NCBI GenBank assembly: GCA_947626355.1
Contig: CANQRV010000005.1
Span: 7,573 to 71,572 of the forward strand
Reading direction: 5' to 3'
Source: an uncultured Muribaculaceae bacterium
Lineage (GTDB): Bacteria; Bacteroidota; Bacteroidia; Bacteroidales; Muribaculaceae
DNA length: 64,000 bases
Part shown: positions 1 to 64,000 of the stretch, piece by piece
How the letters are laid out: each line of letters starts with the position of its first letter
Position numbering within the stretch: position 1 is the first letter of the stretch
Program-made: the position numbers and the translations under genes
Notes under the pieces: model-generated
The model's input: the letters and a program-made list of their open reading frames with translations, nothing else
Database searches by the model: none
What the model was told of the DNA's origin: nothing

Positions 1-668
1 GCAACAACGTGAGCTACCGCAACGTCTTCGCACGCACGAGCGACGACTGCACTACGGTCTACGCCACGCGCAAGGGCTTCATCGGCGGGTGCCGCAACAT
101 CCGGATGGAGGGCTCCGTGCTCTGGGCCGACGTGGCGCACCCCTTCATGATCGGCATCCACGGGAGCGCCGCCGAGCTGGGCATCGATGCTCCCGCCGAC
201 ACGATACAGGATGTGGAATACCGCGACATCGACGTGCTCGACATGAAGGAGCGGCAGATCGACTACCAGGGCGTCTTCGCCATCGTGGCCGGCGACAACA
301 ACTACGTGCGCGACATCACCTTCTCCGACATCCGCGTCGAGGACTTCCGCCAGGGCAAGCTCTTCGACATCAGGGTGGTCTTCAACCGCAAATACAACGC
401 AGCTCCGGGCTCGCTGATCGAAGACATCACCTTCGACGACATCGAATACAACGGCACGCATTCGGAGCTCTCGATGATCATCGGCTACGACGAGAGCCGC
501 AAGGTGAGCGGCATCCACTTCAACGACCTGAAGATCAACGGCAGGAAATACTGGGACAGGATGCCCGGCAAGCCGGGGTGGTATAAGACCGGCGACATGT
601 GCCGCATCTTCATCGGCGAGCATGTGGAAGACGTGACCTTCACAGTAAGCGACGAAAGCGATGACTGA
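1..668 (+). CDS. C-terminal part of a pectin-lyase-fold (beta-helix) glycoside hydrolase, GH28-like; 5' end lies outside the window
   Basis: Frame is open to the window edge; has an RTSDDC motif and repeated beta-helix-type strands (RNIRME, QDVEYRDIDVLD, RDITFSDIRVED). Confidence 0.6.
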   Translation, partial: NNVSYRNVFARTSDDCTTVYATRKGFIGGCRNIRMEGSVLWADVAHPFMIGIHGSAAELGIDAPADTIQDVEYRDIDVLDMKERQIDYQGVFAIVAGDNNYVRDITFSDIRVEDFRQGKLFDIRVVFNRKYNAAPGSLIEDITFDDIEYNGTHSELSMIIGYDESRKVSGIHFNDLKINGRKYWDRMPGKPGWYKTGDMCRIFIGEHVEDVTFTVSDESDD

Positions 669-669
669 G

Positions 670-1161
670 ATGACGAGGCGCCTCACCTTATATATAATCC
701 TGCTGCTGGCCGCGACCCTCCCCGCAGCGGCCGGCATCCGTCATCCGGGGCTGCTCTTCACCCCGGAGAAGGTGGCCGCTGCCAAAGCGCGAATCGCCAC
801 CGACCCGGCGCAGGCGGATGCCTGGAAGAGCATCAGGAAAGAGGCCGACGGCTGGACCACCGACGCCTACATGCTGGCCGTGAGCTATCCCAAAGGAGGG
901 AGCGCGGCCGACCCTGAGAGGATATTCATCAACTACGGGAGCTCGCTGCGGCGCGGCGACAACGTATATTTCTCCTCTCTGTCGAAGCTCAACGCCGTCT
1001 ACAATTGCGGAGAGCCAGACATGGAGCTGGAGGTTAACGGCCAACCCCGCATCAACCTGACTATAAAGGCCGAGCCGGAAACACTCACCGTCAACGGCAA
1101 GACATACCCGACTGTCGCCAAAGACGGTAAGGTGACAATAAAAATTCATGAGAGACAATAA
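670..1161 (+). pseudogene. Internally deleted heparinase II/III-like (DUF4962-type) lyase: signal peptide and N-terminus fused in frame to the extreme C-terminus
   Basis: Signal peptide plus IRHPGLLFT start resembles ~650-aa Bacteroidales lyase-family proteins; jumps at KEAD|GWTTDAY (~850) to a C-terminal beta segment; only ~163 aa remain. Confidence 0.55.
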
Positions 1162-1162
1162 T

Positions 1163-1685
1163 ATGAGAGCCACAGCACTGATATTCACGGCCCTGCTCGC
1201 GGCATGGGGCACGGCTGGCGCCTTCGTGTCGGAAGTGTGGGTCGCCGACCACGGCGACGGCACCTACGCCAACCCGGTGATCAACGCCGACTACAGTGAT
1301 CCCGATGCCATCCGCGTGGGCGACGACTACTATATGACCGCATCGAGCTTCAGCCAGGCGCCCGGGCTGCCTATACTCCACTCGCGCGACCTGGTGAACT
1401 GGGAAATCGTCAACAACGCCCTCGAGCGACTCGTGCCCGAGGAATTCTACGCCACGCCGCGCCACGGCAAAGGGGTATGGGCCCCCTCCATACGCCATCA
1501 CGACGGAGAATACTACATCTTCTGGGGCGACCCCGACTTCGGAGTGTATATGGTGAAGGACAACGACCCACTCGGACACTGGTCGGAGCCTACACTGATA
1601 TGGGCCGGGAAAGGCATCATCGACCCGGCACCGCTCTGGGACGACGATGGAAAGGCATATCTCGTGAACGCCTGGGCGGAGAGCC
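1163..1685 (+). pseudogene. GH43 (xylosidase/arabinosidase type), 3'-truncated
   Basis: NPVINADYSDPDAIRVGDDYY, GVWAPSIRHH and GIIDPAPLWDDDGKAYLV motifs; similarity stops at NAWAES, before the catalytic acid region. Confidence 0.85.
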
Positions 1686-2292
1686 AGCTCTGCGCGACAT
1701 CGCCGTGCGACACGCGGAGACCACCATGCGCCATCACTTCCACCCCGACGCCACCTGCTACCACGTGGCCGTCTACGACACCGTGACCGGCGACTTCCTG
1801 CGCGGCTGCACCCACCAGGGTTACAGCGACAGCAGCGTGTGGGCGCGCGGGCAGGCATGGGCCGTCTACGGCTACACGGTGGTCTACCGGGAGACCAGAG
1901 ACCCCCGCTTCCTTGACTTCGCGCAGAGGGTGGCCGACGCCTATCTCAAGCGGCTCCCGGCCGACGGCGTGCCCTCCTGGGACTTCGACGACCCGCACGG
2001 CGACACGGCTCCGAGAGACGCCTCCGCCGCCTGTGTAGTGGCCTCGGCGCTGCTCGAGCTATGCGGCTATGTGGAGCCGGAGAAGGGCGCGGCCTACCGC
2101 GACGCGGCGGAGATGATGCTCGCCACGCTGAGCTCCGACAGGTATAGAGCCGGCGCCGACAGCCCGGCCTTCCTGCTGCACTCCACGGGCAACCATCCCG
2201 CCGGCTCAGAGATCGACGCTTCGATCGTATATGCCGACTATTACTATCTCGAAGCACTGGAGCGGCTGACGAAAAGGCAAGAGGAACGGTAA
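1678..2292 (+). pseudogene. GH88 unsaturated glucuronyl hydrolase, C-terminal half only (no start), fused out of frame to the GH43 fragment
   Basis: HQGYSDSSVWARGQAWAVYGY, WDFDDP, RDASAA, FLLHSTG and YADYYYLEAL motifs; upstream part of the same ORF is off-frame GH43 sequence. Confidence 0.85.
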
Positions 2293-2378
2293 GACGGGTA
2301 AAACAAAATGAGGATTAAATCGTTTTAACAACTGAAAACTATATTTAACCAGGCATTACAGACAAATACATACCATCG

Positions 2379-4244
2379 ATGAAGACCATCATCACCCTAT
2401 CAGCGGCCCTATTGACCTCGACAGGAGTAATGGGCGCCGCGACACAGCCAGACACAGCAAAGATACTCGACGAAGTAGTGATAGTGGAGCCGACGGCCAA
2501 GGCCCCGGTGCCGCTGCTGCCGCTCGACGTCAAGATAGTGACCAGCGACATAATCGACAAAAGCACCGAGAGCAACGTGCTGCCGGTGCTTCAGAACCGC
2601 ATACCCGGCATGTTCGTGACGGAACGCGGCCTTGCGGGCTACGGAGTGAGCGGCGGAGGCGCCGGCTCGGTGTCGATACGCGGCGTGGGCGGAGGCAACA
2701 AGGTGCTCTTCCTTATCGACGGGCAGCCTCAGTGGGCCGGAGTCTTCGGCCATTCGCTGCCCGACACCTACGTGACCAACGACGTGCAGCGCGTGGAGGT
2801 GGTGAGCGGCCCGTCATCGCTGCTCTACGGATCCGGAGCGATGGGAGGCTCGGTCAACCTGATCACCCGCCGCGCCACCGAGGAGGGATTCGCGGGCTCG
2901 GCTCGCGCCATGGCCGGAAGCTACGGCACCCAGAAATACGGCCTCAAGGGGGGCTGGCACCACAAAGGGCTCCGTGCCTTCGCGGCCGCCAGCTACGAGA
3001 GGAGCGACGGCAACCGCCGAGGCATGGGCTACTGGCTCGCCAACCAGTATGCCTCGCTTAGCTACAACTTCTCGAGCCACTGGGAGGCCGGAGCCAACGT
3101 GATGCTGACGGAGACGAAGGCCGACAACCCCGGCTCCGTCTACCGGGAAGCGCCCCTCGGAATGTGGGCGAAACAGTTCCGCACCACGACATCGATTTTC
3201 GTAAAAAACCGCTACGACATCAGCAGCGGCGGCATCCAGGCCTACTACAACTGGGGCAAGCACGACATCGACGACGGGCTCGACGGCGACAACAAGCCAC
3301 GCACCTTCCTCTTCCACTCCAAGGACTACAACATGGGCGTGACGCTCTATCAGACGGTGAACCCCTGGCAGGGCAACGACCTGAGCGCCGGCGTCGACTT
3401 CAAGCATTGGGGCGGCAAGGCATACAACACCGACAAAGCCACCAAGGAGAAAGACCCGATCATCGACAGGCACGTCAACGAGATAGCGGGCTACGTGATG
3501 ATGCAGCAGGCGCTCTTCCGCGACATCGTGAGCCTCAACGCCGGGGTGAGGCTGGAACACTCGTCGCAGTTTGGCAACGAGTGGGTGCCGCAGGCCGGAT
3601 TCATCCTGCGCCCCTATAGCTCCGGAAGAATGAAATTCAGCTACGGCAAGGGATTCCGCTCCCCCAACATCAGGGAGCTCTACATGTATCCTCCCCACAA
3701 CCCCGAACTGCAGCCGGAGAAGATGAACAACCTCGAGGTGGAGCTTCGCCAGTGGCTACTCGACGGGCGCCTCAACGCGGGGCTCGCCCTCTACTACATA
3801 AACGGCGACAACCTGATACAGACCATGAGGGTCGACGACAGGATGAAAAACGTCAACACGGGCAAATTCATCAACAAGGGCTTCGAGCTCGACGTGACCT
3901 ACACCATCAACAACGAATGGGAGGTGACGGCCAACTACGCCTACCTGCACACCGACAAGCGCATCGTGGGCGCTCCGAAAAACAAGCTTTTCGCCGAGGT
4001 CAGCTATACGCCCGGCAACTGGGAGTTCTCGATCGACACAATGGGGATATGGGGACTCAACACGGAGCAGAGCAAGGAAGACTACTGCCTCCTCAACGCA
4101 CGCTGCGCCTACACCATAGCCTGGCAGGCGCCGCTGACGCTCTTCGTGAAGGGCGAGAACCTGACGGCCGCCAAGTATCAGATCAACTACGGCTTCCCGA
4201 TGCCGAAGGCCACGGTGATGGCCGGCGTGGAATGGAAATTCTGA
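2379..4244 (+). CDS. TonB-dependent outer-membrane receptor (short BtuB-like architecture, not SusC)
   Basis: Signal peptide, plug motifs (SIRG, LFLIDGQP, RVEVVSGPSSLLYGSGAMGGSVNLIT), C-terminal aromatic residue (EWKF). Confidence 0.9.
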   Translation: MKTIITLSAALLTSTGVMGAATQPDTAKILDEVVIVEPTAKAPVPLLPLDVKIVTSDIIDKSTESNVLPVLQNRIPGMFVTERGLAGYGVSGGGAGSVSIRGVGGGNKVLFLIDGQPQWAGVFGHSLPDTYVTNDVQRVEVVSGPSSLLYGSGAMGGSVNLITRRATEEGFAGSARAMAGSYGTQKYGLKGGWHHKGLRAFAAASYERSDGNRRGMGYWLANQYASLSYNFSSHWEAGANVMLTETKADNPGSVYREAPLGMWAKQFRTTTSIFVKNRYDISSGGIQAYYNWGKHDIDDGLDGDNKPRTFLFHSKDYNMGVTLYQTVNPWQGNDLSAGVDFKHWGGKAYNTDKATKEKDPIIDRHVNEIAGYVMMQQALFRDIVSLNAGVRLEHSSQFGNEWVPQAGFILRPYSSGRMKFSYGKGFRSPNIRELYMYPPHNPELQPEKMNNLEVELRQWLLDGRLNAGLALYYINGDNLIQTMRVDDRMKNVNTGKFINKGFELDVTYTINNEWEVTANYAYLHTDKRIVGAPKNKLFAEVSYTPGNWEFSIDTMGIWGLNTEQSKEDYCLLNARCAYTIAWQAPLTLFVKGENLTAAKYQINYGFPMPKATVMAGVEWKF

Positions 4245-4247
4245 ATG

Positions 4248-4276
4248 AAGCCGCCCGGATGGTTCCGGACGGCTTC
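4248..4276. terminator. GC-rich hairpin between convergent genes
   Basis: gaagccgcccgga-tggt-tccggacggcttc with one mismatch; weak U tract. Confidence 0.4.
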
Positions 4277-4356
4277 GCGATTTCAGGGGGGATGTCCCGC
4301 ACCTCACGGGCGAGGCAATCCCAACAACACATATTTTAGATATAAGCTTATAATAG

Positions 4357-4767
4357 TCAGTTGTCTGTCGATTGAGGGAGCGGCTCCATGGCAAGCTGGA
4401 TGGCGAAATCGGCATGGCCGAGCGAGCCGGGCTCGGGGTCGGCAAAAGGCACCTCGATCACCATGAAGGAATCGCGGTATCCTTCAGCCCTGCCCTCAAA
4501 CACGAGGACAGCCGTAGCCTTGCGCATATCCAGCTCAAAGAATCCCTTGCTGTCGGCAGTGGCGACCGCAGGCTTGCTGCCCACACCTTCCAGCATGACC
4601 CTGACCTCGGCACCCCCGACAGGCTTCCCGTCCATATCCACCACCACGCCGGTGATCCGGCATCTGCCGTAGAGGATATCGTCATCGTCGTCGCTGCATG
4701 AGCTGAGAGAAACGGAGATCATTGCCACTGAAAAAAGGAGGAGGAGGATTGAATACAATTTTTTCAT
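4357..4767 (-). CDS. Lipoprotein with a carboxypeptidase-regulatory-like (Ig) domain
   Basis: Lipobox LSSC followed by SDDDDD; ITGVVVDMDGKPVGGAEVRV ... TADSKGFF pattern. Confidence 0.75.
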   Translation of the reverse strand: MKKLYSILLLLFSVAMISVSLSSCSDDDDDILYGRCRITGVVVDMDGKPVGGAEVRVMLEGVGSKPAVATADSKGFFELDMRKATAVLVFEGRAEGYRDSFMVIEVPFADPEPGSLGHADFAIQLAMEPLPQSTDN

Positions 4768-4854
4768 TTTTAATGATTTTTATAGAGTGAGATTAAACTT
4801 TAACCACCCTTAAGACACGGTGGGAGAAGAAAACCCCTACATGGCGCTGAAAAT

Positions 4855-4885
4855 TTTGCAGGATGGGATATTATGTGTAATTTTG
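4855..4885 (+). promoter_or_regulatory. Bacteroidota housekeeping promoter for the DUF418 unit
   Basis: TTTG 4855-4858, 19-nt spacer, TAATTTTG 4878-4885; implies the ATG at 4906 is the start. Confidence 0.75.
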
Positions 4886-4905
4886 TAAGAGATAATACCC
4901 ACGAC

Positions 4906-6078
4906 ATGACCGACAGCATCAAGAAACACCCCCGCATCGATGTGGCCGACGCCCTTCGAGGCTTCGCAGTGCTCGCCATCATCCTTCTGCACTCCATCGA
5001 ACATTTCAATTTCTACTCCTTTCCGCCCACCGACGGACAGGGGGCATGGCTCAACTTCACCGACAAGGCCATCTGGGACGGCCTCTTCTTCCTCTTCGGC
5101 GGCAAAGCCTACGCCATGTTCGCGCTCCTCTTCGGCTTCAGCTTCTTCATCCAGCACGACAACCAGCGTATGCGTGGCAAGGACTTCCGGGCGCGGTTCT
5201 GCTGGCGCCTGCTGATACTCTTCGTCATAGGCAACATCAACGCCTGCTTCTTCACGGGAGAGATCCTCGTGCTCTACTCGCTTGTGGGCTTCGTGCTCGT
5301 GTTCACGTGCCGGCTTCCGGCCAAAGCCACGATAGCGCTTGCCGCCGTCTGCCTGCTCCAGCCGGTGGCCGTCTACCAGATCATCCGGGGACTATGCGAC
5401 CCTTCATATGAGATCATGCGCATCAACTCCGGGCCGATGTGGCAGGCGGCGTTCGCCGCCCAGAGCGGGGGCACATTCCTCGAGATGCTTAAAGTCAATA
5501 TTTGGGAGGGGCAGCTCGCATCACTGGCCTGGGCCTGGGAACACGGCCGCGTGTTCCAGACCGCAGGCATCTTCATGCTCGGCATGCTTATGGGGCGCCA
5601 CGGCTGGCTGCTGCGCGGCCACTTCCATAAATGGGGCTACGTGCTCGCCACCGCCCTTGCCTGCTTCTTCCCGCTGTACGGACTGAGCAACATGCTGCCC
5701 GACTTCATCACGAACCCCAACATGCTGACGCCCCTCGATATCCTCGTCTCCTCGCTGCGCAACCTCGCCTTCGCCGCCATCCTCGTCAGTGCCGTGGTGT
5801 TCGGCTTCTACTGCTCGCGCCGCGCGGCCCGCTTCCTGAGCGCCCTGATTCCCTACGGCAAGCTGAGCATGACCAACTACGTTACACAGGGCATCATAGG
5901 CTCCGCCATCTTCTACCACTGGGGTCTCTACGCCCGCCTCGGCATCACGGCCAGCGTCTTCGTCGGCGTCGCCATCTTCGCCGTGCAGTATCTCTTCTGC
6001 CGCTTCTGGGTGGGGCGACACAATCACGGCCCGCTTGAATACATCTGGAAGAAAGCCACCTGGATATGGCAGTCATGA
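4906..6078 (+). CDS. DUF418 (YeiB-like) multi-pass membrane protein
   Basis: RIDVADALRGFA, FGGKAYAMFALLFGFSF, GKLSMTNYVTQ and GPLEYIW motifs. Confidence 0.9.
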   Translation: MTDSIKKHPRIDVADALRGFAVLAIILLHSIEHFNFYSFPPTDGQGAWLNFTDKAIWDGLFFLFGGKAYAMFALLFGFSFFIQHDNQRMRGKDFRARFCWRLLILFVIGNINACFFTGEILVLYSLVGFVLVFTCRLPAKATIALAAVCLLQPVAVYQIIRGLCDPSYEIMRINSGPMWQAAFAAQSGGTFLEMLKVNIWEGQLASLAWAWEHGRVFQTAGIFMLGMLMGRHGWLLRGHFHKWGYVLATALACFFPLYGLSNMLPDFITNPNMLTPLDILVSSLRNLAFAAILVSAVVFGFYCSRRAARFLSALIPYGKLSMTNYVTQGIIGSAIFYHWGLYARLGITASVFVGVAIFAVQYLFCRFWVGRHNHGPLEYIWKKATWIWQS

Positions 6079-6141
6079 CAGGCAGCAAGACAGAGGCATT
6101 CCCGACATAATCCCGAACATACGAAAAATACAGACCTACAC

Positions 6142-7638
6142 ATGAGAATCAGAACCTTAATCTTAACTCTCTCGGCGGCGGCACTGACGACCTACGGAGC
6201 GCCACGACCGCAGTGGCACCAGACCACCGAGACCGAGACATGGGCGCCGAAGAAAATCAGGCTCGCGGCGAAGCCCGACGCGCCGGTGGTGATGAAAGCC
6301 GCCGACAGCGACCAAGGCACCCCCTTCAAGCATCTCGGCACCACCTTCAACGAGCTCGACTGGGACGCCTTCCTCTCCCTCTCGCGCAACGACCAGGACG
6401 AGCTGATGCGCAGGATGTTCGCCCACGACGGAGACCTGCGCCTGACACGCGGACGCATCTCCATGAACTGCAACGACTACGGCCGCTCCTGGTATAGCTG
6501 CGACGAGGTGGCCGGAGACCTCGAGCTCCGCCACTTCAACATAGAGCGCGACAAGCGCTCCATCATCCCGCTGATACGCGCCGCCCAGAAATACAATCCC
6601 GGCCTCACGTTCTGGACCTCGCCGTGGTCGCCCCCGTCGTGGATGAAGATCAACCACGACTATCCGGTGGTGAGCAGCCGCCACAACGCAGCCGACCCAC
6701 GCGTGGACTACCTGCTCTTCGGTTCGACCGACGAGATCGATGAAGACGAGATGAAGCTCCTCGGAGAGCGTGACGGCAAGTTTCCGCGACGCCTCGCCAC
6801 GCAGGACTATTTCATCCAGGATCCACGCTATCTCCAGGCCTACGCCGACTATTTCTGCAAATTCATCGACGCCTACAGGGAGCAGGGAGTGCCCATCGAC
6901 ATGGTGATGTATCAGAACGAAGCCTACAGCTACACCCCGTATCCGGGGTGCGCCTGGACAGCCGAGGGCACCGTGAGGTTCAACCGCGACTACCTCGCCC
7001 CGACGCTTGCGAAACATCATCCGGAAGTGGACCTCTATCTCGGCACCTTCAACACCAACCGCCAGGACTACGTGGAGAAGATACTCTCCGACGGGAAGCT
7101 GACCGACGCCATCGGCGGCATCGGCTTCCAGTGGGAGGGACGCGAGATCCTGCCCGAGATACGCCGGCAGCATCCGCAGCTGAGCTATATCTGCTCTGAG
7201 AGCGAGTGTGGCAACGGCGACATGGACTGGAAGGCCGGCGAGCATACCTTCTTCATCCTGGCCGACAACCTCGGCAACGGATGCGACGAATGGTATAACT
7301 GGAACTTCCTGCTTCCGAAGAAGGGCACGAGCCCCTGGGGATGGAACCAGAACGCCCTGGTGGAGCTCGACCCGGATAGCCGCACCATCCGCTACACGCC
7401 GGAATACCAGGCCGTGAAGCATTTCGCCCAGGCTCTCGAGCCGGGCTCCCGCATAGTGGCTTATACCGGACGCGATGAAAAGGGTATCACCGGCATCATG
7501 GCGAGAGACAAGGCCGGAAGGTATTCGGTGGTGATCGCCAACCGCGAGGACACGCCGCGCCCGATATCCGTGGAGGTCAACGGCCGCTACATCAACGCCA
7601 CCCTCGATCCCCATTCCTTCAACACATTCAGCCTTTAA
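6142..7638 (+). CDS. Glycoside hydrolase family 30, secreted
   Basis: Signal peptide; FWTSPWSPPSWMK, YQNE (acid/base), SESECG (nucleophile) and YNWNFLL motifs. Confidence 0.85.
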   Translation: MRIRTLILTLSAAALTTYGAPRPQWHQTTETETWAPKKIRLAAKPDAPVVMKAADSDQGTPFKHLGTTFNELDWDAFLSLSRNDQDELMRRMFAHDGDLRLTRGRISMNCNDYGRSWYSCDEVAGDLELRHFNIERDKRSIIPLIRAAQKYNPGLTFWTSPWSPPSWMKINHDYPVVSSRHNAADPRVDYLLFGSTDEIDEDEMKLLGERDGKFPRRLATQDYFIQDPRYLQAYADYFCKFIDAYREQGVPIDMVMYQNEAYSYTPYPGCAWTAEGTVRFNRDYLAPTLAKHHPEVDLYLGTFNTNRQDYVEKILSDGKLTDAIGGIGFQWEGREILPEIRRQHPQLSYICSESECGNGDMDWKAGEHTFFILADNLGNGCDEWYNWNFLLPKKGTSPWGWNQNALVELDPDSRTIRYTPEYQAVKHFAQALEPGSRIVAYTGRDEKGITGIMARDKAGRYSVVIANREDTPRPISVEVNGRYINATLDPHSFNTFSL

Positions 7639-7656
7639 CATAACCTACATACCTAC

Positions 7657-9966
7657 ATGACGATCATCAGAACCTTAATCTTAATGGCAATGGCCGCCTC
7701 CATGGCGACCGCCACAGCCAAAAGCGACACGGAGAGCGCCAAGGTGCGCGACGTGATACGCAAGGTCAACGACCGCTGGCAGGCCACCCACAGCCCTGAA
7801 GCCACCCCATTCTGGCATGTGGCCGCCTACCACACCGGCAACATGGAGGCCTACCGCCTCACCGGCGATCCCCGCTATCTCGAGTATTCGGAGAAATGGG
7901 CCGAGCACAACAACTGGAGCGGCGCCACCTCCAACGACCGCAAGGAGTGGAAATACGACTACGGCGAAACCCCGCAGCACGTGCTTTTCGGCGACTGGCA
8001 GATCTGCTTCCAGACCTATGCCGACCTCTACAACCTGCTCCCCGACGACAGGCGCGTCAAGCGTGCCCGAGAGGTGATGGAATACGAGATGTCGACGCCT
8101 CAACGCGATTACTGGTGGTGGGCCGACGGCCTCTACATGGTGATGCCCGTGATGACAAAGCTCTACAACATCACCGGCAACACGCAGTATCTCGACAAGC
8201 TGACGGAGTATTTCGAGTATGCCGACAGCATAATGTATGACCCTGAGGAACACCTCTACTACCGCGACGCCAAATACGTCTATCCAAAGCACGAGAGCGT
8301 AAACGGAAAGAAGGACTTCTGGGCGCGTGGCGACGGCTGGGTGCTCGCCGGGCTGGCGAAGGTGCTCGCCGACATGCCCAACGACTACAAGAACCGCCCC
8401 CTCTTCGAGAAGCGATACAGGGAGCTGGCCGACGCGGTGGTGAAGAGCCAGCAGCCTGAGGGATACTGGACACGCTCGATACTCGATCCGGAGCATGCCC
8501 CCGGCCCGGAGACCTCAGGCACGGCATTCTTCACCTACGGCCTTCTGTGGGGCATCAACAACGGCTATCTAAAGGGTGAGAAATACATCAAGGCCGCCGA
8601 GAAGGGCTGGGACTACCTGAGCAAGACTGCACTCCAGAAGAACGGCGACGTTGGCTACGTGCAGCCTATCGGGGAGAAGGCCATTCCGGGACAGGTGGTC
8701 GACCGCAACTCGACCGCCGACTTCGGCACGGGCGCCTTCCTGCTGGCCGCCTGCGAGTATGTGCGCTTCCTTGAGAAGGAGAGCAACGCCGACCGCAAAT
8801 ACTGGACCGACCTGGCCTATCAGATCGCCTACCCGGTGCTATCCAACATGTCGCAGGGAAAGCTGAAGGAGAACATGCTCGTGGAGGTGAGCCCCAACTG
8901 GGACGGCCGCGACAAGGGAGTGACCTACATGGAGACGTTCGGACGCCTGATGGCCGGCATCGCGCCGTGGCTGTCGCTGCCCGACGACGACACCGAGGAG
9001 GGGAAGCTCCGCAAGGAGCTGCGTGAGATGGCGCTCAAGAGCTACGCCAACGCCGTCGACCCCGAGAGCCCCGACTATCTTCTCTGGCGCGGCCACGGCC
9101 AGGCGCTCGTCGACGCCGCATACGTCGCCGAGAGCTTCCTGCGCGCCTACGACGCCCTGTGGGTGCCCCTCGACGAGACCACCAAGAAGAGATATATCGA
9201 GGAGTTCACGCAGCTACGCCGCGTAGACCCTCCCTACACCAACTGGCTCCTCTTCTCCTCCACCATCGAGAGCCTGCTGGCCAAGGTCGGCGCCGAGTGT
9301 GACGAATACCGCGTCAACTCCGCCATACGCAAGACCGAGGAGTGGTACACCGGCGACGGCTGGTATGCCGACGGCCCGGAATTCTCGTTCGACTACTACA
9401 GCAGCTACGTCTTCCATCCGATGTATCTGGAGACGCTCCAGGCGATGAAGGACGCCGGACTCTACACCCGCATCCACTATCCGAAATACTACGACCGCGC
9501 GCTGAAACGCACGCAGAAGTTCAGCATCGTGCTCGAGCGGCTCATCTCCCCGGAAGGCACGTTCCCCGTCTTCGGGCGCTCCATCCCCTACCGCATGGCC
9601 ACGATGCAGCCGCTGGCGCTGATGGCCTGGTATGAGAAGCTGCCCGCCGGGCTCAGCAACGGCCAGGTGCGCAACGCGCTGACCTCTGTGATGCACTCGA
9701 TGTTTGACGGCAAGGAGAACTTCAACGAGAAGGGCTTCCTCACCATCGGCTTCGCAGGGCGCCAGCCCAACATAGCAGACTGGTACACCAACAACGGCAG
9801 CCTCTACATGACCTCCCTGGCCTTCCTGCCGCTCGGTCTGCCGGCCACACATCCGTTCTGGACCGACGCTCCGCTCCCCACCACCAACCAGAAGGCCTGG
9901 AGCGGCAAGCCGTTCCCGAAAGACCATCACTGGCGCGACGGCCAGAAGATCGGCGACCTCTTCTGA
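7657..9966 (+). CDS. GH105 (unsaturated glycuronyl hydrolase) fused to DUF2264 / GH154
   Basis: N-half has WWWADGLYM, FWARGDGWVLAG and ETSGTAFF motifs; C-half has ETFGRLMAGIAPWL, QALVDAAY, NWLLFS, WYADG, GRSIPYR and SLYMTS motifs; one signal peptide. Confidence 0.85.
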   Translation: MTIIRTLILMAMAASMATATAKSDTESAKVRDVIRKVNDRWQATHSPEATPFWHVAAYHTGNMEAYRLTGDPRYLEYSEKWAEHNNWSGATSNDRKEWKYDYGETPQHVLFGDWQICFQTYADLYNLLPDDRRVKRAREVMEYEMSTPQRDYWWWADGLYMVMPVMTKLYNITGNTQYLDKLTEYFEYADSIMYDPEEHLYYRDAKYVYPKHESVNGKKDFWARGDGWVLAGLAKVLADMPNDYKNRPLFEKRYRELADAVVKSQQPEGYWTRSILDPEHAPGPETSGTAFFTYGLLWGINNGYLKGEKYIKAAEKGWDYLSKTALQKNGDVGYVQPIGEKAIPGQVVDRNSTADFGTGAFLLAACEYVRFLEKESNADRKYWTDLAYQIAYPVLSNMSQGKLKENMLVEVSPNWDGRDKGVTYMETFGRLMAGIAPWLSLPDDDTEEGKLRKELREMALKSYANAVDPESPDYLLWRGHGQALVDAAYVAESFLRAYDALWVPLDETTKKRYIEEFTQLRRVDPPYTNWLLFSSTIESLLAKVGAECDEYRVNSAIRKTEEWYTGDGWYADGPEFSFDYYSSYVFHPMYLETLQAMKDAGLYTRIHYPKYYDRALKRTQKFSIVLERLISPEGTFPVFGRSIPYRMATMQPLALMAWYEKLPAGLSNGQVRNALTSVMHSMFDGKENFNEKGFLTIGFAGRQPNIADWYTNNGSLYMTSLAFLPLGLPATHPFWTDAPLPTTNQKAWSGKPFPKDHHWRDGQKIGDLF

Positions 9967-9977
9967 CAGAATGCAAA

Positions 9978-10024
9978 AGATAAAAAATCTCCGGAAGCCT
10001 CGGGCCTCCGGAGATTTTTTATCT
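9978..10024. terminator. Bidirectional intrinsic terminator
   Basis: Perfect 18-bp inverted repeat agataaaaaatctccgga / tccggagattttttatct between convergent genes. Confidence 0.9.
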
Positions 10025-10037
10025 AAACGTGCGCAGA

Positions 10038-11030
10038 TCAGTCGCGTTTCAGACGGGCTGCAAGCAGCGGTACAATCTTGTTGACGTCACCCACGATGCC
10101 GAGATCGGCAACGCTGAAGATGGGGGCGAACTTGTCTTTGTTGACGGCGATGATGAAGTCGCTCTCCTCCATGCCGGCGAGGTGCTGGATGGCACCGGAA
10201 ATGCCGAGTGCGAAATAGAGGTCGGGACGAACGGTCTTACCGGTCTGGCCCACCTGGCGGGCATGCTCGATATAGCCGGCGTCGACCATGGCACGTGAGG
10301 CTGAAACCTCGGCGCCGATCGTCCCGGCGAGGTCGCGGAGCTTGTCGAAGCCAGCGGAGCCTACGCCGCGGCCGCCCGAAACGAGCACCTTGGCCTCGGT
10401 GATGTCGACGAGGTTCTTCGTCTCCTTCACACGCTCCTTCACCCTGACGCGGAACTTGGCGGGGTTGAAGTCGATCTTCACGTTCTCCACCTCACCCTTG
10501 CGCGACTCGTCGGCCGGCGACATGCGCATCACGCCAGGACGCACCGTCGACATCTGGGGGCGATGCTCCTTGCAGACGATGGTGGCCATAAGGTTGCCGC
10601 CGAAGGCGGGACGCGTCATGAGCAGATCGCGGTCGTCGGATATCTCGAGGGCCGTGCAGTCGGCGGTCAGGCCGGTGCCCACGCGGGCGGAGAGCCTCGG
10701 GCCGAGGTCGCGGCCTATAGTCGTGGCGCCGAAGAGCACGATGCTCGGCTTGCGCTCACGGATGATCTGATGGATAGCCTGCGCGTAGGGCTCCGTGGTG
10801 TAGTGCTCAAGCTCGGGAGCGTCTACATTGAGCACCACGTCGGCGCCGTGGGCGATACACTGCTGCGCGGCATCGCCCAGATTGTGGCCGAGAAGCACAG
10901 CCACCACCTTTTCGCCGAGCTTGTCGGCAAGCTCGCGGGCCTTGCCGAGAAGCTCGAAGGCAACGTTTTGCACCTTCCCGTCTCTCTGCTCGGCAAATAC
11001 ATATACGTCTTTATAATCGTTCTTGTCCAT
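10038..11030 (-). CDS. etfA: Electron transfer flavoprotein alpha subunit
   Basis: GLTADCT, RPAFGGN, QVGQTGKTVRP and GISGAIQHLAGM motifs; start at MDKNDY. Confidence 0.95.
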   Translation of the reverse strand: MDKNDYKDVYVFAEQRDGKVQNVAFELLGKARELADKLGEKVVAVLLGHNLGDAAQQCIAHGADVVLNVDAPELEHYTTEPYAQAIHQIIRERKPSIVLFGATTIGRDLGPRLSARVGTGLTADCTALEISDDRDLLMTRPAFGGNLMATIVCKEHRPQMSTVRPGVMRMSPADESRKGEVENVKIDFNPAKFRVRVKERVKETKNLVDITEAKVLVSGGRGVGSAGFDKLRDLAGTIGAEVSASRAMVDAGYIEHARQVGQTGKTVRPDLYFALGISGAIQHLAGMEESDFIIAVNKDKFAPIFSVADLGIVGDVNKIVPLLAARLKRD

Positions 11031-11043
11031 AGCTGTGTCGGCG

Positions 11044-11826
11044 TTAGATGATGAATTTTTCGCGGAGTTTGGCAAGGATGATCTCCACAGCCTCCTCGGG
11101 CTCCACCTCGTAGAGCTGGCCGGGAGCCTTCATGCCCTTGGCAAACGACTTGGCCACCCTTGTGGGGGAGCCGTTGAGACCGATTGTGGCGGGGTCGACC
11201 TCCACGCTGTCGAAGTTCCATACCTCCACGGGGCGGTCGTAGGCCTCCACGATGCCTCTCACCGACATGTAGCGGGGCTTCACGCCGGAAGCGAGGGCGG
11301 TGACGAGGGCCGGAGCGTCGACCTCGATCACCTGATAGCCGTCTTCATCGGCTTTCTTCACGGTGAATGTCTTGTCGCCGTCAAACTCGAGCGACTCGGC
11401 GTATGTCACCTGCGGAAGGTCGAGGTGCTCGGCAATCTGGGGGCCTACCTGCGCTGTGTCGCCGTCGATGGCCTGACGGCCGGTGATCACCAGGTCATAG
11501 TCGAGCTTGCGGAGGGCTGCGGCGATGGTGCGCGACGTGGCGAGGGTGTCGGCGCCGCCAAACTTACGGTCGCTGAGGAGGATGGCGCGGTCGACGCCCA
11601 TGGCGTAGGCCTCGCGGAGGATCTCCTCGGCCTGAGGGGGCCCCATGGTGATGACCGTCACATTGGCGCCGTATTTATCTTTGAGACGCAACGCGAATTC
11701 GAGACCGCCCTTGTCGTCGGGGTTCATGATGCTCGGCACGCCGTCGCGGATCAGAGTGCCTTTCACCGGGTCGAGCTTGATCTCGGTGGTGTCGGGCACC
11801 TGTTTGATACATACCACTATATTCAT
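11044..11826 (-). CDS. etfB: Electron transfer flavoprotein beta subunit
   Basis: VCIKQVPDT, GADTLATS and QAIDGDTAQVGP motifs. Confidence 0.95.
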   Translation of the reverse strand: MNIVVCIKQVPDTTEIKLDPVKGTLIRDGVPSIMNPDDKGGLEFALRLKDKYGANVTVITMGPPQAEEILREAYAMGVDRAILLSDRKFGGADTLATSRTIAAALRKLDYDLVITGRQAIDGDTAQVGPQIAEHLDLPQVTYAESLEFDGDKTFTVKKADEDGYQVIEVDAPALVTALASGVKPRYMSVRGIVEAYDRPVEVWNFDSVEVDPATIGLNGSPTRVAKSFAKGMKAPGQLYEVEPEEAVEIILAKLREKFII

Positions 11827-11847
11827 GATGTGATTGTTTTTGCTTGA

Positions 11848-12987
11848 TTATTTGAATAACTGGCCTGCGATCACCATGCGCTGCACCTCGGAGGTGCCCT
11901 CATAGATCTCTGTGATCTTGGCGTCGCGCATCATTCTCTCGACGGGATACTCGCGGGTGTAGCCGTAGCCGCCGTGATACTGCACGGCCTTTGTGGTCAT
12001 CTCCATGGCTGTCTCGGCGGCGAAGAGCTTGGCCATCGCGGCATCGGCGCTGTAGGGGACCTTGGCGTCTTCCTTCCAGGCGGCGCGGCGCACGAGCAGA
12101 CGGGAGGCCTGGATGCGGGTCTCCATGTCGGCGAGCTGGAACTGCATGTTCTGGAACTTTGCGAGGGCCCTGCCGAACTGCTTGCGCTCCTTGAGGTAGG
12201 AGACAGTCTCGTCCATGGCACCCTGGGCGATGCCGAGGGCCTGGGAGGCGATGCCGATACGGCCGCCGTCGAGGGTCCACATGGCAACCTTGAAGCCTTT
12301 GCCCTCCTGGTCGAGGAGGTTCTCGGCGGGCACGATGCAGTTTTCCATGATGAGCTCGCATGTGGCGGAGCCCCGGATACCCATCTTCTTCTCCTTCTTG
12401 CCGACGGAGAATCCCGGGAAATCCTTCTCCACGATAAAGGCGGAGATGCCCTTTGTGCCCTTGCTCTTGTCGGTCATGGCCATGATGATGTAGACACTGG
12501 CGTAACCGGCGTTGGTGATGAATATCTTGGAACCGTTGAGCACGTAGTGGTCGCCCTCCCTCACGGCAGTGGTCTGCTGTGCGGAGGCGTCGGTGCCGGC
12601 GTTGGGCTCTGTGAGGCCGAAGGCGCCGATCCACTCACCCGAAGCGAGCTTCGGAAGGTATTTCTCTTTCTGCTCCTTTGTGCCGAAATGCATGATCGGG
12701 GCCACGCAGAGCGATGTGTGGGCGGAGAGAATCACGCCGGTTGTGGCACAGACGCGCGAGAGCTCCTCTACAGCCATTGTGTAGAGCACATTATTGCCGC
12801 CGGCTCCCCCGTACTCCACAGGCACGGGAATGCCCATGAGGCCGAGCTTGGCCATCTTCTCCACCGTCTCCATCGGGAAGCGTTCCGTCTCGTCGATCTC
12901 GGCGGCCAGAGGCTTCACCTCCTTGTCGGCGAATTCCCTGATCATCTGAAGAAACAGACGGTCGGTTTTAGTCAGACTGAAATCCAT
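11848..12987 (-). CDS. bcd: Butyryl-CoA dehydrogenase
   Basis: FGLTEPNAGTDA, NGSKIFITN, RKQFG and KITEIYEGTSEVQR motifs; adjacent to etfBA. Confidence 0.93.
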   Translation of the reverse strand: MDFSLTKTDRLFLQMIREFADKEVKPLAAEIDETERFPMETVEKMAKLGLMGIPVPVEYGGAGGNNVLYTMAVEELSRVCATTGVILSAHTSLCVAPIMHFGTKEQKEKYLPKLASGEWIGAFGLTEPNAGTDASAQQTTAVREGDHYVLNGSKIFITNAGYASVYIIMAMTDKSKGTKGISAFIVEKDFPGFSVGKKEKKMGIRGSATCELIMENCIVPAENLLDQEGKGFKVAMWTLDGGRIGIASQALGIAQGAMDETVSYLKERKQFGRALAKFQNMQFQLADMETRIQASRLLVRRAAWKEDAKVPYSADAAMAKLFAAETAMEMTTKAVQYHGGYGYTREYPVERMMRDAKITEIYEGTSEVQRMVIAGQLFK

Positions 12988-13014
12988 TGAAGTGTATTGT
13001 TGTGATTGTTGTTT

Positions 13015-13863
13015 TTAGTATTTATAGAAACCCTCACCGGTCTTTCTGCCGAGAAGATTGGCGCGCACCATCTTGCGGAGCAGGGGGTGGGGACGGTATT
13101 TGTCGTCGCCGAACTCGGAATGGAGCACTTCCATGATGGCGAGGCATACGTCGAGGCCTATGAGGTCGCCGAGAGCGAGAGGCCCCATGGGATGATTGGC
13201 GCCGAGCTTCATGGCGTTGTCGATGTCGTCGCGCGAGGCCACGCCGTCGGCGAGGATGCCCACAGCCTCGTTGATCATCGGGATAAGCACGCGGTTGACT
13301 ACGAAGCCGGGGGCCTCGTTGACCTCCACAGGCACCTTGCCGATGGCGGTGCAGAGGGCCGACACGGCGTCGAAGACCTCATCCGATGTCTTCTGGCCGC
13401 GGATCACCTCCACAAGCTTCATCACGGGAGCGGGGTTGAAGAAGTGCATGCCGATCACCTTATCGGAGCGCTTGGTGGCGGCGCCGATGGCGGTGATGGA
13501 GAGCGACGAGGAGTTGGTGGCGAGCACAGCCTCGGGCTTGCAGAGGCCGTCGAGCATCGCGAAGAGCTCGAGCTTGAGGTCAAGGCTCTCGACAGCAGCC
13601 TCGATCACGAGGTCGGAGTCGGCGATGTCGGCGTAGTCGCAGGTGAGGGTGATGTTGGCGAGCACGGCGTCCATTGCGGCCTGCTCCATCTTGCCCTTCT
13701 CCACGAGGCGTGCGAGCGACTTTGTGATCTTGCCCATGGCCTTGGCGTTGGAGGCCTCGCTGCGGCTCTTCATCGTCACCTTGCGGCCGGCCTGGGCGAA
13801 GGCCTGCACGATGCCGGCACCCATAGTGCCTGTGCCTATCACTGAAATTTTCTCTATATTCAT
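13015..13863 (-). CDS. hbd: 3-hydroxybutyryl-CoA dehydrogenase
   Basis: GTGTMGAG, TNSSSLSIT, GMHFFNP, PGFVVNR and HPMGPLALGDLIGLD motifs. Confidence 0.95.
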   Translation of the reverse strand: MNIEKISVIGTGTMGAGIVQAFAQAGRKVTMKSRSEASNAKAMGKITKSLARLVEKGKMEQAAMDAVLANITLTCDYADIADSDLVIEAAVESLDLKLELFAMLDGLCKPEAVLATNSSSLSITAIGAATKRSDKVIGMHFFNPAPVMKLVEVIRGQKTSDEVFDAVSALCTAIGKVPVEVNEAPGFVVNRVLIPMINEAVGILADGVASRDDIDNAMKLGANHPMGPLALGDLIGLDVCLAIMEVLHSEFGDDKYRPHPLLRKMVRANLLGRKTGEGFYKY

Positions 13864-13871
13864 GAGTCGGA

Positions 13872-14651
13872 TTATTTATTCTTAAACATAGGTTTTCTTT
13901 TGCCGAGGAATGCCTGCATCCCCTCTTTCTGGTCGTCGGTGGCGAAGCAGTCGGAGAATGCACGGTTCTCGAAGGCGAGTGCCCCGGCCTCGTCGAGATC
14001 GTAGGAAGCGTTGATGCATTCCTTTGCCTTGCGCACGGCCACCGGGGCGTTGGCGGCTATGTCGGCGGCGAGCGCCATCACGAAGTCCATCAGCTCCTCG
14101 GGAGGAAGCACATGGTTGACCAGGCCGATCCTCAGGGCCTCGTCAGCCTTGATGACGCGGCCCGAATATATCATCTCCTTGGCGTAGCCCTGCCCCACAA
14201 GCTTCGCGAGGCGGTAGGTGCCGGAGAAGCCGGGCACGATGCCTAGCTTCACCTCGGGCTGTCCGAACTTGGCGTTGGCGGATGCCACGCGGATGTCGCA
14301 GGCCATGGCGAGCTCGCAGCCGCCGCCGAGGGCGAAGCCGTTGACAGCCGCGATCACGGGAATGGGGAGCTCCTCTATCCTGCGGAAGACAGCAGCTCCG
14401 AATCGCCCGAAGTCGAGTCCCTGCTCCGGGCTGAAGGGAGCCATCTGCGAGATGTCGGCGCCGGCCACAAACGACTTGGGGCCGGCCCCGCGCACCACCA
14501 TCACCTTCGCCTCGGCGGGGACAGCGCCAACGAAAGCGTCGAGCTCCTCGAGGATCTCGCGGCTCAGGGCGTTGAGGGTGGCCGGAGCGGAGATCTCGAG
14601 CGTCAGTATGCCTTCGGGCGAGAGCTCATGGTTGAGAAAGCGGTAGTCCAT
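13872..14651 (-). CDS. crt: Crotonase (short-chain enoyl-CoA hydratase)
   Basis: FVAGADI, GFALGGGCELAMACDIR and FGQPEVKLG motifs. Confidence 0.92.
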   Translation of the reverse strand: MDYRFLNHELSPEGILTLEISAPATLNALSREILEELDAFVGAVPAEAKVMVVRGAGPKSFVAGADISQMAPFSPEQGLDFGRFGAAVFRRIEELPIPVIAAVNGFALGGGCELAMACDIRVASANAKFGQPEVKLGIVPGFSGTYRLAKLVGQGYAKEMIYSGRVIKADEALRIGLVNHVLPPEELMDFVMALAADIAANAPVAVRKAKECINASYDLDEAGALAFENRAFSDCFATDDQKEGMQAFLGKRKPMFKNK

Positions 14652-14657
14652 GGCGTG

Positions 14658-15314
14658 TCAGCACATTTTGCCGAGGTTCTCGGCCACCTTGAGCGTAGCG
14701 CCTGTGGCTTCCTTCACCTGGTCGACAGTGAATTCGGGATTGATCTCGGCGAGCACGAGGCCGTCGGGAGTCACCTCGATGACGCCCATCTCCGTGATGA
14801 TGAGGTTGACGGCACCGGCAGCCGTGAGCGGCAGAGTACACTCTTCGAGAATCTTATGGTTGCCCTTGGCGGTGTGTTCCATTGCGAGGATCACGCGCCT
14901 GGCGCCTGCGAGGAGGTCCATAGCTCCGCCCATGCCGGGAGTCTTCTTGCCGGGGATACACCAGTTGGCGAGATTGCCTTTGGCGTCGGTCTGGAGGGCG
15001 CCGAGCACAGTGACGTCGACATGTCCGCCCCTGACATAGCCGAAAGAGGTAGCGCTGTCGAACGTGGCGGCTCCGGGGAGACCGGAAGTGAAGGCACCGC
15101 CTGCGTCGGTGTATTCGGGATCCTCCTCACCCTCGGCGGGACGGGGACCCATGCCGAGAAGTCCGTTCTCGGAGTGGATGGTGACGTGCACTCCCTCCGG
15201 AAGGTAGTTGGGAATCAGCGTCGGGAGGCCGATGCCGAGATTCACCACATAACCGTCGCGCAGCTCCTTGGCGGCACGGCGGGCGATAGTCTCTCTGATC
15301 TGCTGTTTGTCCAT
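14658..15314 (-). CDS. atoA: Butyrate:acetoacetate CoA-transferase, beta subunit
   Basis: NLGIGLPT, HSENG (catalytic Glu), RGGHVD, GNLANW and GMGGAMDL motifs. Confidence 0.92.
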   Translation of the reverse strand: MDKQQIRETIARRAAKELRDGYVVNLGIGLPTLIPNYLPEGVHVTIHSENGLLGMGPRPAEGEEDPEYTDAGGAFTSGLPGAATFDSATSFGYVRGGHVDVTVLGALQTDAKGNLANWCIPGKKTPGMGGAMDLLAGARRVILAMEHTAKGNHKILEECTLPLTAAGAVNLIITEMGVIEVTPDGLVLAEINPEFTVDQVKEATGATLKVAENLGKMC

Positions 15315-15347
15315 TATGTTTTTCAATTAGTTATTAGTTTTCAGTCA

Positions 15348-16139
15348 TCATTTGGAATGCTGGCGACGGTCGAACTCCTGCGCGATGAAGGAGGCGACGT
15401 CGTCGGCGTATGTGTTCATGCCGAAACCGGCGTCGTAGCCGAGCTCCTTTGCCAGCTCGTGGGAGATGCGCGCGCCGCCGCAGACGATAATCATCTTGTC
15501 GCGGAGGCCCTCAGCCTCAAGAAGCTCCACGAGCTCCACCATGTTGTGGATGTGTACGTCTTTCTGGGTGACTGTCTGCGACACGAGGAGGGCATCGGCG
15601 CCGAGCTCCACTGCCCTGGCGATAAACTCGTCGTTGGGCACCTGGCTGCCGAGGTTGTGGGCCTCGAACATCTCGTATCGCTCGAGTCCGTAGTGGCCGG
15701 CGAAGCCCTTCATGTTCATGATGGCGTCGATGCCTACGGTGTGGGCGTCGGTGCCGGTGCTGGCGCCGACCACCACCAGCGGGCGTCCGATGTGCTCGCG
15801 GATGAAGTCGTCGGTCTGCTGCATATCCCATTTGGTGCCCTCCACCTTGGGCACGTGGATGCCGGTGTAGTCGACGGTGTGGGTGCAGCTGCCGTAGCAG
15901 TTGAAGAAAGTGAAGCCCTCGGTGAGCTCCTTATGGTAGACGATGAGTGGATTCTCGAATCCCATCTTGCGCATCAGCTGCTTGGCCGCTTCCACGGCCT
16001 CGTCGCCTGCGGGCACAGGGAGGGTGAAGCTGACCTGGGTCTTGCCGTCGTTCATGGTGTCGCCGTAGGGCTTCACGGCTTTCAGGTCGAGCGTCTTGTC
16101 GAAATCTTTTTTCTCGGTTGAATACAGGCCTTCGCTCAT
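15348..16139 (-). CDS. kamE: Lysine 5,6-aminomutase beta subunit (B12-binding)
   Basis: PYGDTMNDGKTQVSFTLP; DAHTVGIDAIMNMKG (B12-ligating His, PLP Lys); SQTVTQK. Confidence 0.97.
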   Translation of the reverse strand: MSEGLYSTEKKDFDKTLDLKAVKPYGDTMNDGKTQVSFTLPVPAGDEAVEAAKQLMRKMGFENPLIVYHKELTEGFTFFNCYGSCTHTVDYTGIHVPKVEGTKWDMQQTDDFIREHIGRPLVVVGASTGTDAHTVGIDAIMNMKGFAGHYGLERYEMFEAHNLGSQVPNDEFIARAVELGADALLVSQTVTQKDVHIHNMVELVELLEAEGLRDKMIIVCGGARISHELAKELGYDAGFGMNTYADDVASFIAQEFDRRQHSK

Positions 16140-17698
16140 TTCTCTTCTCTGTTAAGCATTATTTCAATAAATGGATTGTAATAGCCTTCGGTCTTGGGAG
16201 CCACTCCCTCGAGGCCCTTTCCGCCGTTCTTCGGGCGCTTCACATCGGCGAAGATACCCTTCTCGAGAGCGGAGAAGAGCCCTTCGCTCTCCATCTGCTC
16301 GAGCAGGGATGTGGCCTTGGAGAGCACCTCGCGGGCGCGTGTCTGGATGATGCCGTCTTTCTTGAACTCCATCTCGTCGCCGATGCTCTTCATGTTGCCG
16401 AAGATATACTTGGCGTTCTCGATCGAGAGGTAGCGGTCGCTCATGAAGGGAGTGTGGATGGCCTCCGTGGGCATGCCGAGGAGCTGGATGCCCTGATGGG
16501 TCCAGATGCCGATCATATTGAAGAGGGCGTCCTGGATATGGCCGCGGAATATGTTTCCGGTCATGAACTTCGTGGGGGGCATGTATTTGAGGGTGGCCTT
16601 GGGGAAGATCTCGCGGATCATCTGGGCCTGGGCGAGCTCGAGGAGGAAGCCGTTCTCAAGCGAGGGATCCATCTCGAAGGCGTGTCCGAGACCCATCTGC
16701 TCCTCGGGGAGGCCTGCGAGAAGGGCGAGCTGCTCGTTGATGAGGTCGGAGGCGAGCACGGTATGTGCCTCCTCTACGGCGTCGGCCGTAGTGAGGTAGT
16801 TGTCTTCACCGGTGTTGATGATCACCCCTGCGAATCCGTTGATGACGCGGCTCATGAACTGGTCGACAAGGGTGCGCTGCATGTTGATGTCGCGGAAGAG
16901 GATACCGTAGAGGGCGTCGTTGAGCATGACGTCGAGACCCTCGAGGGCACCCATGGCTGCGATTTCCGGCATGCAGAGGCCGGAGCAGTAGTTGCAGAGG
17001 CGGATATAGCGTCCCACCTCCTCGCCTACCTCGTCGAGGGCCTTGCGCATGATGCGGAAGTTCTCCTGAGTGGCGAAAGTGCCGCCGAATCCCTCTGTGG
17101 TGGCGCCGTAGGGGACATAATCGAGGAGGCTCTGACCGGTGGTGCGGATCACGGCGATGATGTCGGCGCCCTGACGGGCAGCGGCCTGCGCCTGCACCAC
17201 GTCCTCGTAGATGTTGCCGGTGGCGACGATGACGTAGAGGTAGGGCTTGGAGCCCTCGCCTATCGTGGCGAGATAATGCTCTTTCTTGCTTCGGCGCTCG
17301 CTGATGCGCTTCACGGAAGCCTCCACATAGGGACGCAGGGCTTCGGCCACCTCTTCGGAGGAATGGCCCTCAAGGCGCGTGAGGTCGAGCTCGCCGGCTG
17401 CCACCTTCTCGGCGATGGCCTGCGGGTCGAGGCCGGTGGCTATGATGGCGTTGGCAATGAAATAGAGTATGCCGCGTCCGAGGAGGCCGTTCTCCTTGAT
17501 GTGGTTGACGAGCACATTGGGCAGTGGCACTGTGTTGTCGTCGACGCCGTCGACGCCTAAGAGGCGGCAGAGCGTGCGCTCCACAGCCACCGTGGTGTAT
17601 TGGTCGACAAACGACTGCACGTCGAGAGCGATCTTGCGGGCGACGTCTTTCGCGTGGGCGACTTTATTGAAATCGAGGCCTAATTTGCTTTCTTGCAT
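16136..17698 (-). CDS. kamD: Lysine 5,6-aminomutase alpha subunit
   Basis: TTVAVERTLCRLLG, IVATGNIYEDVVQA, NYCSGLCMPEIA and YMPPTKFMTG motifs. Confidence 0.97.
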   Translation of the reverse strand: MQESKLGLDFNKVAHAKDVARKIALDVQSFVDQYTTVAVERTLCRLLGVDGVDDNTVPLPNVLVNHIKENGLLGRGILYFIANAIIATGLDPQAIAEKVAAGELDLTRLEGHSSEEVAEALRPYVEASVKRISERRSKKEHYLATIGEGSKPYLYVIVATGNIYEDVVQAQAAARQGADIIAVIRTTGQSLLDYVPYGATTEGFGGTFATQENFRIMRKALDEVGEEVGRYIRLCNYCSGLCMPEIAAMGALEGLDVMLNDALYGILFRDINMQRTLVDQFMSRVINGFAGVIINTGEDNYLTTADAVEEAHTVLASDLINEQLALLAGLPEEQMGLGHAFEMDPSLENGFLLELAQAQMIREIFPKATLKYMPPTKFMTGNIFRGHIQDALFNMIGIWTHQGIQLLGMPTEAIHTPFMSDRYLSIENAKYIFGNMKSIGDEMEFKKDGIIQTRAREVLSKATSLLEQMESEGLFSALEKGIFADVKRPKNGGKGLEGVAPKTEGYYNPFIEIMLNREEK

Positions 17699-17705
17699 TT
17701 CTATA

Positions 17706-19103
17706 TTAAAGTTGTGATTGTTGCAGAGTTAAAAAACGGGCCGCCGAGTCGATGAGCGTCGGGTCGATGCCGAGCATGGCGGCGATGCGCAGCGCCTCGC
17801 GTGGCGCCGCTGCTGCGGAGTCTTCCTCCAGCGAGTAGTCCATGAGGAGGGGGATGTCGGCTATCGAGCCGATGCTGCCGTCGGCGGCATTGGAGAGGCC
17901 CCTGACCCTGAGGCGGCGCGAGGCATGGAGGCCGCTGTAGTGGGTGGTGACCACCGTGATGCTCGGCAGGGCGCCGAAACAGCTGATGATGGCGCCGGCG
18001 ATGGCGCGACCTTCCTCGGGATTGGTGGTGCGTCCCGGCTCGTCGATGAGCACGAGGAGGCGTCGGCCGGAGGACGCCTCCTTCAGGGCGCTGTCGATAC
18101 TCAGCATCTCGGCGGCAAACGACGATAGGCCGGTGAGCTCCGACTGGTCGTCGCCGAGACACACCCTGACCTCCTCCACCACTGTCACCGATGCCCGGGA
18201 GGCCGGCACGTAGAGGCCGAGCTGGGCGAGGGTCTGGGCCAGGGCGACGGTCTTCAGGATGACGCTCTTGCCACCCATGTTTGCGCCGGTGATCACGCAG
18301 ACGCCTTCGCCCACGGAGATGTCGATGGGCTGGAAGTCGCGTTTCCTCCTGCGCAAAACCTCCCTCACCTGCGGATTGAACAGGGCTGTATAACGTGTGT
18401 CGCCCTCATCGGCTATGCACGGGCGGCAGAGCCCCTGGGCGACGGCAAGCTTCGCGTGGGCGATGAGGAAATCAAGCTCTCCGACAGCGGCGAGAGCCTC
18501 GATGGCCACGCGAGCCAGCGGGCGCAGCCGGGCCGCGAGAGCGCATCTCACCTCGTCTTCCACGGCAGTGGCCTCCGCAAAGAGGGCGGCGCCCTCCTCG
18601 CTTCCGGCATCGCATGCGTTGATGCGGCGGCGCAGAGGGGCAAGACGCGGATCGTAGCTGTCGTAGATGAAGAAATGTGGGATTCGGGCTCCGTCCGGGT
18701 CGAGTATGGCCACCGTCGCGGTCATATCGGGTATGGCTACGGCATCGAGATCCATCTCGGCGCAGTAGCGGCTGATGTCGCCACACTGGAGGGCGAAGGT
18801 CTTGAGCTCGAAGAGCTCCGTGTCGTCGGTCACCTGCCCGGCGGCGAGGCGGCGGAGCGTGCCGCTGATGTCGTTGACACACATCAGCACGTGAAGCAGC
18901 CGGGCGAGCGGCCTGGCTGCAGCCGGATCCGACACGGCCACGACAGCCTTCCCCGCCTTGTCGAGACGCTCGGCGATGACACCGGTGTCGGCCGTCATCT
19001 CAAGGGCGTTGAGATGGGCGCGTCCTGGCGCCGACATGATCTCGAGACTGTCGGCTATATGGCGGAGGCCGGGGATTGAGGCAGTGAGCCGGGTGAATGT
19101 CAT
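17706..19103 (-). CDS. kamC: MutS-like ATPase, lysine 5,6-aminomutase reactivase component
   Basis: MutS domain V only (ITGANMGGKS, LSSFAAEM, LIDEPGRTTNPEEG, TTHY); lies directly upstream of kamD. Confidence 0.85.
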   Translation of the reverse strand: MTFTRLTASIPGLRHIADSLEIMSAPGRAHLNALEMTADTGVIAERLDKAGKAVVAVSDPAAARPLARLLHVLMCVNDISGTLRRLAAGQVTDDTELFELKTFALQCGDISRYCAEMDLDAVAIPDMTATVAILDPDGARIPHFFIYDSYDPRLAPLRRRINACDAGSEEGAALFAEATAVEDEVRCALAARLRPLARVAIEALAAVGELDFLIAHAKLAVAQGLCRPCIADEGDTRYTALFNPQVREVLRRRKRDFQPIDISVGEGVCVITGANMGGKSVILKTVALAQTLAQLGLYVPASRASVTVVEEVRVCLGDDQSELTGLSSFAAEMLSIDSALKEASSGRRLLVLIDEPGRTTNPEEGRAIAGAIISCFGALPSITVVTTHYSGLHASRRLRVRGLSNAADGSIGSIADIPLLMDYSLEEDSAAAAPREALRIAAMLGIDPTLIDSAARFLTLQQSQL

Positions 19104-20134
19104 GGCAGATTCCGGTTAAGTCTGACATCGATGGTGTCGATGCCTGTTTTTTCTTTTATTGAGTCGCAGAGTCGGCGCGAGTCGACTCGGTAGCCTGCGG
19201 GAGATGTCGGATTTACGCAGATGGCGAGCACACGGCACGGGCGTGCCACGAAGACGGCTCCTCCCTTGGAAGTGAAGGCCGTGAACGCCTCGCGCGATGC
19301 GAACATACAGGAGAAGTCGCGCATCGCGAGAGCCATGCCGTCGGTCTGCGGGAGCTGCCGGAGTGTGGCGAGAAGCCTGTCGGTGACGGCGCCGGCCACA
19401 TATAGCAGCGCTGTGTCGGTCGGAATGTCGGCCGCGGCGGAGCCGAGCGCGATTGCCGACGAAAGGCCAAGGTCATGAATGCCGCCATGGGCATCGACTG
19501 CCACCACTCCCCTCTCCACATCCTCGAGCCTTCGGGCCATCTCCGGCGGGAGCGCCGGAAGGCGCATCACCTCGCATACGAATGCCGTGCGGCGGGTGAT
19601 CTCGGGGATCGAGGGGGCGATTGCGGCGCCGGTGGCCAGCACGAGGGCGTCGGTGACGGCCGGCGAGGCGGAGCTCATGCGTGAGAGCGCGCCGTCTACG
19701 AGGGTCACGTCGGGACTGTAGGCCCCGAGGTCGGAGATGAGTCTGCGGAGCGACGCCGTGTCGGGCGGCCCGGCGAGGATCACCTTGCCGTGGGTTCTCA
19801 CCCTGGCGGTGACGAGGCGCCCGAGAGCTGTGGCCCGCGTTCCTATGCCGAGCACCTTCGAAGTGACGCCCCGGGAGCGGTAGAAACTCTCCGAGGTGAC
19901 GAATACCGTCTCCTCGAAGAGTGTTATCTCAGGCTTCCGGGTATGGCTGACGGCGTCGGTCTGCTCGCCGTCGACACCTATGGAGGTGACGGCGGGAGTC
20001 AGGCCGCGGTCGTGGAGACCCCGCAGAATGTAGTTGAGACATTCCGTCTTGCCCGCGTTCTTGGCGAGGCCGACGATCGCCACGCTGTCATAGCTGGCGA
20101 TTCTGTCGATGAGAGAAGCCTCCGGCTCAGCCAT
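19100..20134 (-). CDS. kamB: Putative lysine 5,6-aminomutase reactivase subunit
   Basis: GLAKNAGKT P-loop, TSIGVDGE and VDGALSRMSSASP motifs; position between kamA and kamC. Confidence 0.8.
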   Translation of the reverse strand: MAEPEASLIDRIASYDSVAIVGLAKNAGKTECLNYILRGLHDRGLTPAVTSIGVDGEQTDAVSHTRKPEITLFEETVFVTSESFYRSRGVTSKVLGIGTRATALGRLVTARVRTHGKVILAGPPDTASLRRLISDLGAYSPDVTLVDGALSRMSSASPAVTDALVLATGAAIAPSIPEITRRTAFVCEVMRLPALPPEMARRLEDVERGVVAVDAHGGIHDLGLSSAIALGSAAADIPTDTALLYVAGAVTDRLLATLRQLPQTDGMALAMRDFSCMFASREAFTAFTSKGGAVFVARPCRVLAICVNPTSPAGYRVDSRRLCDSIKEKTGIDTIDVRLNRNLP

Positions 20135-20145
20135 ATCGGCGTGGT

Positions 20146-21402
20146 TCAGTGTTTGTTACGCTCGTGGCGGGCAAGCTTGCTGGGCTCGAGGGAGAGCTGC
20201 TCGCCGTTGAGGAGGCTTGCGATGCCCTCCTTGTGGAGCTGCTTGCGGCGCGCCGCCTCGCATTCTGGGCAGTGACATTCCTCCTTGTAGTCGGTGGGCT
20301 CCGTGTAGGTGGTGATCACACCCTCATAGTTGCGGAGCACTACCCTTGTGGGCGACTGGGAGATGACGTAGTTGGGCATCACCGGAGTCTTGCCGCCGCC
20401 ACCGGGGGCGTCGACCACGAAAGTGGGCACGGCGTAGCCGGAAGTATGTCCGCGGAGGTTCTCCATGATCTCGATGCCTTTCGACACCGGGGTGCGGAAA
20501 TGCTCGATACCCGTCGAGAGGTCGCACTGATATATGTAGTACGGTCTCACGCGAATCTTCACGAGCTCCCTCACGAGGCGCTTCATCACATTGGTGCAGT
20601 CGTTGACCCCTCTGAGGAGCACGCTCTGGTTGCCGAGGGGCACGCCGGCGTTGGCGAGGCGCGCGCATGCGAGAGTCGACTCGGGAGTGATCTCGTTGGG
20701 ATGGTTGAAGTGGGTGTTGAGCCAGATGGGATGATACTTCGAGAGCATTGCCACGAGCTCGGGGGTGATGCGCTGCGGGAGCACCACCGGAGTGCGCGAG
20801 CCGATGCGGATGATCTCCACATGGGGAATCTCGCGGAGCTTCCTGATGATGTACTCGAGGCGCTCGTCGCTCACGAGCAGGGCGTCGCCGCCTGAGAGGA
20901 GCACGTCTCTCACCTGGGGAGTGCGGGCGATATACGCGATGGCATTGTCGATACGCTCGAGAGGCGAGGCAGCGTCGCGCTGGCCGGCAAATCTGCGGCG
21001 TGTGCAATGGCGGCAGTACATGGAGCACTGGTCGGTGATGAGGAAGAGCACCCTGTCGGGATACCTGTGGGTAAGGCCCGGCACCGGGGAGTCGCTGTCC
21101 TCGTGAAGCGGGTCGTCGAGGTCGGCGTCAGCCTTATGGAGCTCGGCGGCGGTGGGGATCGCCTGCTTGCGTATGGGGTCGTGGGGATCTGACGGATCGA
21201 TGAGGCTGAGATAGTAGGGGGTGATGGCCATGCGCAGATGCTGGAGCGCATTGCGCACGCCTTCCTCCTCCTCGGCCGTCAGCGGGAAGTATTTCTTCAG
21301 CTGATCGACCGTCTCGATGCGGTTTCTCACCTGCCACTTCCAGTCGTTCCACTGCTCGTCGGTGACGTCGGGGAAAAGCTGGTGTCTTCTGTCGGTTGCC
21401 AT
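20146..21402 (-). CDS. kamA: Lysine 2,3-aminomutase (radical SAM, PLP)
   Basis: GLTHRYPDR, CSMYCRHCTRRR, LSGGD, APGGGGKTP (PLP Lys); C-terminal CHCPEC zinc site. Confidence 0.97.
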   Translation of the reverse strand: MATDRRHQLFPDVTDEQWNDWKWQVRNRIETVDQLKKYFPLTAEEEEGVRNALQHLRMAITPYYLSLIDPSDPHDPIRKQAIPTAAELHKADADLDDPLHEDSDSPVPGLTHRYPDRVLFLITDQCSMYCRHCTRRRFAGQRDAASPLERIDNAIAYIARTPQVRDVLLSGGDALLVSDERLEYIIRKLREIPHVEIIRIGSRTPVVLPQRITPELVAMLSKYHPIWLNTHFNHPNEITPESTLACARLANAGVPLGNQSVLLRGVNDCTNVMKRLVRELVKIRVRPYYIYQCDLSTGIEHFRTPVSKGIEIMENLRGHTSGYAVPTFVVDAPGGGGKTPVMPNYVISQSPTRVVLRNYEGVITTYTEPTDYKEECHCPECEAARRKQLHKEGIASLLNGEQLSLEPSKLARHERNKH

Positions 21403-21414
21403 GTCGGGACTGAC

Positions 21415-22458
21415 TTAAGCGTAAAGGTCGGTGAAGATCTTGCGGAGTGCCTCGTTCTCACGGAGCTCCTGGAGAGTGATCTCGGCATGGCCCTTTGTGT
21501 AGCCGTTGCCCACGATCATCGTCACGTCGGAGCCTACGCCCTCTGCGCCGAGAGCGGCCTTCGTGAAGCTTGTGGCCATTGAGAAGAAGTAGACCACGCC
21601 GGTGTCTTTCGTGCAGAGGATGGAGGTCATCTCCGTGTCGGGGATGTTGACGTTGTTGATTGTGACGTCAGCCATGTGGCCGTTGGTGAGCTCTGCGATC
21701 TTGTCCATCACGGGCACGGGCTTTGTGGCGTCGGCGGAGAAGACATAGTCGCAGAAACCAAGATTCTGGAGACGCTCGGTGCTCTTCTGGCTGTGGCAGA
21801 GGCCGATCACCTTGCCTGTGACGCCTGCGCGCTTCTTGGCCTCGTAGCAGCAGAGCATACCCGACTTGCCGCCGGCTCCGATGATGAGCACTGTGTCGCC
21901 GGGCTTCACGAGCTTGGCGGTCTGTGCGGGAGCGCCTGCCACGTCGAGGGCGGAGAGGGCGAGGTTCTCGGGGAGATCGGAGGGAATCTTGGCGTAGATG
22001 CCGCTCTCGAAGAGGATGGCCTTGCCGTCGATGTCCACCTGGTCGATCTCGGGACGGATATCCTTTATCCTGTCGATGCGGAGGGGAGTGAGCGAGAGCG
22101 ATACAAGTGTCGCGATCTTGTCGCCTTCCTTAAGATCGATCTTACCCTTGAGAGCGTCGCCGATTTTCTCTACTGTGCCGAGGAGCATACCGCCGGAGCC
22201 GGTCACCGGGTTGCGGTGCTTGCCCTGCTTTGCCACGATGTCGAGCATGATGCGCGCGATCTCCTCCTTGTCGCCCTTTGCCTGCTCCTCGATCTGGGTG
22301 AAGGAGGCTGAGTCGATGTTGAGGGTCTGCACGTCGATGAGGATCTCGTTGTCGTAGATCTCGTCCATGTTGTTGTCGATCTTGTCGGCCGGCTGGGGAA
22401 GCACTCCCTTGGGCTCTATTACTCTGTGTGTTCCGTATTTATTACCTTTCTTCTGCAT
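21415..22458 (-). CDS. kdd: L-erythro-3,5-diaminohexanoate dehydrogenase
   Basis: KYGTHRVIEP, NIDSASF, NPVTGSGGMLLG, LDVAGAP and FFSMATSF motifs; start at MQKKG. Confidence 0.95.
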   Translation of the reverse strand: MQKKGNKYGTHRVIEPKGVLPQPADKIDNNMDEIYDNEILIDVQTLNIDSASFTQIEEQAKGDKEEIARIMLDIVAKQGKHRNPVTGSGGMLLGTVEKIGDALKGKIDLKEGDKIATLVSLSLTPLRIDRIKDIRPEIDQVDIDGKAILFESGIYAKIPSDLPENLALSALDVAGAPAQTAKLVKPGDTVLIIGAGGKSGMLCCYEAKKRAGVTGKVIGLCHSQKSTERLQNLGFCDYVFSADATKPVPVMDKIAELTNGHMADVTINNVNIPDTEMTSILCTKDTGVVYFFSMATSFTKAALGAEGVGSDVTMIVGNGYTKGHAEITLQELRENEALRKIFTDLYA

Positions 22459-22500
22459 GATATTAAATTTATTTTTTTGTATTTTCGATTTAAGGATGTG

Positions 22501-22525
22501 GCTCCCCCTCTTCATGGAGGGGAGC
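22501..22525. other. Intra-operon GC hairpin between kce and kdd (possible mRNA-stabilising element)
   Basis: gctcccc...ggggagc stem with no U tract on the minus strand. Confidence 0.3.
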
Positions 22526-22537
22526 CGGGATGCCGCG

Positions 22538-23365
22538 TTATCTGCGGGGAGCGAGGCCGAGTATCTCGCGGGCCTCGGCTGGAGTGGCGATCTCGCGGCC
22601 GAGCTCCCGGGCTATTCGCACCACCTTCTCCACGAGCTCGCCGTTTGACTTTGCGAGCACCCCTTTGGAGAGATAGAGGTTGTCTTCAAAACCCACCCTG
22701 ACGTTGCCGCCCATGGCTATTGCTGCGGCGGCCATCGGGAAGGCGTTGCGGCCAACGCCGGTCACGGTCCATGTGGAGCCGGCGGGTATGGCGTTGACCA
22801 GCCAGCACAGGTTGGGCACCGTGGCTGTGGTGCAGCCGGGCACGCCGAGCACGAAATTGAACTGCATGGGGGCACCGGGCACCTGTCCCTTGCGGGCCAT
22901 GTTGAGCACGGTGTCGAGGTGACCCATCTCGAAGCACTCATATTCGGGCTTGATGCCGCGCTCCATCATGCGCTTGCCGAAGTCGCGCATCATGGGCATC
23001 GTGTTCTCAAACACGTCGTCGCCGAAATTGCATGTGCCGCAGTCGAGAGTGGCCATCTCGGGGTCGAGCTCCGTGGGCTGGAGGCGCTCCTCGGCGGTCA
23101 TGCCTACGGCGCCGCCGGTGGAGGGGATGAGAATCACGTCTGGACACACCTTTAGGATGGCGTCGATACACTCCTTGAACCGGGCCTTGCTCTGGGTGGG
23201 AGTGCCGTCGTCTTCCCTCACATGGATATGCACGATGGCGGCTCCGGCGTCGACGGCCGACTTGGCCTCACGCACGATTTCCTCCACAGTGTAGGGCACA
23301 GCGGGGTTCTGCTCCTTGGTGACCTCCGCGCCGCAGATGGCGGCTGTGATGATAAGCTTCTCCAT
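22538..23365 (-). CDS. kce: 3-keto-5-aminohexanoate cleavage enzyme
   Basis: LIITAAICGAE, HIHVR (Zn), STGG, TLDCGTCNFG, PEYECF and RVGFEDN motifs. Confidence 0.96.
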   Translation of the reverse strand: MEKLIITAAICGAEVTKEQNPAVPYTVEEIVREAKSAVDAGAAIVHIHVREDDGTPTQSKARFKECIDAILKVCPDVILIPSTGGAVGMTAEERLQPTELDPEMATLDCGTCNFGDDVFENTMPMMRDFGKRMMERGIKPEYECFEMGHLDTVLNMARKGQVPGAPMQFNFVLGVPGCTTATVPNLCWLVNAIPAGSTWTVTGVGRNAFPMAAAAIAMGGNVRVGFEDNLYLSKGVLAKSNGELVEKVVRIARELGREIATPAEAREILGLAPRR

Positions 23366-23370
23366 ATCCG

Positions 23371-23757
23371 TCAGTTCTTACGCTGGTCTTCTTTCTTCAC
23401 GACACACGTGCCGCTGGCGCGGCACACCACCACAGGCTCGGGAAGCACGTCGGCTGCGGAAGCGGAGATGTCGGGGCGCGGGGCAATCACCTTGCGGGCC
23501 TCGAACACCATCTTGCGCGAGGTGTTGCCCACCTTCACGATCTCGCCGACAGCCTCGATATAGTCGCCGGCATATACGGGAGCGAGAAATTCTATATTGT
23601 CGTAGGCGCAGAAGAGACCTTCGTCGCCGTCGTGCATGATGAGCAGCTCTGTCGCCACGTCGCCGAAGAGGTGCACCATGTGGGCTCCGTCAACAAGATT
23701 ACCGCCGTAGTGTGCGTCTTTTGCGCTCATGCGCACGCGAATCATCGATTTTTCCAT
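23371..23757 (-). CDS. kal: 3-aminobutyryl-CoA ammonia-lyase (hotdog fold)
   Basis: [34 protein letters not shown] and [10 protein letters not shown] motifs. Confidence 0.95.
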
Positions 23758-23812
23758 TTGTATGCAATTATTATAATGAGCAGCCGGCCGGCAGAGGCCG
23801 GCGCGCGGAGTG

Positions 23813-24460
23813 TCAATATTCAAGGATATAGTCTACAAGCACGCCGGGAGTGTGGACGTTCTCGGGAAGGATCTCTCCGACGGGCACATGCTCCTTGGCC
23901 TCTACGATCACGAGGTCGGCGGCTGTGGCCATCAGGGGGTTGAAGTTCATGGAAGTGCCTCTGTAGACGAGGTTGCCCGCCTCATCGGCCACGCTGGCGC
24001 CGATCAGGGCCACATCGGCGCGGAGGGGAAGCTCAAGCAGATAGTCCTTGCCGCCGATGTTCACCACCTGCTTTCCTTCTGCCACGACTGTGCCGAGGCC
24101 GGTGGGCGTGAGGAAGCCGCCGAGACCGCAGCCGCCGGCCCTTACACGCTCGGCGAGCGTGCCCTGCGGCGAGAACTCGATCTCAAGCTCTCCGCTGTTC
24201 ATTTTCTCGGAGGCCTGCGGCGTTGCGCCGATGTATGACGCGATGAGTTTCTTTATCTGTCCGTTGACGAGCAGCTGGCCGATACCCTTGTCGGGATACG
24301 CGGTGTCGTTGCATATTACAGTCAGATCCTTGACCCCTGACTTCGCGAGGGCGTCGATGATGGAGTTGGGAGTGCCGTTGGCAAGGAAGCCGCCGACCAT
24401 GATGGTCATGCCGTCCTTGATTTTCCCCACAGCCTCCTGCAATGAAATTTTCTGGCTCAT
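23813..24460 (-). CDS. atoD: Butyrate:acetoacetate CoA-transferase, alpha subunit
   Basis: [28 protein letters not shown] and [10 protein letters not shown] motifs. Confidence 0.92.
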
Positions 24461-24526
24461 GGTTGATGGTTAAGGCGTTTCATGGTGAATATGAAAGGCT
24501 TCCGCAGAGGCCTCTCCAATTTTTGT

Positions 24527-24558
24527 CAAAATTAGTGAAAATCCCTGAATTGCACAAA
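24527..24558 (-). promoter_or_regulatory. Housekeeping promoter of the lysine fermentation operon
   Basis: Minus-strand TTTG (24558-24555), 20-nt spacer, TAATTTTG (24534-24527). Confidence 0.8.
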
Positions 24559-24763
24559 TTACCCGCGATATTTATTTTCATACGGCTACTTCGGTACCAT
24601 TTTGTAAACCGTCGCGCCCACCGGAGACATAACCGCCGCGGAATGGCGACGCAGCGCGTCATCTTTCGCCACGATATGGCAGTTGTATGATTTTTTCGTC
24701 CCGGTTAATCATTGTCGTCCCCTGATTGGTTATATCTAAAAGTCCACTTAAATTATATCCGCG

Positions 24764-25876
24764 ATGTTTCACGACATACTGTTTCTGATTCTGGGCCTCA
24801 TCCTCATAGTGGCCGGCGGCAACTACCTCACCGACGGCGCCGAAGCTGTGGCACGCCGTTTCCATGTCTCCAAGCTTGTGATCGGCCTCACCGTCGTGGC
24901 CTTCGGCTCTTCGACGCCCGACCTGGTGATATCGCTTATGTCGACGCTGGAGGGAAAATCATCGCTCGCCTTGGGCGACATCGTGGGCGCCAACATCTTC
25001 GACCTGCTCTTCGTGGTGGGCGTGATGGCCGTCATCACCCCGGTGCCGATAGGACAAGATATGGAGAACAAAGACATTTTCATGCTCGTGCTCTCCTCCC
25101 TGACCTTATTCTTCTGCGGCGACGACGTCCTCTTCGACGGCAGCCGCAGCAATATAGTGTCGCGCACCGACGGCCTTATGCTGCTGGCCTTTTTCGCCAT
25201 CTTCATGGCCTATACCTTCTCGATGGCGAAGCCGGAGCCCGCAAAGCTCAAGGAGGCGCCTGACAGCGCCCGGGCTTCTCGGCAAGCGGATCCGCTACCC
25301 GTCAGCAAGCAGCCGGCGCCCGTCGCCGCTGATGGGGCTCACGCCCGTCGCCTCACTCCGGCCCTCCTGTTGAGGCGCATCAGGGGCGACATCGACCGGA
25401 CGGGAAATGGCGCGCAGAGCATCTGGCTCTCGGCCGTGATGATTGTCGGCGGCCTCGCGGCGCTGGTGATCGGAGGCAACTGGATAGTCGACGGCGCGTC
25501 TGCGATAGCGCTCAAGGCAGGCCTCTCGGAGGCTATGGTGGGTCTTACCATAGTGGCTTTCGGCAGCTCGGCTCCCGACATCGCCACCTCGGCGATCGCC
25601 GCCTGGAAACGCCAGCCGCAGATCGCGCTCGGCAATGTGGTGGGCGCATGCGCCTTCAATGTCTTCTTCATTATAGGAGTCTGCGCCACATGCCGCCCGC
25701 TCGACGCCGGCACCATCACGTTCATCGACTTCACGACACTGGTTGCCGCGGCGGTGCTGCTGTGGATTTTCGGGGCCACAAGGAGCCGTGGCGTCAGCCG
25801 CCCGGAGGGCATTCTGCTCATAGCCCTCTACCTCGGATACACCGCATACGTCATCACGACCGGCATAGGCCACTGA
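24764..25876 (+). CDS. Calcium/sodium antiporter (CaCA, YrbG-like)
   Basis: Two alpha repeats, VAFGSSTPD and VAFGSSAPD; GDIVGANIFD and GNVVGACAFN. Confidence 0.9.
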   Translation: MFHDILFLILGLILIVAGGNYLTDGAEAVARRFHVSKLVIGLTVVAFGSSTPDLVISLMSTLEGKSSLALGDIVGANIFDLLFVVGVMAVITPVPIGQDMENKDIFMLVLSSLTLFFCGDDVLFDGSRSNIVSRTDGLMLLAFFAIFMAYTFSMAKPEPAKLKEAPDSARASRQADPLPVSKQPAPVAADGAHARRLTPALLLRRIRGDIDRTGNGAQSIWLSAVMIVGGLAALVIGGNWIVDGASAIALKAGLSEAMVGLTIVAFGSSAPDIATSAIAAWKRQPQIALGNVVGACAFNVFFIIGVCATCRPLDAGTITFIDFTTLVAAAVLLWIFGATRSRGVSRPEGILLIALYLGYTAYVITTGIGH

Positions 25877-25913
25877 CATTCCCGCTTATCAACTTTTCCC
25901 GATCCAGACAATT

Positions 25914-27113
25914 ATGAAGACACTCACCACCAAGACCGGCATTACGGTCAGATTCACCTTTTTAGTAATATATCTTGCGGCGCTTAGCGCGTTCGGCTCG
26001 TTTGTCAACGACATGTATGTGCCTTCGCTCCCCTCGATGACCGGCTATTTCCACTGCTCGGTGCCGACAGTGCAGCTCGGCCTTACATTCGGAATGATAG
26101 GCCTGGGCCTGGGACAGATCCTGCTTGGCCCGTTCAGCGACAAATACGGACGCAAGCCGATCCTGGTGGCCTCTGTGCTGGTGTTCATAGCCGGAGCGGT
26201 GGCCTCCCTGTTCTCCCCCACCATCCATTTCTTCCTCGGGTGTCGGCTCGTGCAGGGCATAGGGGCGTCGGGAGGGTATTTCCTGGCGCGCAGCATCCCG
26301 ACCGACTTCTTCCAGGGGCGGCAGCTGGCGAAGACCATGGCCATCGTGGGCGCCATCAACGGGTTTGCGCCGGCCAGCGCGCCGGTGATCGGCGGGTTTG
26401 TGTCGCAGCATTTCGACTGGAAAGGCGTGTTTGTGGTGCTGACGGCGTTTGCCGTCATTCTGCTGGCGTTCTCGCCGATGCTGAAGGAGAGCCTGCCGGA
26501 GGCTAAGCTCGAACAGGGAAGCGTATGGAAAGCCTTCAAGGCCTACGGGCCGCTGCTTTGCGACCGGCCGTTCATGACCCATGTGCTGCTTAAAGGCGCG
26601 GCGCTGGGACTGCTGTTCGCCTACATATCATCGGCGCCGTTCATCATGCAGACCCATTACGGATTCCGGCAGGATGTGTTCGGCTGCATCATGGGAGCCA
26701 ACTCCATCATGGTGGCCACGGGATCGATGCTGGCGCTGAGGTTCAAGCCGTTGAAGCGGGCTGCCTTCACCGGAGGGGTCTGCGTGGCTGCGAGCGTGGC
26801 GCTGGAGAGCGTGGCGCTCCTTTGCTTCGACTCGTTCTGGCTCTACGAGCTGCTGCTTCTTCCCATCCTCTTCTCGTCAGGGATGATCTTCACGGCGGGC
26901 AACACGCTGGCGATGAACGAGGGCCGGAGCGACGCGGGCGATGCGTCGGCCATCCTCGGTGTGGCCGGCTACGCATTCGGAGCGGTCGTGGCGCCCCTTG
27001 TGGGCCGTGGCAATATCATGCATTCCACGGCATGGGTATTCATCGGCCTGGCTGTGATCATCGTCGTCTTCTCGCTGCTCACGCGCCGAGTCCCGGCCGA
27101 CCTGGAGAAATAG
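25914..27113 (+). CDS. Bcr/CflA-family MFS drug efflux transporter
   Basis: DMYVPSLP, GPFSDKYGRKP, CRLVQGIG and APVIGG motifs; about 12 TM segments. Confidence 0.9.
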   Translation: MKTLTTKTGITVRFTFLVIYLAALSAFGSFVNDMYVPSLPSMTGYFHCSVPTVQLGLTFGMIGLGLGQILLGPFSDKYGRKPILVASVLVFIAGAVASLFSPTIHFFLGCRLVQGIGASGGYFLARSIPTDFFQGRQLAKTMAIVGAINGFAPASAPVIGGFVSQHFDWKGVFVVLTAFAVILLAFSPMLKESLPEAKLEQGSVWKAFKAYGPLLCDRPFMTHVLLKGAALGLLFAYISSAPFIMQTHYGFRQDVFGCIMGANSIMVATGSMLALRFKPLKRAAFTGGVCVAASVALESVALLCFDSFWLYELLLLPILFSSGMIFTAGNTLAMNEGRSDAGDASAILGVAGYAFGAVVAPLVGRGNIMHSTAWVFIGLAVIIVVFSLLTRRVPADLEK

Positions 27114-27178
27114 GCATGGCGGCGGCAACGCCCGGAATAGCGTCGTCGCCGTCAAGCAACGCAACGGATTGTGAGGAA

Positions 27179-27622
27179 TCACTCCTTCGGTGACTGGGAT
27201 AGGCGCGACTGGCGGTTCTCCACTATGTAGGATACCACGAGGCCCAGGCCGCCGAACAGGAACATGGAGGCCGCGAATATCACGCCGTATATGCCGTCGG
27301 TGAAGTCCCACTGGTCGAGGATGCGCGGATTGAGCGCCACATCTATGAGGATGCCAGCGAGCATGCCGAGACCAATTCCCATGAGCGCGAGGGCCCAGCG
27401 CAGGGAGGTGAAGCGTCCTATTCCTGACGATTGGAAATCGAGAAGCGACCGCTGCCTCTGAAGGCGCCGGGCGCATGTTTCGGATGCGTCGGCAGGGATC
27501 TCGTTCATCTTCTCTATAAAGAGGATGCGCTCGCGGCGCGTGGCGTAAAGCTGAAAAATCCTGTAGATGGTCTCGCCGATGATGAAGAGCACCAGAGGCA
27601 CCATGATGAAATCCATATTCAT
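27179..27622 (-). CDS. DUF6249-like membrane protein
   Basis: N-terminal TM, RRERILFIEK, SLRWALALMGIGLG and MFLFGGLGLVVSY motifs; divergent from ECF sigma. Confidence 0.7.
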   Translation of the reverse strand: MNMDFIMVPLVLFIIGETIYRIFQLYATRRERILFIEKMNEIPADASETCARRLQRQRSLLDFQSSGIGRFTSLRWALALMGIGLGMLAGILIDVALNPRILDQWDFTDGIYGVIFAASMFLFGGLGLVVSYIVENRQSRLSQSPKE

Positions 27623-27674
27623 AATGTGATGTGTTTTATGGGTTGATGAAATGATTTTGTTAATTTTGTAACCG

Positions 27675-27704
27675 TTTGACGCATGGCGGGTCCCTGCGGT
27701 TACA
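27675..27704 (-). promoter_or_regulatory. ECF-type promoter driving the DUF6249 gene
   Basis: Minus strand reads TGTAACCGCA-gggacccgccatg-CGTCAAA (TGTAAC-N17-CGTC). Confidence 0.75.
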
Positions 27705-27737
27705 CCACCGCGGGAAAAATATTTTTCTTTTTTCACG

Positions 27738-27767
27738 TGTAACCGCATCCCCTCTCCTTCCGTCAAA
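27738..27767 (+). promoter_or_regulatory. ECF-type autoregulatory promoter of the sigma gene
   Basis: TGTAACCGCA-tcccctctccttc-CGTCAAA, ending 9 nt before the sigma ATG. Confidence 0.75.
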
Positions 27768-27776
27768 AATGGCGAC

Positions 27777-28376
27777 ATGACACTTTTCAACCTGACATCA
27801 CGCCGCTCCCGCCCCAGGCCGGACTCCGACAGCGAGCTTCTCGCCTCGGTGGCCGCCACAGGCGACACCATAGCCTTCGAGACCCTTGTGGAGAAGTATT
27901 CCGCAAGGGTATTCGCTCTGGTTGTGCGCGTCACGGGCTCGGCGCCCGATGCCGAGGATATCACCCAGGAGATCATGATGCAGGTCTACAGCCGCGCCGC
28001 CTCCTTCACGGGAGGCTCGGCCGTGGGCACCTGGATATTCCGCATCGCCTACAATATGGCAATCGACCACGAGCGGCGCCTCGCCAGCCGCCGCAGGCGC
28101 CTGGGCGACGAGACTCCGCTCACTGCCGCCGAGGCGTCGCTCCAGACGTCGGGTGAGGATGAGGCCGACCCGCGCGTAGACCTGCTGGTGGAAGCGATGC
28201 AGGCCCTTCCTCCCGACGACCGAGCGCTTCTGACGTTATACTATTATGACTCTCGCCCCGTTGCAGAGATAGCGGAAATCATGCACCTGTCGCAGTCGAA
28301 CGTGAAGGTGCGTCTCATGCGCCTCCGCCGTCGCCTCAAGGAGGCGATCACCTCCGGGCTGACGCCCCAAACATGA
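27777..28376 (+). CDS. ECF-subfamily RNA polymerase sigma factor
   Basis: Region 2 (DAEDITQE, TWIFRIAYN) and region 4 (IAEIMHLSQSNVKVRLMRLR) only. Confidence 0.92.
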   Translation: MTLFNLTSRRSRPRPDSDSELLASVAATGDTIAFETLVEKYSARVFALVVRVTGSAPDAEDITQEIMMQVYSRAASFTGGSAVGTWIFRIAYNMAIDHERRLASRRRRLGDETPLTAAEASLQTSGEDEADPRVDLLVEAMQALPPDDRALLTLYYYDSRPVAEIAEIMHLSQSNVKVRLMRLRRRLKEAITSGLTPQT

Positions 28377-28846
28377 AAGGACTTTTTATGGAAAAGAGAA
28401 TCATACCCGGCACATCGAAAGCCGGAAATACAGATACCGACGCCAGGCTCGACGCCCTGATCGCCCGCTCGGTGTCGCGCCTCGACAGCTCGCCGGGCCT
28501 TGCCCCCGGATTCGCGCGGCGCACCGCCACCCTGGCGGCGGCCCGGGCGCGTCGGGAGCGTGAGCGCGAGGAGCGGCGGGAGAGACTGATGGCACGCGTG
28601 GTGCCCGTGGCATGTGTAGTGGCGGCCGTCGTGGCTCTCGTCATCGTGATGCCGGAGCTGCCCGGAGCCCTGGCCATGTCGGTGGCAACGCCGCTCAGGA
28701 GCATACTGTCAGGCATGGAGGTCTCACCCTACGCACTTCGGCTGGTCGGCACCGTGGCCGTGGTCGGTGCGATGCTCGCCGGGCTCAACGCCGTGTTGCG
28801 GCGTCATGCCTCACACCGGACACAGGGCGCAGCACAGCATACCTGA
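28373..28846 (+). CDS. Putative membrane anti-sigma factor
   Basis: ATGA overlap with the sigma stop; short cytoplasmic N-terminus, Arg/Glu-rich helix and two hydrophobic segments. Confidence 0.55.
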   Translation: MKGLFMEKRIIPGTSKAGNTDTDARLDALIARSVSRLDSSPGLAPGFARRTATLAAARARREREREERRERLMARVVPVACVVAAVVALVIVMPELPGALAMSVATPLRSILSGMEVSPYALRLVGTVAVVGAMLAGLNAVLRRHASHRTQGAAQHT

Positions 28847-28940
28847 TAGCTCTCCTGCGCTTACCCTTCTCCCCTTTTCCAATCCCTTTTATTGGACATC
28901 TGAAAACAATTGGCTAATTTTGCAGATATAAAAGGGACTT

Positions 28941-30320
28941 GTGATGACTCAGACAATAAAATCGGCCGACAGAATGCAGGAACTCGGCACACTCCCCGTG
29001 TGGCGTCTGCTCCTAAAATACAGTATACCCGCCGTGGTGGGCACTGTCGTCATGGCCATCTACAACATCATAGACTCGATAGTGATCGGCCATGCCATCC
29101 CCGACCCCAACGTGGTGGCCGGCATCGCCGTCACCTTTCCCGTGATGAACATCTCCACGGCCTTCGGCATGCTGGTAGGCATCGGCGCGGCCACCCGCAT
29201 CTCGATTGTATTCGGGCAGAACGACAGGCGCATGGCGGGGCTGGTACTCGGCAACTCGGTGCAGCTCACCATCCTCATGGGCATCTTCTACGTGACGATG
29301 TTCTCGCTCTTCCTCGACGACATACTGCTGCTGTTCGGAGCCTCCCCCCACTCGCTGCCCTACGCCAGGGAGTTTCTGCTGTGGGTGCTTCCGGGCATGG
29401 TGCTGATGAACCTCACCTTCTCCTACAACAACGTGATGCGCGCCACCGGCTATCCGGGCAAGGCGATGTGGACCAACCTCATCGGCGCCTTCCTCAACGC
29501 AGGCCTCGCGCCACTCTTCCTCTTCGGCTTCAAGTGGGGGATACGCGGCGCCGCGATCGCCACCGACATCTCGATGGTGGTCACCGCCTTCTTCGTCATG
29601 TGGCATTTCTTCCAGAAGAAGAGCCTGCTGCATTTCGAGCGCGACACCTTCCGCCTCAACTGGCGGGTGATCAAGTCGATACTCTACATCGGCATGTCGC
29701 CCTTCCTCATCAACCTCACCGGAGCCTCGGTCAATGCCATAATCAACAACTCGCTGCTTCATTACGGCGGCGACAACGCCATCGCCGCCGTGGTGGTCTT
29801 CAACCGGTTTGTCACCCTGTTCGTGATGGTGGTGCTCGGCATCTGCCAGGGCATGCAGCCGATCCTCGGCTACAACTACGGCTCGCGACGCCTCGGGCGC
29901 CTCTTCTCCACGCTGCGGCTGGCGGCCGGATGCGCCCTGGTGATCACCACCATAGGGAGCCTTGTCGGAGCGCTCAACGGCCGCTTCATAGCCTCGCTGT
30001 TCATGACCGACCCCACTCAGATCGACTGCGCCACCAACTGCCTGCGCATCACCACCGTGACCTTCTGGATGGTGGGATTCCAGATTGTCGGCACCAACTT
30101 CTTCCAGTCGCTCGGCATGGCGCTGAAGTCGGTGTTCCTGTCGCTCACGCGCCAGATCATCTTCATGATTCCGATGCTCTTCATCCTGCCGCCGCATTTC
30201 GGCCTCGACGGCGTGTGGGCCTCCTTCCCGGTGGCCGATTTCCTTGCCACCATCGTCACGGCCTTCATGCTCATGTGGCAGATACGCAAGATCAGACAAG
30301 AGCAAGCAGCTGCTCGATGA
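28941..30320 (+). CDS. MATE-family efflux transporter
   Basis: YNIIDSIVIG, GIRGAAIAT, GMQPILGYNYG and GVWASFPVAD motifs; TAATTTTG at 28915-28922 upstream. Confidence 0.92.
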   Translation: MMTQTIKSADRMQELGTLPVWRLLLKYSIPAVVGTVVMAIYNIIDSIVIGHAIPDPNVVAGIAVTFPVMNISTAFGMLVGIGAATRISIVFGQNDRRMAGLVLGNSVQLTILMGIFYVTMFSLFLDDILLLFGASPHSLPYAREFLLWVLPGMVLMNLTFSYNNVMRATGYPGKAMWTNLIGAFLNAGLAPLFLFGFKWGIRGAAIATDISMVVTAFFVMWHFFQKKSLLHFERDTFRLNWRVIKSILYIGMSPFLINLTGASVNAIINNSLLHYGGDNAIAAVVVFNRFVTLFVMVVLGICQGMQPILGYNYGSRRLGRLFSTLRLAAGCALVITTIGSLVGALNGRFIASLFMTDPTQIDCATNCLRITTVTFWMVGFQIVGTNFFQSLGMALKSVFLSLTRQIIFMIPMLFILPPHFGLDGVWASFPVADFLATIVTAFMLMWQIRKIRQEQAAAR

Positions 30321-31821
30321 TGCGGCGGTCGTTGCTCAGTCGCGGCACCTTGCGCTGTCCGCCGAGCTTATGGGTTCCGGCTCGCGACAGCCACCTCTCG
30401 AAAAGCCCGGATGGCACGGCGACAATCTCCGGAGGGTCAAGGAATATCGTGTGCATGCGCTTGGCGTCGTAGTCGGAGTTCAGCTTCCTCAGCTCCCTGT
30501 CGAGACACTCCGCAAACTCATCTGCGGAACGGGGCGCCGTCTCCCATTCCACGAGCCACTGGTGGCGTCCGCGGCGCTCGCCGGCAGCATACATCGGGCC
30601 CGCCGTATAATTGCGTATGGAGGCTCCGGTGGCCGCGCAGGCCGCGGCGATGGCCCGCTCGGCATTGTCTTCCATCAGCTCCTCGCCGAAAGCATTGATG
30701 AAGCTTTTCGTGCGCCCGACGATGCGTATTTTCACAGGATCGGTCTGCTCGACACGCACGGTGTCGCCGAGATGGTAGCGCCAGAGGCCGTTGCTTGAGC
30801 TCACCAGCATCTCATACACCTTGCCCTTCTCCACCTCCCAGGCCCCGAGAGGGTCGCTGTCGGGAGAATCGACAGGTATGAACTCATAGAAGACGTCGCG
30901 GTCTATTATCAGGAGCATTGAATGCGAGGCCGGGTCGTCCTGCACGGCGAAAAAACCCTCCGAGGCATTGTAGGTCTCCACGAAATGCATGTCGAGTCCC
31001 TCGGTGAGCACGCGGTATTCCTCGCGGTATGGCTCGAAGGAGATGCCGCCGTGGAAAAACACCTCCAGATCGGGCCATACCCCGGAGATGCGGTTTTTCC
31101 CCTCGGCCTCGAGAACGCGCTTCAGTACTGTGAGAAACCATGACGGCACGCCGGAGATATTGGTGATGTGCTCGCGGCGGGCCTTCTCCACGAGGGCAGG
31201 GAGCTTTGTCTCCCAGTCAGGCATCAGCGCCGTGACCTTGTCGGGCACACGCACCATATTGGCCAGCGGCGTTATGCGGTCGATCAGCGTGGCGCTGAGG
31301 TCGCCGATCCTGACTGAAGAGTCCACACCGGGAAGACGCTGCGTGGTGAACGACCCTCCGAGTATAAAACCCTTTCCGCCGAACATGCGGCTGCGGGGAT
31401 TGTGGCGCAGATAATGGGCCACCGCGTCGGCGGCTCCCCGGTAATGGTTGCCGCGCAGCGAGTCGTGGGTGACGGGTATGAACTTCGACTTGCCTCCGCT
31501 CGTTCCGCTCGACTGGGCAAAATTGCGGCATATACCGGGCCAGAGCACGTCTCTCTCGCCTGCTATCATCCTCATAACGTCGCGCCGCAGCTCCTCGTAG
31601 GACACGGTGGGCACCTCGCGGCGGTATGCCTCATAGGCGTCGGCCTCGCGCGACATCAGTCTGAAATCATGGCGCATGCCGGGCTTCGACGACGCCCCGC
31701 GGCTCAGCAGGCTGCGCAAGACGCCCTGCTGGAGCCCCGCCGTATGCCCTTCCCAACGGTCGCAGCGCCGCGACAGATTTATAAAATATGGCCGCACAAG
31801 CGGCGTCATGTCTATTCTCAT
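30292..31821 (-). CDS. GH3 auxin-responsive-like acyl-acid amido synthetase family protein
   Basis: AQSSGTSGGKSKFIP, ETYNASEGFFA, GLWRYHLGDTV and GGQRKVPRL motifs; start at 31821 or 31809. Confidence 0.88.
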   Translation of the reverse strand: MRIDMTPLVRPYFINLSRRCDRWEGHTAGLQQGVLRSLLSRGASSKPGMRHDFRLMSREADAYEAYRREVPTVSYEELRRDVMRMIAGERDVLWPGICRNFAQSSGTSGGKSKFIPVTHDSLRGNHYRGAADAVAHYLRHNPRSRMFGGKGFILGGSFTTQRLPGVDSSVRIGDLSATLIDRITPLANMVRVPDKVTALMPDWETKLPALVEKARREHITNISGVPSWFLTVLKRVLEAEGKNRISGVWPDLEVFFHGGISFEPYREEYRVLTEGLDMHFVETYNASEGFFAVQDDPASHSMLLIIDRDVFYEFIPVDSPDSDPLGAWEVEKGKVYEMLVSSSNGLWRYHLGDTVRVEQTDPVKIRIVGRTKSFINAFGEELMEDNAERAIAAACAATGASIRNYTAGPMYAAGERRGRHQWLVEWETAPRSADEFAECLDRELRKLNSDYDAKRMHTIFLDPPEIVAVPSGLFERWLSRAGTHKLGGQRKVPRLSNDRRIIEQLLALV

Positions 31822-31921
31822 TCTACTTTCAGACGGTTTTGTGAAACCGGGCTGCAAATATAACAAAAATTATTATTAATTTTGCACTCTGTTCCCTTAT
31901 CCCGTCATCTCATCAGCGTAT

Positions 31922-32773
31922 ATGGCTAAAAACACCAGGTCATTATTGATTGTCGCGGCAGTTCTCCTCGCCCTCCTCGCACCGCTGAGCGCCGCCGCGC
32001 AGATCATACCCGTCGAGGAGCAGAAGACCTACATCGATTCTCTCCGCAAAGAGCTCTACGGCCCGCATTTCGGATTATACAAGTATAATTACTTCACCGT
32101 GGGCACCGCCGTGGGCACAAAACCCACCCGCACCAACTCCGACGTGAAATTCCAGATCTCGCTCGCCTACCGCATCACCAACGGCACGCTGCCCTGGGGC
32201 ACATTCCTCAACATCATCTACACCCAGAAGACATTCTGGAATGTGTTTGAGAATTCACTGCCGATGCACGACCTCAACTTCAATCCCGGCATAGCATGGA
32301 CCAAGCCCTTCTTCAGCAAAGACCGCTATGTCGGAAAGATGACGCTGCTCATAGAGCACGAGAGCAACGGGCGAGACAGCATCCAGAGCCGCTCCTGGAA
32401 CAGGGTCTCCTTCTGCGGGTCGGCCGTGATCAGCGACCAGCTCATGGTTCACGCCAAGCTCTGGATCCCCATCATCGACGGCCAGAACAACAAGGATATC
32501 CTCGATTATTGCGGCATACTCCAGCACGGGGTGGTCTACACCACGCCCAACCAGAACTTCCAGTTCGGGCTCACGCTCGTGAAGCGCAAGGGGTGGAACC
32601 TCAACTACAACACCATCGTCGACGCCTGCTGGAGAATCAACAAGAAAGCCAACCTCAATCTTTTCGCCCAGTATTACAACGGCTACGGCGAGAACCTGCT
32701 CGACTACAACCGGTTTCACTCGCGTCTGCGCGTCGGCATAGTGTTCAAGCCTTATTTCTTTTCAGATTTCTGA
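31922..32773 (+). CDS. pldA: Outer-membrane phospholipase A (OMPLA)
   Basis: Catalytic EHESNG...SRSWNR motif, KFQISL, YNGYGENLLDYN; signal peptide; terminal Phe. Confidence 0.92.
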   Translation: MAKNTRSLLIVAAVLLALLAPLSAAAQIIPVEEQKTYIDSLRKELYGPHFGLYKYNYFTVGTAVGTKPTRTNSDVKFQISLAYRITNGTLPWGTFLNIIYTQKTFWNVFENSLPMHDLNFNPGIAWTKPFFSKDRYVGKMTLLIEHESNGRDSIQSRSWNRVSFCGSAVISDQLMVHAKLWIPIIDGQNNKDILDYCGILQHGVVYTTPNQNFQFGLTLVKRKGWNLNYNTIVDACWRINKKANLNLFAQYYNGYGENLLDYNRFHSRLRVGIVFKPYFFSDF

Positions 32774-32774
32774 T

Positions 32775-34043
32775 ATGACATCGCTTGATTTCGGGCTTCT
32801 GCCCGTCATATTGTTCTGTGCGGGCCTGACGGCCGCCATCTTCGTGTGTGGTCCGGGCCTTGCCAAGACGCGGCGCGTGGGGCGCAGGCTTCCCACGGCC
32901 ACTGTCGCCGACACCCCGGATTCCGGCTGTATCCCCGTCGCCGGCGAGGCCGGCGACGGCGGAGCCATCGAGAGCGCCGAGGAGACACTTCCGGGCGCCG
33001 ACGAGACACTTCCGGGCGCCGACGTCACGGTCGTGGTCTACGCCTTCGCCGCAATCGACTATCTCGACACGTATCTCGAGAGGCTCATGAGCCAGACACT
33101 GCGCGGATTCAGGGTGGTGCTCGTCTACGACGCCGGGGCCGAGGCCACCGCCATCCTCTCGGAGAGATATGCAGGAGTGTATCCCGACCTCTACATCACA
33201 TTCGTGCCGCCCGGCTCCCACAACCTCAGCCGCCGCAAGCTCGCCCTCACCATCGGAATGAAGGCCGCCACCACCGGAATAGTGGTGACCACCACCTCCA
33301 ACTGCGACATCCCCTCCGACTGCTGGCTCGAGGAGCTCACGGCCCCGCTGCGCGACGACGCAGACGTGAAGATCGCGCTCGGCTACTCCCATTACAGTTT
33401 CGACGAGCTCCACGGGCCCGGCAAATGGTACCGCCAGTTCGACCATACCGTCACCTCCATACAATGGCTCGGATCAGCCCTCGGCGGCCATCCATACCGC
33501 GGCGACCGGTTCAACCTCGCCTACCGCCGCGACCTCTTCTTCGACAGCCGCGGCTTCTACACCTCGCTCGACCTCGAGAGCGGCGAAGACGACATCTTCG
33601 TCAACGACTATGCCGACGCCGCCAACACCCGTGTGGCCGTATCCCCGCAGAGCGTGCTCACCACCCTCTGGGGACACTCCGCGGGGCGCATGTGGGTCGA
33701 CCAGAAGGAGCGCTACGACTTCAACCGCCGCTGGCTTCCCGCCAGGCCGTTCATATTCGAGGGGATGACCTCCGCGGCTCGCCTCACGGCCCTGGGATGT
33801 CTCACGGCATCGGCCATCGTCGCCCTCCCCTCCATTGTGCCTGCCGCAGCAGTTCTGGCCGTGACTGTGGCATGGTGGGGCATCGAGATCGCCGTCTACC
33901 GCCGCGCAGCCGCGCGCCTGGAGGCCGTAAGGCTCTGGTGGGCGCTCCCCTTGTTCAGGCTCTGGCGCCCGCTGGGCAACCTGATTTTCAAGGCGCGCCA
34001 TTACCGCGACCGATACCGCAATTTCAACTACATAGGGAGCTGA
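32775..34043 (+). CDS. Glycosyltransferase family 2, membrane-associated
   Basis: SRRKLALTIGMKAA, GEDDIFVN, W..QKERY (QxxRW-like) motifs; C-terminal TM segments. Confidence 0.8.
   Translation: MTSLDFGLLPVILFCAGLTAAIFVCGPGLAKTRRVGRRLPTATVADTPDSGCIPVAGEAGDGGAIESAEETLPGADETLPGADVTVVVYAFAAIDYLDTYLERLMSQTLRGFRVVLVYDAGAEATAILSERYAGVYPDLYITFVPPGSHNLSRRKLALTIGMKAATTGIVVTTTSNCDIPSDCWLEELTAPLRDDADVKIALGYSHYSFDELHGPGKWYRQFDHTVTSIQWLGSALGGHPYRGDRFNLAYRRDLFFDSRGFYTSLDLESGEDDIFVNDYADAANTRVAVSPQSVLTTLWGHSAGRMWVDQKERYDFNRRWLPARPFIFEGMTSAARLTALGCLTASAIVALPSIVPAAAVLAVTVAWWGIEIAVYRRAAARLEAVRLWWALPLFRLWRPLGNLIFKARHYRDRYRNFNYIGS
32982..33023 (+). repeat. 21-bp in-frame tandem duplication (ETLPGAD x2)
   Basis: gagacacttccgggcgccgac at 32982-33002 and 33003-33023. 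Confidence 0.95.
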
Positions 34044-34094
34044 AATATCGGCTGTCCCACCAAATATAAGACTCACTTTCTCGTTATCAATAAT

Positions 34095-34685
34095 ATGAAC
34101 GAGATTGTATTTGCATCCAACAACCCGCATAAACTGGAGGAGGTGAGGAAAATCGGGGGCGATCGTCTCCGCATCCTCTCCCTCTCCGACATCGGCTGCC
34201 ACGACGACATCCCCGAGACAGCCGACACTTTCGCCGGCAACGCCCTGATCAAGGCCCGCTGGGTGAAGAGCCGTTACGGCTACGACTGCTTCGCCGACGA
34301 CACCGGCCTCTGCGTCGACGCCCTCGGCGGCGCCCCCGGAGTCTATTCGGCACGCTACGCAGGCCCGGAATGTGACTCCGAGGCCAATATCGACAAGCTT
34401 CTCCACGCTCTGGAGGGGCGCGGCGACCGCAAGGCGCGGTTCATCACCGACATCGCGCTCTGTCTCGGCGACACAGAGCACGTGTTTCAGGGGCGAGTGG
34501 AGGGCACCATAGCCACCGCCCGCACAGGCGCCGGAGGCTTCGGCTACGACCCGGTGTTTATCGCCGACGAGACAGGACGCTCATTCGCCGAGATGACTCC
34601 CGACGAGAAAAACGCCATCTCCCACCGCGGCCGGGCCATGCGCCGCCTTTTTGATTTCCTCGACAGCCAATGCAGCAATTCATGA
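34095..34685 (+). CDS. rdgB: Non-canonical purine NTP pyrophosphatase (HAM1)
   Basis: ASNNPHKLEE, ADDTGL, PGVYSARY, GFGYDPVF and SHRGRA motifs. Confidence 0.95.
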   Translation: MNEIVFASNNPHKLEEVRKIGGDRLRILSLSDIGCHDDIPETADTFAGNALIKARWVKSRYGYDCFADDTGLCVDALGGAPGVYSARYAGPECDSEANIDKLLHALEGRGDRKARFITDIALCLGDTEHVFQGRVEGTIATARTGAGGFGYDPVFIADETGRSFAEMTPDEKNAISHRGRAMRRLFDFLDSQCSNS

Positions 34686-37156
34686 TGAAGACCATAGCCG
34701 CGGCCGCCCTCCTGCTGACGGGCGCCACGGCCTCGGCAGCGCCCGCGCAGTGGCGCTCCCATCCGACATTCGACACCAATGTAACCCATCTTGTCGACAC
34801 CCCCGACGTGCTATATATCCTGGCGCGTCCGCAGCGCTTCGATTCCGGCGTCTCCTATCTGGCGTCGGAGATCTACTCCCTCTTCGCCTTCGACAAAGAG
34901 GCCGGAGAGATGCGCCCGTACTCCATCGACAACTACCTCTCGGCTCCGCTAATCGCCAAGGCCGCCTACAACTCCGCCAAAGACTATCTCCTGCTCGTCT
35001 ACTCCGACTCCAACATCGACCTGCTCTATGCCGACGGCCACACCGTCAACATCCCCGGGCTGATGTCGGCGAGCCTCTCCACCGGCAAGAATGTCAACAG
35101 CATCACATTCGACCCGGAGAAGTCGCGGGCCTATCTGGCCACCGACTTCGGATATGTGGCGCTCAACGACGAGAAGGGAGAGATCGCCGAGTCGCGCATA
35201 TACGGCTCGCCGCTGCGCTCGGCTGCCCGCAGCGGCGACCTCATGCTGCTGCTCGACGACGACGGACGCCTGCTCTACGCTCCGGCCTACTCGCCGCGCC
35301 TCTCGCTCAGCGACTACAGGCAGGGCGATGAATATCCGCAAGCCGACACCTTCCTTCCGCTCGACGGCGCCCTCTGCGCACTGACGCAGCCCGGAGCCCC
35401 CTCCGACGCCGTGGTGCTGCTGCAGACCGACGGGAGCGTCCCGGCAGAGAGATCGCGCATCTCCGCCGGCATCGTCAATGTGGAGAAGACGCGCGACGGC
35501 TGGCTGATCACCTCCGGCTCATCACTTATCGCCCTGAAAGGCGACGGCTCATATTCCTCCATACCACGCCAGGGCGACGACGAAGGGCTTGTGGCCTCCT
35601 CATTCGATGGGGTGGAATACTGGTTCTCGGTGCCGCGTAAAGGCGTGCGCAGCAAGAAGCTCGGCGGCGAGGCGACATGGACCCTCACCCGCGACCTCAT
35701 ACACCCCGACGCGCCGGCTCCGTTTATCGCCAACGCCATGGCATACTCCCCGCAGTGGGGCACCATGGTGGTGAACCACGGCTACGACATGAACTTCACA
35801 GGCAATTCCTCGCCGGAGCCCATCCTCCTCAGCCTCTACAAAGACGGAGAATGGACCGACTACGGCCCCGCCTACCTCAATCCGGAGCAGGAGCGCGTGA
35901 TGTGGAACCCGATAGGACTCGCCCCGGACCCCTCCGACCCGTCAAAGGTGTTTTTCGGCTCCGTGATCCACGGCATCGTGCGCCTCAACCTCGACGACCC
36001 GCAGGATATCCTCCACCTCTCCCGCGCCAACGACCCGACCAGACACCTCCCCGGATTCGTGGAGGTGTCAGAGGTGATGGACGCCTGGAGCGCGATGTGC
36101 CACTTCTCCGCCCCTAAGTTCGACAGCAAGCGTACGATGTGGTCATCGTTCAACAACATGAACCTCAGTCCGAGACGCCTGCAGCTCTGGTACTGGCCCG
36201 AGGCCGACCGACTCGCCTCCACCTCCGCCTCCTCCTACCGCCCTATGGGAATCCTATCAGTGGAGGGCTCTGAATCATCTAACTTCGACATGCTCCTGCC
36301 GCTTGTCTCCAACGGCCACTCCAATATACTCGTACACGCCGGTGGTCTCGCGGGGCCCATCACCGTAATCGACCATAACGGCACTCCCGACGACACCTCC
36401 GACGACCGCGTGGCGCGCATCCAGAACAAGCCCTACGACCAGGACGGGCTGCCGGTGGAGTGGTATCAGATACAGTGCCTGCATGAAGACACGTCGACCG
36501 GCCTCGTGTGGGTGGGCACCAACTTCGGCGTCTTCACCTTCTCTCCCGACCGCATCTTCGACGCTCCTGACAACGTGACACGCATCAAGGTGGCCCGTAA
36601 CGACGGCACCGGCCTCGCCGACTACCTGCTCAACGAAGTGTCGGTCAACTGCATCACCGCCGATGACAGCGGCCGGAAGTGGTTTGCCACCTCCGGCGCC
36701 GGCATCGTCTGCACCAGCTCCGACGGCCGCACCATCGTCTCCGAACACACCACCGACACCGACCGCATGCCCGACGACGTGGTCTACAGCATCGTCTACA
36801 ATCCCGACACACGCAGCATCATGGCCTCCACCGCCAAAGGAATCGCCGAGCTGATGGTGCAGGGAGGGGCCGGCGGCGAGGGCTCCTCGTCGGTGCGCAT
36901 CATGCCCAATCCCGTCGGCCCCGACTACTACGGCTACGTGGAGATCGACGGGCTTCCCGACAACGCGCTGGTGAAGATCGTAGACGGCGCCGGCTCGCTC
37001 GTGAAGGAGCTCGGACGCGCCGAAGGGGGCTCCGCGCAGTGGGACACCACCAATCTCAACCAGCGCAAGGTGAGGAGCGGCGTCTACTACGTGCTCGTCT
37101 CGGGCCCGGAAGGTTCGGGCGAGTCGAATGCCGGCAAGGTGCTCATAGTAAGATAA
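34682..37156 (+). CDS. porZ: Type IX secretion system protein PorZ (two beta-propellers plus CTD)
   Basis: Signal peptide, two-component-propeller-like repeats, PNPVGPDYYG CTD start, SGVYYVLV...GKVLIVR end; HAM1 neighbour as recalled for Porphyromonas. Confidence 0.8.
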   Translation: MMKTIAAAALLLTGATASAAPAQWRSHPTFDTNVTHLVDTPDVLYILARPQRFDSGVSYLASEIYSLFAFDKEAGEMRPYSIDNYLSAPLIAKAAYNSAKDYLLLVYSDSNIDLLYADGHTVNIPGLMSASLSTGKNVNSITFDPEKSRAYLATDFGYVALNDEKGEIAESRIYGSPLRSAARSGDLMLLLDDDGRLLYAPAYSPRLSLSDYRQGDEYPQADTFLPLDGALCALTQPGAPSDAVVLLQTDGSVPAERSRISAGIVNVEKTRDGWLITSGSSLIALKGDGSYSSIPRQGDDEGLVASSFDGVEYWFSVPRKGVRSKKLGGEATWTLTRDLIHPDAPAPFIANAMAYSPQWGTMVVNHGYDMNFTGNSSPEPILLSLYKDGEWTDYGPAYLNPEQERVMWNPIGLAPDPSDPSKVFFGSVIHGIVRLNLDDPQDILHLSRANDPTRHLPGFVEVSEVMDAWSAMCHFSAPKFDSKRTMWSSFNNMNLSPRRLQLWYWPEADRLASTSASSYRPMGILSVEGSESSNFDMLLPLVSNGHSNILVHAGGLAGPITVIDHNGTPDDTSDDRVARIQNKPYDQDGLPVEWYQIQCLHEDTSTGLVWVGTNFGVFTFSPDRIFDAPDNVTRIKVARNDGTGLADYLLNEVSVNCITADDSGRKWFATSGAGIVCTSSDGRTIVSEHTTDTDRMPDDVVYSIVYNPDTRSIMASTAKGIAELMVQGGAGGEGSSSVRIMPNPVGPDYYGYVEIDGLPDNALVKIVDGAGSLVKELGRAEGGSAQWDTTNLNQRKVRSGVYYVLVSGPEGSGESNAGKVLIVR

Positions 37157-37173
37157 CCGACCAACAATATACT

Positions 37174-37950
37174 ATGTCGAAAAACAAACTCAAGAAATTC
37201 GCCGATATGGAGACCTTCGGCTGCGTGCTCCAGTATCCGAGGGAGACCGTGGTCGACGGTCAGTTTCCCTACTGTGGGAAATGGCACAGCGACTTCTTCC
37301 ATAACGACAACCCCATAGTGCTCGAGCTTGGATGCGGCAAGGGTGAATACACGGTTGCACTCGCCCGGCGCAACCCCGGCCGCAACTACATCGGCGTCGA
37401 CATCAAGGGGGCCAGGATGTGGACCGGAGCCTCCGCCGCCGAACGCGAGGGGCTGAAGAACGTGGCTTTCCTGCGCACTGAGATCGAGCTCATATCCCTC
37501 TTCTTCGCCCCCGGCGAGGTGGCCGAGATATGGATCACCTTCCCCGACCCGCAGATGAAGAAGGCGCGCAAGCGCCTGACCTCCACCCGCTTCCTCGGGG
37601 ACTACCGCCGCTTCCTGCTCCCCGGCGCCCCCGTCAGGCTCAAGACCGACTCCCCTTTCCTCTTCGAATACACGCGGCGCCTCGCCGAGCTCAACGCCCT
37701 GCCTGTGGCCGAGGTCACCGACGACCTCTACGGCAGCGGCATGGCAGACGCCGAGACCTCGATCAAGACCTACTACGAGTCGCAGTGGCTCTCGCGCGGC
37801 AAGAAGATAAAGCTCATCTCCTTCTCCATCCCTGAGGAGGCCCCCGCCCTCGCCGAGCCACGCGAGGACGACATAGAGCGCGACGACTACCGCGCCTATA
37901 CGCGACACACCGTCTTCGACCTCCCCGACGACATCAGACCTGAATTGTAG
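37174..37950 (+). CDS. trmB: tRNA (guanine-N7)-methyltransferase
   Basis: LELGCGKGEY, IGVDIKGAR, WITFPDPQMK and KTYYESQWL motifs. Confidence 0.95.
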   Translation: MSKNKLKKFADMETFGCVLQYPRETVVDGQFPYCGKWHSDFFHNDNPIVLELGCGKGEYTVALARRNPGRNYIGVDIKGARMWTGASAAEREGLKNVAFLRTEIELISLFFAPGEVAEIWITFPDPQMKKARKRLTSTRFLGDYRRFLLPGAPVRLKTDSPFLFEYTRRLAELNALPVAEVTDDLYGSGMADAETSIKTYYESQWLSRGKKIKLISFSIPEEAPALAEPREDDIERDDYRAYTRHTVFDLPDDIRPEL

Positions 37951-37972
37951 AACCTTCTTATCATATACTGAC

Positions 37973-39028
37973 ATGACACTCTATCCGGCTTTGATCACCA
38001 AAGCGCTCGAGAACGTGAAATACCCCGGCAACGGCAAGTCGCTGGTGGAAAACGGCATGATAGCCGACGACATACGCATCAACGGCAACAAGGTGGAATT
38101 CTCCATCATCTTCGACAAATCGACCGACCCCTTCATCCGCTCGGTGGTGAGGGCGGCGGAGACCGCCATACTCACCTATGTGTCACCCGACGTGGAGATC
38201 AAGGGCAACATCCATGCGGCCTTCCGCAAGGAGCCTGAGCAGCAGCAGGATCCGCTGCCCGGTGTGAGAAACATCATCGGCATCTCCTCCGGCAAGGGCG
38301 GAGTGGGCAAGAGCACTGTCTCGGCCAATCTCGCCGTGGCGCTGGCCCGCAAGGGATACCGTGTGGGTCTGCTCGACGCCGACATCTTCGGCCCCTCGAT
38401 GCCGAAGATGTTCGGCGTGGAAGACGAACAGCTGTATATGGTGAACCAGGACGGCCGCGACTGGATCGAGCCAGTGGAGAAATATGGCGTGAAGATGCTC
38501 TCGATCGGTTTTGTGGTCGACAAGGGGAGCGCCGTAATATGGCGCGGCGGCATGGCGAGCAACGCCCTCAAGCAGCTCATCAGCGACGCCTGGTGGGGCG
38601 ACCTCGACTATTTCCTCATCGACATGCCCCCGGGCACGAGCGACATCCATCTGACACTGGTGCAGACCCTGAAGCTCGACGGAGCGATTGTGGTGACCAC
38701 CCCGCAGGAGGTGGCGCTGGCCGACGCCCGCAAGGGTGTCAACATGTTTACCAACGACAAGATCAACGTGCCGGTGCTCGGGCTTGTGGAGAACATGTCG
38801 TGGTTCACTCCCGCTCCGCATCCCGATGAGAAATACTATATCTTCGGCAAGGACGGCGGGAAGCGACTGGCCGAGGAGACCGGCGTGCCCCTGCTGGCAC
38901 AGATTCCCCTCGTGGCCCAGATATGCGAGACCCTCGACTCGGGCAAGCCGTCGGTGATCGACGACGACACTCCGGAATCGAGGGCCTTCAGCGAGCTGGC
39001 CGACAGGCTGGTGGTCTGCCGGCCGTAA
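37973..39028 (+). CDS. mrp: Mrp/NBP35 (ApbC) Fe-S cluster carrier ATPase
   Basis: SSGKGGVGKST, DADIFGPS, IDMPPGTSD, VTTPQEVAL and GLVENMS motifs. Confidence 0.93.
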   Translation: MTLYPALITKALENVKYPGNGKSLVENGMIADDIRINGNKVEFSIIFDKSTDPFIRSVVRAAETAILTYVSPDVEIKGNIHAAFRKEPEQQQDPLPGVRNIIGISSGKGGVGKSTVSANLAVALARKGYRVGLLDADIFGPSMPKMFGVEDEQLYMVNQDGRDWIEPVEKYGVKMLSIGFVVDKGSAVIWRGGMASNALKQLISDAWWGDLDYFLIDMPPGTSDIHLTLVQTLKLDGAIVVTTPQEVALADARKGVNMFTNDKINVPVLGLVENMSWFTPAPHPDEKYYIFGKDGGKRLAEETGVPLLAQIPLVAQICETLDSGKPSVIDDDTPESRAFSELADRLVVCRP

Positions 39029-39031
39029 GGC

Positions 39032-40426
39032 TCAGTTGGTCAGTATGACGTATTCCCAGGGCGCGAGCTTCTCCTGAAGGGAAGCGGGCGCGCCGCTGAA
39101 GTAATTGTGCAAGCCCTGCGTCTGCGGGGCTTCGCCTTTGAATGCCAGCTCGTTCTCCTTCGAACTGAGATTGGCGATTACGGTCACGGTGTCGTTGCCG
39201 TTGCTGCGGGTGAAGGCTATCACCTCGTCGCTGACGGGAGCGTAGAACCTTGTCTGGTTGTCGCCCTCGCGCACGTTGAGCGCGGAGTTGGCGCTCTTCA
39301 GGGCGTTGAGCATCTCATAGAAGGCCGTCACCTCGTTGGCGCCGTAGTCGGGCTGCACACTGTCGGGCTCGAAAAACTCGAAGGCGTGGTTGAAGCCCAC
39401 CTCCTGGCCTGTGTAGAGCATCGGCATGCCGGGCAGTGTATAGCTGAGCACGGCGAAGGCTCCGAGGGCGGGGCCGAAACGCTCCACCTCAGTGCCTTCC
39501 CAGGAATTGAGGTCGTGGTTGGTGACCATGTTCATGTGTACGGCACCTTTCGGGTACTCCCTCTTCTGGCGGTCGATGAGCTTGCGGATGTCGGCGGCAT
39601 TGGTCTTCGGCAGATCCTGCTTCTTCTCCACGGCATAGCTGTTGACGCCCTGGGTGGCGGCGATGGCGTTGAAGACGTCCTTCATGGGCCAGGCGTAGTC
39701 TGCGTCGAAAGCCTTGAGCAGCAGGTCGGGCTTCGAGGCCTCGGCGAGCATGAAGACGGGCTTGATGGCCTGGAGCCGGGGGCGGACCTCCTCCCAGTAG
39801 TCGGTGGGCACCTCTCCGGCCACGTCGCAGCGGTAGCCGTCGATGTCGGCCTCCTCGATCCAGAACTTCAGGGCGTCGGTCATCGCGGCGCGTGTCGCGG
39901 GATTTGAGTAGTCGAGCTTATAGGTGTCGGTCCAGTCGTAGGGGCCATACATCTCCCCCTTCTCGTTGCGGGCGTAATAGTCGGGATGCTCGGTGACCCA
40001 TGCGTTGTCGCGGCCGGTGTGGTTGCAGACCTCGTCAAGGATCACCTTCATTCCGAGGGTGTGGGCCGTGCGCACAAACTCCTTGAGGTCTTCCATAGTT
40101 CCGAACTCGGGGTTTACGGCCTTGTAGTCCTTCACGGCGTAATAGCTTCCGAGGGAACCTTTGCGCCCCTCCTCGCTGATGGGATGGATCGGCATGAGCC
40201 ACACTATGTCGACACCGAGGTCGCGCAGACGGGGCAGCTGGCGTTGGAGGCCGCGGAGGTTCCGCTCGCCTGTGCCCTGGCGCAGGTTGGCCTCGTAGAT
40301 CACGGCGTTGTCCATCCACGCCGGAGCCGGGGAGGCCGCAAGCTGTGAGCCGAGTTCAGCCGCAAAAGACGGCACCGCACACGCCGCTACTATGCACAGC
40401 GTCATCGCAAGTTTTCTTTTTCTCAT
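39032..40426 (-). CDS. Secreted/periplasmic GH13 alpha-amylase
   Basis: Signal peptide; DEVCNH, GYRCDVA (nucleophile), LAEA (acid/base) and TNHD motifs. Confidence 0.9.
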   Translation of the reverse strand: MRKRKLAMTLCIVAACAVPSFAAELGSQLAASPAPAWMDNAVIYEANLRQGTGERNLRGLQRQLPRLRDLGVDIVWLMPIHPISEEGRKGSLGSYYAVKDYKAVNPEFGTMEDLKEFVRTAHTLGMKVILDEVCNHTGRDNAWVTEHPDYYARNEKGEMYGPYDWTDTYKLDYSNPATRAAMTDALKFWIEEADIDGYRCDVAGEVPTDYWEEVRPRLQAIKPVFMLAEASKPDLLLKAFDADYAWPMKDVFNAIAATQGVNSYAVEKKQDLPKTNAADIRKLIDRQKREYPKGAVHMNMVTNHDLNSWEGTEVERFGPALGAFAVLSYTLPGMPMLYTGQEVGFNHAFEFFEPDSVQPDYGANEVTAFYEMLNALKSANSALNVREGDNQTRFYAPVSDEVIAFTRSNGNDTVTVIANLSSKENELAFKGEAPQTQGLHNYFSGAPASLQEKLAPWEYVILTN

Positions 40427-40551
40427 CGTTTACTGATTTTATTCGCTTATTTTCACTAACTTTGCAGATTATTCCGCAACAGCATACAATTATACAAGTA
40501 ATAACGCGATTTTGACGCAAAAAAGTCGAAATCCAACCGAGAATTTTAGAA

Positions 40552-43320
40552 ATGGACTACAACCATCGTGAAATAGAGAGCCGGTGGCAGCAGTATTGGC
40601 GCGACCACGACACCTACAAGGTGGAGGCAAAGCCCGGCAAAAGGAAATTCTACGTGCTCGACATGTTTCCCTACCCCTCGGGAGCGGGCCTTCATGTGGG
40701 GCATCCGCTCGGCTACATAGCCAGCGACATCTACGCCCGCTTCAAGCGTCAGCAGGGCTTCAACGTGCTTCATCCCATGGGCTACGACGCCTACGGCCTT
40801 CCAGCCGAGCAGTATGCCATCCAGACGGGGCAGGCTCCGCAGAAGACCACGGCCGACAACATTGCGCGCTACCGCGAGCAGCTCGACAAGATCGGCTTCT
40901 CGTTCGACTGGAGCCGCGAGGTGCGCACCTGCGACCCCGAATATTACCGCTGGACGCAGTGGGCCTTCATGAAGATGTTCGGCCACTACTACGACCTCGA
41001 CGCCGACAAGGCGCTCCCGATAGATAGGCTGGTGGAGCGTTTCGAAAAAGAAGGCTCGAAAGGCGTCAACGCCGCTGTCTCGAAGGAGGTGGAGTTCACG
41101 GCCGACGAGTGGCGCGCCATGTCGCGCAGGGAGAAGGAGGATATCCTTATGCTCTACCGCCTGGCCTACCGCGCCGAGACGATGGTGAACTGGTGTGAGG
41201 CCCTGGGAACGGTGCTGGCCAACGACGAGGTGTCGGAAGGCGTCTCGGTGCGCGGCGGCTATCCCGTGGAGCAGAAGGTGATGCGCCAGTGGTGTCTGCG
41301 TGTGTCGGCCTACGCGCCCCGTCTTCTCGCCGATCTCGACGCCCTGGAATGGAGCGACAGCCTCAAGGAGACGCAGCGCAACTGGATCGGACGCAGCGAG
41401 GGCGCCGAGATGCGTTTCCCGGTAGCCGGACGCGACTTCTCGCTCGAGATCTTCACCACCCGCGCCGACACAGTCTTCGGCGTTACCTTCATGGTGCTCG
41501 CTCCGGAGTCGGAATATGTGGCTATGCTCACCGCGCCCGACCGCAAGGAGGCCGTGGAGGCATATCTTGAAGAGGTGAAGCATAAGACGGAGCGCGAGCG
41601 CCAGATCGAGAAGAAGGTGAGCGGCGTCTTTACCGGCAGCTACGCCGTGAATCCCCTCACCGGCAAGGAGATTCCCATCTGGGTGAGCGACTATGTGCTC
41701 GCCGGCTACGGCACCGGAGCCATCATGGCTGTGCCCGCCCACGACTCACGCGACTACGCCTTCGCCCGCCATTTCGACCTCCCGATCATTCCCCTGATCG
41801 AGGGCGCAGACGTCTCCGGGGAGAGCTTCGACGCCAAGGAGGGCAGGATGATCAACAGCTGCGGCCCGGGGCTCGACCTCAACGGTCTCGAGGTGAAGGA
41901 AGCCATAGCCAAGACCAAGAAGTTTATCAAGGAGAAGGGTCTCGGCCGCGTGAAGACCAACTACCGACTGCGCGACGCCATATTCTCGCGCCAGAGATAC
42001 TGGGGCGAGCCGTTCCCCGTCTACTACGACTCCGAGGGTGTGGCCTGCCTGCTCCCGGAAAACGCCCTGCCTCTCGAGCTCCCGAAGGTAGACTCCTACC
42101 TTCCCACCTCGAAGGGAGAGCCTCCGTTGGGACGCGCCGAGAACTGGAAGACTCCGGAGGGCTTCCCCCTCGAGCTCTGCACGATGCCGGGCTTCGCCGG
42201 CTCCAGCGCCTACTATCTCCGCTATATGGACCCACACAACCCGGAAGCCCTCGTGGGGCCCGAGGCCGACGAATACTGGCGCGACGTAGACCTCTATGTC
42301 GGCGGCGCCGAGCACGCCACCGGCCACCTTATATATTCCCGCTTCTGGAACAAGTTTCTCTACGACCTTGGCCTCGTGGTTGAGAAGGAGCCTTTCCGCA
42401 AGCTCGTCAATCAGGGCATGATCCAGGGACGGAGCAATTTCGTCTACCGCATCAAGGACACCAACACCTTCGTAAGCCACGGTCTGAAGGGCGACTACGA
42501 CGTGACGCCCATCCGCGTCGACATCAATATGGTGGACGCCGACGTGCTCGACACCGACGCCTTCCGCAAGTGGCGTCCGGAGTTCGTCGACGCGGAGTTC
42601 ATCCTCGAGGACGGCCGCTACGTCTGTGGCTACGCCGTGGAGAAGATGTCGAAGTCGATGTTCAATGTAGTGAATCCCGACGACATCGTGGAGCGCTACG
42701 GCGCCGACACTCTGAGGCTCTACGAGATGTTCCTCGGGCCGGTGGAGCAGTCGAAGCCCTGGGACACCAACGGCATCGACGGCGTCAACCGCTTCCTGCG
42801 CAAGCTGTGGAACCTCTTCGACCGCGCGATGGAAGCCGACAACACCGCCGGGATGACGCCTGAGGAGAAGAAGGTGGTGCATAAGCTTATCAAGAAGGTG
42901 ACGGGCGATATCGCCAATTTCTCGTTCAACACGTCGGTAGCGGCGTTCATGATCGCCGTCAACGACCTGACATCGATGAAGTCGACCAACCGCGAGGCGA
43001 TGGACATCATCACGCGCCTTATCGCGCCGTTCGCGCCGCATATCGCGGAGGAGTTCTGGCACCGTCTCGGTCATGAGGGAAGCGTTGTCGACTCCGAATG
43101 GCCGGAATATGACGAGAGCGCCCTCGTGGAGGCGACGGTGAAATATCCCGTCAGCTTCAACGGCAAGACCCGCTACACAGTCGAGGCTCCCGCGGGCGCC
43201 TCGAAAGAAGAAGTGGAAAAGATCGCCCTCGAGGCGGAGGGAGCCGCGAAGTGGCTCGCCGACAAGACGCCGCGCAAGGTGATAGTCGTTCCCGGCCGCA
43301 TCGTCAACGTCGTGCTCTAA
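40552..43320 (+). CDS. leuS: Leucine--tRNA ligase
   Basis: [24 protein letters not shown] and KMSKS motifs; TAACTTTG at 40457-40464 upstream. Confidence 0.98.
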
Positions 43321-43350
43321 AGCATCGCGCACTGACACGACTTGCCCAAT

Positions 43351-43374
43351 GTAGGGATGCACCCCGGTGCATCC
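43351..43374 (+). repeat. GTAG-type REP-like palindrome (type A)
   Basis: GTAG-ggatgcac-cccg-gtgcatcc. Confidence 0.65.
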
Positions 43375-43384
43375 TCCCAAGCAA

Positions 43385-43422
43385 AAAAAGTTCGGTAATC
43401 CGCACGGCTTACCGAACTTTTT
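43385..43422. terminator. Bidirectional intrinsic terminator between leuS and GH3
   Basis: aaaaagttcggtaa / ttaccgaacttttt, 14-bp inverted repeat. Confidence 0.9.
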
Positions 43423-43441
43423 CATTTCTTACCGATATCAA

Positions 43442-45694
43442 TCACTCACTGTCTTTCCAGGTCAGCGGTTGATCGACATCTATCGCGACATTATAGAGGA
43501 TATTGTCGGAGGCGTTGCCTATCAGGATCTCGAATCTGCCCGGCTCGATAGTCCATAGTCTTGTCTCCGGCTCATAGAAAGCGAATGCCGACCTGTCGAA
43601 ATCAAGTTTCGCCTCCCCTGTCTGGCCAGGCTTCAGCCAGACTTTCGAGAAAGCCTTCAACTCTTTCAGCGGGCGATAGACCGAGCTCCTGCAGTCTCTC
43701 ACATAAGCCTGCACCACTTCCGCGCCGTCACGGTCGCCGGTGTTGGTGACCGGCACAGTCACCGTCAGCCCACCGACCCCCGAAAAGCGGTTGGAAGACA
43801 CCGAAGGCTTCCCCATCCTGAAAGTCGTGTAGCTCAAACCGTGCCCGAAAGCATAGTTCACGTGTGAGGGTTTCAGCCTGTCGGTATGGCGGTAGCCTAC
43901 ATCCAGGCCTTCCTTGTAATACACGTCGCCGTTTACGCCGGGATACATCGAGGAATCATTGTCGGCATGGGCGGCATAGTCAGTCAGCTCCCTGGCAAAC
44001 GTCATCGGGAGCTTTCCGGAAGGAGTCACGTCGCCGAACAGCACGTCGGCGATGGCATTTCCGGCCTCCGAACCGATATACCAACCCTGCACGATAGCCG
44101 GCACCCTGTCGCGCCATGGCATCGAATAGGCATTCCCGGTGAGACTGACCACTACCGTGTTGGGATTAGCATCGACAAGAGCCTCGATCACCTCGTCCTG
44201 ACCGTACGGCAGAGAGAAACCGAGACGGTCGGCCCCTTCGGCATCCTGATTGTCGGATTTGTTGAGGCCACCTATGAAAATCACCATATCGGCCTCGCGG
44301 GCCGCACGTGAGGCATCGGCCAAAAGCTGTTCCCGACTGCGGGAGTCATTGAGGTCCTGGCCTGTGGTAACGCCGTTGTATTCACCTGTCACGTCGCCCA
44401 CATACCCACGCTGGTAGTCTACCCCGATACCTCTCGCGGAGGCATGGCTTCGGATTCCCTCGAGAGGAAGGGTCTCGCGCTGCACCTTGAGCGACGACGA
44501 GCCTCCCCCCACCGTCATCATCTTGATGGCGTTCTCACCCACCACAAGGATTTTCCTCACATCATCCGACACCGGTAGAAGGTTGCGGTCGTTTTTCAGC
44601 AACACTATGCCTTCTCCGCCGATACGTCTGGCGGCGGCATAATGTCCGTCGCTGTTCATCTCTCCGAAAGGACGGTCTCTGCGCATCTCGGTGCGCATTA
44701 TCAGCCTCAGCACCCTCGCCGCCTTGTCGTCGAGATCGGACATCGGAAGTTTTCCCTCATTGATCAGTTTCCCGTATGGCTTGGCAAGGTAATAGTCGTC
44801 GTAGGCATTGCTTGCACCCCAGTTAAGGCCGTTGGTCCATGATCCGAACTCCATGTCGAGACCATTGGAGGCCACTTTCTCCGTATTGTGTACGGCGCCC
44901 CAGTCGCTGATGGCCAGGCCGTCGAAATTCCAGTCGTCCTTGAGGATGTCGAGCAGCAGCTTGCGGTTCTCGCAGGCATGGGCGCCGTCGTATTTATTGT
45001 ATCCGGGCATGATCGACCATGCGCAGCCCTCTGTGACGGCGGCCTTGAAGGCGGGAAGATAGATTTCATGGAGGGTGCGGTCGTCGACGAGCACGTTCAC
45101 ATGGTCGCGGTCGGACTCCTGATTGTTGAGCGCATAGTGTTTCACGCAGGCCGCCACTCCGTTATCCTGCACCCCTTTTATATATGGCACCACCATGCGC
45201 GAAGAGAGATACGGATCCTCGCCCATATACTCGAAATTCCTTCCGTTGAGCGGCGTTCGATAGATGTTGACGCCCGGGCCGAGCAATACGTTCTTGTTGC
45301 GGTATCGAGCCTCCTCCCCTATCGACCTGCCGTAGAGGGCCGACATCTCCGGATTCCAGGTGGCGGCAAGGCAGGTAAGGGCCGGAAAGGCCACGCATGA
45401 GTCGTTGGTGGCTCCCGCCTGGGTCCATTCATCCCAGAGCACGTCGGGACGTATGCCGTGAGGGCCGTCGGTACACCATATCCCGGGAATTCCCAACCGC
45501 TGTACACCCGGGGAGCTGAACTTGCTCTGGGCATGGATTATTGCGATCTTCTCGGCGGTCGTCATCCTCGAGAGGGCATCCTTCACCCTGGTTTCGAGCG
45601 GCAACGTATCGTCGAGATATGCCGGTGTACGGGCATGCGTCATACCGGCGGCGCATATCAGAAGCGCCGCTATGGTTTCAAGTCTGGTTTTCAT
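43442..45694 (-). CDS. GH3 beta-glucosidase, secreted
   Basis: TDGPHGIRP, GRNFEYMGEDP, CVKHYALNNQE, ISDWGA (nucleophile) motifs; FN3-like C-terminus. Confidence 0.92.
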   Translation of the reverse strand: MKTRLETIAALLICAAGMTHARTPAYLDDTLPLETRVKDALSRMTTAEKIAIIHAQSKFSSPGVQRLGIPGIWCTDGPHGIRPDVLWDEWTQAGATNDSCVAFPALTCLAATWNPEMSALYGRSIGEEARYRNKNVLLGPGVNIYRTPLNGRNFEYMGEDPYLSSRMVVPYIKGVQDNGVAACVKHYALNNQESDRDHVNVLVDDRTLHEIYLPAFKAAVTEGCAWSIMPGYNKYDGAHACENRKLLLDILKDDWNFDGLAISDWGAVHNTEKVASNGLDMEFGSWTNGLNWGASNAYDDYYLAKPYGKLINEGKLPMSDLDDKAARVLRLIMRTEMRRDRPFGEMNSDGHYAAARRIGGEGIVLLKNDRNLLPVSDDVRKILVVGENAIKMMTVGGGSSSLKVQRETLPLEGIRSHASARGIGVDYQRGYVGDVTGEYNGVTTGQDLNDSRSREQLLADASRAAREADMVIFIGGLNKSDNQDAEGADRLGFSLPYGQDEVIEALVDANPNTVVVSLTGNAYSMPWRDRVPAIVQGWYIGSEAGNAIADVLFGDVTPSGKLPMTFARELTDYAAHADNDSSMYPGVNGDVYYKEGLDVGYRHTDRLKPSHVNYAFGHGLSYTTFRMGKPSVSSNRFSGVGGLTVTVPVTNTGDRDGAEVVQAYVRDCRSSVYRPLKELKAFSKVWLKPGQTGEAKLDFDRSAFAFYEPETRLWTIEPGRFEILIGNASDNILYNVAIDVDQPLTWKDSE

Positions 45695-45700
45695 ATCCTT

Positions 45701-45734
45701 ATCTGTCAACTATCGACATCTGTCAACTATCGAC
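45701..45734. repeat. 17-bp tandem repeat x2 between the two GH3 genes
   Basis: atctgtcaactatcgac at 45701-45717 and 45718-45734. Confidence 0.95.
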
Positions 45735-45771
45735 CTTGATGCCATTGTCTAACCTCCGTATTATCGAGATG

Positions 45772-48105
45772 TCATATATTCGGTGTAGTCCATATTTTTG
45801 TCTCGGTGCATTTCGCCCTTGTCTTCAGGGTGCCGACAGTGAAGTCGAAGTCGCCTTTCTCGAGCACCCAGTGTCCGTCGTAGCCCACAAAGGCAAGATC
45901 GCTGGCCGGAATCGTGAAAGTCACCTTCCTGCTTTCACCGGGCTTCAGGGAAATCTTGTCGAATCCGCGCAGACGCAGCACGTCGGGTGTGATCGAGGCC
46001 ACGAGGTCGCTGCTGTAGAGCAGCACGGACTCCATACCCTCGCGCTCACCGGTGTTCTTCACCGTCACTGAAACGGCAAGTTCACTGTCCGGTGTGAATT
46101 CACTCTTGTCGACAGTCAGGTCGGAATATTCAAACGTGGTGTAGCTCATGCCGTATCCGAAAGGCCACTGCACGTCGATGTCGGCGTTGTAGTTGTAGGC
46201 TCCGCTCATGGTCTCCACGGTCTCGCAGGGTTTGTGGTCGTAGGTGGCGAGGGCGTTGATCCATTTGGGATAGGTGAACGGAAGTCTGGCGCTGAAGTTG
46301 CGCTCGCCGGAGAGGAGGCTTGCGAGGGCGTCTCCTCCGTAGTTGCCGGGGAGCATCACGTCGACGACAGCCTGGGCGAGGGGCTCTATCTCGCGGATGA
46401 TGCGCGGACGCCCCTCGTTGAGCACGAGCACGATCGGCTTGCCGGTGGCGGCGAGCGCCTTCACGAGTTCGGTCTGATTGGCGGAGAGATGCAGGTCGTT
46501 GGTGTTGCCGGGAGTCTCGCAATATGAGTTCTCTCCCACGCAGGCCACGATCACGTCTGCATCCCTGGCGGCAGCCACGGCGCGGTCGATGCGGAGGTTC
46601 TCCTCGGCCTCCCATTCCGAGCGGCTGTAGTCCATCCCCTGCTCGAACGTCACATTGCCGGCGCCGAACCTGTCTCGCAGAGCCTCGTAGATGGTGTTGT
46701 ATCGCTCGTGGAAACGCTCGTCGTCGCTCCCCTGCCATGTGTATGACCAGCCGCCGTTCAAGGCACGCATGGAATTGGCGTTGGGTCCCGCCACGAGTAT
46801 CTTCACGCCGGGAGCGAGCGGAAGCAGGTTGCCGTCATTCTTGAGGAGGACCTCGCTCTCGGCTGCCAGCTCAAGAGCCTTGCGGGCATGCTCCCCGCTG
46901 CCGAAGAGGGGGTAGTCGGCCGGATTGGTGACGGGATGCTCATAGAGGCCGAGCCTGAGTTTCAGCCTTATTATCCTCCTCACGGCGTCGTCTATGCGCT
47001 CCATGGAGACCTTACCCTCCTCCACGAGCTCCTTGAGCAGCGTGCAGAACTCCATGTCGTAAGGGGTCATCGACATGTCGATGCCGGCGTTGATGGCGAG
47101 CATGATGGCCTCCTTATAGTCGGCGGCGATCCTGTCGCGTTTCCAGAGGTTATGGATGTCGGCCCAGTCGGTCACGATCATGCCGTCCCAGTTGAGGTCG
47201 TCCTTCAGCCACTCGGTGAGCATCTCGCGGTTGGCGTGGAAGGGAAGGCCGTTGTTGATGCCCGAATTCACCATAACCGATAGGGCTCCGGCGCGTATGG
47301 CCATCTTATACGGCTGGAAATATTTCTCGCGCAGGTCTACGGGATTGATTGAAGAGGGGGTGCGGTCTTTGCCGCTCACGGGGTTGCCGTAGGCCATATA
47401 GTGCTTGAGGCATGAGGCCACGTTCCTCGGCCCTACATGATTGGGGTCGGCGCCCTGGTATCCCCTCACCATCTCCACGGCCATCACGCCGTTAAGGTAA
47501 GGGTCTTCGCCGAAGCTTTCCCACATGCGGCTCCATACCGGGTTTCGCCCGAGGTCCATAACGGGATTGTAGACCCAGGGAATCGAGCTTGCCCTCGACT
47601 CGTAGGCGCAGATTTCGGCTCCTTCCCTCACGAGCCGGCGGTTGAATGATGCGGCCATGTTGATCTCCTGCGGGAAGAATGTACCTCCGGCCGTATAAGT
47701 CGCGCCGTGGTTCTGGTCTACGCCGTAGATGTCGGGGATGCCGATATATTCCATCGAGGCGTCCTGGATTCCTTTTATGATCTCATACCATATCTCGGGA
47801 GTCTGCGCGTGCCCCTGGGGAGTGTTGAGGACGGAACCGACACGGTATCTGCCGAACGCGGTCTTGATTTTCCCGGGGTCAAGCCGAGGCGCTCCGTCCG
47901 GCTGGTTGTCGGCGCACACGACGTCGATGGTGACCTCACACATCTGACCGACCTTGTCGTCGAGGCTCATCTTCGAGACGATTTCATTCACTTTGTCCTC
48001 GATATCTTTATCGAACGGTATTGCCGGCGACATTGTGGTGGCGGAGGCGGCGGCCACGCTGGCCATGGACAGAAGCATGGTCAGCCCTGTAAATAGTTTT
48101 CTCAT
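45772..48105 (-). CDS. GH3 beta-glucosidase (BglX-like), secreted
   Basis: [32 protein letters not shown] (nucleophile) and [10 protein letters not shown] motifs. Confidence 0.92.
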
Positions 48106-48334
48106 ATATATTATGATTTCGTTTTTGAGATTTCCATGATTCCGATAGTGGATTCAGGTCTTATATGGGTTTTATACAATATATGCAAAATTACAAAATA
48201 TATGTCTTATCGCCCATTAAATGGCAAAAAAGTACGCATGATTGTGAGAATCATACCATCCTTGCATCTAAAGCCGAGGCTTCCTCAAGCATGGCTCGAC
48301 AGATAGGTGAGAGATTTATACGTCTCAATGCAGT

Positions 48335-48353
48335 GATGCACCCCGATGCATCC
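48335..48353 (+). repeat. Second copy of REP-like type A core
   Basis: gatgcaccccgatgcatcc; 18/19 identical to 43356-43374. Confidence 0.7.
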
Positions 48354-48368
48354 GATTCCCCGCATACT

Positions 48369-48398
48369 GGCGCCCGGCAGTCTCGTCTGCCGGGCGCC
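48369..48398. repeat. REP-like palindrome type B
   Basis: ggcgcccggcag-tctcgt-ctgccgggcgcc; core arms identical to those at 52735-52762. Confidence 0.75.
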
Positions 48399-48414
48399 CT
48401 GATTCTTTGCGGAT

Positions 48415-48445
48415 TTCGTATATTCGGAAATAATGCTTACCTTTG
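48415..48445 (+). promoter_or_regulatory. Promoter of the TPR-AraC regulator
   Basis: TTCG 48415-48418, 19-nt spacer, TACCTTTG 48438-48445. Confidence 0.55.
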
Positions 48446-48518
48446 CGGTGGCGGGGGACGGCGGCGACATCGCCGACCCACGCCATCATATGATTCACCG
48501 ATATATGGAACTGCCATC

Positions 48519-50162
48519 ATGACTCTTGATATAATCCGTAACACCCGCATCTGCAATATCACAACCGCCTGCAATATCACACCCCTGTGTATTATATGGC
48601 TCGTCGTCGCCATGCTTCTGGCCGCGCCGCAGGCAGCGGCCGTCACCACAGCTGAAAAGAATACCGACCGCCTGTATCGGCACCTGCTGAACGGCAACCT
48701 TCAGGAGCTGAAGAAAAGGGGCAACGAGCTGATTGTCGAGAATCCCGACAGCAGCGTGATGTATTTCTCGGCAGTGGCCGCACGCTACAACGACAATCTT
48801 CCCGGCTCCGACAAGGACGTCTGCATCGGTGCGCTCAACAATCTCGGCTACGTCTATTTCTATGCCTTCAACAATCCGCTCAAGGCATATGATTATCTGC
48901 TGAGGGCTCTCAGGCTCAGCGAGGAAACCGGCATCAAGATGTCGCTCCCCCACCTCTATCTCAACATAGCCAACGTCTACGCCTCCATGGCAGAAGGCCA
49001 TGAGACAGTGGAATATCTTAAAAAATCCATCCATGCAAGCGCAGACCTTAAAAACAATGATATCCTCGTGATATCGTTTATCGGGCTTCTCAATCAGGTG
49101 TATGTGTCCGAGATATCGGATATATCCCAATGCCGGGATGAAATCGCTATTTTCACCAAAAGCGGCATCGACTCCTCCACGCCACTCTACGACTACGCCT
49201 CCCTGATACTCAAGGGAATCGGATATTCCAGCCGGGGCAGATATACAGAGGCAATCGAAGCTTTCAGGCAGGCCGAAAAGACAATCAATTCACCGCTCAC
49301 CCCGGAGAGGGATTATTTCGTGATCGGGAGCGCTATCGCCAAGGCGCAATTGCTGCAAGGCAATCTGACAGGCGCGATAGGCAATCTAAAGGAAATACTC
49401 GGCAAGACCGACGCTCCGGATATCAGGGGATCGGTATACAACCAACTGGCGGAATCATATCAGAAACTGGGCAACACCGACAGCGCCAACTACTACAGCA
49501 GGCGCTATCTTGAGCTTTCCGACAGCGTTCTCCATAAAGGCCAGCTTGAGACCCTCCGCGGCCTCGACAACCAGTATATGACCGACAGGCTCAACGCCCA
49601 TATCGAGAAGGCGACCCGCGACAGACACACTTACCTGACGGTGATGGCTGTGGGCTCGGCGGTGCTGCTCGTCATCCTGGCCCTCGGTCTCTGGGCATGG
49701 GTGTCGCGCCGGCGCCTGCTGAAGGCCAACAAGCTCCTGTATGAGAAAAGCCGCGAGACCCTCCTCATGTCTGAATCCAAACCGGAAGAGCAACAATCCC
49801 AATCCGATGACAGCGATGAACGGAATCTGGCGGGGAAAATCTCGGAGATATTCTCATCGCGCGATGTCTTCTCGCAGGATTTCACACTCGAGCGTCTCGC
49901 CTTTCTTGTCGGCGCTCCAGTCAGAAAGGTGTCGAGATGCCTCAACGACTCTATGGGCACCAATTTCATCAACGAGGTGCAGAAGAGCCGCATCCGCGAG
50001 GCATGCCGACTCTTCGAGGACGTGGAGACCAGCGGCCACCTCACTATCGAGGCCATCTCGGATATGGTGGGCTTCAAGTCGAGGAGTAATTTCGTGCATG
50101 TCTTCAAGAAGGTCACAGGCCTCACACCCTCGCAGTATCAGAAGATGAGCCGCAGGCGGTAG
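48519..50162 (+). CDS. Membrane-anchored one-component regulator: signal/TM, periplasmic TPR-like region, TM, cytoplasmic AraC HTH
   Basis: TPR helices (ALNNLGYVYFY, YLNIANVY, VYNQLAESY), TM at TVMAVGSAVLLVILALGLWAWV, AraC tail (FTLERLA ... TIEAISDMVGFKSRSNFVHVFKKVTGLTPSQY). Confidence 0.88.
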   Translation: MTLDIIRNTRICNITTACNITPLCIIWLVVAMLLAAPQAAAVTTAEKNTDRLYRHLLNGNLQELKKRGNELIVENPDSSVMYFSAVAARYNDNLPGSDKDVCIGALNNLGYVYFYAFNNPLKAYDYLLRALRLSEETGIKMSLPHLYLNIANVYASMAEGHETVEYLKKSIHASADLKNNDILVISFIGLLNQVYVSEISDISQCRDEIAIFTKSGIDSSTPLYDYASLILKGIGYSSRGRYTEAIEAFRQAEKTINSPLTPERDYFVIGSAIAKAQLLQGNLTGAIGNLKEILGKTDAPDIRGSVYNQLAESYQKLGNTDSANYYSRRYLELSDSVLHKGQLETLRGLDNQYMTDRLNAHIEKATRDRHTYLTVMAVGSAVLLVILALGLWAWVSRRRLLKANKLLYEKSRETLLMSESKPEEQQSQSDDSDERNLAGKISEIFSSRDVFSQDFTLERLAFLVGAPVRKVSRCLNDSMGTNFINEVQKSRIREACRLFEDVETSGHLTIEAISDMVGFKSRSNFVHVFKKVTGLTPSQYQKMSRRR

Positions 50163-50191
50163 GGCTCCCCTTGATCCTATGCAGCGCCGGA

Positions 50192-50266
50192 TGTGCCAAT
50201 CGACGTCCGCGTTGTGCTAATCAGCGTCATTTGTGCCGATTTACGTCTATTGACACAAAACGACGC
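50192..50266 (+). promoter_or_regulatory. Direct-repeat operator array with ~20-bp period (probable AraC binding sites)
   Basis: tgtgccaatcgacgtc 50192-50207; tgtgctaatcagcgtc 50213-50228; tgtgccgatttacgtc 50232-50247; degenerate fourth copy 50251-50266; TACTTTTG -7 box at 50299-50306. Confidence 0.65.
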
Positions 50267-50351
50267 TTATTTTTACACTTGATTCCTATGATTCGCTATA
50301 CTTTTGCCATGTCGAAAATTTGACGCACTAACCTTGAAAACCATATACGAC

Positions 50352-50516
50352 ATGGCAAAACCAACCAGAAAACAGATTGCTTCAGCCGCTCTGGCCATCG
50401 CGATAGTAGGTGGCGGAGGAGTGGCATACGCTGACAACGAATCAAAAATTGTTGCCGGGGATACAGTCTCCGTCTCCGGCGTCGACAATCCACAACCGGG
50501 AGACATGAAACGATAA
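50352..50516 (+). CDS. 54-aa secreted micro-protein (27-aa signal peptide, 27-aa mature peptide)
   Basis: MAKPTRKQIASAALAIAIVGGGGVAYA|DNESK...; directly after the promoter; stop is 1 nt before the next ATG. Confidence 0.55.
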   Translation: MAKPTRKQIASAALAIAIVGGGGVAYADNESKIVAGDTVSVSGVDNPQPGDMKR

Positions 50517-50517
50517 T

Positions 50518-51689
50518 ATGAAAACATCATCTACCCTTATCGGAACAGCGCTCCTGCTCGCAGCGGGCGTGGCGGGCACGACACTGGCCGCCGGGCGCTT
50601 CCAGCTCAAGCCTGTGCAGAAGGAGGCGACGCCGGCAAATGCCGACCGTCCCGAGATTCTATCCAGAAGCGAAGTGACTCCCGAGCCTTTGAAAAGCCCG
50701 GAGAAAGAGCCAAGCGTGACACGCGCCCAGATAGTGCTTGAGGAAGACTTCAACATCATGCCCTCGGCGTGGCAGCTCCCCGTCTGCTCGAGGCAACAAA
50801 CGTGGGCAGCGGCAGCTACACTGCCAACTGGGCCGACGCTCCCAAGGCTCAGAACTATCTCCTGCGCAACTACGACGTGACGAGAATCGGCGCAGACGAG
50901 AACGACTACGCCCTCTTCACCGAGACTTTCTCCGGCTGTACGGGCGGCGCCGACCTCTCCTCGATGGTGCCCGTCAACAATCCACAGGGATATCTCGACG
51001 ACTACACCGACATGCCAGGCTGGACCGGCAGCAACAACTCCGTGGGCCAGAACCTTATCGGCGGCGGCGACTACAGCGGCGGCACTCTCGTCTCCCCTGC
51101 TCTCCCCGTAAATCCGGCGCGCGGCGAATACCAGATCTACATCGAGGCTTACGGCTATGGGGGCGACACATTCTGCATCCTTTTCCTCGAGAGCGGCCTC
51201 TACAGCTACATTCCCGTGCCTGAGGACGGCTACCTCAACGGCTACCTCACAATCCCCGCCGAAAGCGTAAAGGAGGGAGAGCGACTGCAGTTCGCTTCCT
51301 ACAATGGCCTGGCGTTTGCCGTCGGAGCCCTCGACGTGACACAGAAGGTGGAGGCAGGCGACCTCATCCGCACCTTCGCATCGGAAGTGGAAGTGGCTGC
51401 CGGTATCGGCTCCTATACATTCACTGGCCTTGAAGGACAGCTTTACGCCTACCAGCCTGTATCGAAGTTCAAGCTCGAGAAGGAGACCGTCTACTCCGTT
51501 TCCTGCGACTATATGGTGGTCGACATGGCCAACGGAAGCTCCTTCATCACCGACAAGGTGGAAATCGCCGCCGACGCAGTCGAGACCGCACGCTTCAACA
51601 CCTCCGGTGTACGCGTCGACAAAGACTACAAGGGGCTCGTGATCATCACCATGTCCGACGGCTCTGTCCGTAAGGAGATCGTGAAATAA
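50518..51689 (+). pseudogene. T9SS-cargo-like surface protein (carbohydrate/adhesin-like plus FN3-like domains), broken by a frameshifting deletion at ~50760
   Basis: Signal peptide ORF runs to VLEEDFNIM, then frame switches to ALGVAAPRLLEATNV...ANW; C-terminal CTD-like tail GVRVDKDYKGLVIITMSDGSVRKEIVK. Confidence 0.65.
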
Positions 51690-51711
51690 ACCCGGGTAGA
51701 TTTTTTCAAAG

Positions 51712-52625
51712 TTCACCGTCAACGCCTTCGGAAATCCGGAGCAGGAATACGGCTTCGGAAAGGCCCAGACGTATGACGTGGCGGTGCTCCTCCGGAATCC
51801 CGACCTCACCGGCAAGAAAGTGACCGGTCTGCGCGTCAACACCTCCGCAACCACGGCTCCGCTCCCATAGCCTTTATTGATTATGAGTATTCGTTCGGCT
51901 CCCGGAGCGGCTCCGGCACATGGAGTGCGCCGAAACAGATTCCAGGCGGTTTCGGCTATGGAGCAAGGGGAGAGATAGAGCTGCCGGCCGCTCAGACCGC
52001 AGGCGAGGCACCCTTTTCATTCACGGTAACCCACGTCAACGGCAAGCCCAACCAGTCGCTCTCCGACCAGTGCGAGACACAGGCCGAGGCCCTTGACTTC
52101 ATAGCCGTCAACCGCCCCCTCGTGGAGGAATTCACGGGGCTGCATTGCGGATGGTGTCCGCGTGGCTACGTCATGATGGAGCAAGGGAAGCTCTATTACG
52201 GCGACCGATTCGTGGCCCTCTCCTACCATTCCACGGGATATGAGAGCGGCGCCATGACCTGCATCGAGCCTGAGGATTTTCCGATAGGAGTCTCCGGCTA
52301 TCCTGCCGCATGCGTCAACCGAAGCACCCAGATCGATCCGTCGAACGTGATGTCCCGCTGGACCACCATCGCGGCTCAGCCGGCTTCCTGCGATGTCTCT
52401 GTCGACCTCTTCTGGGCCGATGATTCCCACACCACGCTCAAGGCCATATCGAAGGTGCGGTTCCTCCGCGACATCGACGGCTGCCGCTACGTCTGGAGCG
52501 TGGCCCTTCTCGCCGACGGCCTCTCCAATCCGAAATGGGAGCAGAACAACGCCTACGCCGAGGTAGTGGCCCGCGAATACTACAACCTCCAGGGCCTGCG
52601 CGTGGAGCGCCCCGAGAGCGGCATA
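51712..52625 (+). pseudogene. Omp28-related (thioredoxin-like CxxC) T9SS cargo, present as several fused fragments
   Basis: Startless fragment FTVN...YGFGKAQTYDVAV..KVTGLRVN; frame switch at ~51840 to LRNHGSAPI; EEFTGLHCGWCPRG; jump NNAYA|EVVAREYYNLQG at ~52558; CTD cut after ESGI. Confidence 0.7.
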
Positions 52626-52636
52626 CAGCGCCGGTG

Positions 52637-52664
52637 GGGAAACATGCCGGCGGCATGTCCCTAC
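52637..52664 (-). repeat. GTAG-type REP-like palindrome
   Basis: Minus strand reads GTAGGG-ACATGCC-GCC-GGCATGT-TTCCC. Confidence 0.6.
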
Positions 52665-52730
52665 AGGCCAGGAAAGACATTACAGCATGGAAACAATAAT
52701 GACGTTGATTGATTGAACCGATATTAAGTC

Positions 52731-52766
52731 GAGTGCGCCCGGCAGACGGATCTGCCGGGCGCACTC
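52731..52766. repeat. REP-like palindrome type B / probable panB terminator
   Basis: Perfect 16-bp inverted repeat gagtgcgcccggcaga-cgga-tctgccgggcgcactc. Confidence 0.8.
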
Positions 52767-52796
52767 TTCGCTCTTCGCTCTTCACTCTTGACTCTT
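52762..52796. repeat. Heptamer tandem array, about 5 copies of (a/g)ctctt(c/g)
   Basis: cactcttcgctcttcgctcttcactcttgactctt, adjoining the panB stop. Confidence 0.8.
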
Positions 52797-53616
52797 AATA
52801 AGACTCCTTCTCGTTGGGGAAGTCGCCGCTCTTCACGTCGTTGATGTAATGGCCCACCGCCTCCGTCATCACCTCCGCGAGATTGGCGTAGCGGCGCAGG
52901 AAACGGGGCGAGAAACCGTCGTTGAGCCCCAGCATGTCGTGCATCACGAGCACCTGACCGTCGACACCGCCGCCGGCTCCGATGCCGATGATGGGGATGG
53001 TGAGCTCCTCGGCCACACGCTTCGCCAGCGAGGCCGGAATCTTCTCGAGCACGATGGCGAAGCAGCCTATCTCCTCGAGGAGCTTGGCGTCGGCGATCAG
53101 CTTCTCGGCCTCGGCCTCCTCGCGGGCACGCACGTTGTAGGTGCCGAACTTATTGATGCTCTGCGGGGTAAGTCCGAGATGGCCCATCACCGGGATGCCG
53201 GCGCAGAGTATGCGCTCCACCGACTCGCGGATCTCGGCGCCACCCTCCATCTTCACGGCCTCGGCGTGGCTCTCCTTCATGATGCGGATGGCGGAGGCGA
53301 GCGCCTCCTTGCTGTTGCCCTGATAGGAGCCGAAGGGGAGGTCGACCACCACGAGAGCGCGGTTGACGGCCTTCATCACCGATTTGGCATGATATATCAT
53401 CTGGTCGAGCGTGATGGGGAGGGTGGTGAGGTTGCCGGCCATAACATTGGATGCGGAATCGCCCACGAGGAGCACGTCGATGCCAGCCCCGTCGAGGATC
53501 TTGGCCGAAGTGTAGTCGTAGGCGGTGAGCATGGAGATCTTCTCGCCGCGCTGTTTCATCTCCGTGAGCCGCCGGGTGGTGACTTTGCGGGAATTGTCGA
53601 TTGTATTGGTTGACAT
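52795..53616 (-). CDS. panB: 3-methyl-2-oxobutanoate hydroxymethyltransferase
   Basis: [37 protein letters not shown] and GQVLVMHD motifs. Confidence 0.97.
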
Positions 53617-53666
53617 TTTGCTTTTTGTTTCGGCCGGCGCCCGGAGGCGGCGGCCCGTTGCCGACG

Positions 53667-53697
53667 CAAAATTACAAAAAACGGATAATATGGCAAA
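53667..53697 (-). promoter_or_regulatory. panB promoter
   Basis: Minus-strand TTTG (53697-53694), 19-nt spacer, TAATTTTG (53674-53667). Confidence 0.75.
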
Positions 53698-53763
53698 AAA
53701 ACAAATTCTTTATCATGATGATATGGAAATCTCATGATTTTAATCTAATTTTGCAGCCTGATT

Positions 53764-55425
53764 ATGGAATGGTTACAGAATATATTTATCGAGCACTCGC
53801 CGGTGCAGGCCGTAGTGGTGCTGTCGGTGATCATCGCCGTGGGTCTCGCCTTAGGGAAGATCCACGTGGCCGGCATCTCGCTCGGCGTCACGTGGGTGTT
53901 TTTCGCGGGCATCCTCGCCGGACACCTCGGCCTCTCGATCGACCCCGCGATGCTCGACTTCGCGGAGAGCTTCGGCCTCGCGCTCTTCGTGTATGAGCTC
54001 GGCCTCAAGGTGGGGCCCGGCTTCTTCAGCTCCTTCCGCCAGGGAGGCGTGAAGCTCAACCTCCTCGGTCTGGCCACCGTCATGCTCGGCACCGGAGTGG
54101 CAATAGGTCTCGCCTATGCATTCAACGTGTCGATGGCCGACATGGTGGGCATCATCAGCGGCGCCACCACCAACACGCCGGCGCTCGGCGCCGCCCAGCA
54201 GGCCCTCTCGCAGCTCGGCATCCCGGCGAGCGGCGCTGCCCTGAGCTGCGCCGTGACCTACCCGCTCGGCGTGGTGGGCGTGATCCTCGCTTTCATAACG
54301 GTGAGGAAATGCTTTGTCAGGAAGTCGGATATCGTCGACGGGTCGCATGAGAACGACGACCACACATTCATCGCCACGTTTCTCGTACACAATCCGGCGG
54401 TCTACGGCCTCAGCGTGAAGCAGGCCGCGGCCCTCACCGCCCCGAAATTCGTGATCTCGCGTCTCTGGCGCAACGGAGAGGTGTCGATACCGACATCCGA
54501 GACCACTCTCGAGAAGAACGACCGGCTGCTCGTGATCACCAACGACAACGACGTGCCGGCGCTCACGGTGCTCTTCGGAGAGCTGGAGAGCCGTGACTGG
54601 AACACCGGCAACATAGACTGGAATAAAATCGACAGCTCGCTGACGTCAAAGCACATAGTGGTGAGCCGGCCTGAGATCAACGGCCGGAAGCTCGGCTCGC
54701 TCCACCTGCGCAATCAATACGGCATCAACATCACCCGCGTGATGCGCAGCGGCGTGAAGCTGCTGGCTACCCCGGGGCTCGTGCTCCAGCTCGGCGACCG
54801 GCTTACGGTGGTGGGAAAGGCGAAACAGATCGAGGCTGTGGAAAAGGTTGTCGGCAACACCGTGACCCGCCTGAAGGACCCCAATCTCGGCGCCATCTTC
54901 ATCGGCCTCGTGCTCGGCCTGCTGTTAGGCTCCGTGCCCGTGATGCTGCCCGGCATCTCGGTGCCGGTGAAGCTCGGCCTCGCGGGAGGTCCGATCATCA
55001 TGGGTATCCTCATCGGGCGCTTCGGCCCGCAGTTCCACCTCGTGACCTACACCACGCGCTCCGCCAACCTCATGCTGCGCGGCATCGGCCTCTCGCTCTT
55101 CCTCGCCTGCCTGGGCCTCGACTCCGGCGCACATTTCGTGGAGACGCTCACCGACGGCGACGGACTGCTATGGATCCTCCTCGGATTCATCGTCACCATA
55201 GTACCGGTGGTGATCATGGCACTCGCGGCCATGCGTATCAACCGCCTCGACTTCGGGAGCGCCTGCGGCATGCTCAGCGGCTCGATGGCCAATCCGATGG
55301 CCCTCGACTACTGCTCGGCGACAATTCCGGGCGACAATCCGGCTGTGGCCTACGCCACGGTCTATCCCCTCTCGATGTTCTCGCGTGTGGTGATCGCCCA
55401 GCTCCTCGTCATCATATTCCTGTGA
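53764..55425 (+). CDS. AspT/YidE/YbjL-family transporter with TrkA-C domains
   Basis: LFVYELGLKVGPGFF, GATTNTPALGAA, YPLGVVGVI, GLAGGPII and AVAYATVYP motifs; TAATTTTG at 53746-53753. Confidence 0.9.
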   Translation: MEWLQNIFIEHSPVQAVVVLSVIIAVGLALGKIHVAGISLGVTWVFFAGILAGHLGLSIDPAMLDFAESFGLALFVYELGLKVGPGFFSSFRQGGVKLNLLGLATVMLGTGVAIGLAYAFNVSMADMVGIISGATTNTPALGAAQQALSQLGIPASGAALSCAVTYPLGVVGVILAFITVRKCFVRKSDIVDGSHENDDHTFIATFLVHNPAVYGLSVKQAAALTAPKFVISRLWRNGEVSIPTSETTLEKNDRLLVITNDNDVPALTVLFGELESRDWNTGNIDWNKIDSSLTSKHIVVSRPEINGRKLGSLHLRNQYGINITRVMRSGVKLLATPGLVLQLGDRLTVVGKAKQIEAVEKVVGNTVTRLKDPNLGAIFIGLVLGLLLGSVPVMLPGISVPVKLGLAGGPIIMGILIGRFGPQFHLVTYTTRSANLMLRGIGLSLFLACLGLDSGAHFVETLTDGDGLLWILLGFIVTIVPVVIMALAAMRINRLDFGSACGMLSGSMANPMALDYCSATIPGDNPAVAYATVYPLSMFSRVVIAQLLVIIFL

Positions 55426-55428
55426 CTT

Positions 55429-56325
55429 TTGACTCTTAACTCTTTAATAATAACCGGCATCGTGGCTATCCTGGCCCTCATCGGGGGCTGGAGGCTCCAT
55501 AACGCCGTGCGCGACTGGCGCATACGGCGCCGCGGACGCCGGGGGGAGAAGGAGGTGGCCGACGTGCTCCGCCGACTGCCGAGGCGCGAGGCGACGGTGG
55601 TCAACGACCTGCTCCTGCCCGTGCGTCAGGACGCAACGTCGCAGATCGACCATATCGTGGTGTCGCGCCGGGGCATATTCATCATCGAGACCAAATCGCA
55701 CAAAGGGCGCATCGTCGGGAGCGAGCACTCTCATTTCTGGCGCCAGGAACTCTGGAAGGAGTCACACTCCTTCTACAACCCTCTGATACAGAACGCCGGG
55801 CATATCAAGACACTCCGCAGACTGCTTCCCGACGCCTACCACGGACTGATGGTGTCGGTGGTGGTCTTCACCGATGCCGACGAAGTGGATATAGCCGCCG
55901 ACGACATAGTGACGCCCAGACGTCTGCTCCCCGACCGGCACCGTCGGCGCACCTTCGACCCCGAGCGGGAGGTGCGCGGTCACTGGTGGCGGCGCGGCAG
56001 GAGCGTGACGCTCGACCCCGCGCAATGGGTAATGCGCCTCCCGGCTCTTTACCCCCAGCTGCGCCGACTGCCCAAGGTGATCGGCCCCGACGAGGTGGAG
56101 GCGATCACGGAGGCCCTCTCTGAAGCAGACCTGCGGCGACGCGCCGACAGGCGCGACCACCGGCGTCAGGCCCGGGAGGCCGCCTCGCATGCCGATGACT
56201 GCATCAGGCAAGGGATATGCCCGCGCTGCGGTGCCCCGCTCGAACGGCGCCGGGGAGACTTCGGCCCTTTCCTGGGTTGCACCCGTTTCCCGGAATGCCG
56301 TTTCACATGCGGTGTGGCCCGTTAA
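55429..56325 (+). CDS. TM-NERD nuclease-domain protein with C-terminal topoisomerase-type C4 zinc ribbon
   Basis: GRRGEKEV, SQIDHIVVSRRGIFIIETKS (PD-(D/E)XK), NPLIQN; CPRCG...GPFLGCTRFPEC; TTG start uncertain. Confidence 0.85.
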   Translation: MTLNSLIITGIVAILALIGGWRLHNAVRDWRIRRRGRRGEKEVADVLRRLPRREATVVNDLLLPVRQDATSQIDHIVVSRRGIFIIETKSHKGRIVGSEHSHFWRQELWKESHSFYNPLIQNAGHIKTLRRLLPDAYHGLMVSVVVFTDADEVDIAADDIVTPRRLLPDRHRRRTFDPEREVRGHWWRRGRSVTLDPAQWVMRLPALYPQLRRLPKVIGPDEVEAITEALSEADLRRRADRRDHRRQAREAASHADDCIRQGICPRCGAPLERRRGDFGPFLGCTRFPECRFTCGVAR

Positions 56326-56406
56326 CTTTCTTTAATAGTCAGCGGTGAACCCAAGCCGACGCCGGGACGTATTACAGGTATCAGACACCCCCCAAAAAAG
56401 ACGACT

Positions 56407-56751
56407 ATGAGACATACCGCAATCATCCTTCTCTCCATGCTGCTCGGAGGCACCGCAGTTGTCTCGGCACGCACTGACTATCAGGTATGGCTGACCACCG
56501 ACGGAGCCGGCATCATGCTCAACAGCAGGTCTGACCCGTATGGATGGAACCATCACCGCACCTTCTTTGACTACGGCCCCGGCCCCAGGCATCCCAAGTA
56601 TAAGAAACACAATAAGAAAGCATACAAGAAATACAAGAAGATGCGCAAGGAGCAGGAGAAGGCGCGCCGCAAATACTACAAGAAGCACGGCCACCGCCAC
56701 GCTCCGCCGCCACCGCCGCCACCCCGCAGACATCACCATCACGATGACTGA
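56407..56751 (+). CDS. Small secreted His/Lys/Tyr/Pro-rich cationic protein
   Basis: Signal peptide to VSA; KYKKHNKKAYKKYKK...PPPPPPPRRHHHHDD; followed by a terminator. Confidence 0.7.
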   Translation: MRHTAIILLSMLLGGTAVVSARTDYQVWLTTDGAGIMLNSRSDPYGWNHHRTFFDYGPGPRHPKYKKHNKKAYKKYKKMRKEQEKARRKYYKKHGHRHAPPPPPPPRRHHHHDD

Positions 56752-56774
56752 CACGCCCCGGCGACAATCCCATC

Positions 56775-56809
56775 AGAAGAGGCTTCCATTTGCGAGGCCT
56801 CTTTTTTTT
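56775..56809 (+). terminator. Intrinsic terminator overlapping the glsA -33 box
   Basis: agaggc...gcctct stem followed by a T tract; TTTG 56789-56792, 20-nt spacer, TACTTTTG 56813-56820. Confidence 0.7.
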
Positions 56810-56881
56810 ATATACTTTTGCAATCCAGATACACGCTTATATAATATCCTTACAACTCAACATCTCATTCATCAGCTTATC

Positions 56882-57796
56882 ATGGACTATCAGAAAGTGA
56901 TCGACAGAATCCACGAGGAGGTGAAGCCCTACTGGGGACGCGGCAAGGCGGCCGACTACATTCCGGCGCTCGCCGAGGTGGATCCCCGGCAGCTCGGCAT
57001 CTCCGTGGCCACGCTCGGCGGCGACGTCTTCAACGCGGGCGACACGGGGGTGCCTTTCTCCATCCAGAGCATCTCGAAGGTATTCACCCTCGCCATGGTG
57101 GCGCGCCACCTCGGGGAAGACCTCTGGCACTCGGTGGGGCGCGAGCCTTCGGGCAACCCCTTCAACTCGCTGGTGCAGCTCGAATACGAGAAGGGATTTC
57201 CGCGCAACCCCTTCATCAACGCCGGCGCGCTGGTGGTGACCGACCGCCTCATCTCCCTCTATCCGAGGCCCAAGGAGGCCATTCTCGATTTCGTGAGGGC
57301 CCTCTGCGGCAACGATGACATCTACTACGACCACCGTGTGGCCCAGAGCGAGCGGGCCCACGCCGACCGCAATATGGCGCTGGCATATTTCATGAAGGAC
57401 TTCAGCAACATCCACAATGACGTGGAGACGCTCATCGACGTCTACTGCCACCAGTGCGCCATAGCCATGACCTGCCGCGACCTCGCCAATTCCTTCCTGG
57501 TCTTCGCCCACCGCGGCGTCAACCCCTTCAACCGGGAGAGGATCCTGACCGTGAGCCAGACCAAGCGCCTCGGCGCCGTTATGGCCACATGCGGCTTCTA
57601 CGACGAGAGCGGCGACTTCGCGTTCCGTGTCGGTCTTCCGGGCAAGAGCGGCGTGGGGGGCGGCATCGCCGCCTACATGCCCGGCAAGCTCTCGATCGCC
57701 GTATGGAGTCCGGAGCTCGACAGCTACGGCAATTCGCTGGCAGGCATCGAGGCCCTCGAGCGCTTCACCACCGACATCGGCTCCTCCATCTTCTGA
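56882..57796 (+). CDS. glsA: Glutaminase
   Basis: GKAADYIPALA, FSIQSISKVF (SxxK), GREPSGNPFN, NPFINAGA and PGKSGVGGG motifs. Confidence 0.96.
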   Translation: MDYQKVIDRIHEEVKPYWGRGKAADYIPALAEVDPRQLGISVATLGGDVFNAGDTGVPFSIQSISKVFTLAMVARHLGEDLWHSVGREPSGNPFNSLVQLEYEKGFPRNPFINAGALVVTDRLISLYPRPKEAILDFVRALCGNDDIYYDHRVAQSERAHADRNMALAYFMKDFSNIHNDVETLIDVYCHQCAIAMTCRDLANSFLVFAHRGVNPFNRERILTVSQTKRLGAVMATCGFYDESGDFAFRVGLPGKSGVGGGIAAYMPGKLSIAVWSPELDSYGNSLAGIEALERFTTDIGSSIF

Positions 57797-57807
57797 CCGC
57801 CGCCGTT

Positions 57808-57824
57808 GTTACATTTTCGTTAAA
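57808..57824 (+). promoter_or_regulatory. OmpR/PhoB-type 11-bp direct repeat upstream of the response regulator
   Basis: GTTACA-N5-GTTAAA; TAATTTTG -7 box at 57862-57869. Confidence 0.45.
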
Positions 57825-57894
57825 TCCGGGGCCGGAGGTGGCGGAGTCGGGATTTTTACGCTAATTTTGCGTCTCAGACAATACACCAGACATT

Positions 57895-58581
57895 ATGGCC
57901 CGCAAGATACTGATAGTAGACGACGAGGAGACCCTCTGCGAGACCCTGCGCTTCAATCTCGAGGCCGAAGGCTACGAGACCGCCACCGCCCACAGCGCGG
58001 AGGAGGCCCTGGCCCTCGGCCCCGGCGCTTTCGACCTCGTGCTCCTCGACGTGATGATGGAGGGGATAAGCGGCATCCAGATGGCCCGCATCATGAAGGC
58101 CAACCCGTCCACGGCCTCCGTGCCGGTGATCTTCTGCACGGCGAAAGACACGGAAAACGATATGGTGGAGGGGCTCGAGCTCGGCGCCGACGACTATATA
58201 GTGAAGCCCTTCTCCATGCGCAATGTGGTGGCGAGGGTCAGGAGCGTATTGCGCCGCTGCGACCGGGGCGTCCAGGGCGGCGAGCCGGAGGCGCCTCTGC
58301 GCCACGAGGGGCTGGAGCTCGATCCGGCGGGGAAGCGCTGCACCGTCGACGGCGCGGAGGTGAAGCTGCCGCGCAAGGAGTTCGAGATGCTGCGCCTGCT
58401 GATGTCGCACCCCGGCCAGATCTTCTCGCGCGAGGAGATCCTCGACGCGGTATGGCCGGATGAGGTGGTGGTGGCCGACCGGGTGGTCGACGTCAACATA
58501 GCGCGCATCAGGCGCAAAATCGGGAAATATGCGGCTACGATAGTGTCGCGTTCAGGATATGGCTATGCGTTCGCTCCATAA
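57895..58581 (+). CDS. OmpR/PhoB-family response regulator
   Basis: ILIVDDE, LLDVMM, GADDYIVKPF, LPRKEFEML and SRSGYGY motifs. Confidence 0.93.
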   Translation: MARKILIVDDEETLCETLRFNLEAEGYETATAHSAEEALALGPGAFDLVLLDVMMEGISGIQMARIMKANPSTASVPVIFCTAKDTENDMVEGLELGADDYIVKPFSMRNVVARVRSVLRRCDRGVQGGEPEAPLRHEGLELDPAGKRCTVDGAEVKLPRKEFEMLRLLMSHPGQIFSREEILDAVWPDEVVVADRVVDVNIARIRRKIGKYAATIVSRSGYGYAFAP

Positions 58582-60016
58582 GCCCACATATTCGCAGCGG
58601 CTGTTTGTCTGGCTGCTGGGCTATTCCCTGATAATCCTCGTGGGAATGGTGGCGTTTCAGTACAGCCGTGAGAAAGCGTTCAAGACGCGCGAGCTCGACG
58701 GCAAGCTGCAGATCGTCAACGCCTATATAGCCGGGGAGCTGGCCAGCGGCGTGAGCCCGCGCGACATCGACATCAGGCGCCTCAACACCTTCGGCGACCT
58801 GCGGGTGAGCATCATCGACAGCGTGGGGAGGGTGGTCTACGACACCTCGCTCGACACGCCGCCGGAGGGGAGCCATCTGGAACGCGAGGAGATACGCGAG
58901 GCTCTGGTCACCGGCTCGGGCTATGACGTGCGGCGCCACAGCGAGACCACAGGCGAGACCTATTTCTATTCGGCCCACCTCACGCCCGGCGGGATGGTGG
59001 TGCGCACGGCTGTGCCCTACTCCGCGCCCCTCGGCAAGCTGCTGGAGGCCGACTACGGCTTCCTGTGGGTGATGGGCATCATAATGGCGGTGATGTGTGT
59101 GGCCGGTTACGCCGCCACACGGCGCCTCGGGCAGAACGTGGAGCGGCTGAGCCGCTTCGCGAAGGCCGCGGAGCGCGGCGAGGGGATCGCGGAGGAGAGC
59201 TCGTTTCCCCACGACGAGCTCGGCTCCATCTCGAGCGACATCGTGAGGCTATACGTGAAGCTGCGCGGCGCCGTGGAGGAGCGCGACAGGCAGCACCGCG
59301 AGGCGATGCACCAGCAGCGGGAGAAAGAGCGCATCAAGAAGCAGCTCACCAACAACATCAACCACGAGCTGAAGACGCCGGTGGCGTCGGTGCAGGCGTG
59401 CCTTGAGACGATAGCGCAGCATCCTGAGATGGAGGCCTCGAAGCGCGAGGAGTTCGTGAGGCGCGCGCTGGCTGCCGTTGCCCGGCTCAACAGTCTATTA
59501 GGGGATGTGGCGTTGCTCACGCGGCTCGAGGACGCGCCGGGTGCGGTGGCGATGGAGCCGGTGGACCTCAGCGAGGTGGTGGCCGATATATGCGCCGACA
59601 AGGAGGCGGAAGCCACGGCAAAGGGTATGACGATCGCCGACCGGCTGCCCGCGGGCATAATGGTGGAGGGAAACGAGGGCCTCATCGCATCGGTTTTCTA
59701 CAATCTGCTGGCCAACGCCATCGCCTATTCGGGGGGCACACGCGTGGAGATCAGCAAGCTGCGAGGGGCTCCGGGGCTTGTGGTGGTTGAGGTGGCCGAC
59801 GACGGTGTCGGAGTGGCGGAGGAGCATCTCCCCCACCTCTTCGAGCGGTTCTACAGGATCGACAAGGGACGTTCGCGGGCACTCGGGGGCACCGGGCTGG
59901 GCCTGGCGATCGTGAAGAACGCGATGGCCGTGCATGGCGGCAAGGTATCAGTGGCGCGGCGCCCCGACGGCGGCCTCGCCTTCACCCTCACCTTCCGGAG
60001 TTTCACGGAAACGTAA
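58559..60016 (+). CDS. PhoR-like sensor histidine kinase
   Basis: Two TMs, HLEREEI periplasmic motif, HAMP, NHELKTPV, NAIAY, DDGVGV, ERFYRIDKGRSR and GGTGLGLAIVK. Confidence 0.92.
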   Translation: MAMRSLHKPTYSQRLFVWLLGYSLIILVGMVAFQYSREKAFKTRELDGKLQIVNAYIAGELASGVSPRDIDIRRLNTFGDLRVSIIDSVGRVVYDTSLDTPPEGSHLEREEIREALVTGSGYDVRRHSETTGETYFYSAHLTPGGMVVRTAVPYSAPLGKLLEADYGFLWVMGIIMAVMCVAGYAATRRLGQNVERLSRFAKAAERGEGIAEESSFPHDELGSISSDIVRLYVKLRGAVEERDRQHREAMHQQREKERIKKQLTNNINHELKTPVASVQACLETIAQHPEMEASKREEFVRRALAAVARLNSLLGDVALLTRLEDAPGAVAMEPVDLSEVVADICADKEAEATAKGMTIADRLPAGIMVEGNEGLIASVFYNLLANAIAYSGGTRVEISKLRGAPGLVVVEVADDGVGVAEEHLPHLFERFYRIDKGRSRALGGTGLGLAIVKNAMAVHGGKVSVARRPDGGLAFTLTFRSFTET

Positions 60017-60057
60017 GGTTATTGTAATATTTTTGAAACATCCATAGTCTAAATTTG
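60012..60057 (+). promoter_or_regulatory. Pho-box-like triple repeat in place of the -33 element, plus -7 box
   Basis: CGTAAG 60012, TGTAAT 60023, TGAAAC 60034 (11-bp period); TAAATTTG 60050-60057. Confidence 0.6.
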
Positions 60058-60081
60058 CATCGTGAAACGTTTTAGTCTTGT

Positions 60082-60128
60082 AAAGATCAAGACTAAAACC
60101 AAAGACAAAAGACTAAACGCTAAAGACT
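60082..60128 (+). repeat. Degenerate heptamer array (AAAGACT-like) in the 5' UTR of the phosphate transporter
   Basis: aaagatc aagacta aaacc aaagaca aaagact aaacgct aaagact ATG. Confidence 0.55.
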
Positions 60129-62411
60129 ATGGACCTTCTATTCTTATGCCTGGTGGTTTTCCTCTTCCTCCTCGCCGTGTTCGACCTCTCGGTAGGAGTG
60201 AGCAACGACGCCGTCAACTTCCTCAACTCCGCCATCGGCTCGAAAGCCGCCTCCTTCAAGCGGGTACTGATCGTGGCCTCCATCGGCGTCTTCATCGGCG
60301 CCGCCATGAGCAACGGAATGATGGACGTGGCGCGACACGGCATCTTCCGCCCGGAGAACTTCTCCTTCTACGACCTCATCTGCATCTTCATGGCGGTGAT
60401 GGTGACCGACATCATCCTCCTCGACATATTCAATACCCTCGGCATGCCTACCTCGACCACCGTCTCACTGGTGTTCGAGCTGCTCGGGGCTACTTTCGTA
60501 GTGGCGCTCATCAAGATGGCCGGCGGCCTCGACCTCGGCTTCAACGACCTGCTAAACACCGAGAAGGCGCTCTCGGTGATACTCGGCATCTTCCTCTCCG
60601 TGGCCATAGCCTTCGTCTTCGGCACGGTGGTGCAGGTGCTGACGCGCACCATATTCACCTTCAACTACCGGAGCCGGCTTAAATGGAAGATCGGCATCTT
60701 CGGCGGCCTCTGCGCTACGGCCATAATCTACTTCCTCATAATCAAGGGTGCGAAAGACCTCACCTTCATGACTCCGGAGGTGAAGGGATGGATCGCCGGC
60801 CACACATGGCTGATCATCGGGGGGAGCATGGCCTTCTTCACGGTGCTGATGCAGCTTCTCCACGTCCTCGGCGTCAACGTCCTGAAGACGGTGGTGCTCA
60901 TGGGCACCTTCGCGCTGGCCGTGGCCTTCGCCGGCAATGACTTAGTGAACTTCATCGGGGTGCCGCTGACGGGCCTCTCCTCCTATACCGACTACGCGGC
61001 CAACGGCGCCGGCGACGCCCACGGCTACCTCATGGGGTCGCTCAACGGGGCGGCCAACACGCCGGTATGGTTTCTCGTCGGCGCCGGCGTGGTGATGGTG
61101 GTGTCGCTGGCCACCTCCCCGAAGGCCCGCAACGTCACCAAGACGGAGATCGGTCTCGGCAGCGCCCAGAGCGGCGAGGAGATGTTCGGCTCGTCGCGTA
61201 TCGCCCGACGCCTCGTGAGGTGGAGCCTCTCGGCCATACAGTGGGTGGGCAGCGTGACGCCGCGCCGGGTGAGGCAGTGGTTTGACCGCCGCTTCGACAC
61301 CGGCCAGGCCATCATGGAGCCGGGCGCGGCCTTCGACCTGGTGAGGGCATCGGTCAATCTCGTGCTCGCCGGAGCGCTGATCGCCGCCGGCACCTCGATG
61401 AAACTGCCTCTCTCCACCACCTTCGTCACCTTCATGGTGGCCATGGGCACCTCGCTTGCCGACAAGGCATGGAGCCGCGAGAGCGCCGTCTTCCGCATCA
61501 CGGGAGTCATCTCGGTGATCGGCGGATGGTTCATCACCGCAGGAGCCGCCTTCATCGGCGCCGGTGTGATAGTGGCGCTGATGCATCTCGGCGGCCACTG
61601 GGTGATGATAGCGCTCGCCGCCCTGGTGGTGTTCCTCATCATCCGCAGCAACGTTCGCTTCCGCCGCCGCAAGGAGGAGGAGAAGGGCGACACCCTCTTC
61701 CAGAGCATCATCACCGAGGAACCGGGACGAGACGTATGGCCTGCCCTCTCCCTCTACATCGCCACCCACCAGAAGACTTTCCTCCAGACGGCCAGCGAGG
61801 CTTACTCGCTGATGACGCAGGCCTTCACTTCCGACAACGCCTCGACGCTCTCGAAGCTCGACAAGCGCCTGGCGATGGAGAAGAACGTATTGAAGAACAA
61901 CCGGCGCAAGGAGACGCTCTGCTTCCGGCAGCTCCCCCGCCAGGAGGCCATCACGAAAAACGCCTGGTTTCACCTCACCAACAACTGCTGCATGGGGATG
62001 CTCTACAACCTCAAGCGCATGACGGAGATATGCCGCGAGCATGTGGAGAACAATTTCCTGCCGCTGCCGCAGGAATATGCCTCGGAGCTTGAGAACGTAC
62101 GGGTGAAGGTGGAGATCCTCTTCAATGACGCGGCCAATCTCCTGGAGGCGGAAGACACCGGTGTGGCCAATATGCTGCGCCACCACTGCGACAATCTCAA
62201 GGACGACATCTCGCGTCTCTGCGGGGAGCTCTATGACAGGCGGCACGACGAGGACAGCCGCCTGATGACGGTGATCTACGTGTATCTCAACACCCTTCAG
62301 GAGACACAGGAGCTGGTGTCGGCATTGCGCAAATACATCCGCGCCGACATGAAGCTCCACGGGCTCCCCACGCGCGTCATCCCCCTGTCGGCCGAACCCG
62401 CCCTTGGCTGA
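60129..62411 (+). CDS. Inorganic phosphate transporter (PiT/PHO4 family) with a C-terminal cytoplasmic helical (PhoU-like) domain
   Basis: GVSNDAVNFL, GMPTSTT, AGNDLVNFIG and LPLSTT signatures; ~200-aa helical tail. Confidence 0.88.
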   Translation: MDLLFLCLVVFLFLLAVFDLSVGVSNDAVNFLNSAIGSKAASFKRVLIVASIGVFIGAAMSNGMMDVARHGIFRPENFSFYDLICIFMAVMVTDIILLDIFNTLGMPTSTTVSLVFELLGATFVVALIKMAGGLDLGFNDLLNTEKALSVILGIFLSVAIAFVFGTVVQVLTRTIFTFNYRSRLKWKIGIFGGLCATAIIYFLIIKGAKDLTFMTPEVKGWIAGHTWLIIGGSMAFFTVLMQLLHVLGVNVLKTVVLMGTFALAVAFAGNDLVNFIGVPLTGLSSYTDYAANGAGDAHGYLMGSLNGAANTPVWFLVGAGVVMVVSLATSPKARNVTKTEIGLGSAQSGEEMFGSSRIARRLVRWSLSAIQWVGSVTPRRVRQWFDRRFDTGQAIMEPGAAFDLVRASVNLVLAGALIAAGTSMKLPLSTTFVTFMVAMGTSLADKAWSRESAVFRITGVISVIGGWFITAGAAFIGAGVIVALMHLGGHWVMIALAALVVFLIIRSNVRFRRRKEEEKGDTLFQSIITEEPGRDVWPALSLYIATHQKTFLQTASEAYSLMTQAFTSDNASTLSKLDKRLAMEKNVLKNNRRKETLCFRQLPRQEAITKNAWFHLTNNCCMGMLYNLKRMTEICREHVENNFLPLPQEYASELENVRVKVEILFNDAANLLEAEDTGVANMLRHHCDNLKDDISRLCGELYDRRHDEDSRLMTVIYVYLNTLQETQELVSALRKYIRADMKLHGLPTRVIPLSAEPALG

Positions 62412-62421
62412 CAGCAGTCCA

Positions 62422-63891
62422 TTATCTTCTTCTGAAACGTCCGAACAGGTAGGCTGCGGCCTCCCGGAGTTCGGGCGTCTTCGTTATGGCGAGGATGCCG
62501 GCGTAGAAGAGGGCGCCGGCCGAGGCCACGACAAGGAGCGACAGCAGCGGGGAGAGGGGAAGCTCCAGCAGGAGCATACAGCCGGCGGTCATGGCTGCGG
62601 CGACGAGAGCAAAAGGCGCCATATCCGACATCGAGCTCCAGAAGCTGTAGCCGGTGGCCCGCGCCGTGATGACGCCAACCACCGCCACCGTGGCCACGGA
62701 AGCGAAGAGCTGTCCCCACACAAGCAATGTCATATCAAGCGCGAAGACCGTGGCGAGTATCGCCAGGGCTATGAAGCCGTCTTTCACCGCCTCCACCACC
62801 ATCAGCAGCCTGCCCCGGCCGAGAGCCAGCAGATAGTTGCCTGCCAGCGATATCATCACCACGAAGATGCCCCTCACCGCCAGAATCCGGAAGAGCGGGA
62901 TGGCCGCGTCCCATTTATGGCCGAAGAGCAGATGGAAGAGCGGAGCGGCGGCCACAGCAAGTCCTGCCATAGCCGGGAGCGTCACGAAAGCCGTGAAACG
63001 GTTGGCCTTCTTCATATAGCGGTGGAAATCGTCCGGCGAGTCCTGTACGCGGGCCAGCAGCGGCACGAACGAGGAGGTGAGCACCTGCGAGAGGGAGGCG
63101 CTCCCCATCTTGCTCCACTTGTCGGCCTGCGAGTATATGCCGAGCGACGAAAGACTGTAGAAGGCGCCGATCACGAATGAGTAGACATTGAGGAAGAGGG
63201 TATTGAGCATCGACGAGGAGAAGACGCTCAGGCCGAGGCGCCACATACCCTTGAGGGAGTCGATAGAGAAGGCACCCGGGCGCCAGTGACCCGTGACCCA
63301 CAGCCAGGCTGTCTTTACGGCGGCATTGGCCACCGACTGCCAGACGAGAGCCCAGGGACCGAAACCGCCGAGGGCGAGGCAGACGCCGAGCACACCCGAC
63401 ACCACGAGCGCCACTGTGTTGGCGATAGCGATCTGCCTGACGTCCATGCGCTTCATCAGCCGGTTGGTCTGCACGATCGAGAGGCCGTTGATGACGAAAG
63501 TGAGAAACATCACCTTCGAGAGGGGAATCAGGCGCTCGTCGCCTTGGAATATGGCGGCAATCGCCGGCGCCGACAGCCACAGCAGAAGGTAGACGGCCAC
63601 ACTGACGGCGAGGTTAAACCAGAAGACGGTGGAATAGTCGCGGTCGTCGGGGTTCTTCTTCTGGAGGAGCGCGGCGCCGAAGCCGCTGTCGACGAAGAGG
63701 ATGGCGAAAGCCTGGAAAACGACAAGTGCCCCTACGAGGCCGAAATCCTCTTTCGAGAGCACATTGGCGAGCACTATGCCGACGCCCGCGTATAGCAGCT
63801 GGCTCGCCACCCGGTCGATAGCGTTCCATTTAAGGGTACGGGCCGTGGCGAGCTTCAGGCCTCCCCCATCCGGAGAACCGGCGTCACTCAT
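62422..63891 (-). CDS. Wzx-type polysaccharide flippase (lipopolysaccharide biosynthesis protein)
   Basis: LSKEDFGLVG, DSGFGAALLQ, DYSTVFWFN and LGIYSQADKW motifs; ATG at 63891 overlaps the upstream stop. Confidence 0.88.
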   Translation of the reverse strand: MSDAGSPDGGGLKLATARTLKWNAIDRVASQLLYAGVGIVLANVLSKEDFGLVGALVVFQAFAILFVDSGFGAALLQKKNPDDRDYSTVFWFNLAVSVAVYLLLWLSAPAIAAIFQGDERLIPLSKVMFLTFVINGLSIVQTNRLMKRMDVRQIAIANTVALVVSGVLGVCLALGGFGPWALVWQSVANAAVKTAWLWVTGHWRPGAFSIDSLKGMWRLGLSVFSSSMLNTLFLNVYSFVIGAFYSLSSLGIYSQADKWSKMGSASLSQVLTSSFVPLLARVQDSPDDFHRYMKKANRFTAFVTLPAMAGLAVAAAPLFHLLFGHKWDAAIPLFRILAVRGIFVVMISLAGNYLLALGRGRLLMVVEAVKDGFIALAILATVFALDMTLLVWGQLFASVATVAVVGVITARATGYSFWSSMSDMAPFALVAAAMTAGCMLLLELPLSPLLSLLVVASAGALFYAGILAITKTPELREAAAYLFGRFRRR

Positions 63892-64000
63892 CGAGCTCAT
63901 CGCTCACGGCCTCGTCATCGGTGTCGGCGTCATCGGCGTCTTCATCCTCATCATGAGCAGCAGCCGGAGCATTGCCGTCGTCGACGGTGTATTCCGTCTC
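63884..64000 (-). CDS. Acidic C-terminal tail of an unidentified gene that starts beyond the window
   Basis: Minus frame ETEYTVDDGNAPAAAHDEDEDADDADTDDEAVSDELDE* ending at 63884. Confidence 0.6.
   Translation of the reverse strand, partial: ETEYTVDDGNAPAAAHDEDEDADDADTDDEAVSDELDE

Follow-up and report, generated by a model that had tools for sequence, protein, structure and literature searches.

Muribaculaceae, which are abundant in the gut, are usually regarded as sugar degraders that make acetate, propionate and succinate. Lysine fermentation by the 3-keto-5-aminohexanoate pathway is familiar from Clostridium sticklandii and Fusobacterium nucleatum, in which thiolase cleaves acetoacetyl-CoA and ATP is obtained from acetyl-phosphate. 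Intestinimonas AF211 also ferments lysine via this pathway (PMC4697335). In Porphyromonas, thiolase is absent, hbd, crt and bcd-etf lie beside the lysine genes, and the second step is the entry point of acetoacetyl-CoA (Vital et al. 2014, PMC3994512).

Here we describe, in a 64-kb stretch of DNA (the window), 15 co-oriented minus-strand genes (10038-24460) in the order atoD-kal-kce-kdd-kamA-kamB-kamC-kamD-kamE-atoA-crt-hbd-bcd-etfB-etfA, which encode all enzymes of the 3-keto-5-aminohexanoate route together with crt-hbd-bcd-etfBA. We put at roughly 70% the probability that the cluster works as a lysine fermentation operon, transcribed as a single unit in a Muribaculaceae species that degrades glycans, with a two-butyrate route, an early acquisition and later losses. 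The pathway is already known and no new mechanism is involved; the apparently unreported part is the host family, and a full-text literature search found no paper attributing the lysine pathway to Muribaculaceae, an absence that is not proof. The features, from promoter to terminator, are:

24527-24558, minus: predicted Bacteroidetes-type promoter; -33 TTTG at 24558-24555, spacer of 20 nt, -7 TAATTTTG at 24534-24527
23813-24460, minus: atoD, CoA-transferase subunit A, 215 aa; TIGR02429 239 bits (cut-off 128.5), PRK09920 294 bits
23371-23745, minus: kal, 3-aminobutyryl-CoA ammonia-lyase, 124 aa; NF052388 196.5 bits (cut-off 160); longest ORF from 23823
22538-23365, minus: kce; NF052387 435 bits (cut-off 382)
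21415-22458, minus: kdd, L-erythro-3,5-diaminohexanoate dehydrogenase, 347 aa; NF052381 280 bits (cut-off 200); longest ORF from 22515
20146-21402, minus: kamA, lysine 2,3-aminomutase, 418 aa; TIGR03820 637 bits (cut-off 525); radical-SAM motif C126SMYCRHC
19100-20134, minus: kamB, lysine 5,6-aminomutase reactivase subunit, 344 aa; NF052386 302 bits (cut-off 210)
17706-19103, minus: kamC, reactivase ATPase of MutS domain V type, 465 aa; NF052383 407 bits (cut-off 300); Walker A G273ANMGGKS
16136-17698, minus: kamD, lysine 5,6-aminomutase alpha subunit, 520 aa; NF052384 932 bits (cut-off 600)
15348-16139, minus: kamE, lysine 5,6-aminomutase beta subunit, 263 aa; NF052385 406 bits (cut-off 280); B12-binding motif D131AHTVG
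14658-15314, minus: atoA, CoA-transferase subunit B, 218 aa; TIGR02428 301 bits (cut-off 243.55); longest ORF from 15326
13872-14651, minus: crt, putative short-chain enoyl-CoA hydratase, 259 aa; PRK05809 326 bits (below the cut-off of 394), assigned by position and homologues
13015-13863, minus: hbd, 3-hydroxybutyryl-CoA dehydrogenase, 282 aa; PRK05808 440 bits (cut-off 408)
11848-12987, minus: bcd, putative butyryl-CoA dehydrogenase, 379 aa; best match the acryloyl-CoA reductase AcrC family, 539 bits (below the cut-off of 640)
11044-11826, minus: etfB, electron-transfer flavoprotein beta subunit, 260 aa; NF040731 354 bits (below the cut-off of 445), PF01012
10038-11030, minus: etfA, electron-transfer flavoprotein alpha subunit, 330 aa; AcrA-type ETF 385 bits, PF01012 and PF00766; longest ORF from 11075
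9979-10023, minus: predicted intrinsic terminator; 20-bp stem with 8 G-C pairs, then a T run

The Porphyromonas operons (P. gingivalis, P. endodontalis, P. somerae) share with this locus the same enzymes, kamBC and the split CoA-transferase, with atoD first and atoA after kamE. Their crt-hbd pair follows etfA, as the sequence-only reading had stated and as is seen in three Porphyromonas loci (L043, L057, L062), whereas the host operon has the pair between atoA and bcd, and protein identity between the two operons is only 54-89%; Porphyromonas is moreover asaccharolytic, whereas the Muribaculaceae host degrades glycans and also encodes methylmalonyl-CoA mutase. The identical 15-gene order occurs in Alistipes sp. 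CAG:831 and in many uncultured Bacteroidales metagenome-assembled genomes (MAGs; e.g. L005, L008, L009, L011, L013, L014, L030, L039, L047, L070), but these belong to another family or operon lineage and to other tree clades, most of their proteins being 55-86% identical to those of the host operon, and KamB and KamC 36-42%. C. sticklandii, F. nucleatum and Intestinimonas reach crotonyl-CoA from lysine by identical chemistry and share the butyryl-CoA:acetoacetate CoA-transferase step, and differ in thiolase and acetyl-phosphate-derived ATP, in gene order and in KamD (identity about 70%). A thiolase variant of the operon, atoA-thl-bcd-etfBA, is present in Ancylomarina, Labilibaculum, Rikenellaceae MAGs and two species of the host genus, G358 and G271; the operons of these two share the backbone and the clade of the host operon (enzyme identity 77-94%) but carry one thiolase gene in the slot of crt-hbd, an arrangement that predicts acetate plus butyrate, not two butyrates.

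Gene assignments and the predicted transcription unit

The complement, order, co-orientation and intactness of the 15 genes, as first read from the sequence, were confirmed, and the genes have no internal stops. NCBIfam equivalog cut-offs are exceeded by kal, kce, kdd, kamA, kamB, kamC, kamD and kamE, the subfamily model TIGR02428 is passed by atoA and TIGR02429 by atoD, and the cofactor motifs of KamA, KamE and KamC are intact. The matches of crt, bcd, etfB and etfA to their expected families are strong but stay under the cut-offs of the top-scoring models, and for this reason the substrates given to them come from context; Bcd has the acyl-CoA dehydrogenase domains, and its role as butyryl-CoA dehydrogenase is likewise contextual. 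KamA, KamDE with KamBC, Kdd/Kce/Kal, and AtoAD with Bcd-EtfAB all fall in one predicted transcription unit. All 15 genes are under strong purifying selection: in comparisons with two congeneric species, the operon enzymes have dN/dS values of 0.04-0.19 (0.15-0.19 for crt and hbd), the fast-evolving kamB 0.30-0.34 and kamC 0.40-0.46.

Four genes probably start downstream of their longest-ORF starts (kal at 23745, kdd at 22458, atoA at 15314, etfA at 11030); with these revisions all 15 genes begin with ATG, in agreement with the gene calls of near-identical contigs. The tight or overlapping junctions noted earlier stand in part, as true overlaps remain only at kamB/kamC and kamD/kamE (4 nt each) and gaps of 5-79 nt elsewhere, the other overlaps being artefacts of longest-ORF calling. 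The whole cluster is bounded by one predicted promoter and one predicted terminator; the sequence-only reading had likewise noted a promoter and a terminal hairpin. The promoter, which lies upstream of the atoD ATG at 24460, was found by eye against the Bacteroides consensus TTTG / TAnnTTTG; a sigma-70 promoter scan was uninformative (4 sites versus 4.0 expected). Given its upstream A run, the terminator may act bidirectionally between the convergent etfA and a GH gene. A search with Rfam of the whole window returned no riboswitch or other RNA control, and no dedicated lysine transporter or regulator was identified.

Host, distribution and history

The host family is Muribaculaceae as judged from two markers, LeuS, for which five of the seven named top matches are 'Muribaculaceae bacterium' (identity 81-82%), and RpoB, for which all eight of the top matches with an organism name belong to Muribaculaceae, among them Lepagella muris (91%). 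The window also carries PorZ and the carbohydrate genes GH30, GH88/105-DUF2264 and two GH3, in keeping with the glycan-degrading, Muribaculaceae-like host initially proposed. The operon shares a 93-kb contig with leuS, and at least 24 metagenome contigs, independent and from different samples, repeat it with the same flanks and junctions, which shows that it is no chimera and disposes of the concern over binning raised at the outset. Across independent samples of the host species its proteins are 95-100% identical; its codon usage resembles that of the genome (distance 0.068 versus a null of 0.056 +/- 0.034), GC3 also matches, and the nearest named homologues outside the host genus are only 77-84% identical.

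Of the 151 host-genus species, 7 have KamD; a second large Muribaculaceae genus (g17, which may be Sodaliphilus/CAG-1031) has it in 65 of its 101 species, and the count among Bacteroidales is 49 of 401. These counts suggest that the full lysine route is present in about 5% of species in the one genus and about two thirds in the other; the pathway is therefore not the norm in the host genus, but it is no stranger to the family at large. Operons from the host genus are monophyletic (SH-aLRT 100), and in a six-protein tree their clade is sister to Porphyromonas and not to g17. The operons of the two Muribaculaceae genera are of separate origin. An AU test rejected a single operon origin within Muribaculaceae (lnL difference 572, p = 2e-9), the tested group having been defined post hoc, with the tree already seen.

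Within the host genus KamD and LeuS identities run in parallel (KamD/LeuS 99.4/97, 93/83, 89.6/80 and 87-89/75-76). The single clade, this LeuS-paced divergence, the purifying selection and the genome-like codons together fit an old acquisition, already suspected from codon style, with many losses: the operon would have been gained early in the genus and since lost from most species (about 95%). The flanks differ in every other host-genus carrier, so transfer within the genus is inseparable from vertical descent with rearrangement. In G111, G330 and G344, non-carrier species of the host genus, the orthologue of the GH88/105-DUF2264 gene that flanks the operon has no neighbour genes in common with the window, which leaves gain and loss at the operon site indistinguishable.

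Predicted fate of acetoacetyl-CoA

The proposed route takes its enzyme functions from family assignment. L-Lysine would be converted to beta-lysine by KamA (radical SAM/PLP) and then to 3,5-diaminohexanoate by KamDE (adenosylcobalamin/PLP), whose activity KamBC reactivase would maintain; host use of adenosylcobalamin is already indicated by a genome-encoded methylmalonyl-CoA mutase. Oxidation by Kdd would give 3-keto-5-aminohexanoate, which Kce would cleave with acetyl-CoA into acetoacetate and 3-aminobutyryl-CoA; Kal would release ammonia from the latter to form crotonyl-CoA, and Bcd-EtfAB would reduce this to butyryl-CoA. AtoAD would then move CoA from butyryl-CoA to acetoacetate, freeing butyrate and forming acetoacetyl-CoA.

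With hbd and crt inside the operon, thiolase is absent from the 99.89%-complete genome: the best TIGR01930 match reaches 27 bits where the cut-off is 240, and tblastn with the thiolase of a same-genus operon gives 0 matches. Acetoacetyl-CoA should for this reason not be splittable into two acetyl-CoA, leaving only reduction, in which the operon's Hbd and Crt and then Bcd-Etf again would supply another butyryl-CoA. As an overall balance we predict lysine + acetyl-CoA (or acetate) + 4 [H] -> 2 butyrate + 2 NH3, and the pathway would serve as an electron and acetyl sink beside sugar fermentation. Energy conservation would rely on ferredoxin that Bcd-Etf reduces and on the Rnf complex (RnfC in the host genome scores 498 bits), not on acetyl-phosphate. 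Production of butyrate and ammonia from lysine is in this sense a prediction from the gene content. The genome also encodes a homologue of the PGN_1341-type butyryl-CoA:acetate CoA-transferase (796 bits, cut-off 740), a family that also matches B. thetaiotaomicron and so is not butyryl-CoA-specific.

The classical stoichiometry would instead give butyrate, acetate and 2 NH3 from lysine, with thiolase cleavage, ATP from acetyl-phosphate and an incidental crt/hbd pair. It is what textbooks describe for Clostridium and Fusobacterium, is found also in Intestinimonas (PMC4697335), and would suit the in-operon thiolase of G358 and G271; in the present species we consider it quite improbable, given that thiolase is undetectable in the host genome and that crt and hbd fill the sister species' thiolase slot under purifying selection. 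The intact operon might also be of little weight, being rarely expressed, scavenging lysine nitrogen (ammonia) or nearing loss, in which case the species would be no relevant butyrate producer. The rarity of the trait in the genus and the apparent want of a dedicated transporter or regulator point this way, as does kamD of G271, which is split over two frames, but selection on all 15 genes and the near-identity of the operon proteins between independent samples make it unlikely.

That the operon came from another organism (e.g. Alistipes, Odoribacter or Porphyromonas) through mis-assembly, mis-binning or very recent transfer might be read from the position of the host-genus operons beside Porphyromonas in the tree, yet we hold this to be very improbable in view of the contig shared with a leuS of Muribaculaceae neighbours, the recurrent junctions, the genome-like codon usage and GC3, and the distance to the closest named out-of-genus homologues.

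For the two-butyrate route that we favour, a broader reading can be offered tentatively: the atoA-bcd slot in Muribaculaceae could be an evolutionary switch, in which crt-hbd sets a two-butyrate redox and acetyl sink with Bcd/Etf-Rnf and thiolase sets ATP-yielding formation of butyrate and acetate. Were this so, the host would be an uncommon gut bacterium encoding both succinate-to-propionate and butyrate routes, and an uncounted butyrate source from co-fermentation of protein and sugar. With methylmalonyl-CoA mutase encoded, the host would combine propionate and butyrate routes, a pairing that Kircher et al. 2022 (PMC9704393) encountered in no more than about 2-3% of gut bacteria. Inventories of butyrate producers drawn from Firmicutes plus Alistipes, Odoribacter and Porphyromonas would overlook Muribaculaceae. 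The share of carriers in the two genera bears on the taxon assignment of metagenomic 'lysine pathway' reads and on predicting butyrate and ammonia from dietary or host protein. The swap of thiolase and crt-hbd inside one genus provides a natural comparison of acetoacetyl-CoA fate with product ratios.

Gene content and integrity of the operon

An NCBIfam scan, using curated equivalog cut-offs for the lysine-specific proteins, identifies the products of 15 uninterrupted open reading frames on the minus strand in the order atoD-kal-kce-kdd-kamA-kamB-kamC-kamD-kamE-atoA-crt-hbd-bcd-etfB-etfA, exactly that given in the sequence-only reading. All eight lysine-specific proteins exceed their equivalog cut-offs (table below); the two CoA-transferase subunits exceed those of TIGR02429 and TIGR02428, Hbd exceeds that of PRK05808, and Crt, Bcd, EtfB and EtfA are strong matches to the expected families.

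Scores of the lysine-specific proteins against NCBIfam equivalog models
Kal: 196 bits (cut-off 160)
Kce: 435 bits (cut-off 382)
Kdd: 280 bits (cut-off 200)
KamA: 637 bits (cut-off 525)
KamB: 302 bits (cut-off 210)
KamC: 407 bits (cut-off 300)
KamD: 932 bits (cut-off 600)
KamE: 406 bits (cut-off 280)

Cofactor motifs are kept (CSMYCRHC in KamA, DAHTVG in KamE, Walker A in KamC), and all enzymes are under purifying selection, with dN/dS of 0.04-0.19. The reactivase subunit genes kamB and kamC evolve several times faster (dN/dS 0.30-0.46), and their products show 38-60% identity where other operon proteins show 80-93%.

Features of the operon and its borders (window positions)
24558-24555: TTTG, 5' of atoD
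24534-24527: TAATTTTG, after a 20-nt spacer
10038-24460, minus strand: the 15 genes
23745, 22458, 15314 and 11030, minus strand: revised starts of kal, kdd, atoA and etfA
17706-20134, minus strand: kamB and kamC
9979-10023: 20-bp hairpin followed by a T run, beginning 14 bases past the etfA stop codon
7657-9966: GH88/105-DUF2264 fusion gene

Gene calls from near-identical contigs and inspection of start codons place the starts of the four genes listed later than the longest open reading frame would; with these revisions all 15 genes begin with ATG, intergenic gaps are 5-79 nt, and true overlaps (4 nt each) occur only at kamB/kamC and kamD/kamE. The two elements upstream of atoD form the Bacteroidetes -33/-7 arrangement. 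An Rfam search of the whole 64-kb window returned no riboswitch.

At least 24 contigs from independent assemblies encode a KamD 99.6% identical to that of the window, and the six of these that were examined come from six different samples; where such contigs reach past the operon ends they carry the window's own neighbors, namely DUF6249, MFS and Na/Ca exchanger genes on one side and the GH88/105-DUF2264 and GH30 genes on the other. The operon's G+C (61.6%, against a genome median of 57.7% in 5-kb windows) and GC3 (0.81, against 0.78) both lie inside the genome distribution, and in codon usage 24% of equally large random gene sets are at least as far from the genome average. The recurring flanks in independent contigs, together with host-like G+C, GC3 and codon usage, argue strongly against an artefactual origin of the operon.

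Host genome and predicted route to butyrate

The window occupies C5:7573-71572 of a 3.09 Mb assembly (148 contigs, 99.89% complete, G+C 55.9%). The operon's contig also carries the leucyl-tRNA synthetase (LeuS) gene, at a distance of 16 kb; the closest match of LeuS is 97% identical, followed by a plateau at 81-83% in which the named entries are mostly '[Muribaculaceae bacterium]'. RpoB (on C47) agrees: its organism-named matches are all Muribaculaceae, at 91%, including the cultured Lepagella muris. The window also encodes a GH30 enzyme, the GH88/105-DUF2264 fusion, two GH3 enzymes, a TonB-dependent receptor and PorZ. These marker neighbors and window genes bear out the sequence-only description of a glycan-degrading, Muribaculaceae-like host. 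The fusion itself is full length in some other species of the genus (G111, G330 and G344, 75-80% identity); in G266, G279 and G247 the match is restricted to the N-terminal GH88/105 half, so the fusion is not universal across the genus.

Family assignments and the established pathway predict that the operon would carry lysine through to crotonyl-CoA, with CoA transfer from butyryl-CoA to acetoacetate. No thiolase was detected in the 99.89%-complete genome, where the best TIGR01930 match reaches 27 bits (cut-off 240) and tblastn with the thiolase of a same-genus operon finds no match; Hbd, Crt and Bcd-Etf are therefore the sole encoded outlet for acetoacetyl-CoA, and would convert it to a second butyryl-CoA. 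The same logic was described by Vital et al. 2014 (PMC3994512) for Porphyromonas, which lacks thiolase and carries the acetyl-CoA-pathway genes inside the lysine operon. The net reaction would then be lysine + acetyl-CoA/acetate + 4 [H] -> 2 butyrate + 2 NH3, which would suit a sugar fermenter with surplus acetyl-CoA and reductant. RnfC is encoded elsewhere in the genome, as is an above-cut-off homologue of the P. gingivalis PGN_1341 butyryl-CoA:acetate CoA-transferase family, an unspecific family that B. thetaiotaomicron also matches. Both subunits of methylmalonyl-CoA mutase are present (C9:45517-48686), indicating that adenosylcobalamin is already in use by the host and that a succinate-propionate route would therefore coexist with the butyrate route, a combination reported to be rare among gut bacteria (PMC9704393).

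Occurrence in Bacteroidales and relation to earlier reports

We used a KamD model as the survey marker.

Genomes with KamD
Order Bacteroidales: 49/401 (29/237 genera, about two dozen family codes)
Host family, even sample: 4/201
Host genus (g1, >150 species): 7/151
Another large genus of the host family (g17): 65/101 (35/51 high-quality genomes)

Few members of the host genus thus have the pathway, yet it is not foreign to Muribaculaceae overall. Members of g17 include the rumen MAGs RUG330 and ERR1278105_bin.98, labeled 'uncultured Prevotellaceae' at NCBI. Three g17 genomes (G763, G821 and G838) each have two full-length KamD matches on separate contigs, which could reflect duplication, strain mixture or contamination. 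In G271, of the host genus, kamD (L105; G271:C33:18207-19764) is split into two reading frames covering residues 1-167 and 169-510, which points to an assembly error or to a frameshift pseudogene in a lineage on its way to losing the pathway.

The enzymes, the operon and the thiolase-less variant are all already known: Alistipes sp. CAG:831 and many Bacteroidales MAGs have a 15-gene order identical to the window's, Porphyromonas shares its thiolase-less logic, and a related KamD, 87% identical, is already in GenBank under a 'Prevotella sp.' record (CDE09470.1). A full-text literature search turned up no paper that credits Muribaculaceae with the lysine pathway. Borton et al. 2017 looked for the pathway in Alistipes only and took S24-7 as propionate producers; two recent livestock studies place the Muribaculaceae genus Sodaliphilus among amino-acid degraders or butyrate-related protein sources, and neither identifies the operon. 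The result is thus a solid and useful annotation of predicted function, with ecological relevance and no new mechanism.

Origin of the operon within Muribaculaceae

In a tree of concatenated Kce, Kdd, KamA, KamD, KamE and Bcd (2216 columns), operons of the host genus form one clade (SH-aLRT 100) sister to Porphyromonas, and those of g17 group with rumen Bacteroidales MAGs in a separate clade that is strongly supported. Forcing the operons of all family members into one grouping, a group picked after viewing the tree, lowers the log-likelihood by 572 units (AU p = 2e-9). Within the host genus, KamD identity to the window drops in step with LeuS identity (table below), and branching inside the operon clade is consistent with this order.

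Identity to the window's proteins within the host genus
G331: KamD 99.4%, LeuS 97%
G266: KamD 93%, LeuS 83%
G271: KamD 89.6%, LeuS 80%
G354, G358, G355: KamD 87-89%, LeuS 75-76%

Because KamD and LeuS run in parallel, the topologies agree and codon usage is host-like, the sequences fit a single old gain near the base of the genus, after which most lineages lost the operon. The operon flanks are unlike one another in every carrier species of the genus, and at such distances neighborhood synteny is gone even for non-operon genes, so the operon may also have moved between species of the genus.

In two species of the genus, G358 (L104 13230-14453) and G271 (L105 13392-14504), a single thiolase gene sits exactly in the place of crt-hbd, giving atoA-thl-bcd, an order also present in Ancylomarina, Labilibaculum, several Bacteroidales MAGs and other Bacteroidia. 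Both acetoacetyl-CoA solutions therefore occur in one genus and one operon clade.

Candidatus Merdivivens pullistercoris (L038), assigned by NCBI to Muribaculaceae, has an atoD...atoA-bcd-etfBA operon with no crt-hbd detected adjoining it; the operon groups with Alistipes sp. CAG:831 in the tree, which hints at yet another origin. Locus L023, from 'Candidatus Egerieisoma sp.', which NCBI places in Clostridiaceae (Bacillota), has an operon that hardly differs from the one in the Bacteroidales MAG RGIG9123 and falls within the clades of Bacteroidales; its NCBI classification therefore appears to be wrong.

What the first reader, a model, noticed from the sequence alone, without database searches (positions are those of the whole stretch)
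11848..15314. No thiolase but crt+hbd present: lysine pathway could run as a two-butyrate electron sink
Seen: thiolase, pta/ack and ptb/buk are absent from the operon, while hbd and crt are retained. Known: Kce consumes acetyl-CoA and releases acetoacetate; classically thiolase splits acetoacetyl-CoA to regenerate acetyl-CoA. Inference: acetoacetyl-CoA is instead reduced via Hbd/Crt/Bcd, and AtoDA swaps CoA onto acetate. Net reaction: lysine + acetate + 2 NADH equivalents gives 2 butyrate + 2 NH3. Kce plus CoA-transferase would stand in for thiolase, coupling sugar-derived NADH to bifurcating Bcd-EtfAB.
Basis: inference. Interest (0 to 1): 0.65.

Follow-up and report, generated by a model that had tools for sequence, protein, structure and literature searches.

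The report
Thiolase-free lysine-to-butyrate operon, known type
A gut-type Bacteroidales genome carries a 15-gene lysine-fermentation operon with hbd and crt but no thiolase anywhere, so lysine probably yields two butyrates and soaks up surplus reducing power; this idea was published from genomes in 2014 and has not been tested at the bench as far as I could find.

Summary
Window 10038-24460 (minus strand) is one predicted transcription unit: atoD-kal-kce-kdd-kamA-kamB-kamC-kamD-kamE-atoA-crt-hbd-bcd-etfB-etfA. It contains no thiolase, pta/ack or ptb/buk. The 99.9%-complete genome has no thiolase at all. It does have pta-ackA, PFOR, Rnf and two further CoA-transferases elsewhere, one of them above the cut-off of the P. 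gingivalis PGN_1341 butyryl-CoA:acetate model.

In related Bacteroidota operons the slot between atoA and bcd holds either crt-hbd or thl. All 23 other genomes with crt-hbd at the operon lack thiolase genome-wide, while thl-type operons carry their own. This supports reduction of acetoacetyl-CoA to a second butyrate, with a net reaction of lysine + acetate + 4[H] -> 2 butyrate + 2 NH3.

Two corrections apply. Vital et al. 2014 (mBio) already proposed exactly this for Porphyromonadaceae. AtoDA also need not use acetate: dedicated transferases exist, and deleting the P. gingivalis PcaJ-type B-subunit gene PGN_1171 (likely atoA counterpart) left butyryl-CoA:acetate activity unchanged.

None of 24 congeners has kce or hbd, so missing thiolase is the lineage background. 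Low novelty; no biochemical test was found in the searched library.

The parts
24527..24534 (-). Bacteroidetes-type -7 promoter box TAATTTTG, 67 bp upstream of atoD
   Evidence: The motif is enriched in the window (21 found, 7.2 expected). It is the only copy on the minus strand upstream of the operon.
23813..24460 (-). atoD: class I 3-oxoacid CoA-transferase, subunit A
   Evidence: TIGR02429 239.1 bits (cut-off 128.5); PRK09920 acetate CoA-transferase alpha 293.8 bits (below its cut-off of 315).
23371..23823 (-). [quoted passage not shown]
   Evidence: NF052388 196.5 bits (cut-off 160). Start judged from the translation.
22538..23365 (-). [quoted passage not shown]
   Evidence: NF052387 435 bits (cut-off 382). 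Single copy in the genome.
21415..22515 (-). kdd: L-erythro-3,5-diaminohexanoate dehydrogenase
   Evidence: NF052381 280.4 bits (cut-off 200).
20146..21402 (-). kamA: lysine 2,3-aminomutase
   Evidence: TIGR03820 637.4 bits (cut-off 525.4).
19100..20134 (-). kamB: lysine 5,6-aminomutase reactivase subunit
   Evidence: NF052386 302.4 bits (cut-off 210).
17706..19103 (-). kamC: reactivase ATPase (MutS-like)
   Evidence: NF052383 407.3 bits (cut-off 300).
16136..17698 (-). kamD: lysine 5,6-aminomutase alpha
   Evidence: NF052384 932.3 bits (cut-off 600).
15348..16139 (-). kamE: lysine 5,6-aminomutase beta (B12-binding)
   Evidence: NF052385 405.9 bits (cut-off 280).
14658..15314 (-). atoA: class I 3-oxoacid CoA-transferase, subunit B, with the catalytic Glu in SENG
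   Evidence: TIGR02428 300.7 bits (cut-off 243.55).: best solved relative is 8k9h, 'butyrate-acetoacetate CoA-transferase subunit B'.: SENG motif.
13872..14651 (-). crt: crotonase (short-chain enoyl-CoA hydratase)
   Evidence: PRK05809 326.1 bits is the best match but is below its cut-off of 394.: both catalytic Glu present (GGGCE113, PE133).
13015..13863 (-). hbd: 3-hydroxybutyryl-CoA dehydrogenase, the only 3HCDH_N gene in the genome
   Evidence: PRK05808 440.5 bits (cut-off 408).: single match in G000.: GTGTMG, NSSS and HFFNP motifs.
11848..12987 (-). bcd: butyryl-CoA dehydrogenase
   Evidence: full-length acyl-CoA dehydrogenase; best match is the Clostridium AcrC type at 539 bits, below its cut-off.: catalytic Glu in YEGTSEVQ. 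It lies next to etfBA.
11044..11826 (-). etfB: electron-transfer flavoprotein beta, with the DGDTAQVGP motif
   Evidence: NF040731 354 bits (below its cut-off of 445).: motif at residue 121. That this motif marks bifurcating Etfs is my recollection of the literature, not a tool result.
10038..11030 (-). etfA: electron-transfer flavoprotein alpha (likely start at the ATG at 11030)
   Evidence: full-length EtfA matches. Start judged from the translation.
9979..10023 (-). Intrinsic terminator: 20-bp stem followed by a T run, 15 nt after the etfA stop

Best explanation
This is a self-contained 'reductive' variant of the lysine (3,5-diaminohexanoate) fermentation operon.

Shown by sequence: all pathway enzymes are encoded in one unit, and the genome has no thiolase.

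Inferred pathway:
1. KamA, KamDE and Kdd turn lysine into 3-keto-5-aminohexanoate, releasing one NH3 and one NADH.
2. Kce joins its C1-C2 fragment to the acetyl group of acetyl-CoA. This gives acetoacetate and 3-aminobutyryl-CoA.
3. Kal releases the second NH3 and yields crotonyl-CoA.
4. Bcd-EtfAB reduces crotonyl-CoA to butyryl-CoA no. 1.
5. The operon's two-subunit CoA-transferase passes that CoA to acetoacetate, releasing butyrate no. 1 and forming acetoacetyl-CoA.
6. No thiolase exists to split acetoacetyl-CoA. Hbd, Crt and Bcd-EtfAB therefore reduce it to butyryl-CoA no. 2.
7. That CoA goes to acetate, most likely through the separate PGN_1341-type and/or PGN_0725-like transferases. AtoDA may contribute as a side activity. 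This regenerates the acetyl-CoA that Kce needs. Acetyl-CoA can also come from pyruvate through PFOR, with any surplus going through Pta-AckA to ATP.

Net reaction: lysine + acetate + 4[H] -> 2 butyrate + 2 NH3. With a sugar donor this becomes glucose + 2 lysine + 2 H2O -> 4 butyrate + 2 CO2 + 4 NH3.

Lysine is thus an electron acceptor that needs a co-substrate. Energy comes from two Bcd-Etf turnovers per lysine feeding Rnf. The ATP that the classical pathway makes directly from lysine by substrate-level phosphorylation is not made here.
For: - All lysine-pathway genes pass the curated NCBIfam cut-offs.
- The 15 genes form one predicted transcription unit.
- No thiolase is found by Pfam, tblastn or a custom HMM in a 99.9%-complete genome.
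- hbd is the only 3HCDH_N gene in the genome and sits in the operon.
- Catalytic motifs of Crt, Hbd, AtoA and Bcd are intact.
- Among the classifiable operons of 80 KamD-anchored loci, the slot between atoA and bcd holds crt-hbd in 17 loci plus this window, or thl in 11. In 6 more loci crt-hbd lies just beside the operon.
- 0 of 23 other crt-hbd-type genomes have a thiolase. These include the isolates Porphyromonas endodontalis ATCC 35406 and P. somerae DSM 23386. All 11 thl-type genomes have one, and in 8 of them it is the only one.
- 5 of 11 thl-type genomes have no Hbd at all.
- Outlets and partners exist in the own genome: a protein above the PGN_1341 model's cut-off (796.7 bits, cut-off 740), a 4HB-CoA-transferase/PGN_0725-like protein, pta-ackA, RnfC and PFOR.
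- The same inference is published: PMC3994512 and PMC5715108.
Against: - There is no biochemical, isotope or expression evidence for this organism or, in the library searched, for any thiolase-free Bacteroidales.
- Thiolase is rare in Bacteroidales anyway: true thiolases appear in 5 of 16 sampled sister families and in 0 of 25 genomes of the own genus. The 23/23 absence is therefore partly background, and the genomes are not phylogenetically independent.
- The C39 transferase also passes the succinate CoA-transferase subfamily cut-off. In P. gingivalis, PGN_1341 is a weak butyryl-CoA:acetate enzyme whose primary role is unknown.
- Crt and Bcd score below their best models' cut-offs, so family membership is clear but exact specificity is not.
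- Two operons have neither crt-hbd nor thl in the operon. One of their genomes (the MAG behind L050, completeness unknown) also lacks both genome-wide, so acetoacetate may have another fate.
Confidence: 0.7

Rival explanations
1. One butyrate plus a C4 by-product. Butyryl-CoA gives its CoA to acetate, and the acetoacetate is excreted, reduced to 3-hydroxybutyrate or decarboxylated. The net reaction is lysine + acetate -> butyrate + acetoacetate + 2 NH3, which is redox-neutral. Hbd and Crt would work only as an overflow valve when extra reductant is available, so butyrate per lysine would float between 1 and 2.
For: - This reaction balances without any external reductant, unlike the two-butyrate route (my own count).
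- Acetate-accepting transferases are present.
- Some related operons carry neither crt-hbd nor thl, and the genome behind L050 lacks both genome-wide.
Against: - crt-hbd is kept inside the operon, or right beside it, in 24 of the 37 classifiable operons, the window included. These genes are the genome's only hbd and its only crotonase at this score level.
- The operon keeps an acetoacetate-activating 3-oxoacid CoA-transferase, which would be pointless if acetoacetate were waste.
- No acetoacetate decarboxylase was found.
Confidence: 0.15
2. Classical thiolytic pathway after all. A thiolase lies in an assembly gap, or a non-orthologous enzyme such as a FabF/FabH-like condensing enzyme splits acetoacetyl-CoA. 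The products would then be butyrate + acetate + ATP.
For: - The assembly has 148 contigs.
- pta-ackA is present.
- Weak Thiolase_N similarity (about 27 bits) exists in three condensing-enzyme frames.
Against: - Genome completeness is 99.89%.
- All 23 other genomes with the same operon type also lack thiolase, including isolate genomes.
- Operons that use thiolysis carry thl in the very slot that crt-hbd occupies here.
- The weak hits have the lengths of FabF and FabH (408, 422 and 335 aa), and I read them as fatty-acid-synthesis enzymes.
Confidence: 0.05
3. The link between the operon and the thiolase-free genome is an artefact or has no function. Contig C5 may be mis-binned from another organism, or the operon may be a silent, recently acquired island.
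For: - 0 of 24 same-genus genomes carry kce or hbd.
- The operon's GC is 61.6% against a genome mean of 55.9%.
- Kce is 88% identical to that of a genome from another family.
Against: - C5's GC (59.2%) lies inside the main contig range of 54-62%.
- The operon's GC3 (about 0.80-0.83) matches its C5 neighbours and falls in the genome's upper quartiles.
- Its tetranucleotide distance to the genome mean is at the 89th percentile, so it is not an outlier.
- All 15 frames are intact with their catalytic motifs.
- Even if the contig were mis-binned, operons of this type sit in thiolase-free genomes everywhere else.
Confidence: 0.05
4. Hbd and Crt run in the oxidative direction. Crotonyl-CoA from Kal would be hydrated and oxidised to acetoacetyl-CoA, yielding NADH, and acetoacetate would be the main product.
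For: Both enzymes are reversible (general biochemistry, not a tool result).
Against: - Without thiolase the oxidative branch is a dead end: it gives no ATP and worsens the redox balance, since Kdd already produces NADH.
- bcd-etfBA follows directly in the same transcript.
- Rnf is present, which fits reductive, ferredoxin-generating use.
Confidence: 0.03

Closest known systems
Bacteroidetes lysine pathway co-located with a partial acetyl-CoA pathway (hbd, cro) and no Thl: Porphyromonadaceae, Vital et al. 2014, mBio (PMC3994512)
   Same: - Same gene set.
- hbd and crt sit at the lysine operon, and thiolase is undetectable genome-wide.
- The terminal transferase for the second butyryl-CoA is encoded elsewhere.
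- The same proposed logic applies: acetoacetyl-CoA from lysine enters at step 2 of the acetyl-CoA pathway and gives extra Bcd-Etf energy.
   Different: - Here crt-hbd lies between atoA and bcd. In the Porphyromonas loci it follows etfA (L055, L069, L074).
- The host here appears saccharolytic: glycoside-hydrolase genes flank the operon.
- It is the only one of 25 sampled congeners with the operon.
Classical lysine fermentation of Fusobacterium nucleatum and Clostridium SB4/sticklandii (Barker; Kreimeyer et al. 2007) and Intestinimonas AF211 (Bui et al. 2015, PMC4697335)
   Same: KamA, KamDE, Kdd, Kce, Kal, Bcd-Etf and a butyryl-CoA:acetoacetate CoA-transferase. In Intestinimonas the AtoD-A activity was measured and was lysine-induced.
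   Different: - Those organisms have thiolase. In Intestinimonas it sits next to atoDA and is more abundant on lysine.
- They produce butyrate + acetate + ATP.
- All 8 Firmicutes genomes checked here have thiolase.
- Gene order differs: in the Intestinimonas/Oscillospiraceae-type loci it is kamB-kamC-kal-kce-kdd-kamA-kamD-kamE, followed by atoD-atoA in several of them.
thl-type lysine operons of other Bacteroidota (Ancylomarina, Labilibaculum, MAGs from varied sources)
   Same: The backbone is identical: atoD-kal-kce-kdd-kamABCDE-atoA-[slot]-bcd-etfBA (L033, L036, L041).
   Different: The slot holds thl instead of crt-hbd. In 8 of 11 such genomes that thl is the only thiolase, and 5 of 11 have no Hbd.
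[quoted passage not shown] 2016, PMC4949257)
   Same: - The own genome encodes a 500-aa protein above the PGN_1341 model's cut-off.
- It also encodes a 433-aa protein of the 4-hydroxybutyrate-CoA-transferase family, matching the entries 3eh7 and 3d3u (339-347 bits), which I recall as P. gingivalis proteins.
   Different: - Substrate specificity here is untested.
- The 500-aa protein also fits the succinate CoA-transferase subfamily.
- No 4-hydroxybutyrate pathway genes were recognised next to the 433-aa gene, judged by eye from the ORFs.

Membership tests
Lysine (3,5-diaminohexanoate) fermentation pathway | KamA, KamD/E, Kdd, Kce and Kal are all present | tested here: met
   Each passes its NCBIfam cut-off: 637/525, 932/600, 406/280, 280/200, 435/382 and 196.5/160 bits. 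The reactivase KamB/KamC is also present.
Lysine (3,5-diaminohexanoate) fermentation pathway | Butyryl-CoA:acetoacetate CoA-transferase (two-subunit, class I) | tested here: met
   Subunit A TIGR02429 239 bits (cut-off 128.5); subunit B TIGR02428 300.7 bits (cut-off 243.6); SENG catalytic Glu; best solved relative 8k9h. Actual substrate use was not assayed.
Classical (thiolytic) version of the lysine pathway | Thiolase that splits acetoacetyl-CoA into 2 acetyl-CoA | tested here: not met
   No true thiolase in the genome by Pfam PF00108, tblastn or a custom HMM.
Classical (thiolytic) version of the lysine pathway | Pta and Ack for ATP from acetyl-CoA | tested here: met
   pta (TIGR00651, 366 bits, cut-off 311) and ackA (TIGR00016, 517 bits, cut-off 293) are adjacent on C17, outside the operon.
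Thl-less lysine + hbd/cro operon of Bacteroidetes (Vital 2014) | hbd and crt are co-located with the lysine genes | tested here: met
   hbd is at 13015-13863 and crt at 13872-14651, between atoA and bcd in one predicted transcript.
Thl-less lysine + hbd/cro operon of Bacteroidetes (Vital 2014) | Thiolase undetectable in the genome | tested here: met
   The same holds in 23 of 23 related genomes with this operon type.
Thl-less lysine + hbd/cro operon of Bacteroidetes (Vital 2014) | Acetoacetyl-CoA from lysine is actually reduced to a second butyrate | not testable with these tools
   This needs isotope tracing or enzyme assays. No such experiment was found in the library.
Electron-bifurcating Bcd-EtfAB | bcd adjacent to etfB-etfA, and EtfB with the second-FAD motif | tested here: met
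   The gene order is bcd-etfB-etfA. DGDTAQVGP is at EtfB residue 121. The motif's meaning is recalled from the literature on bifurcating Etfs, not tested here.
Electron-bifurcating Bcd-EtfAB | A ferredoxin-oxidising partner (Rnf) in the genome | tested here: met
   RnfC TIGR01945 497.6 bits (cut-off 246) on C14.
Butyryl-CoA:acetate CoA-transferase (PGN_1341 type) | Scores above the curated equivalog cut-off | tested here: inconclusive
   NF053666 796.7 bits (cut-off 740), but TIGR03458 succinate CoA-transferase 724.5 bits (cut-off 658.7) is also passed. Specificity remains open.

The most novel reading that the evidence does not exclude
The crt-hbd versus thl choice in one operon slot may define two physiologically different lysine fermentations in Bacteroidota. 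The thiolytic form is self-sufficient and yields ATP; it includes the marine isolates Ancylomarina and Labilibaculum. The reductive form depends on a co-substrate and appears in gut, rumen and oral lineages. There lysine would act as a Stickland-like electron acceptor, give two butyrates, and need acetyl-CoA and reductant from sugars or other amino acids. If so, gut butyrate yield per lysine from Bacteroidales is underestimated two-fold, and lysine use by these bacteria should depend on co-substrates.
Probability: 0.45. Interest if true: 0.5.

Novelty: new member of a known kind. Interest (0 to 1): 0.3.

Why it matters
Lysine-derived butyrate is one of the few butyrate routes attributed to gut Bacteroidales. 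If the thiolase-free operon type makes two butyrates per lysine and consumes four reducing equivalents, three things follow:
- Metagenomic butyrate budgets that assume the classical products of one butyrate plus one acetate are off for these taxa.
- Lysine becomes an electron sink that competes with fumarate reduction.
- Lysine breakdown should require a co-substrate.

The concept dates from 2014, but I found no experimental test of it in the searched library. The slot swap (thl or crt-hbd) offers a clean genetic handle for such a test.

Tried and rejected
- Empty-site test in congeners using the flanking Ca2+/Na+ antiporter: homologues are only 44-58% identical and sit on unrelated contigs.
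- Compositional test for recent transfer or mis-binning: operon GC, GC3 and tetranucleotide distance all fall within the genome's normal spread. They give no support for recent transfer and no exclusion of older transfer.
This is only a weak negative.
- A 4-hydroxybutyrate pathway context for the 433-aa transferase on C30: by eye the neighbours look unrelated (UvrA-like and indolepyruvate-oxidoreductase-like frames). The idea was dropped.
- Organism name: records near the own genome are withheld. The best KamD relatives are rumen and hindgut Bacteroidales MAGs at up to 82% identity. I therefore do not name a genus.

Full report
**What is in the window**

The minus strand from 24460 down to 10038 carries fifteen contiguous genes in the order atoD, kal, kce, kdd, kamA, kamB, kamC, kamD, kamE, atoA, crt, hbd, bcd, etfB, etfA.
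- All lysine-specific enzymes pass NCBIfam's curated cut-offs. So do Hbd (440.5 bits, cut-off 408) and both CoA-transferase subunits.
- Crt and Bcd are full-length best matches to short-chain enoyl-CoA hydratase and to a clostridial acyl-CoA dehydrogenase. They score below those models' cut-offs.
- A Bacteroidetes-type TAATTTTG box lies 67 bp upstream of atoD. A 20-bp-stem terminator follows etfA by 15 nt. The genes therefore most likely form one transcript.
- Catalytic motifs are intact: Crt GGGCE113 and PE133, Hbd GTGTMG/NSSS/HFFNP, AtoA SENG, Bcd YEGTSEVQ and EtfB DGDTAQVGP.
- The finding's coordinates (11848-15314) are exactly bcd, hbd, crt and atoA.

**The observation, checked genome-wide**

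The window is contig C5 of a 3.09-Mb assembly in 148 contigs, rated 99.89% complete.
- Thiolase: Pfam Thiolase_N finds only hits of about 27 bits or less, in frames of FabF/FabH size. tblastn and an HMM built from five genuine Bacteroidales thiolases find nothing better than E about 1e-6. The genome has no thiolase.
- pta and ackA exist, adjacent on C17. The only other PTA_PTB domain lies in an 805-aa frame that I read as NADP-malic enzyme. There is one acetate-kinase-family gene, so there is no ptb/buk.
- hbd is the only 3HCDH_N gene in the genome. kce, kal, kdd, kamA, atoD and atoA are single-copy.

**Surroundings that decide the mechanism**

- The genome encodes PFOR (1927 bits) and RnfC (498 bits).
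- It also has two CoA-transferases outside the operon.
  - One is a 500-aa protein on C39. It scores 796.7 bits against NCBIfam's model for P. gingivalis PGN_1341 butyryl-CoA:acetate CoA-transferase (cut-off 740). It also passes the succinate CoA-transferase subfamily cut-off.
  - The other is a 433-aa protein on C30 of the 4-hydroxybutyrate-CoA-transferase family. It matches the entries 3eh7 and 3d3u, which I recall as P. gingivalis proteins.
- Sato et al. [quoted passage not shown] They also showed that deleting PGN_1171, a 220-aa PcaJ-like B subunit, did not lower that activity (PMC4949257). I take PGN_1171 to be the counterpart of the atoA here.
A ping-pong class I transferase could still do it, and that remains untested.

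**Comparative evidence**

Eighty loci around KamD relatives were fetched with 10-kb flanks, and 36 could be classified.

| Operon type | Count | Notes |
|---|---|---|
| crt-hbd in the slot between atoA and bcd | 17 loci plus this window | same backbone atoD...atoA-[slot]-bcd-etfBA |
| thl in or just after that slot | 11 loci | includes Ancylomarina and Labilibaculum isolates |
| crt-hbd just beside the operon | 6 loci | after etfA in Porphyromonas; upstream and divergent in Egerieousia-like MAGs |
| neither crt-hbd nor thl in the operon | 2 loci | L034, L050 |

- Genome-wide, 0 of 23 other crt-hbd-type genomes have a thiolase. These include P. endodontalis ATCC 35406 and P. somerae DSM 23386.
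- All 11 thl-type genomes have a thiolase, and in 8 of them it is the only one. All 8 Firmicutes lysine fermenters checked also have one.
- Five of the 11 thl-type genomes have no Hbd at all.
- The operon thus always brings its own way of handling acetoacetyl-CoA, either cleavage or reduction.
- On a KamD tree the two types are clustered, but they switched several times. One supported sister pair is L043/L048 (crt-hbd) against L044/L053 (thl).
- Judging from record titles only, crt-hbd types come mostly from rumen, hindgut, human-gut and oral sources. thl types include the marine isolates Ancylomarina and Labilibaculum and MAGs of varied origin. This is an impression, not a test.

**A caveat on 'no thiolase'**

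- All 24 sampled genomes of the same genus lack thiolase. They also lack kce and hbd. The missing thiolase is therefore the background state of the lineage.
- Thiolase is uncommon in Bacteroidales in general, with true thiolases in 5 of 16 sampled sister families.
- The operon is patchily distributed. Kce is 88% identical in a genome of another family, where only atoD-kal-kce-kdd sit together.
- Composition gives no sign of recent import or mis-binning. The operon's GC is 61.6% and contig C5's is 59.2%, within a contig range of 54-62%. GC3 is about 0.8, like neighbouring genes. The tetranucleotide distance is at the 89th percentile.

**Most likely mechanism (inferred)**

1. Lysine is converted by KamA, KamDE and Kdd to 3-keto-5-aminohexanoate, giving one NH3 and one NADH.
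2. Kce uses acetyl-CoA to produce acetoacetate and 3-aminobutyryl-CoA.
3. Kal releases the second NH3 and forms crotonyl-CoA.
4. Bcd-Etf reduces crotonyl-CoA to butyryl-CoA.
5. AtoDA transfers the CoA to acetoacetate, giving butyrate and acetoacetyl-CoA.
6. Hbd, Crt and Bcd-Etf reduce acetoacetyl-CoA to a second butyryl-CoA.
7. A CoA transfer to acetate releases the second butyrate and regenerates acetyl-CoA.

The net reaction is lysine + acetate + 4[H] -> 2 butyrate + 2 NH3 (C8H22N2O4 on both sides, my count). With sugar as the donor it becomes glucose + 2 lysine + 2 H2O -> 4 butyrate + 2 CO2 + 4 NH3. Energy would come from two reduced ferredoxins per lysine passing through Rnf, and from Pta-AckA acting on acetyl-CoA that is spared. 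The roles of Kce, Kal, AtoDA and bifurcating Bcd-Etf follow established biochemistry of these families; they were not measured here.

The main rival is redox-neutral excretion of acetoacetate, with Hbd/Crt acting as an overflow valve, so that butyrate per lysine lies between 1 and 2. A hidden thiolase, mis-binning, and oxidative use of Hbd/Crt are all unlikely.

**Comparison with what is known**

- Vital et al. 2014 wrote that in Porphyromonas the acetyl-CoA pathway genes are co-located with the lysine operon. They noted that acetoacetyl-CoA from lysine can enter at the second step, that Thl could accordingly not be detected, that this raises energy gain through Bcd-Etf, and that the final enzyme must come from other pathways (PMC3994512).
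- Vital et al. 2017 dropped thl as a criterion for the same reason, and listed Alistipes as having only the lysine route (PMC5715108).
- Bui et al. 2015 showed experimentally, in thiolase-containing Intestinimonas, that the lysine and acetyl-CoA routes are linked at acetoacetyl-CoA (PMC4697335).
- I found no isotope or enzyme study of a thiolase-free Bacteroidales in the library.

**Verdict**

The AtoDA-acetate detail is unsupported. The new elements here are modest: the thl/crt-hbd swap in one slot, its perfect match to genome-wide thiolase content, and the operon's absence from 24 congeners. Interest is low to moderate. The hypothesis is easy to test and, as far as I could find, still untested.

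Noticed in passing
L014 10001-13068 (also L016, L018, L024, L032): In a clade of rumen and hindgut Bacteroidales MAGs, kamD-kamE-atoA stands alone as a three-gene unit. No kamA, kdd, kce or bcd lies within 10 kb. The pathway seems to be split over several loci, or only partly present.
   Followed up: partly
L107 (G026:C4) 15557-18526: A genome of another family has only atoD-kal-kce-kdd together, at 84-88% identity to the window for kal, kce and kdd. kamA-etfA is not adjacent. This genome has neither thiolase nor Hbd. It may be a salvage module for 3,5-diaminohexanoate or beta-lysine made by other organisms.
   Followed up: partly
L050 and L034: Two full operons have neither crt-hbd nor thl between atoA and bcd. 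The genome behind L050 (a MAG, Candidatus Merdivivens) shows no thiolase and no Hbd anywhere. The genome behind L034 has both elsewhere. The fate of acetoacetate in the L050 type is unexplained.
   Followed up: partly
own genome, whole (G000) versus G001-G024: None of 24 same-genus genomes has kce or hbd. The 15-gene operon is specific to this species within the sampled genus, yet it is compositionally native-like.
   Followed up: partly
own genome contig C37 (28433 bases): Its GC is 37.4% against a genome mean of 55.9%. It could be a mobile element or a binning contaminant.
   Followed up: no
own genome C1:104961-108667: A second etfB-etfA pair lies next to an unusually long (about 698 aa) acyl-CoA dehydrogenase-like frame. 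Its function was not examined.
   Followed up: no
window 6142-9966: Two glycoside-hydrolase-like genes lie directly downstream of the operon on the other strand. One resembles endo-1,6-beta-glucanase and the other is a 769-aa protein with a weak BglB match. The host therefore looks saccharolytic.
   Followed up: no
L035 versus L037: The 'Candidatus Egerieisoma' record is filed under Clostridiaceae/Bacillota in the taxonomy shown. Its KamD is nearly identical to that of a Rikenellaceae MAG and nests inside Bacteroidota. The label is probably wrong.
   Followed up: no

Follow-up and report, generated by a model that had tools for sequence, protein, structure and literature searches.

Background

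Several ECF sigma factors are known to read promoters close in form to those described here. In Bacillus subtilis, the promoter types are TGTAAC-N17-CGAC for SigX, TGAAAC-N16-CGTA for SigW and TGCAAC-N17-CGTG for SigM. Among the Bacteroidales, Bacteroides thetaiotaomicron SigW-1 (BT1817) and Porphyromonas gingivalis PG1660 have been assigned to ECF251, and BT1816, the small "associated transmembrane protein" of SigW-1, is co-regulated with it as part of one iModulon (PMC12596196). PG1662, two locus tags from PG1660, is annotated as DUF6249 (PMC12094164). In B. fragilis, genes for DUF5056, DUF6249 and a sigma factor lie together near clsB (bioRxiv 10.1101/2025.05.12.653583). The papers on the BT1817, PG1660 and B. 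fragilis loci describe neither a twin promoter nor DUF6249 as a target.

The current work concerns a locus of this kind from an uncultured Muribaculaceae bacterium, analyzed within a 64-kb stretch of DNA (the window). The locus exemplifies an unstudied module of three genes, widespread in Bacteroidota, in which a DUF6249 gene, an ECF sigma factor gene and a gene for a small membrane protein are joined.

Organization of the locus

The DUF6249 gene (27179..27622, minus strand, 147 aa) and the sigma factor gene (27777..28376, plus strand, 199 aa) are divergent and separated by an intergenic region of 154 bp. The third gene (28373..28846, plus strand), a putative anti-sigma gene, encodes a 157-aa protein with two transmembrane (TM) helices, and its start overlaps the sigma stop codon in an ATGA; an alternative start at 28388 would give 152 aa. 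On the other side, the convergent MFS and DUF6249 genes are separated by a GC-rich hairpin (27114..27157), probably a bidirectional terminator at which the DUF6249 transcript would end. Folding of 27105-27190 gave -34 kcal/mol (z -3.0) for the plus strand and -30 kcal/mol (z -2.0) for the minus strand. The composition check detected no GC anomaly in the module, and the MFS neighbourhood was not syntenic within the genus when congeners were checked for MFS adjoining MATE in an empty-site comparison.

The 199-aa product is an ECF (group 4) sigma-70 factor. It contains regions 2 and 4 only (Pfam Sigma70_r2, 52 bits; Sigma70_r4_2, 57 bits), has a length in the range of 170-220 aa, and scores 109 bits against TIGR02937 (sigma70-ECF, cut-off 42.9); no equivalog model was reached in the NCBIfam comparison. 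Its nearest solved structures are 6in7_B (deposited as sigma-H factor), SigW and RpoE. The 147-aa product belongs to DUF6249, matching positions 10-103 of the 104 in the Pfam model PF19762 with 38 bits (cut-off 33).

Twin promoters in the intergenic region

A sequence-only reading of this DNA had reported two back-to-back 30-mers of the form TGTAACCGCA-N13-CGTCAAA between the divergent genes, and every coordinate was verified. One site lies on the minus strand at 27704-27675 (TGTAACCGCAGGGACCCGCCATGCGTCAAA) and faces the DUF6249 gene, with its -35 element TGTAACC at 27704-27698 and its -10 element CGTCAAA at 27681-27675. The other lies on the plus strand at 27738-27767 (TGTAACCGCATCCCCTCTCCTTCCGTCAAA) and faces the sigma operon, with the same elements at 27738-27744 and 27761-27767. 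Both are ECF-type promoters of the pattern TGTAACC-N16-CGTCAAA. Exact matches to TGTAAC-N17-CGTC in the window are confined to these two sites. In the whole 3.09-Mb genome, TGTAACC-N15-17-CGTCAAA was found twice, both times in this intergenic region, while arithmetic from base composition gives a chance expectation of about 0.016 matches per genome (14 specified bases, single spacing). GTAACC-N16-CGTC was also found only at these two sites, and the looser TGTAAC-N17-CGTC three times, the two sites among them.

With an AAC -35 and a CGT -10 before the sigma operon, both conserved in orthologous loci, the plus-strand site has the features of an autoregulated ECF promoter. Usual ECF geometry predicts a transcription start site (TSS) at about 27668-27671 for the minus-strand promoter, corresponding to a 5' UTR of about 46-49 nt, and at about 27771-27775 for the plus-strand promoter, corresponding to a 5' UTR of only about 2-6 nt. 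The sigma mRNA is predicted to be nearly leaderless because the ATG is located only 12 nt downstream of CGTC. This distance is 10-12 nt in about 14 loci of the TGTAACC clade.

Conservation and co-variation of the promoters

The best sigma homologue in species-representative genomes was only 39% identical, and metagenome contigs were therefore used for comparison. Seven further divergent loci carrying both boxes were found (L105, L108, L110, L111, L116, L132 and L134). Sigma identity is 43-64% in the first five, a range that excludes L132 and L134, which were found through their DUF6249 relatives. The -35 and -10 elements are kept on both strands at fixed spacing in all seven, and the spacer sequences differ; in L118, a 97%-identical relative, the spacer has already changed. 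The DUF6249-facing promoter is conserved in the same seven loci and in L086. Both promoters were present in every divergent locus examined, always with fixed spacing and unconserved spacers. The motif is thus conserved in orthologous loci, an outcome on which the sequence-only reading had been staked beforehand.

Across the phylum, about 27 divergent loci could be compared. Their paired promoters share a clade-specific -35 element (TGTAACC, TGAAACC, TGCAACC or GGAAACC), and the -10 variant (CGTC, GGTC, AGTC, TGTC or CATC) is also common to the pair. Concordance of the -35 element, read from tabulated and printed sequences, reached about 25 of 27 pairs, a count that overstates independent events because the compared loci are phylogenetically related. 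Since the paired variants co-vary by clade, both promoters are most likely read by a single factor specific to the locus, namely the adjacent sigma. Promoters of the AAC...CGT type are common to many ECF sigma factors, and 17 candidate stretches in the genome resembled this sigma at first look, so both sites might instead be promoters read by another ECF sigma factor of the cell. Such cross-talk is highly improbable. The promoter variant follows the locus across clades and is identical on both sides of a pair, the motif accompanies the linked sigma wherever the latter occurs, and the next-best sigma paralogue in the genome is just 25% identical, so that none is close.

Control by the adjacent sigma is also consistent with the other gene orders. 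Where the order is DUF6249-sigma-2TM, a single such promoter precedes DUF6249; where it is sigma-2TM-DUF6249, the promoter precedes sigma. Orphan DUF6249 genes, although no sigma gene adjoins them, are still preceded by TGTAACC-N15/16-CGTC. The boxes had been read as the recognition motif of the sigma factor, and DUF6249 as its direct target. Both readings are well supported by this comparative evidence, because the promoters are conserved, the -35 and -10 elements of the pairs co-vary, and orphan DUF6249 genes retain the motif.

The spacer, the third copy and the housekeeping-type box

The back-to-back -35 elements are separated by an A/T-rich spacer (27705..27737, GAAAAATATTTTTCTTTTTT), in which an A-tract is followed by a T-tract. 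This arrangement is conserved in orthologous loci, and the gap measures 24-43 nt in the close clade. A role like that of an UP element is only a guess.

In the 64-kb window, TGTAACCG occurs three times, always in this intergenic region; 0.70 occurrences were expected, and one of 100 shuffles reached three. The third copy (27667-27674, plus strand) overlaps TAATTTTG (27661..27668, plus strand), a box directed toward the sigma gene. TAnnTTTG is the consensus of the Bacteroidota housekeeping -7 box, and TAATTTTG matches it. L105, L108, L110 and L111 retain the box, as TAAGTTTG; L116, L132 and L134 do not. It may serve as a basal promoter for sigma, which would give the transcript about 100 nt of leader; alternatively, the conserved block around it could represent the 5' end of the DUF6249 mRNA. 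The overlap of a third copy with a housekeeping box had been noted from the sequence alone: the overlap exists and the TAnnTTTG box is conserved, but the third copy is not, and judged by the sequences compared it is a lineage-specific coincidence. As an ECF promoter this copy was rejected, for it has no CGTC at the proper distance. The inverted repeat 27667-27704 was rejected as an RNA hairpin: the 27667 copy does fold with 27697-27704 (-16.7 kcal/mol, z -2.1), but neither predicted transcript would contain both arms, and the repeat is not conserved. A generic sigma-70-type promoter and terminator scan is uninformative in this phylum.

The boxes could also be regarded as half-sites (GGTTACA ... 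TGTAACC) of an operator bound by a separate dimeric protein. The two promoter boxes do form such an inverted repeat, and the copy at 27667 gives a second one with 27697-27704. The distance from box to box, however, varies from 8 to about 100 nt, while the distance from box to (C/G/A)GTC is fixed at 15-16 nt, and the -10-like element is conserved as strictly as the box. Co-directional operons have one promoter of this form upstream and no partner box, the third copy is confined to this lineage, and the module has no other linked regulator gene. An operator of this kind, in place of -35 elements, is therefore scarcely credible.

Search for further targets

The genome was scanned with TGTAACC-N15-17-CGTCAAA, allowing at most two mismatches. 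To that depth, no other convincing regulon member was found in the 3.09-Mb genome. The two sites with one mismatch overlap start codons or ORF ends and were rejected as targets; those with two mismatches were likewise rejected, being located within ORFs, lacking the CGTC core, or preceding tpiA, which has a housekeeping-type box of its own. The module and one small protein would be an unusually small regulon, and the scan may have passed over real targets whose boxes are weaker.

The two membrane proteins

In the 2-TM protein, a short cytoplasmic N-terminus with about two helices precedes a pair of TM helices that flank a small periplasmic loop, and the C-terminus is basic (LRRH). Its AlphaFold2 model, of moderate confidence (pLDDT 70), shows only about two cytoplasmic helices. 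Neither Pfam nor NCBIfam gave a match, and no zf-HC2/RsrA-like, RskA, FecR or four-helix class I domain was detected. The gene has the position of an anti-sigma gene, directly downstream of sigma with the ATGA overlap (28373-28376), and the product has two TM helices; each of the loci inspected likewise has, after sigma, a gene for a protein built in this way. Position and architecture thus make it a putative anti-sigma factor. It may act like one, and it fits no known anti-sigma family.

DUF6249 is better modelled (AlphaFold2, pLDDT 85). Three TM helices are predicted, lying within helices 4-41, 72-97 and 110-142. In alignments, TM1 is followed by a conserved RRERILxIEK helix, and glycines are abundant in TM2 and TM3. 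No PDB fold matched the model better than E 0.87, and neither fold nor family match assigns DUF6249 a biochemical function. Word-based homologue searches yielded almost nothing for DUF6249 or the 2-TM protein, and a profile built from DUF6249 orthologues matched 662 clusters. DUF6249 was present in 90 of 301 Bacteroidota genomes, or about 30% of the high-quality genomes sampled, and in 70 of 144 genera; the PF19762 search also matched the B. thetaiotaomicron control genome. An ECF sigma gene lies within 1.5 kb in 29 of 30 DUF6249 loci sampled across the phylum. Within the genus, the co-directional-type sigma occurs in exactly those 11 of 24 genomes that have DUF6249.

Proposed mechanism

The explanation that we favour, and consider very probable, is that the adjacent sigma reads both promoters, so autoregulating itself and driving DUF6249, with the 2-TM protein as anti-sigma factor. 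The plus-strand promoter would provide positive autoregulation of the sigma/2-TM operon through an almost leaderless transcript. From the minus-strand promoter, DUF6249 would be transcribed alone, behind about 47 nt of leader and up to the hairpin terminator. Coupled to sigma in translation, the 2-TM protein would most likely be a minimal anti-sigma factor holding sigma at the membrane until an envelope or membrane signal releases it. After release, sigma, its inhibitor and DUF6249 would be expected to rise together. Because DUF6249 is the only recognisable output in the genome, it may be an effector (a small, glycine-rich stress protein with three TM helices), an accessory of the switch, or both.

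A different division of labour is possible, though on the unlikely side: DUF6249 would be a third regulatory component, a co-anti-sigma factor or a sensor acting with the 2-TM protein. The conserved core would in that case amount to a signalling unit of three parts, and the true outputs would be elsewhere or appended. B. subtilis YhdK, which assists the SigM anti-sigma factor YhdL, provides a model for such a co-regulator. The perfect co-occurrence with sigma in the genus and the near-universal linkage agree with this role, as does the fact that three gene orders all hold the three genes together. In the co-directional loci L087, L088 and L089, DUF6249 overlaps the sigma start codon, as is typical of stoichiometric partners. 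The cytoplasmic part of the 2-TM protein is too small for a classical anti-sigma domain, and conservation in DUF6249 is highest in the helix after TM1, which the basic residues next to TM1 would place in the cytoplasm by the positive-inside rule. Other genomes, moreover, have varying extra genes appended: in L132, a thioredoxin/AhpC-like gene lies 33 nt beyond DUF6249, and in P. gingivalis an ABC/TolC efflux cluster is listed directly after PG1662 (PMC12094164). A purely regulatory DUF6249, however, would leave the system without an output, as no cargo gene or other promoter copy was detected here or in the closest relatives, and control by a sigma-dependent promoter fits an effector equally well.

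An unlikely but specific form of this idea is a split membrane switch of a kind not yet described, in which the 2-TM protein would offer only a short sigma-binding helix and DUF6249, as an obligatory third part, would complete or gate the anti-sigma complex and sense the state of the membrane. It would explain why the detectable regulon is the module alone. If it is true, the RRERxxxIEK helix and the glycine-rich TM helices would act in gating, and sigma-dependent induction of DUF6249 would be a negative feedback that resets the switch.

Significance

The mechanism that we favour is itself textbook: an ECF sigma that autoregulates and also has a divergent target. What the locus adds is a testable regulatory assignment, at the level of sequence, for DUF6249, a family of unknown function. 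This family extends to intensively studied species: B. thetaiotaomicron has a PF19762 match, and published work lists DUF6249 proteins for P. gingivalis (PG1662) and for B. fragilis. For the divergent loci that were compared, a linked sigma's recognition motif can be read off the intergenic region beside it. Motifs obtained in this way offer a starting point for predicting regulons and for designing orthogonal pairs of promoter and sigma factor with which to engineer Bacteroides. Translation initiation is unusual in this phylum, and the conserved interval of 10-12 nt between CGTC and ATG predicts that a class of its sigma mRNAs is nearly leaderless.

Comparison with known systems

The Bacteroides-type modules with DUF5056 are similar in that DUF5056 occupies the same place after sigma, and alignment suggests a shared N-terminal helix, TM hairpin and basic tail. 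The 157-aa protein and its close orthologues, in contrast, fail the DUF5056 model. Among 11 aligned members, only the L082 counterpart matches it (E 1.6e-11), and the window protein is not placed in that family.

Like SigW-1 and PG1660, the sigma factor described here is a Bacteroidales ECF sigma accompanied by a small membrane protein. Their reported regulons, a PUL59 subset and oxidative-stress genes, differ from the present case, in which no counterpart of either was found.

The SigX, SigW and SigM systems of B. subtilis share with this locus a bipartite AAC/CGT promoter with a spacing of 16-17 nt, the positive autoregulation predicted here, and a membrane anti-sigma gene (putative here) directly after sigma; a further small membrane protein, YhdK, is encoded in the sigM operon. 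They belong to another phylum, however, and the sigma factors are distantly related (SigW chain 5wuq_A, E 4e-15). The putative anti-sigma factor of this locus, unlike theirs, has no zinc-binding or other recognisable anti-sigma domain and almost no periplasmic part. Here, the small membrane partner is DUF6249, and it is placed on a divergent promoter of its own.

Organization of the locus and the twin promoter motif

The three-gene module lies between an MFS transporter gene (25914-27113, plus strand) and a MATE transporter gene (28941-30320, plus strand). The DUF6249 gene (27622-27179, minus strand) encodes a 147-aa membrane protein, scored by Pfam at 38 bits against a cut-off of 33. A divergent intergenic region of 154 bp separates it from the gene of a 199-aa ECF sigma factor (27777-28376, plus strand), in which regions 2 and 4 were recognized and TIGR02937 matched above cut-off; no close paralogue of this sigma factor was found in the window's genome. 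The start of the following gene (28373-28846, plus strand) overlaps with the stop codon of sigma (ATGA); this gene encodes a 157-aa protein with two transmembrane (TM) segments and without any Pfam or NCBIfam family match. A second exact TAATTTTG box at 28916-28923, 18 nt upstream of the MATE start, looks like a housekeeping promoter of the MATE gene itself; thus, this gene need not belong to the sigma operon.

Re-reading of the intergenic region found the motifs exactly as the sequence-only reading had described them. The pattern TGTAACCGCA-N13-CGTCAAA occurs on the minus strand at 27704-27675, on the DUF6249 side, and on the plus strand at 27738-27767, on the sigma side. A third TGTAACCG, at 27667-27674, overlaps a TAATTTTG box at 27661-27668. 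All 3 occurrences of TGTAACCG in the 64-kb window (0.7 expected) fall in this region. The whole assembly (3.09 Mb) contains TGTAAC-N17-CGTC 3 times, GTAACC-N16-CGTC twice, and the full 14-base pattern TGTAACC-N15-17-CGTCAAA also twice, namely at the two intergenic sites; by our own arithmetic from base composition, about 0.016 copies of the latter are expected per genome at one spacing. Relaxed motif scans of the genome gave no convincing further regulon sites. As far as can be read from the sequence, the circuit would control itself and DUF6249.

Conservation of the promoters in orthologous loci

Among species-representative genomes, only distant relatives of the sigma factor were found (best identity 39%); a large protein collection provided relatives at 97%, 58-64% and 43-45% identity. 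All contigs of the 97%, 58-64% and 43% relatives (six proteins) share the divergent arrangement of the window, in which DUF6249 faces sigma and the two-TM protein follows; their flanking genes are unrelated. TGTAACC-N15/16-C(G/A)TC was kept on both strands in 5 independent orthologous loci (L105, L108, L110, L111 and L116), and also in L132 and L134, two loci found via distant DUF6249 relatives. In the intergenic alignment, invariance is largely confined to both -35 boxes, both -10 boxes, the intervening A/T tract and the ATG; the 15-16 nt separating -35 from -10 are unconserved. In the 97%-identical relative (L118), the spacer of the minus-strand promoter is rearranged and its boxes are intact. 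Boxes that are kept while spacers change are the footprint expected of promoters.

An A-tract followed by a T-tract (GAAAAAnATTTTTTC) lies between the -35 boxes (27705-27737), symmetric to both promoters, and is conserved at the same position in L105-L134. It may serve as a shared upstream element.

Co-variation of the paired promoters

Of 301 high-quality Bacteroidota genomes, 90 (from 70 of 144 genera) encode PF19762, only one of them in two copies. An ECF sigma gene was located within 1.5 kb in 29 of the 30 fetched DUF6249 loci, about 20 of which are divergent and 6 co-directional with DUF6249 upstream of sigma. The boxes vary by clade, the -35 as TGTAACC, TGAAACC, TGCAACC or GGAAACC and the -10 as CGTC, GGTC, AGTC, TGTC or CATC, and the two promoters of one locus almost always carry the same variant. 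The -35 was concordant in about 25 of 27 pairs, a count made by the author from tabulated script output and the printed sequences and inflated by shared ancestry; several independent variant classes exist despite that ancestry. The gap from one -35 to the other ranges between 8 and about 100 nt, and the spacing of -35 to -10 is constant at 15-16 nt. In the TGAAACC/GGTC clade (L138, L143-L145, L156 and L158), the gap between the -35 boxes is just 8-55 nt.

This pattern is best explained by one locus-specific factor reading both sites, for which the linked sigma is the obvious candidate. The proposal that the motif is the recognition motif of the adjacent sigma and DUF6249 its target is thus supported by sequence conservation and pairwise co-variation.

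Predicted transcripts and basal expression

In the window, 12 nt separate CGTC from the downstream sigma ATG, and this distance is 10-12 nt in about 14 TGTAACC-clade loci. From the usual ECF geometry, the sigma transcript should start at about 27771-27775, with a leader of 2-6 nt. In the TGAAACC/GGTC clade the sigma start is 27-38 nt from the -10; thus, a near-leaderless sigma mRNA is a feature of particular clades. The predicted start of the DUF6249 transcript is near 27668-27671, with a leader of about 47 nt; this transcript probably ends at a strong GC-rich hairpin (27114-27157; -34 kcal/mol, z -3.0) that separates DUF6249 from the convergent MFS gene, a likely bidirectional terminator, which lacks a T-run on the plus strand.

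The third TGTAACCG, to which attention had been drawn for its overlap with a housekeeping box, is not conserved: orthologues have TGTACCTG, TGTACCGG, TGTAAGG or TGTATCTG at that position. Four orthologues retain the overlapping plus-strand TAnnTTTG box as TAAGTTTG. This box may be a housekeeping promoter giving basal sigma expression; alternatively, it may be conserved as part of the DUF6249 mRNA 5' end.

Other gene orders

Among 24 congeneric genomes, none has an orthologue of the window's own subtype (divergent, TGTAACC). The genus instead contains a co-directional subtype (DUF6249, sigma, two-TM protein) with a single TGTCACC-N..-GTCTTATA promoter upstream of DUF6249; its sigma occurs in precisely the 11 of 24 congeners that carry DUF6249 and in none of the other 13. 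This patchy distribution suggests replacement or horizontal transfer. A third order, sigma, two-TM protein and DUF6249-like protein, was found in 45%-identical sigma relatives, with TGTAAC-N16-CATCTAAA upstream of sigma. Moreover, of 3 orphan DUF6249 genes, which have no sigma next to them, 2 retain TGTAACC-N15/16-CGTC. Thus, DUF6249 follows an ECF-type promoter in every layout found.

In one distant relative (L132:2447-3562), a gene for a 371-aa thioredoxin/AhpC-TSA-family protein lies 33 nt after DUF6249 on the same strand, a hint that the module can take up redox or envelope-thiol functions as cargo.

Protein models and candidate roles

The DUF6249 model (121 sequences, pLDDT 85) shows a long first helix running from TM1 into a conserved RRERILxIEK segment, then a second helix of lower confidence and two glycine-rich TM helices. 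Searched against the PDB, it gave nothing better than a match at E 0.87. Some DUF6249 proteins (L082 and L083, from genomes G025 and G026) carry a signal-peptide-like N-terminal extension of up to about 85 residues before TM1, consistent with an N-terminus-out topology in this family. In the two-TM protein model (9 sequences, pLDDT 70), only about two cytoplasmic helices precede the TM hairpin; the counterpart in one Bacteroides-type locus matches DUF5056. Position, coupling and architecture, rather than homology, lead us to infer that the two-TM protein is the anti-sigma factor. For DUF6249, effector and third regulatory component are both candidate roles.

Comparison with known systems

The observation is confirmed and its interpretation supported. 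The mechanism, in which an ECF sigma regulates itself and a divergent target, is ordinary, and the promoter type resembles the SigX, SigW and SigM class of B. subtilis. Since the module is common in Bacteroidota, the role of DUF6249 is worth settling.

The twin promoter and DUF6249 as a target are absent from PMC12596196, PMC12094164 and a preprint on B. fragilis (10.1101/2025.05.12.653583). B. thetaiotaomicron BT1817 and P. gingivalis PG1660 have been assigned to the poorly characterised group ECF251, and BT1817 is co-regulated with an 'associated transmembrane protein' (PMC12596196). PG1662 is listed as a DUF6249 protein, with an ABC/TolC efflux cluster next in the table (PMC12094164), and in the preprint a sigma factor is listed together with DUF5056 and DUF6249.
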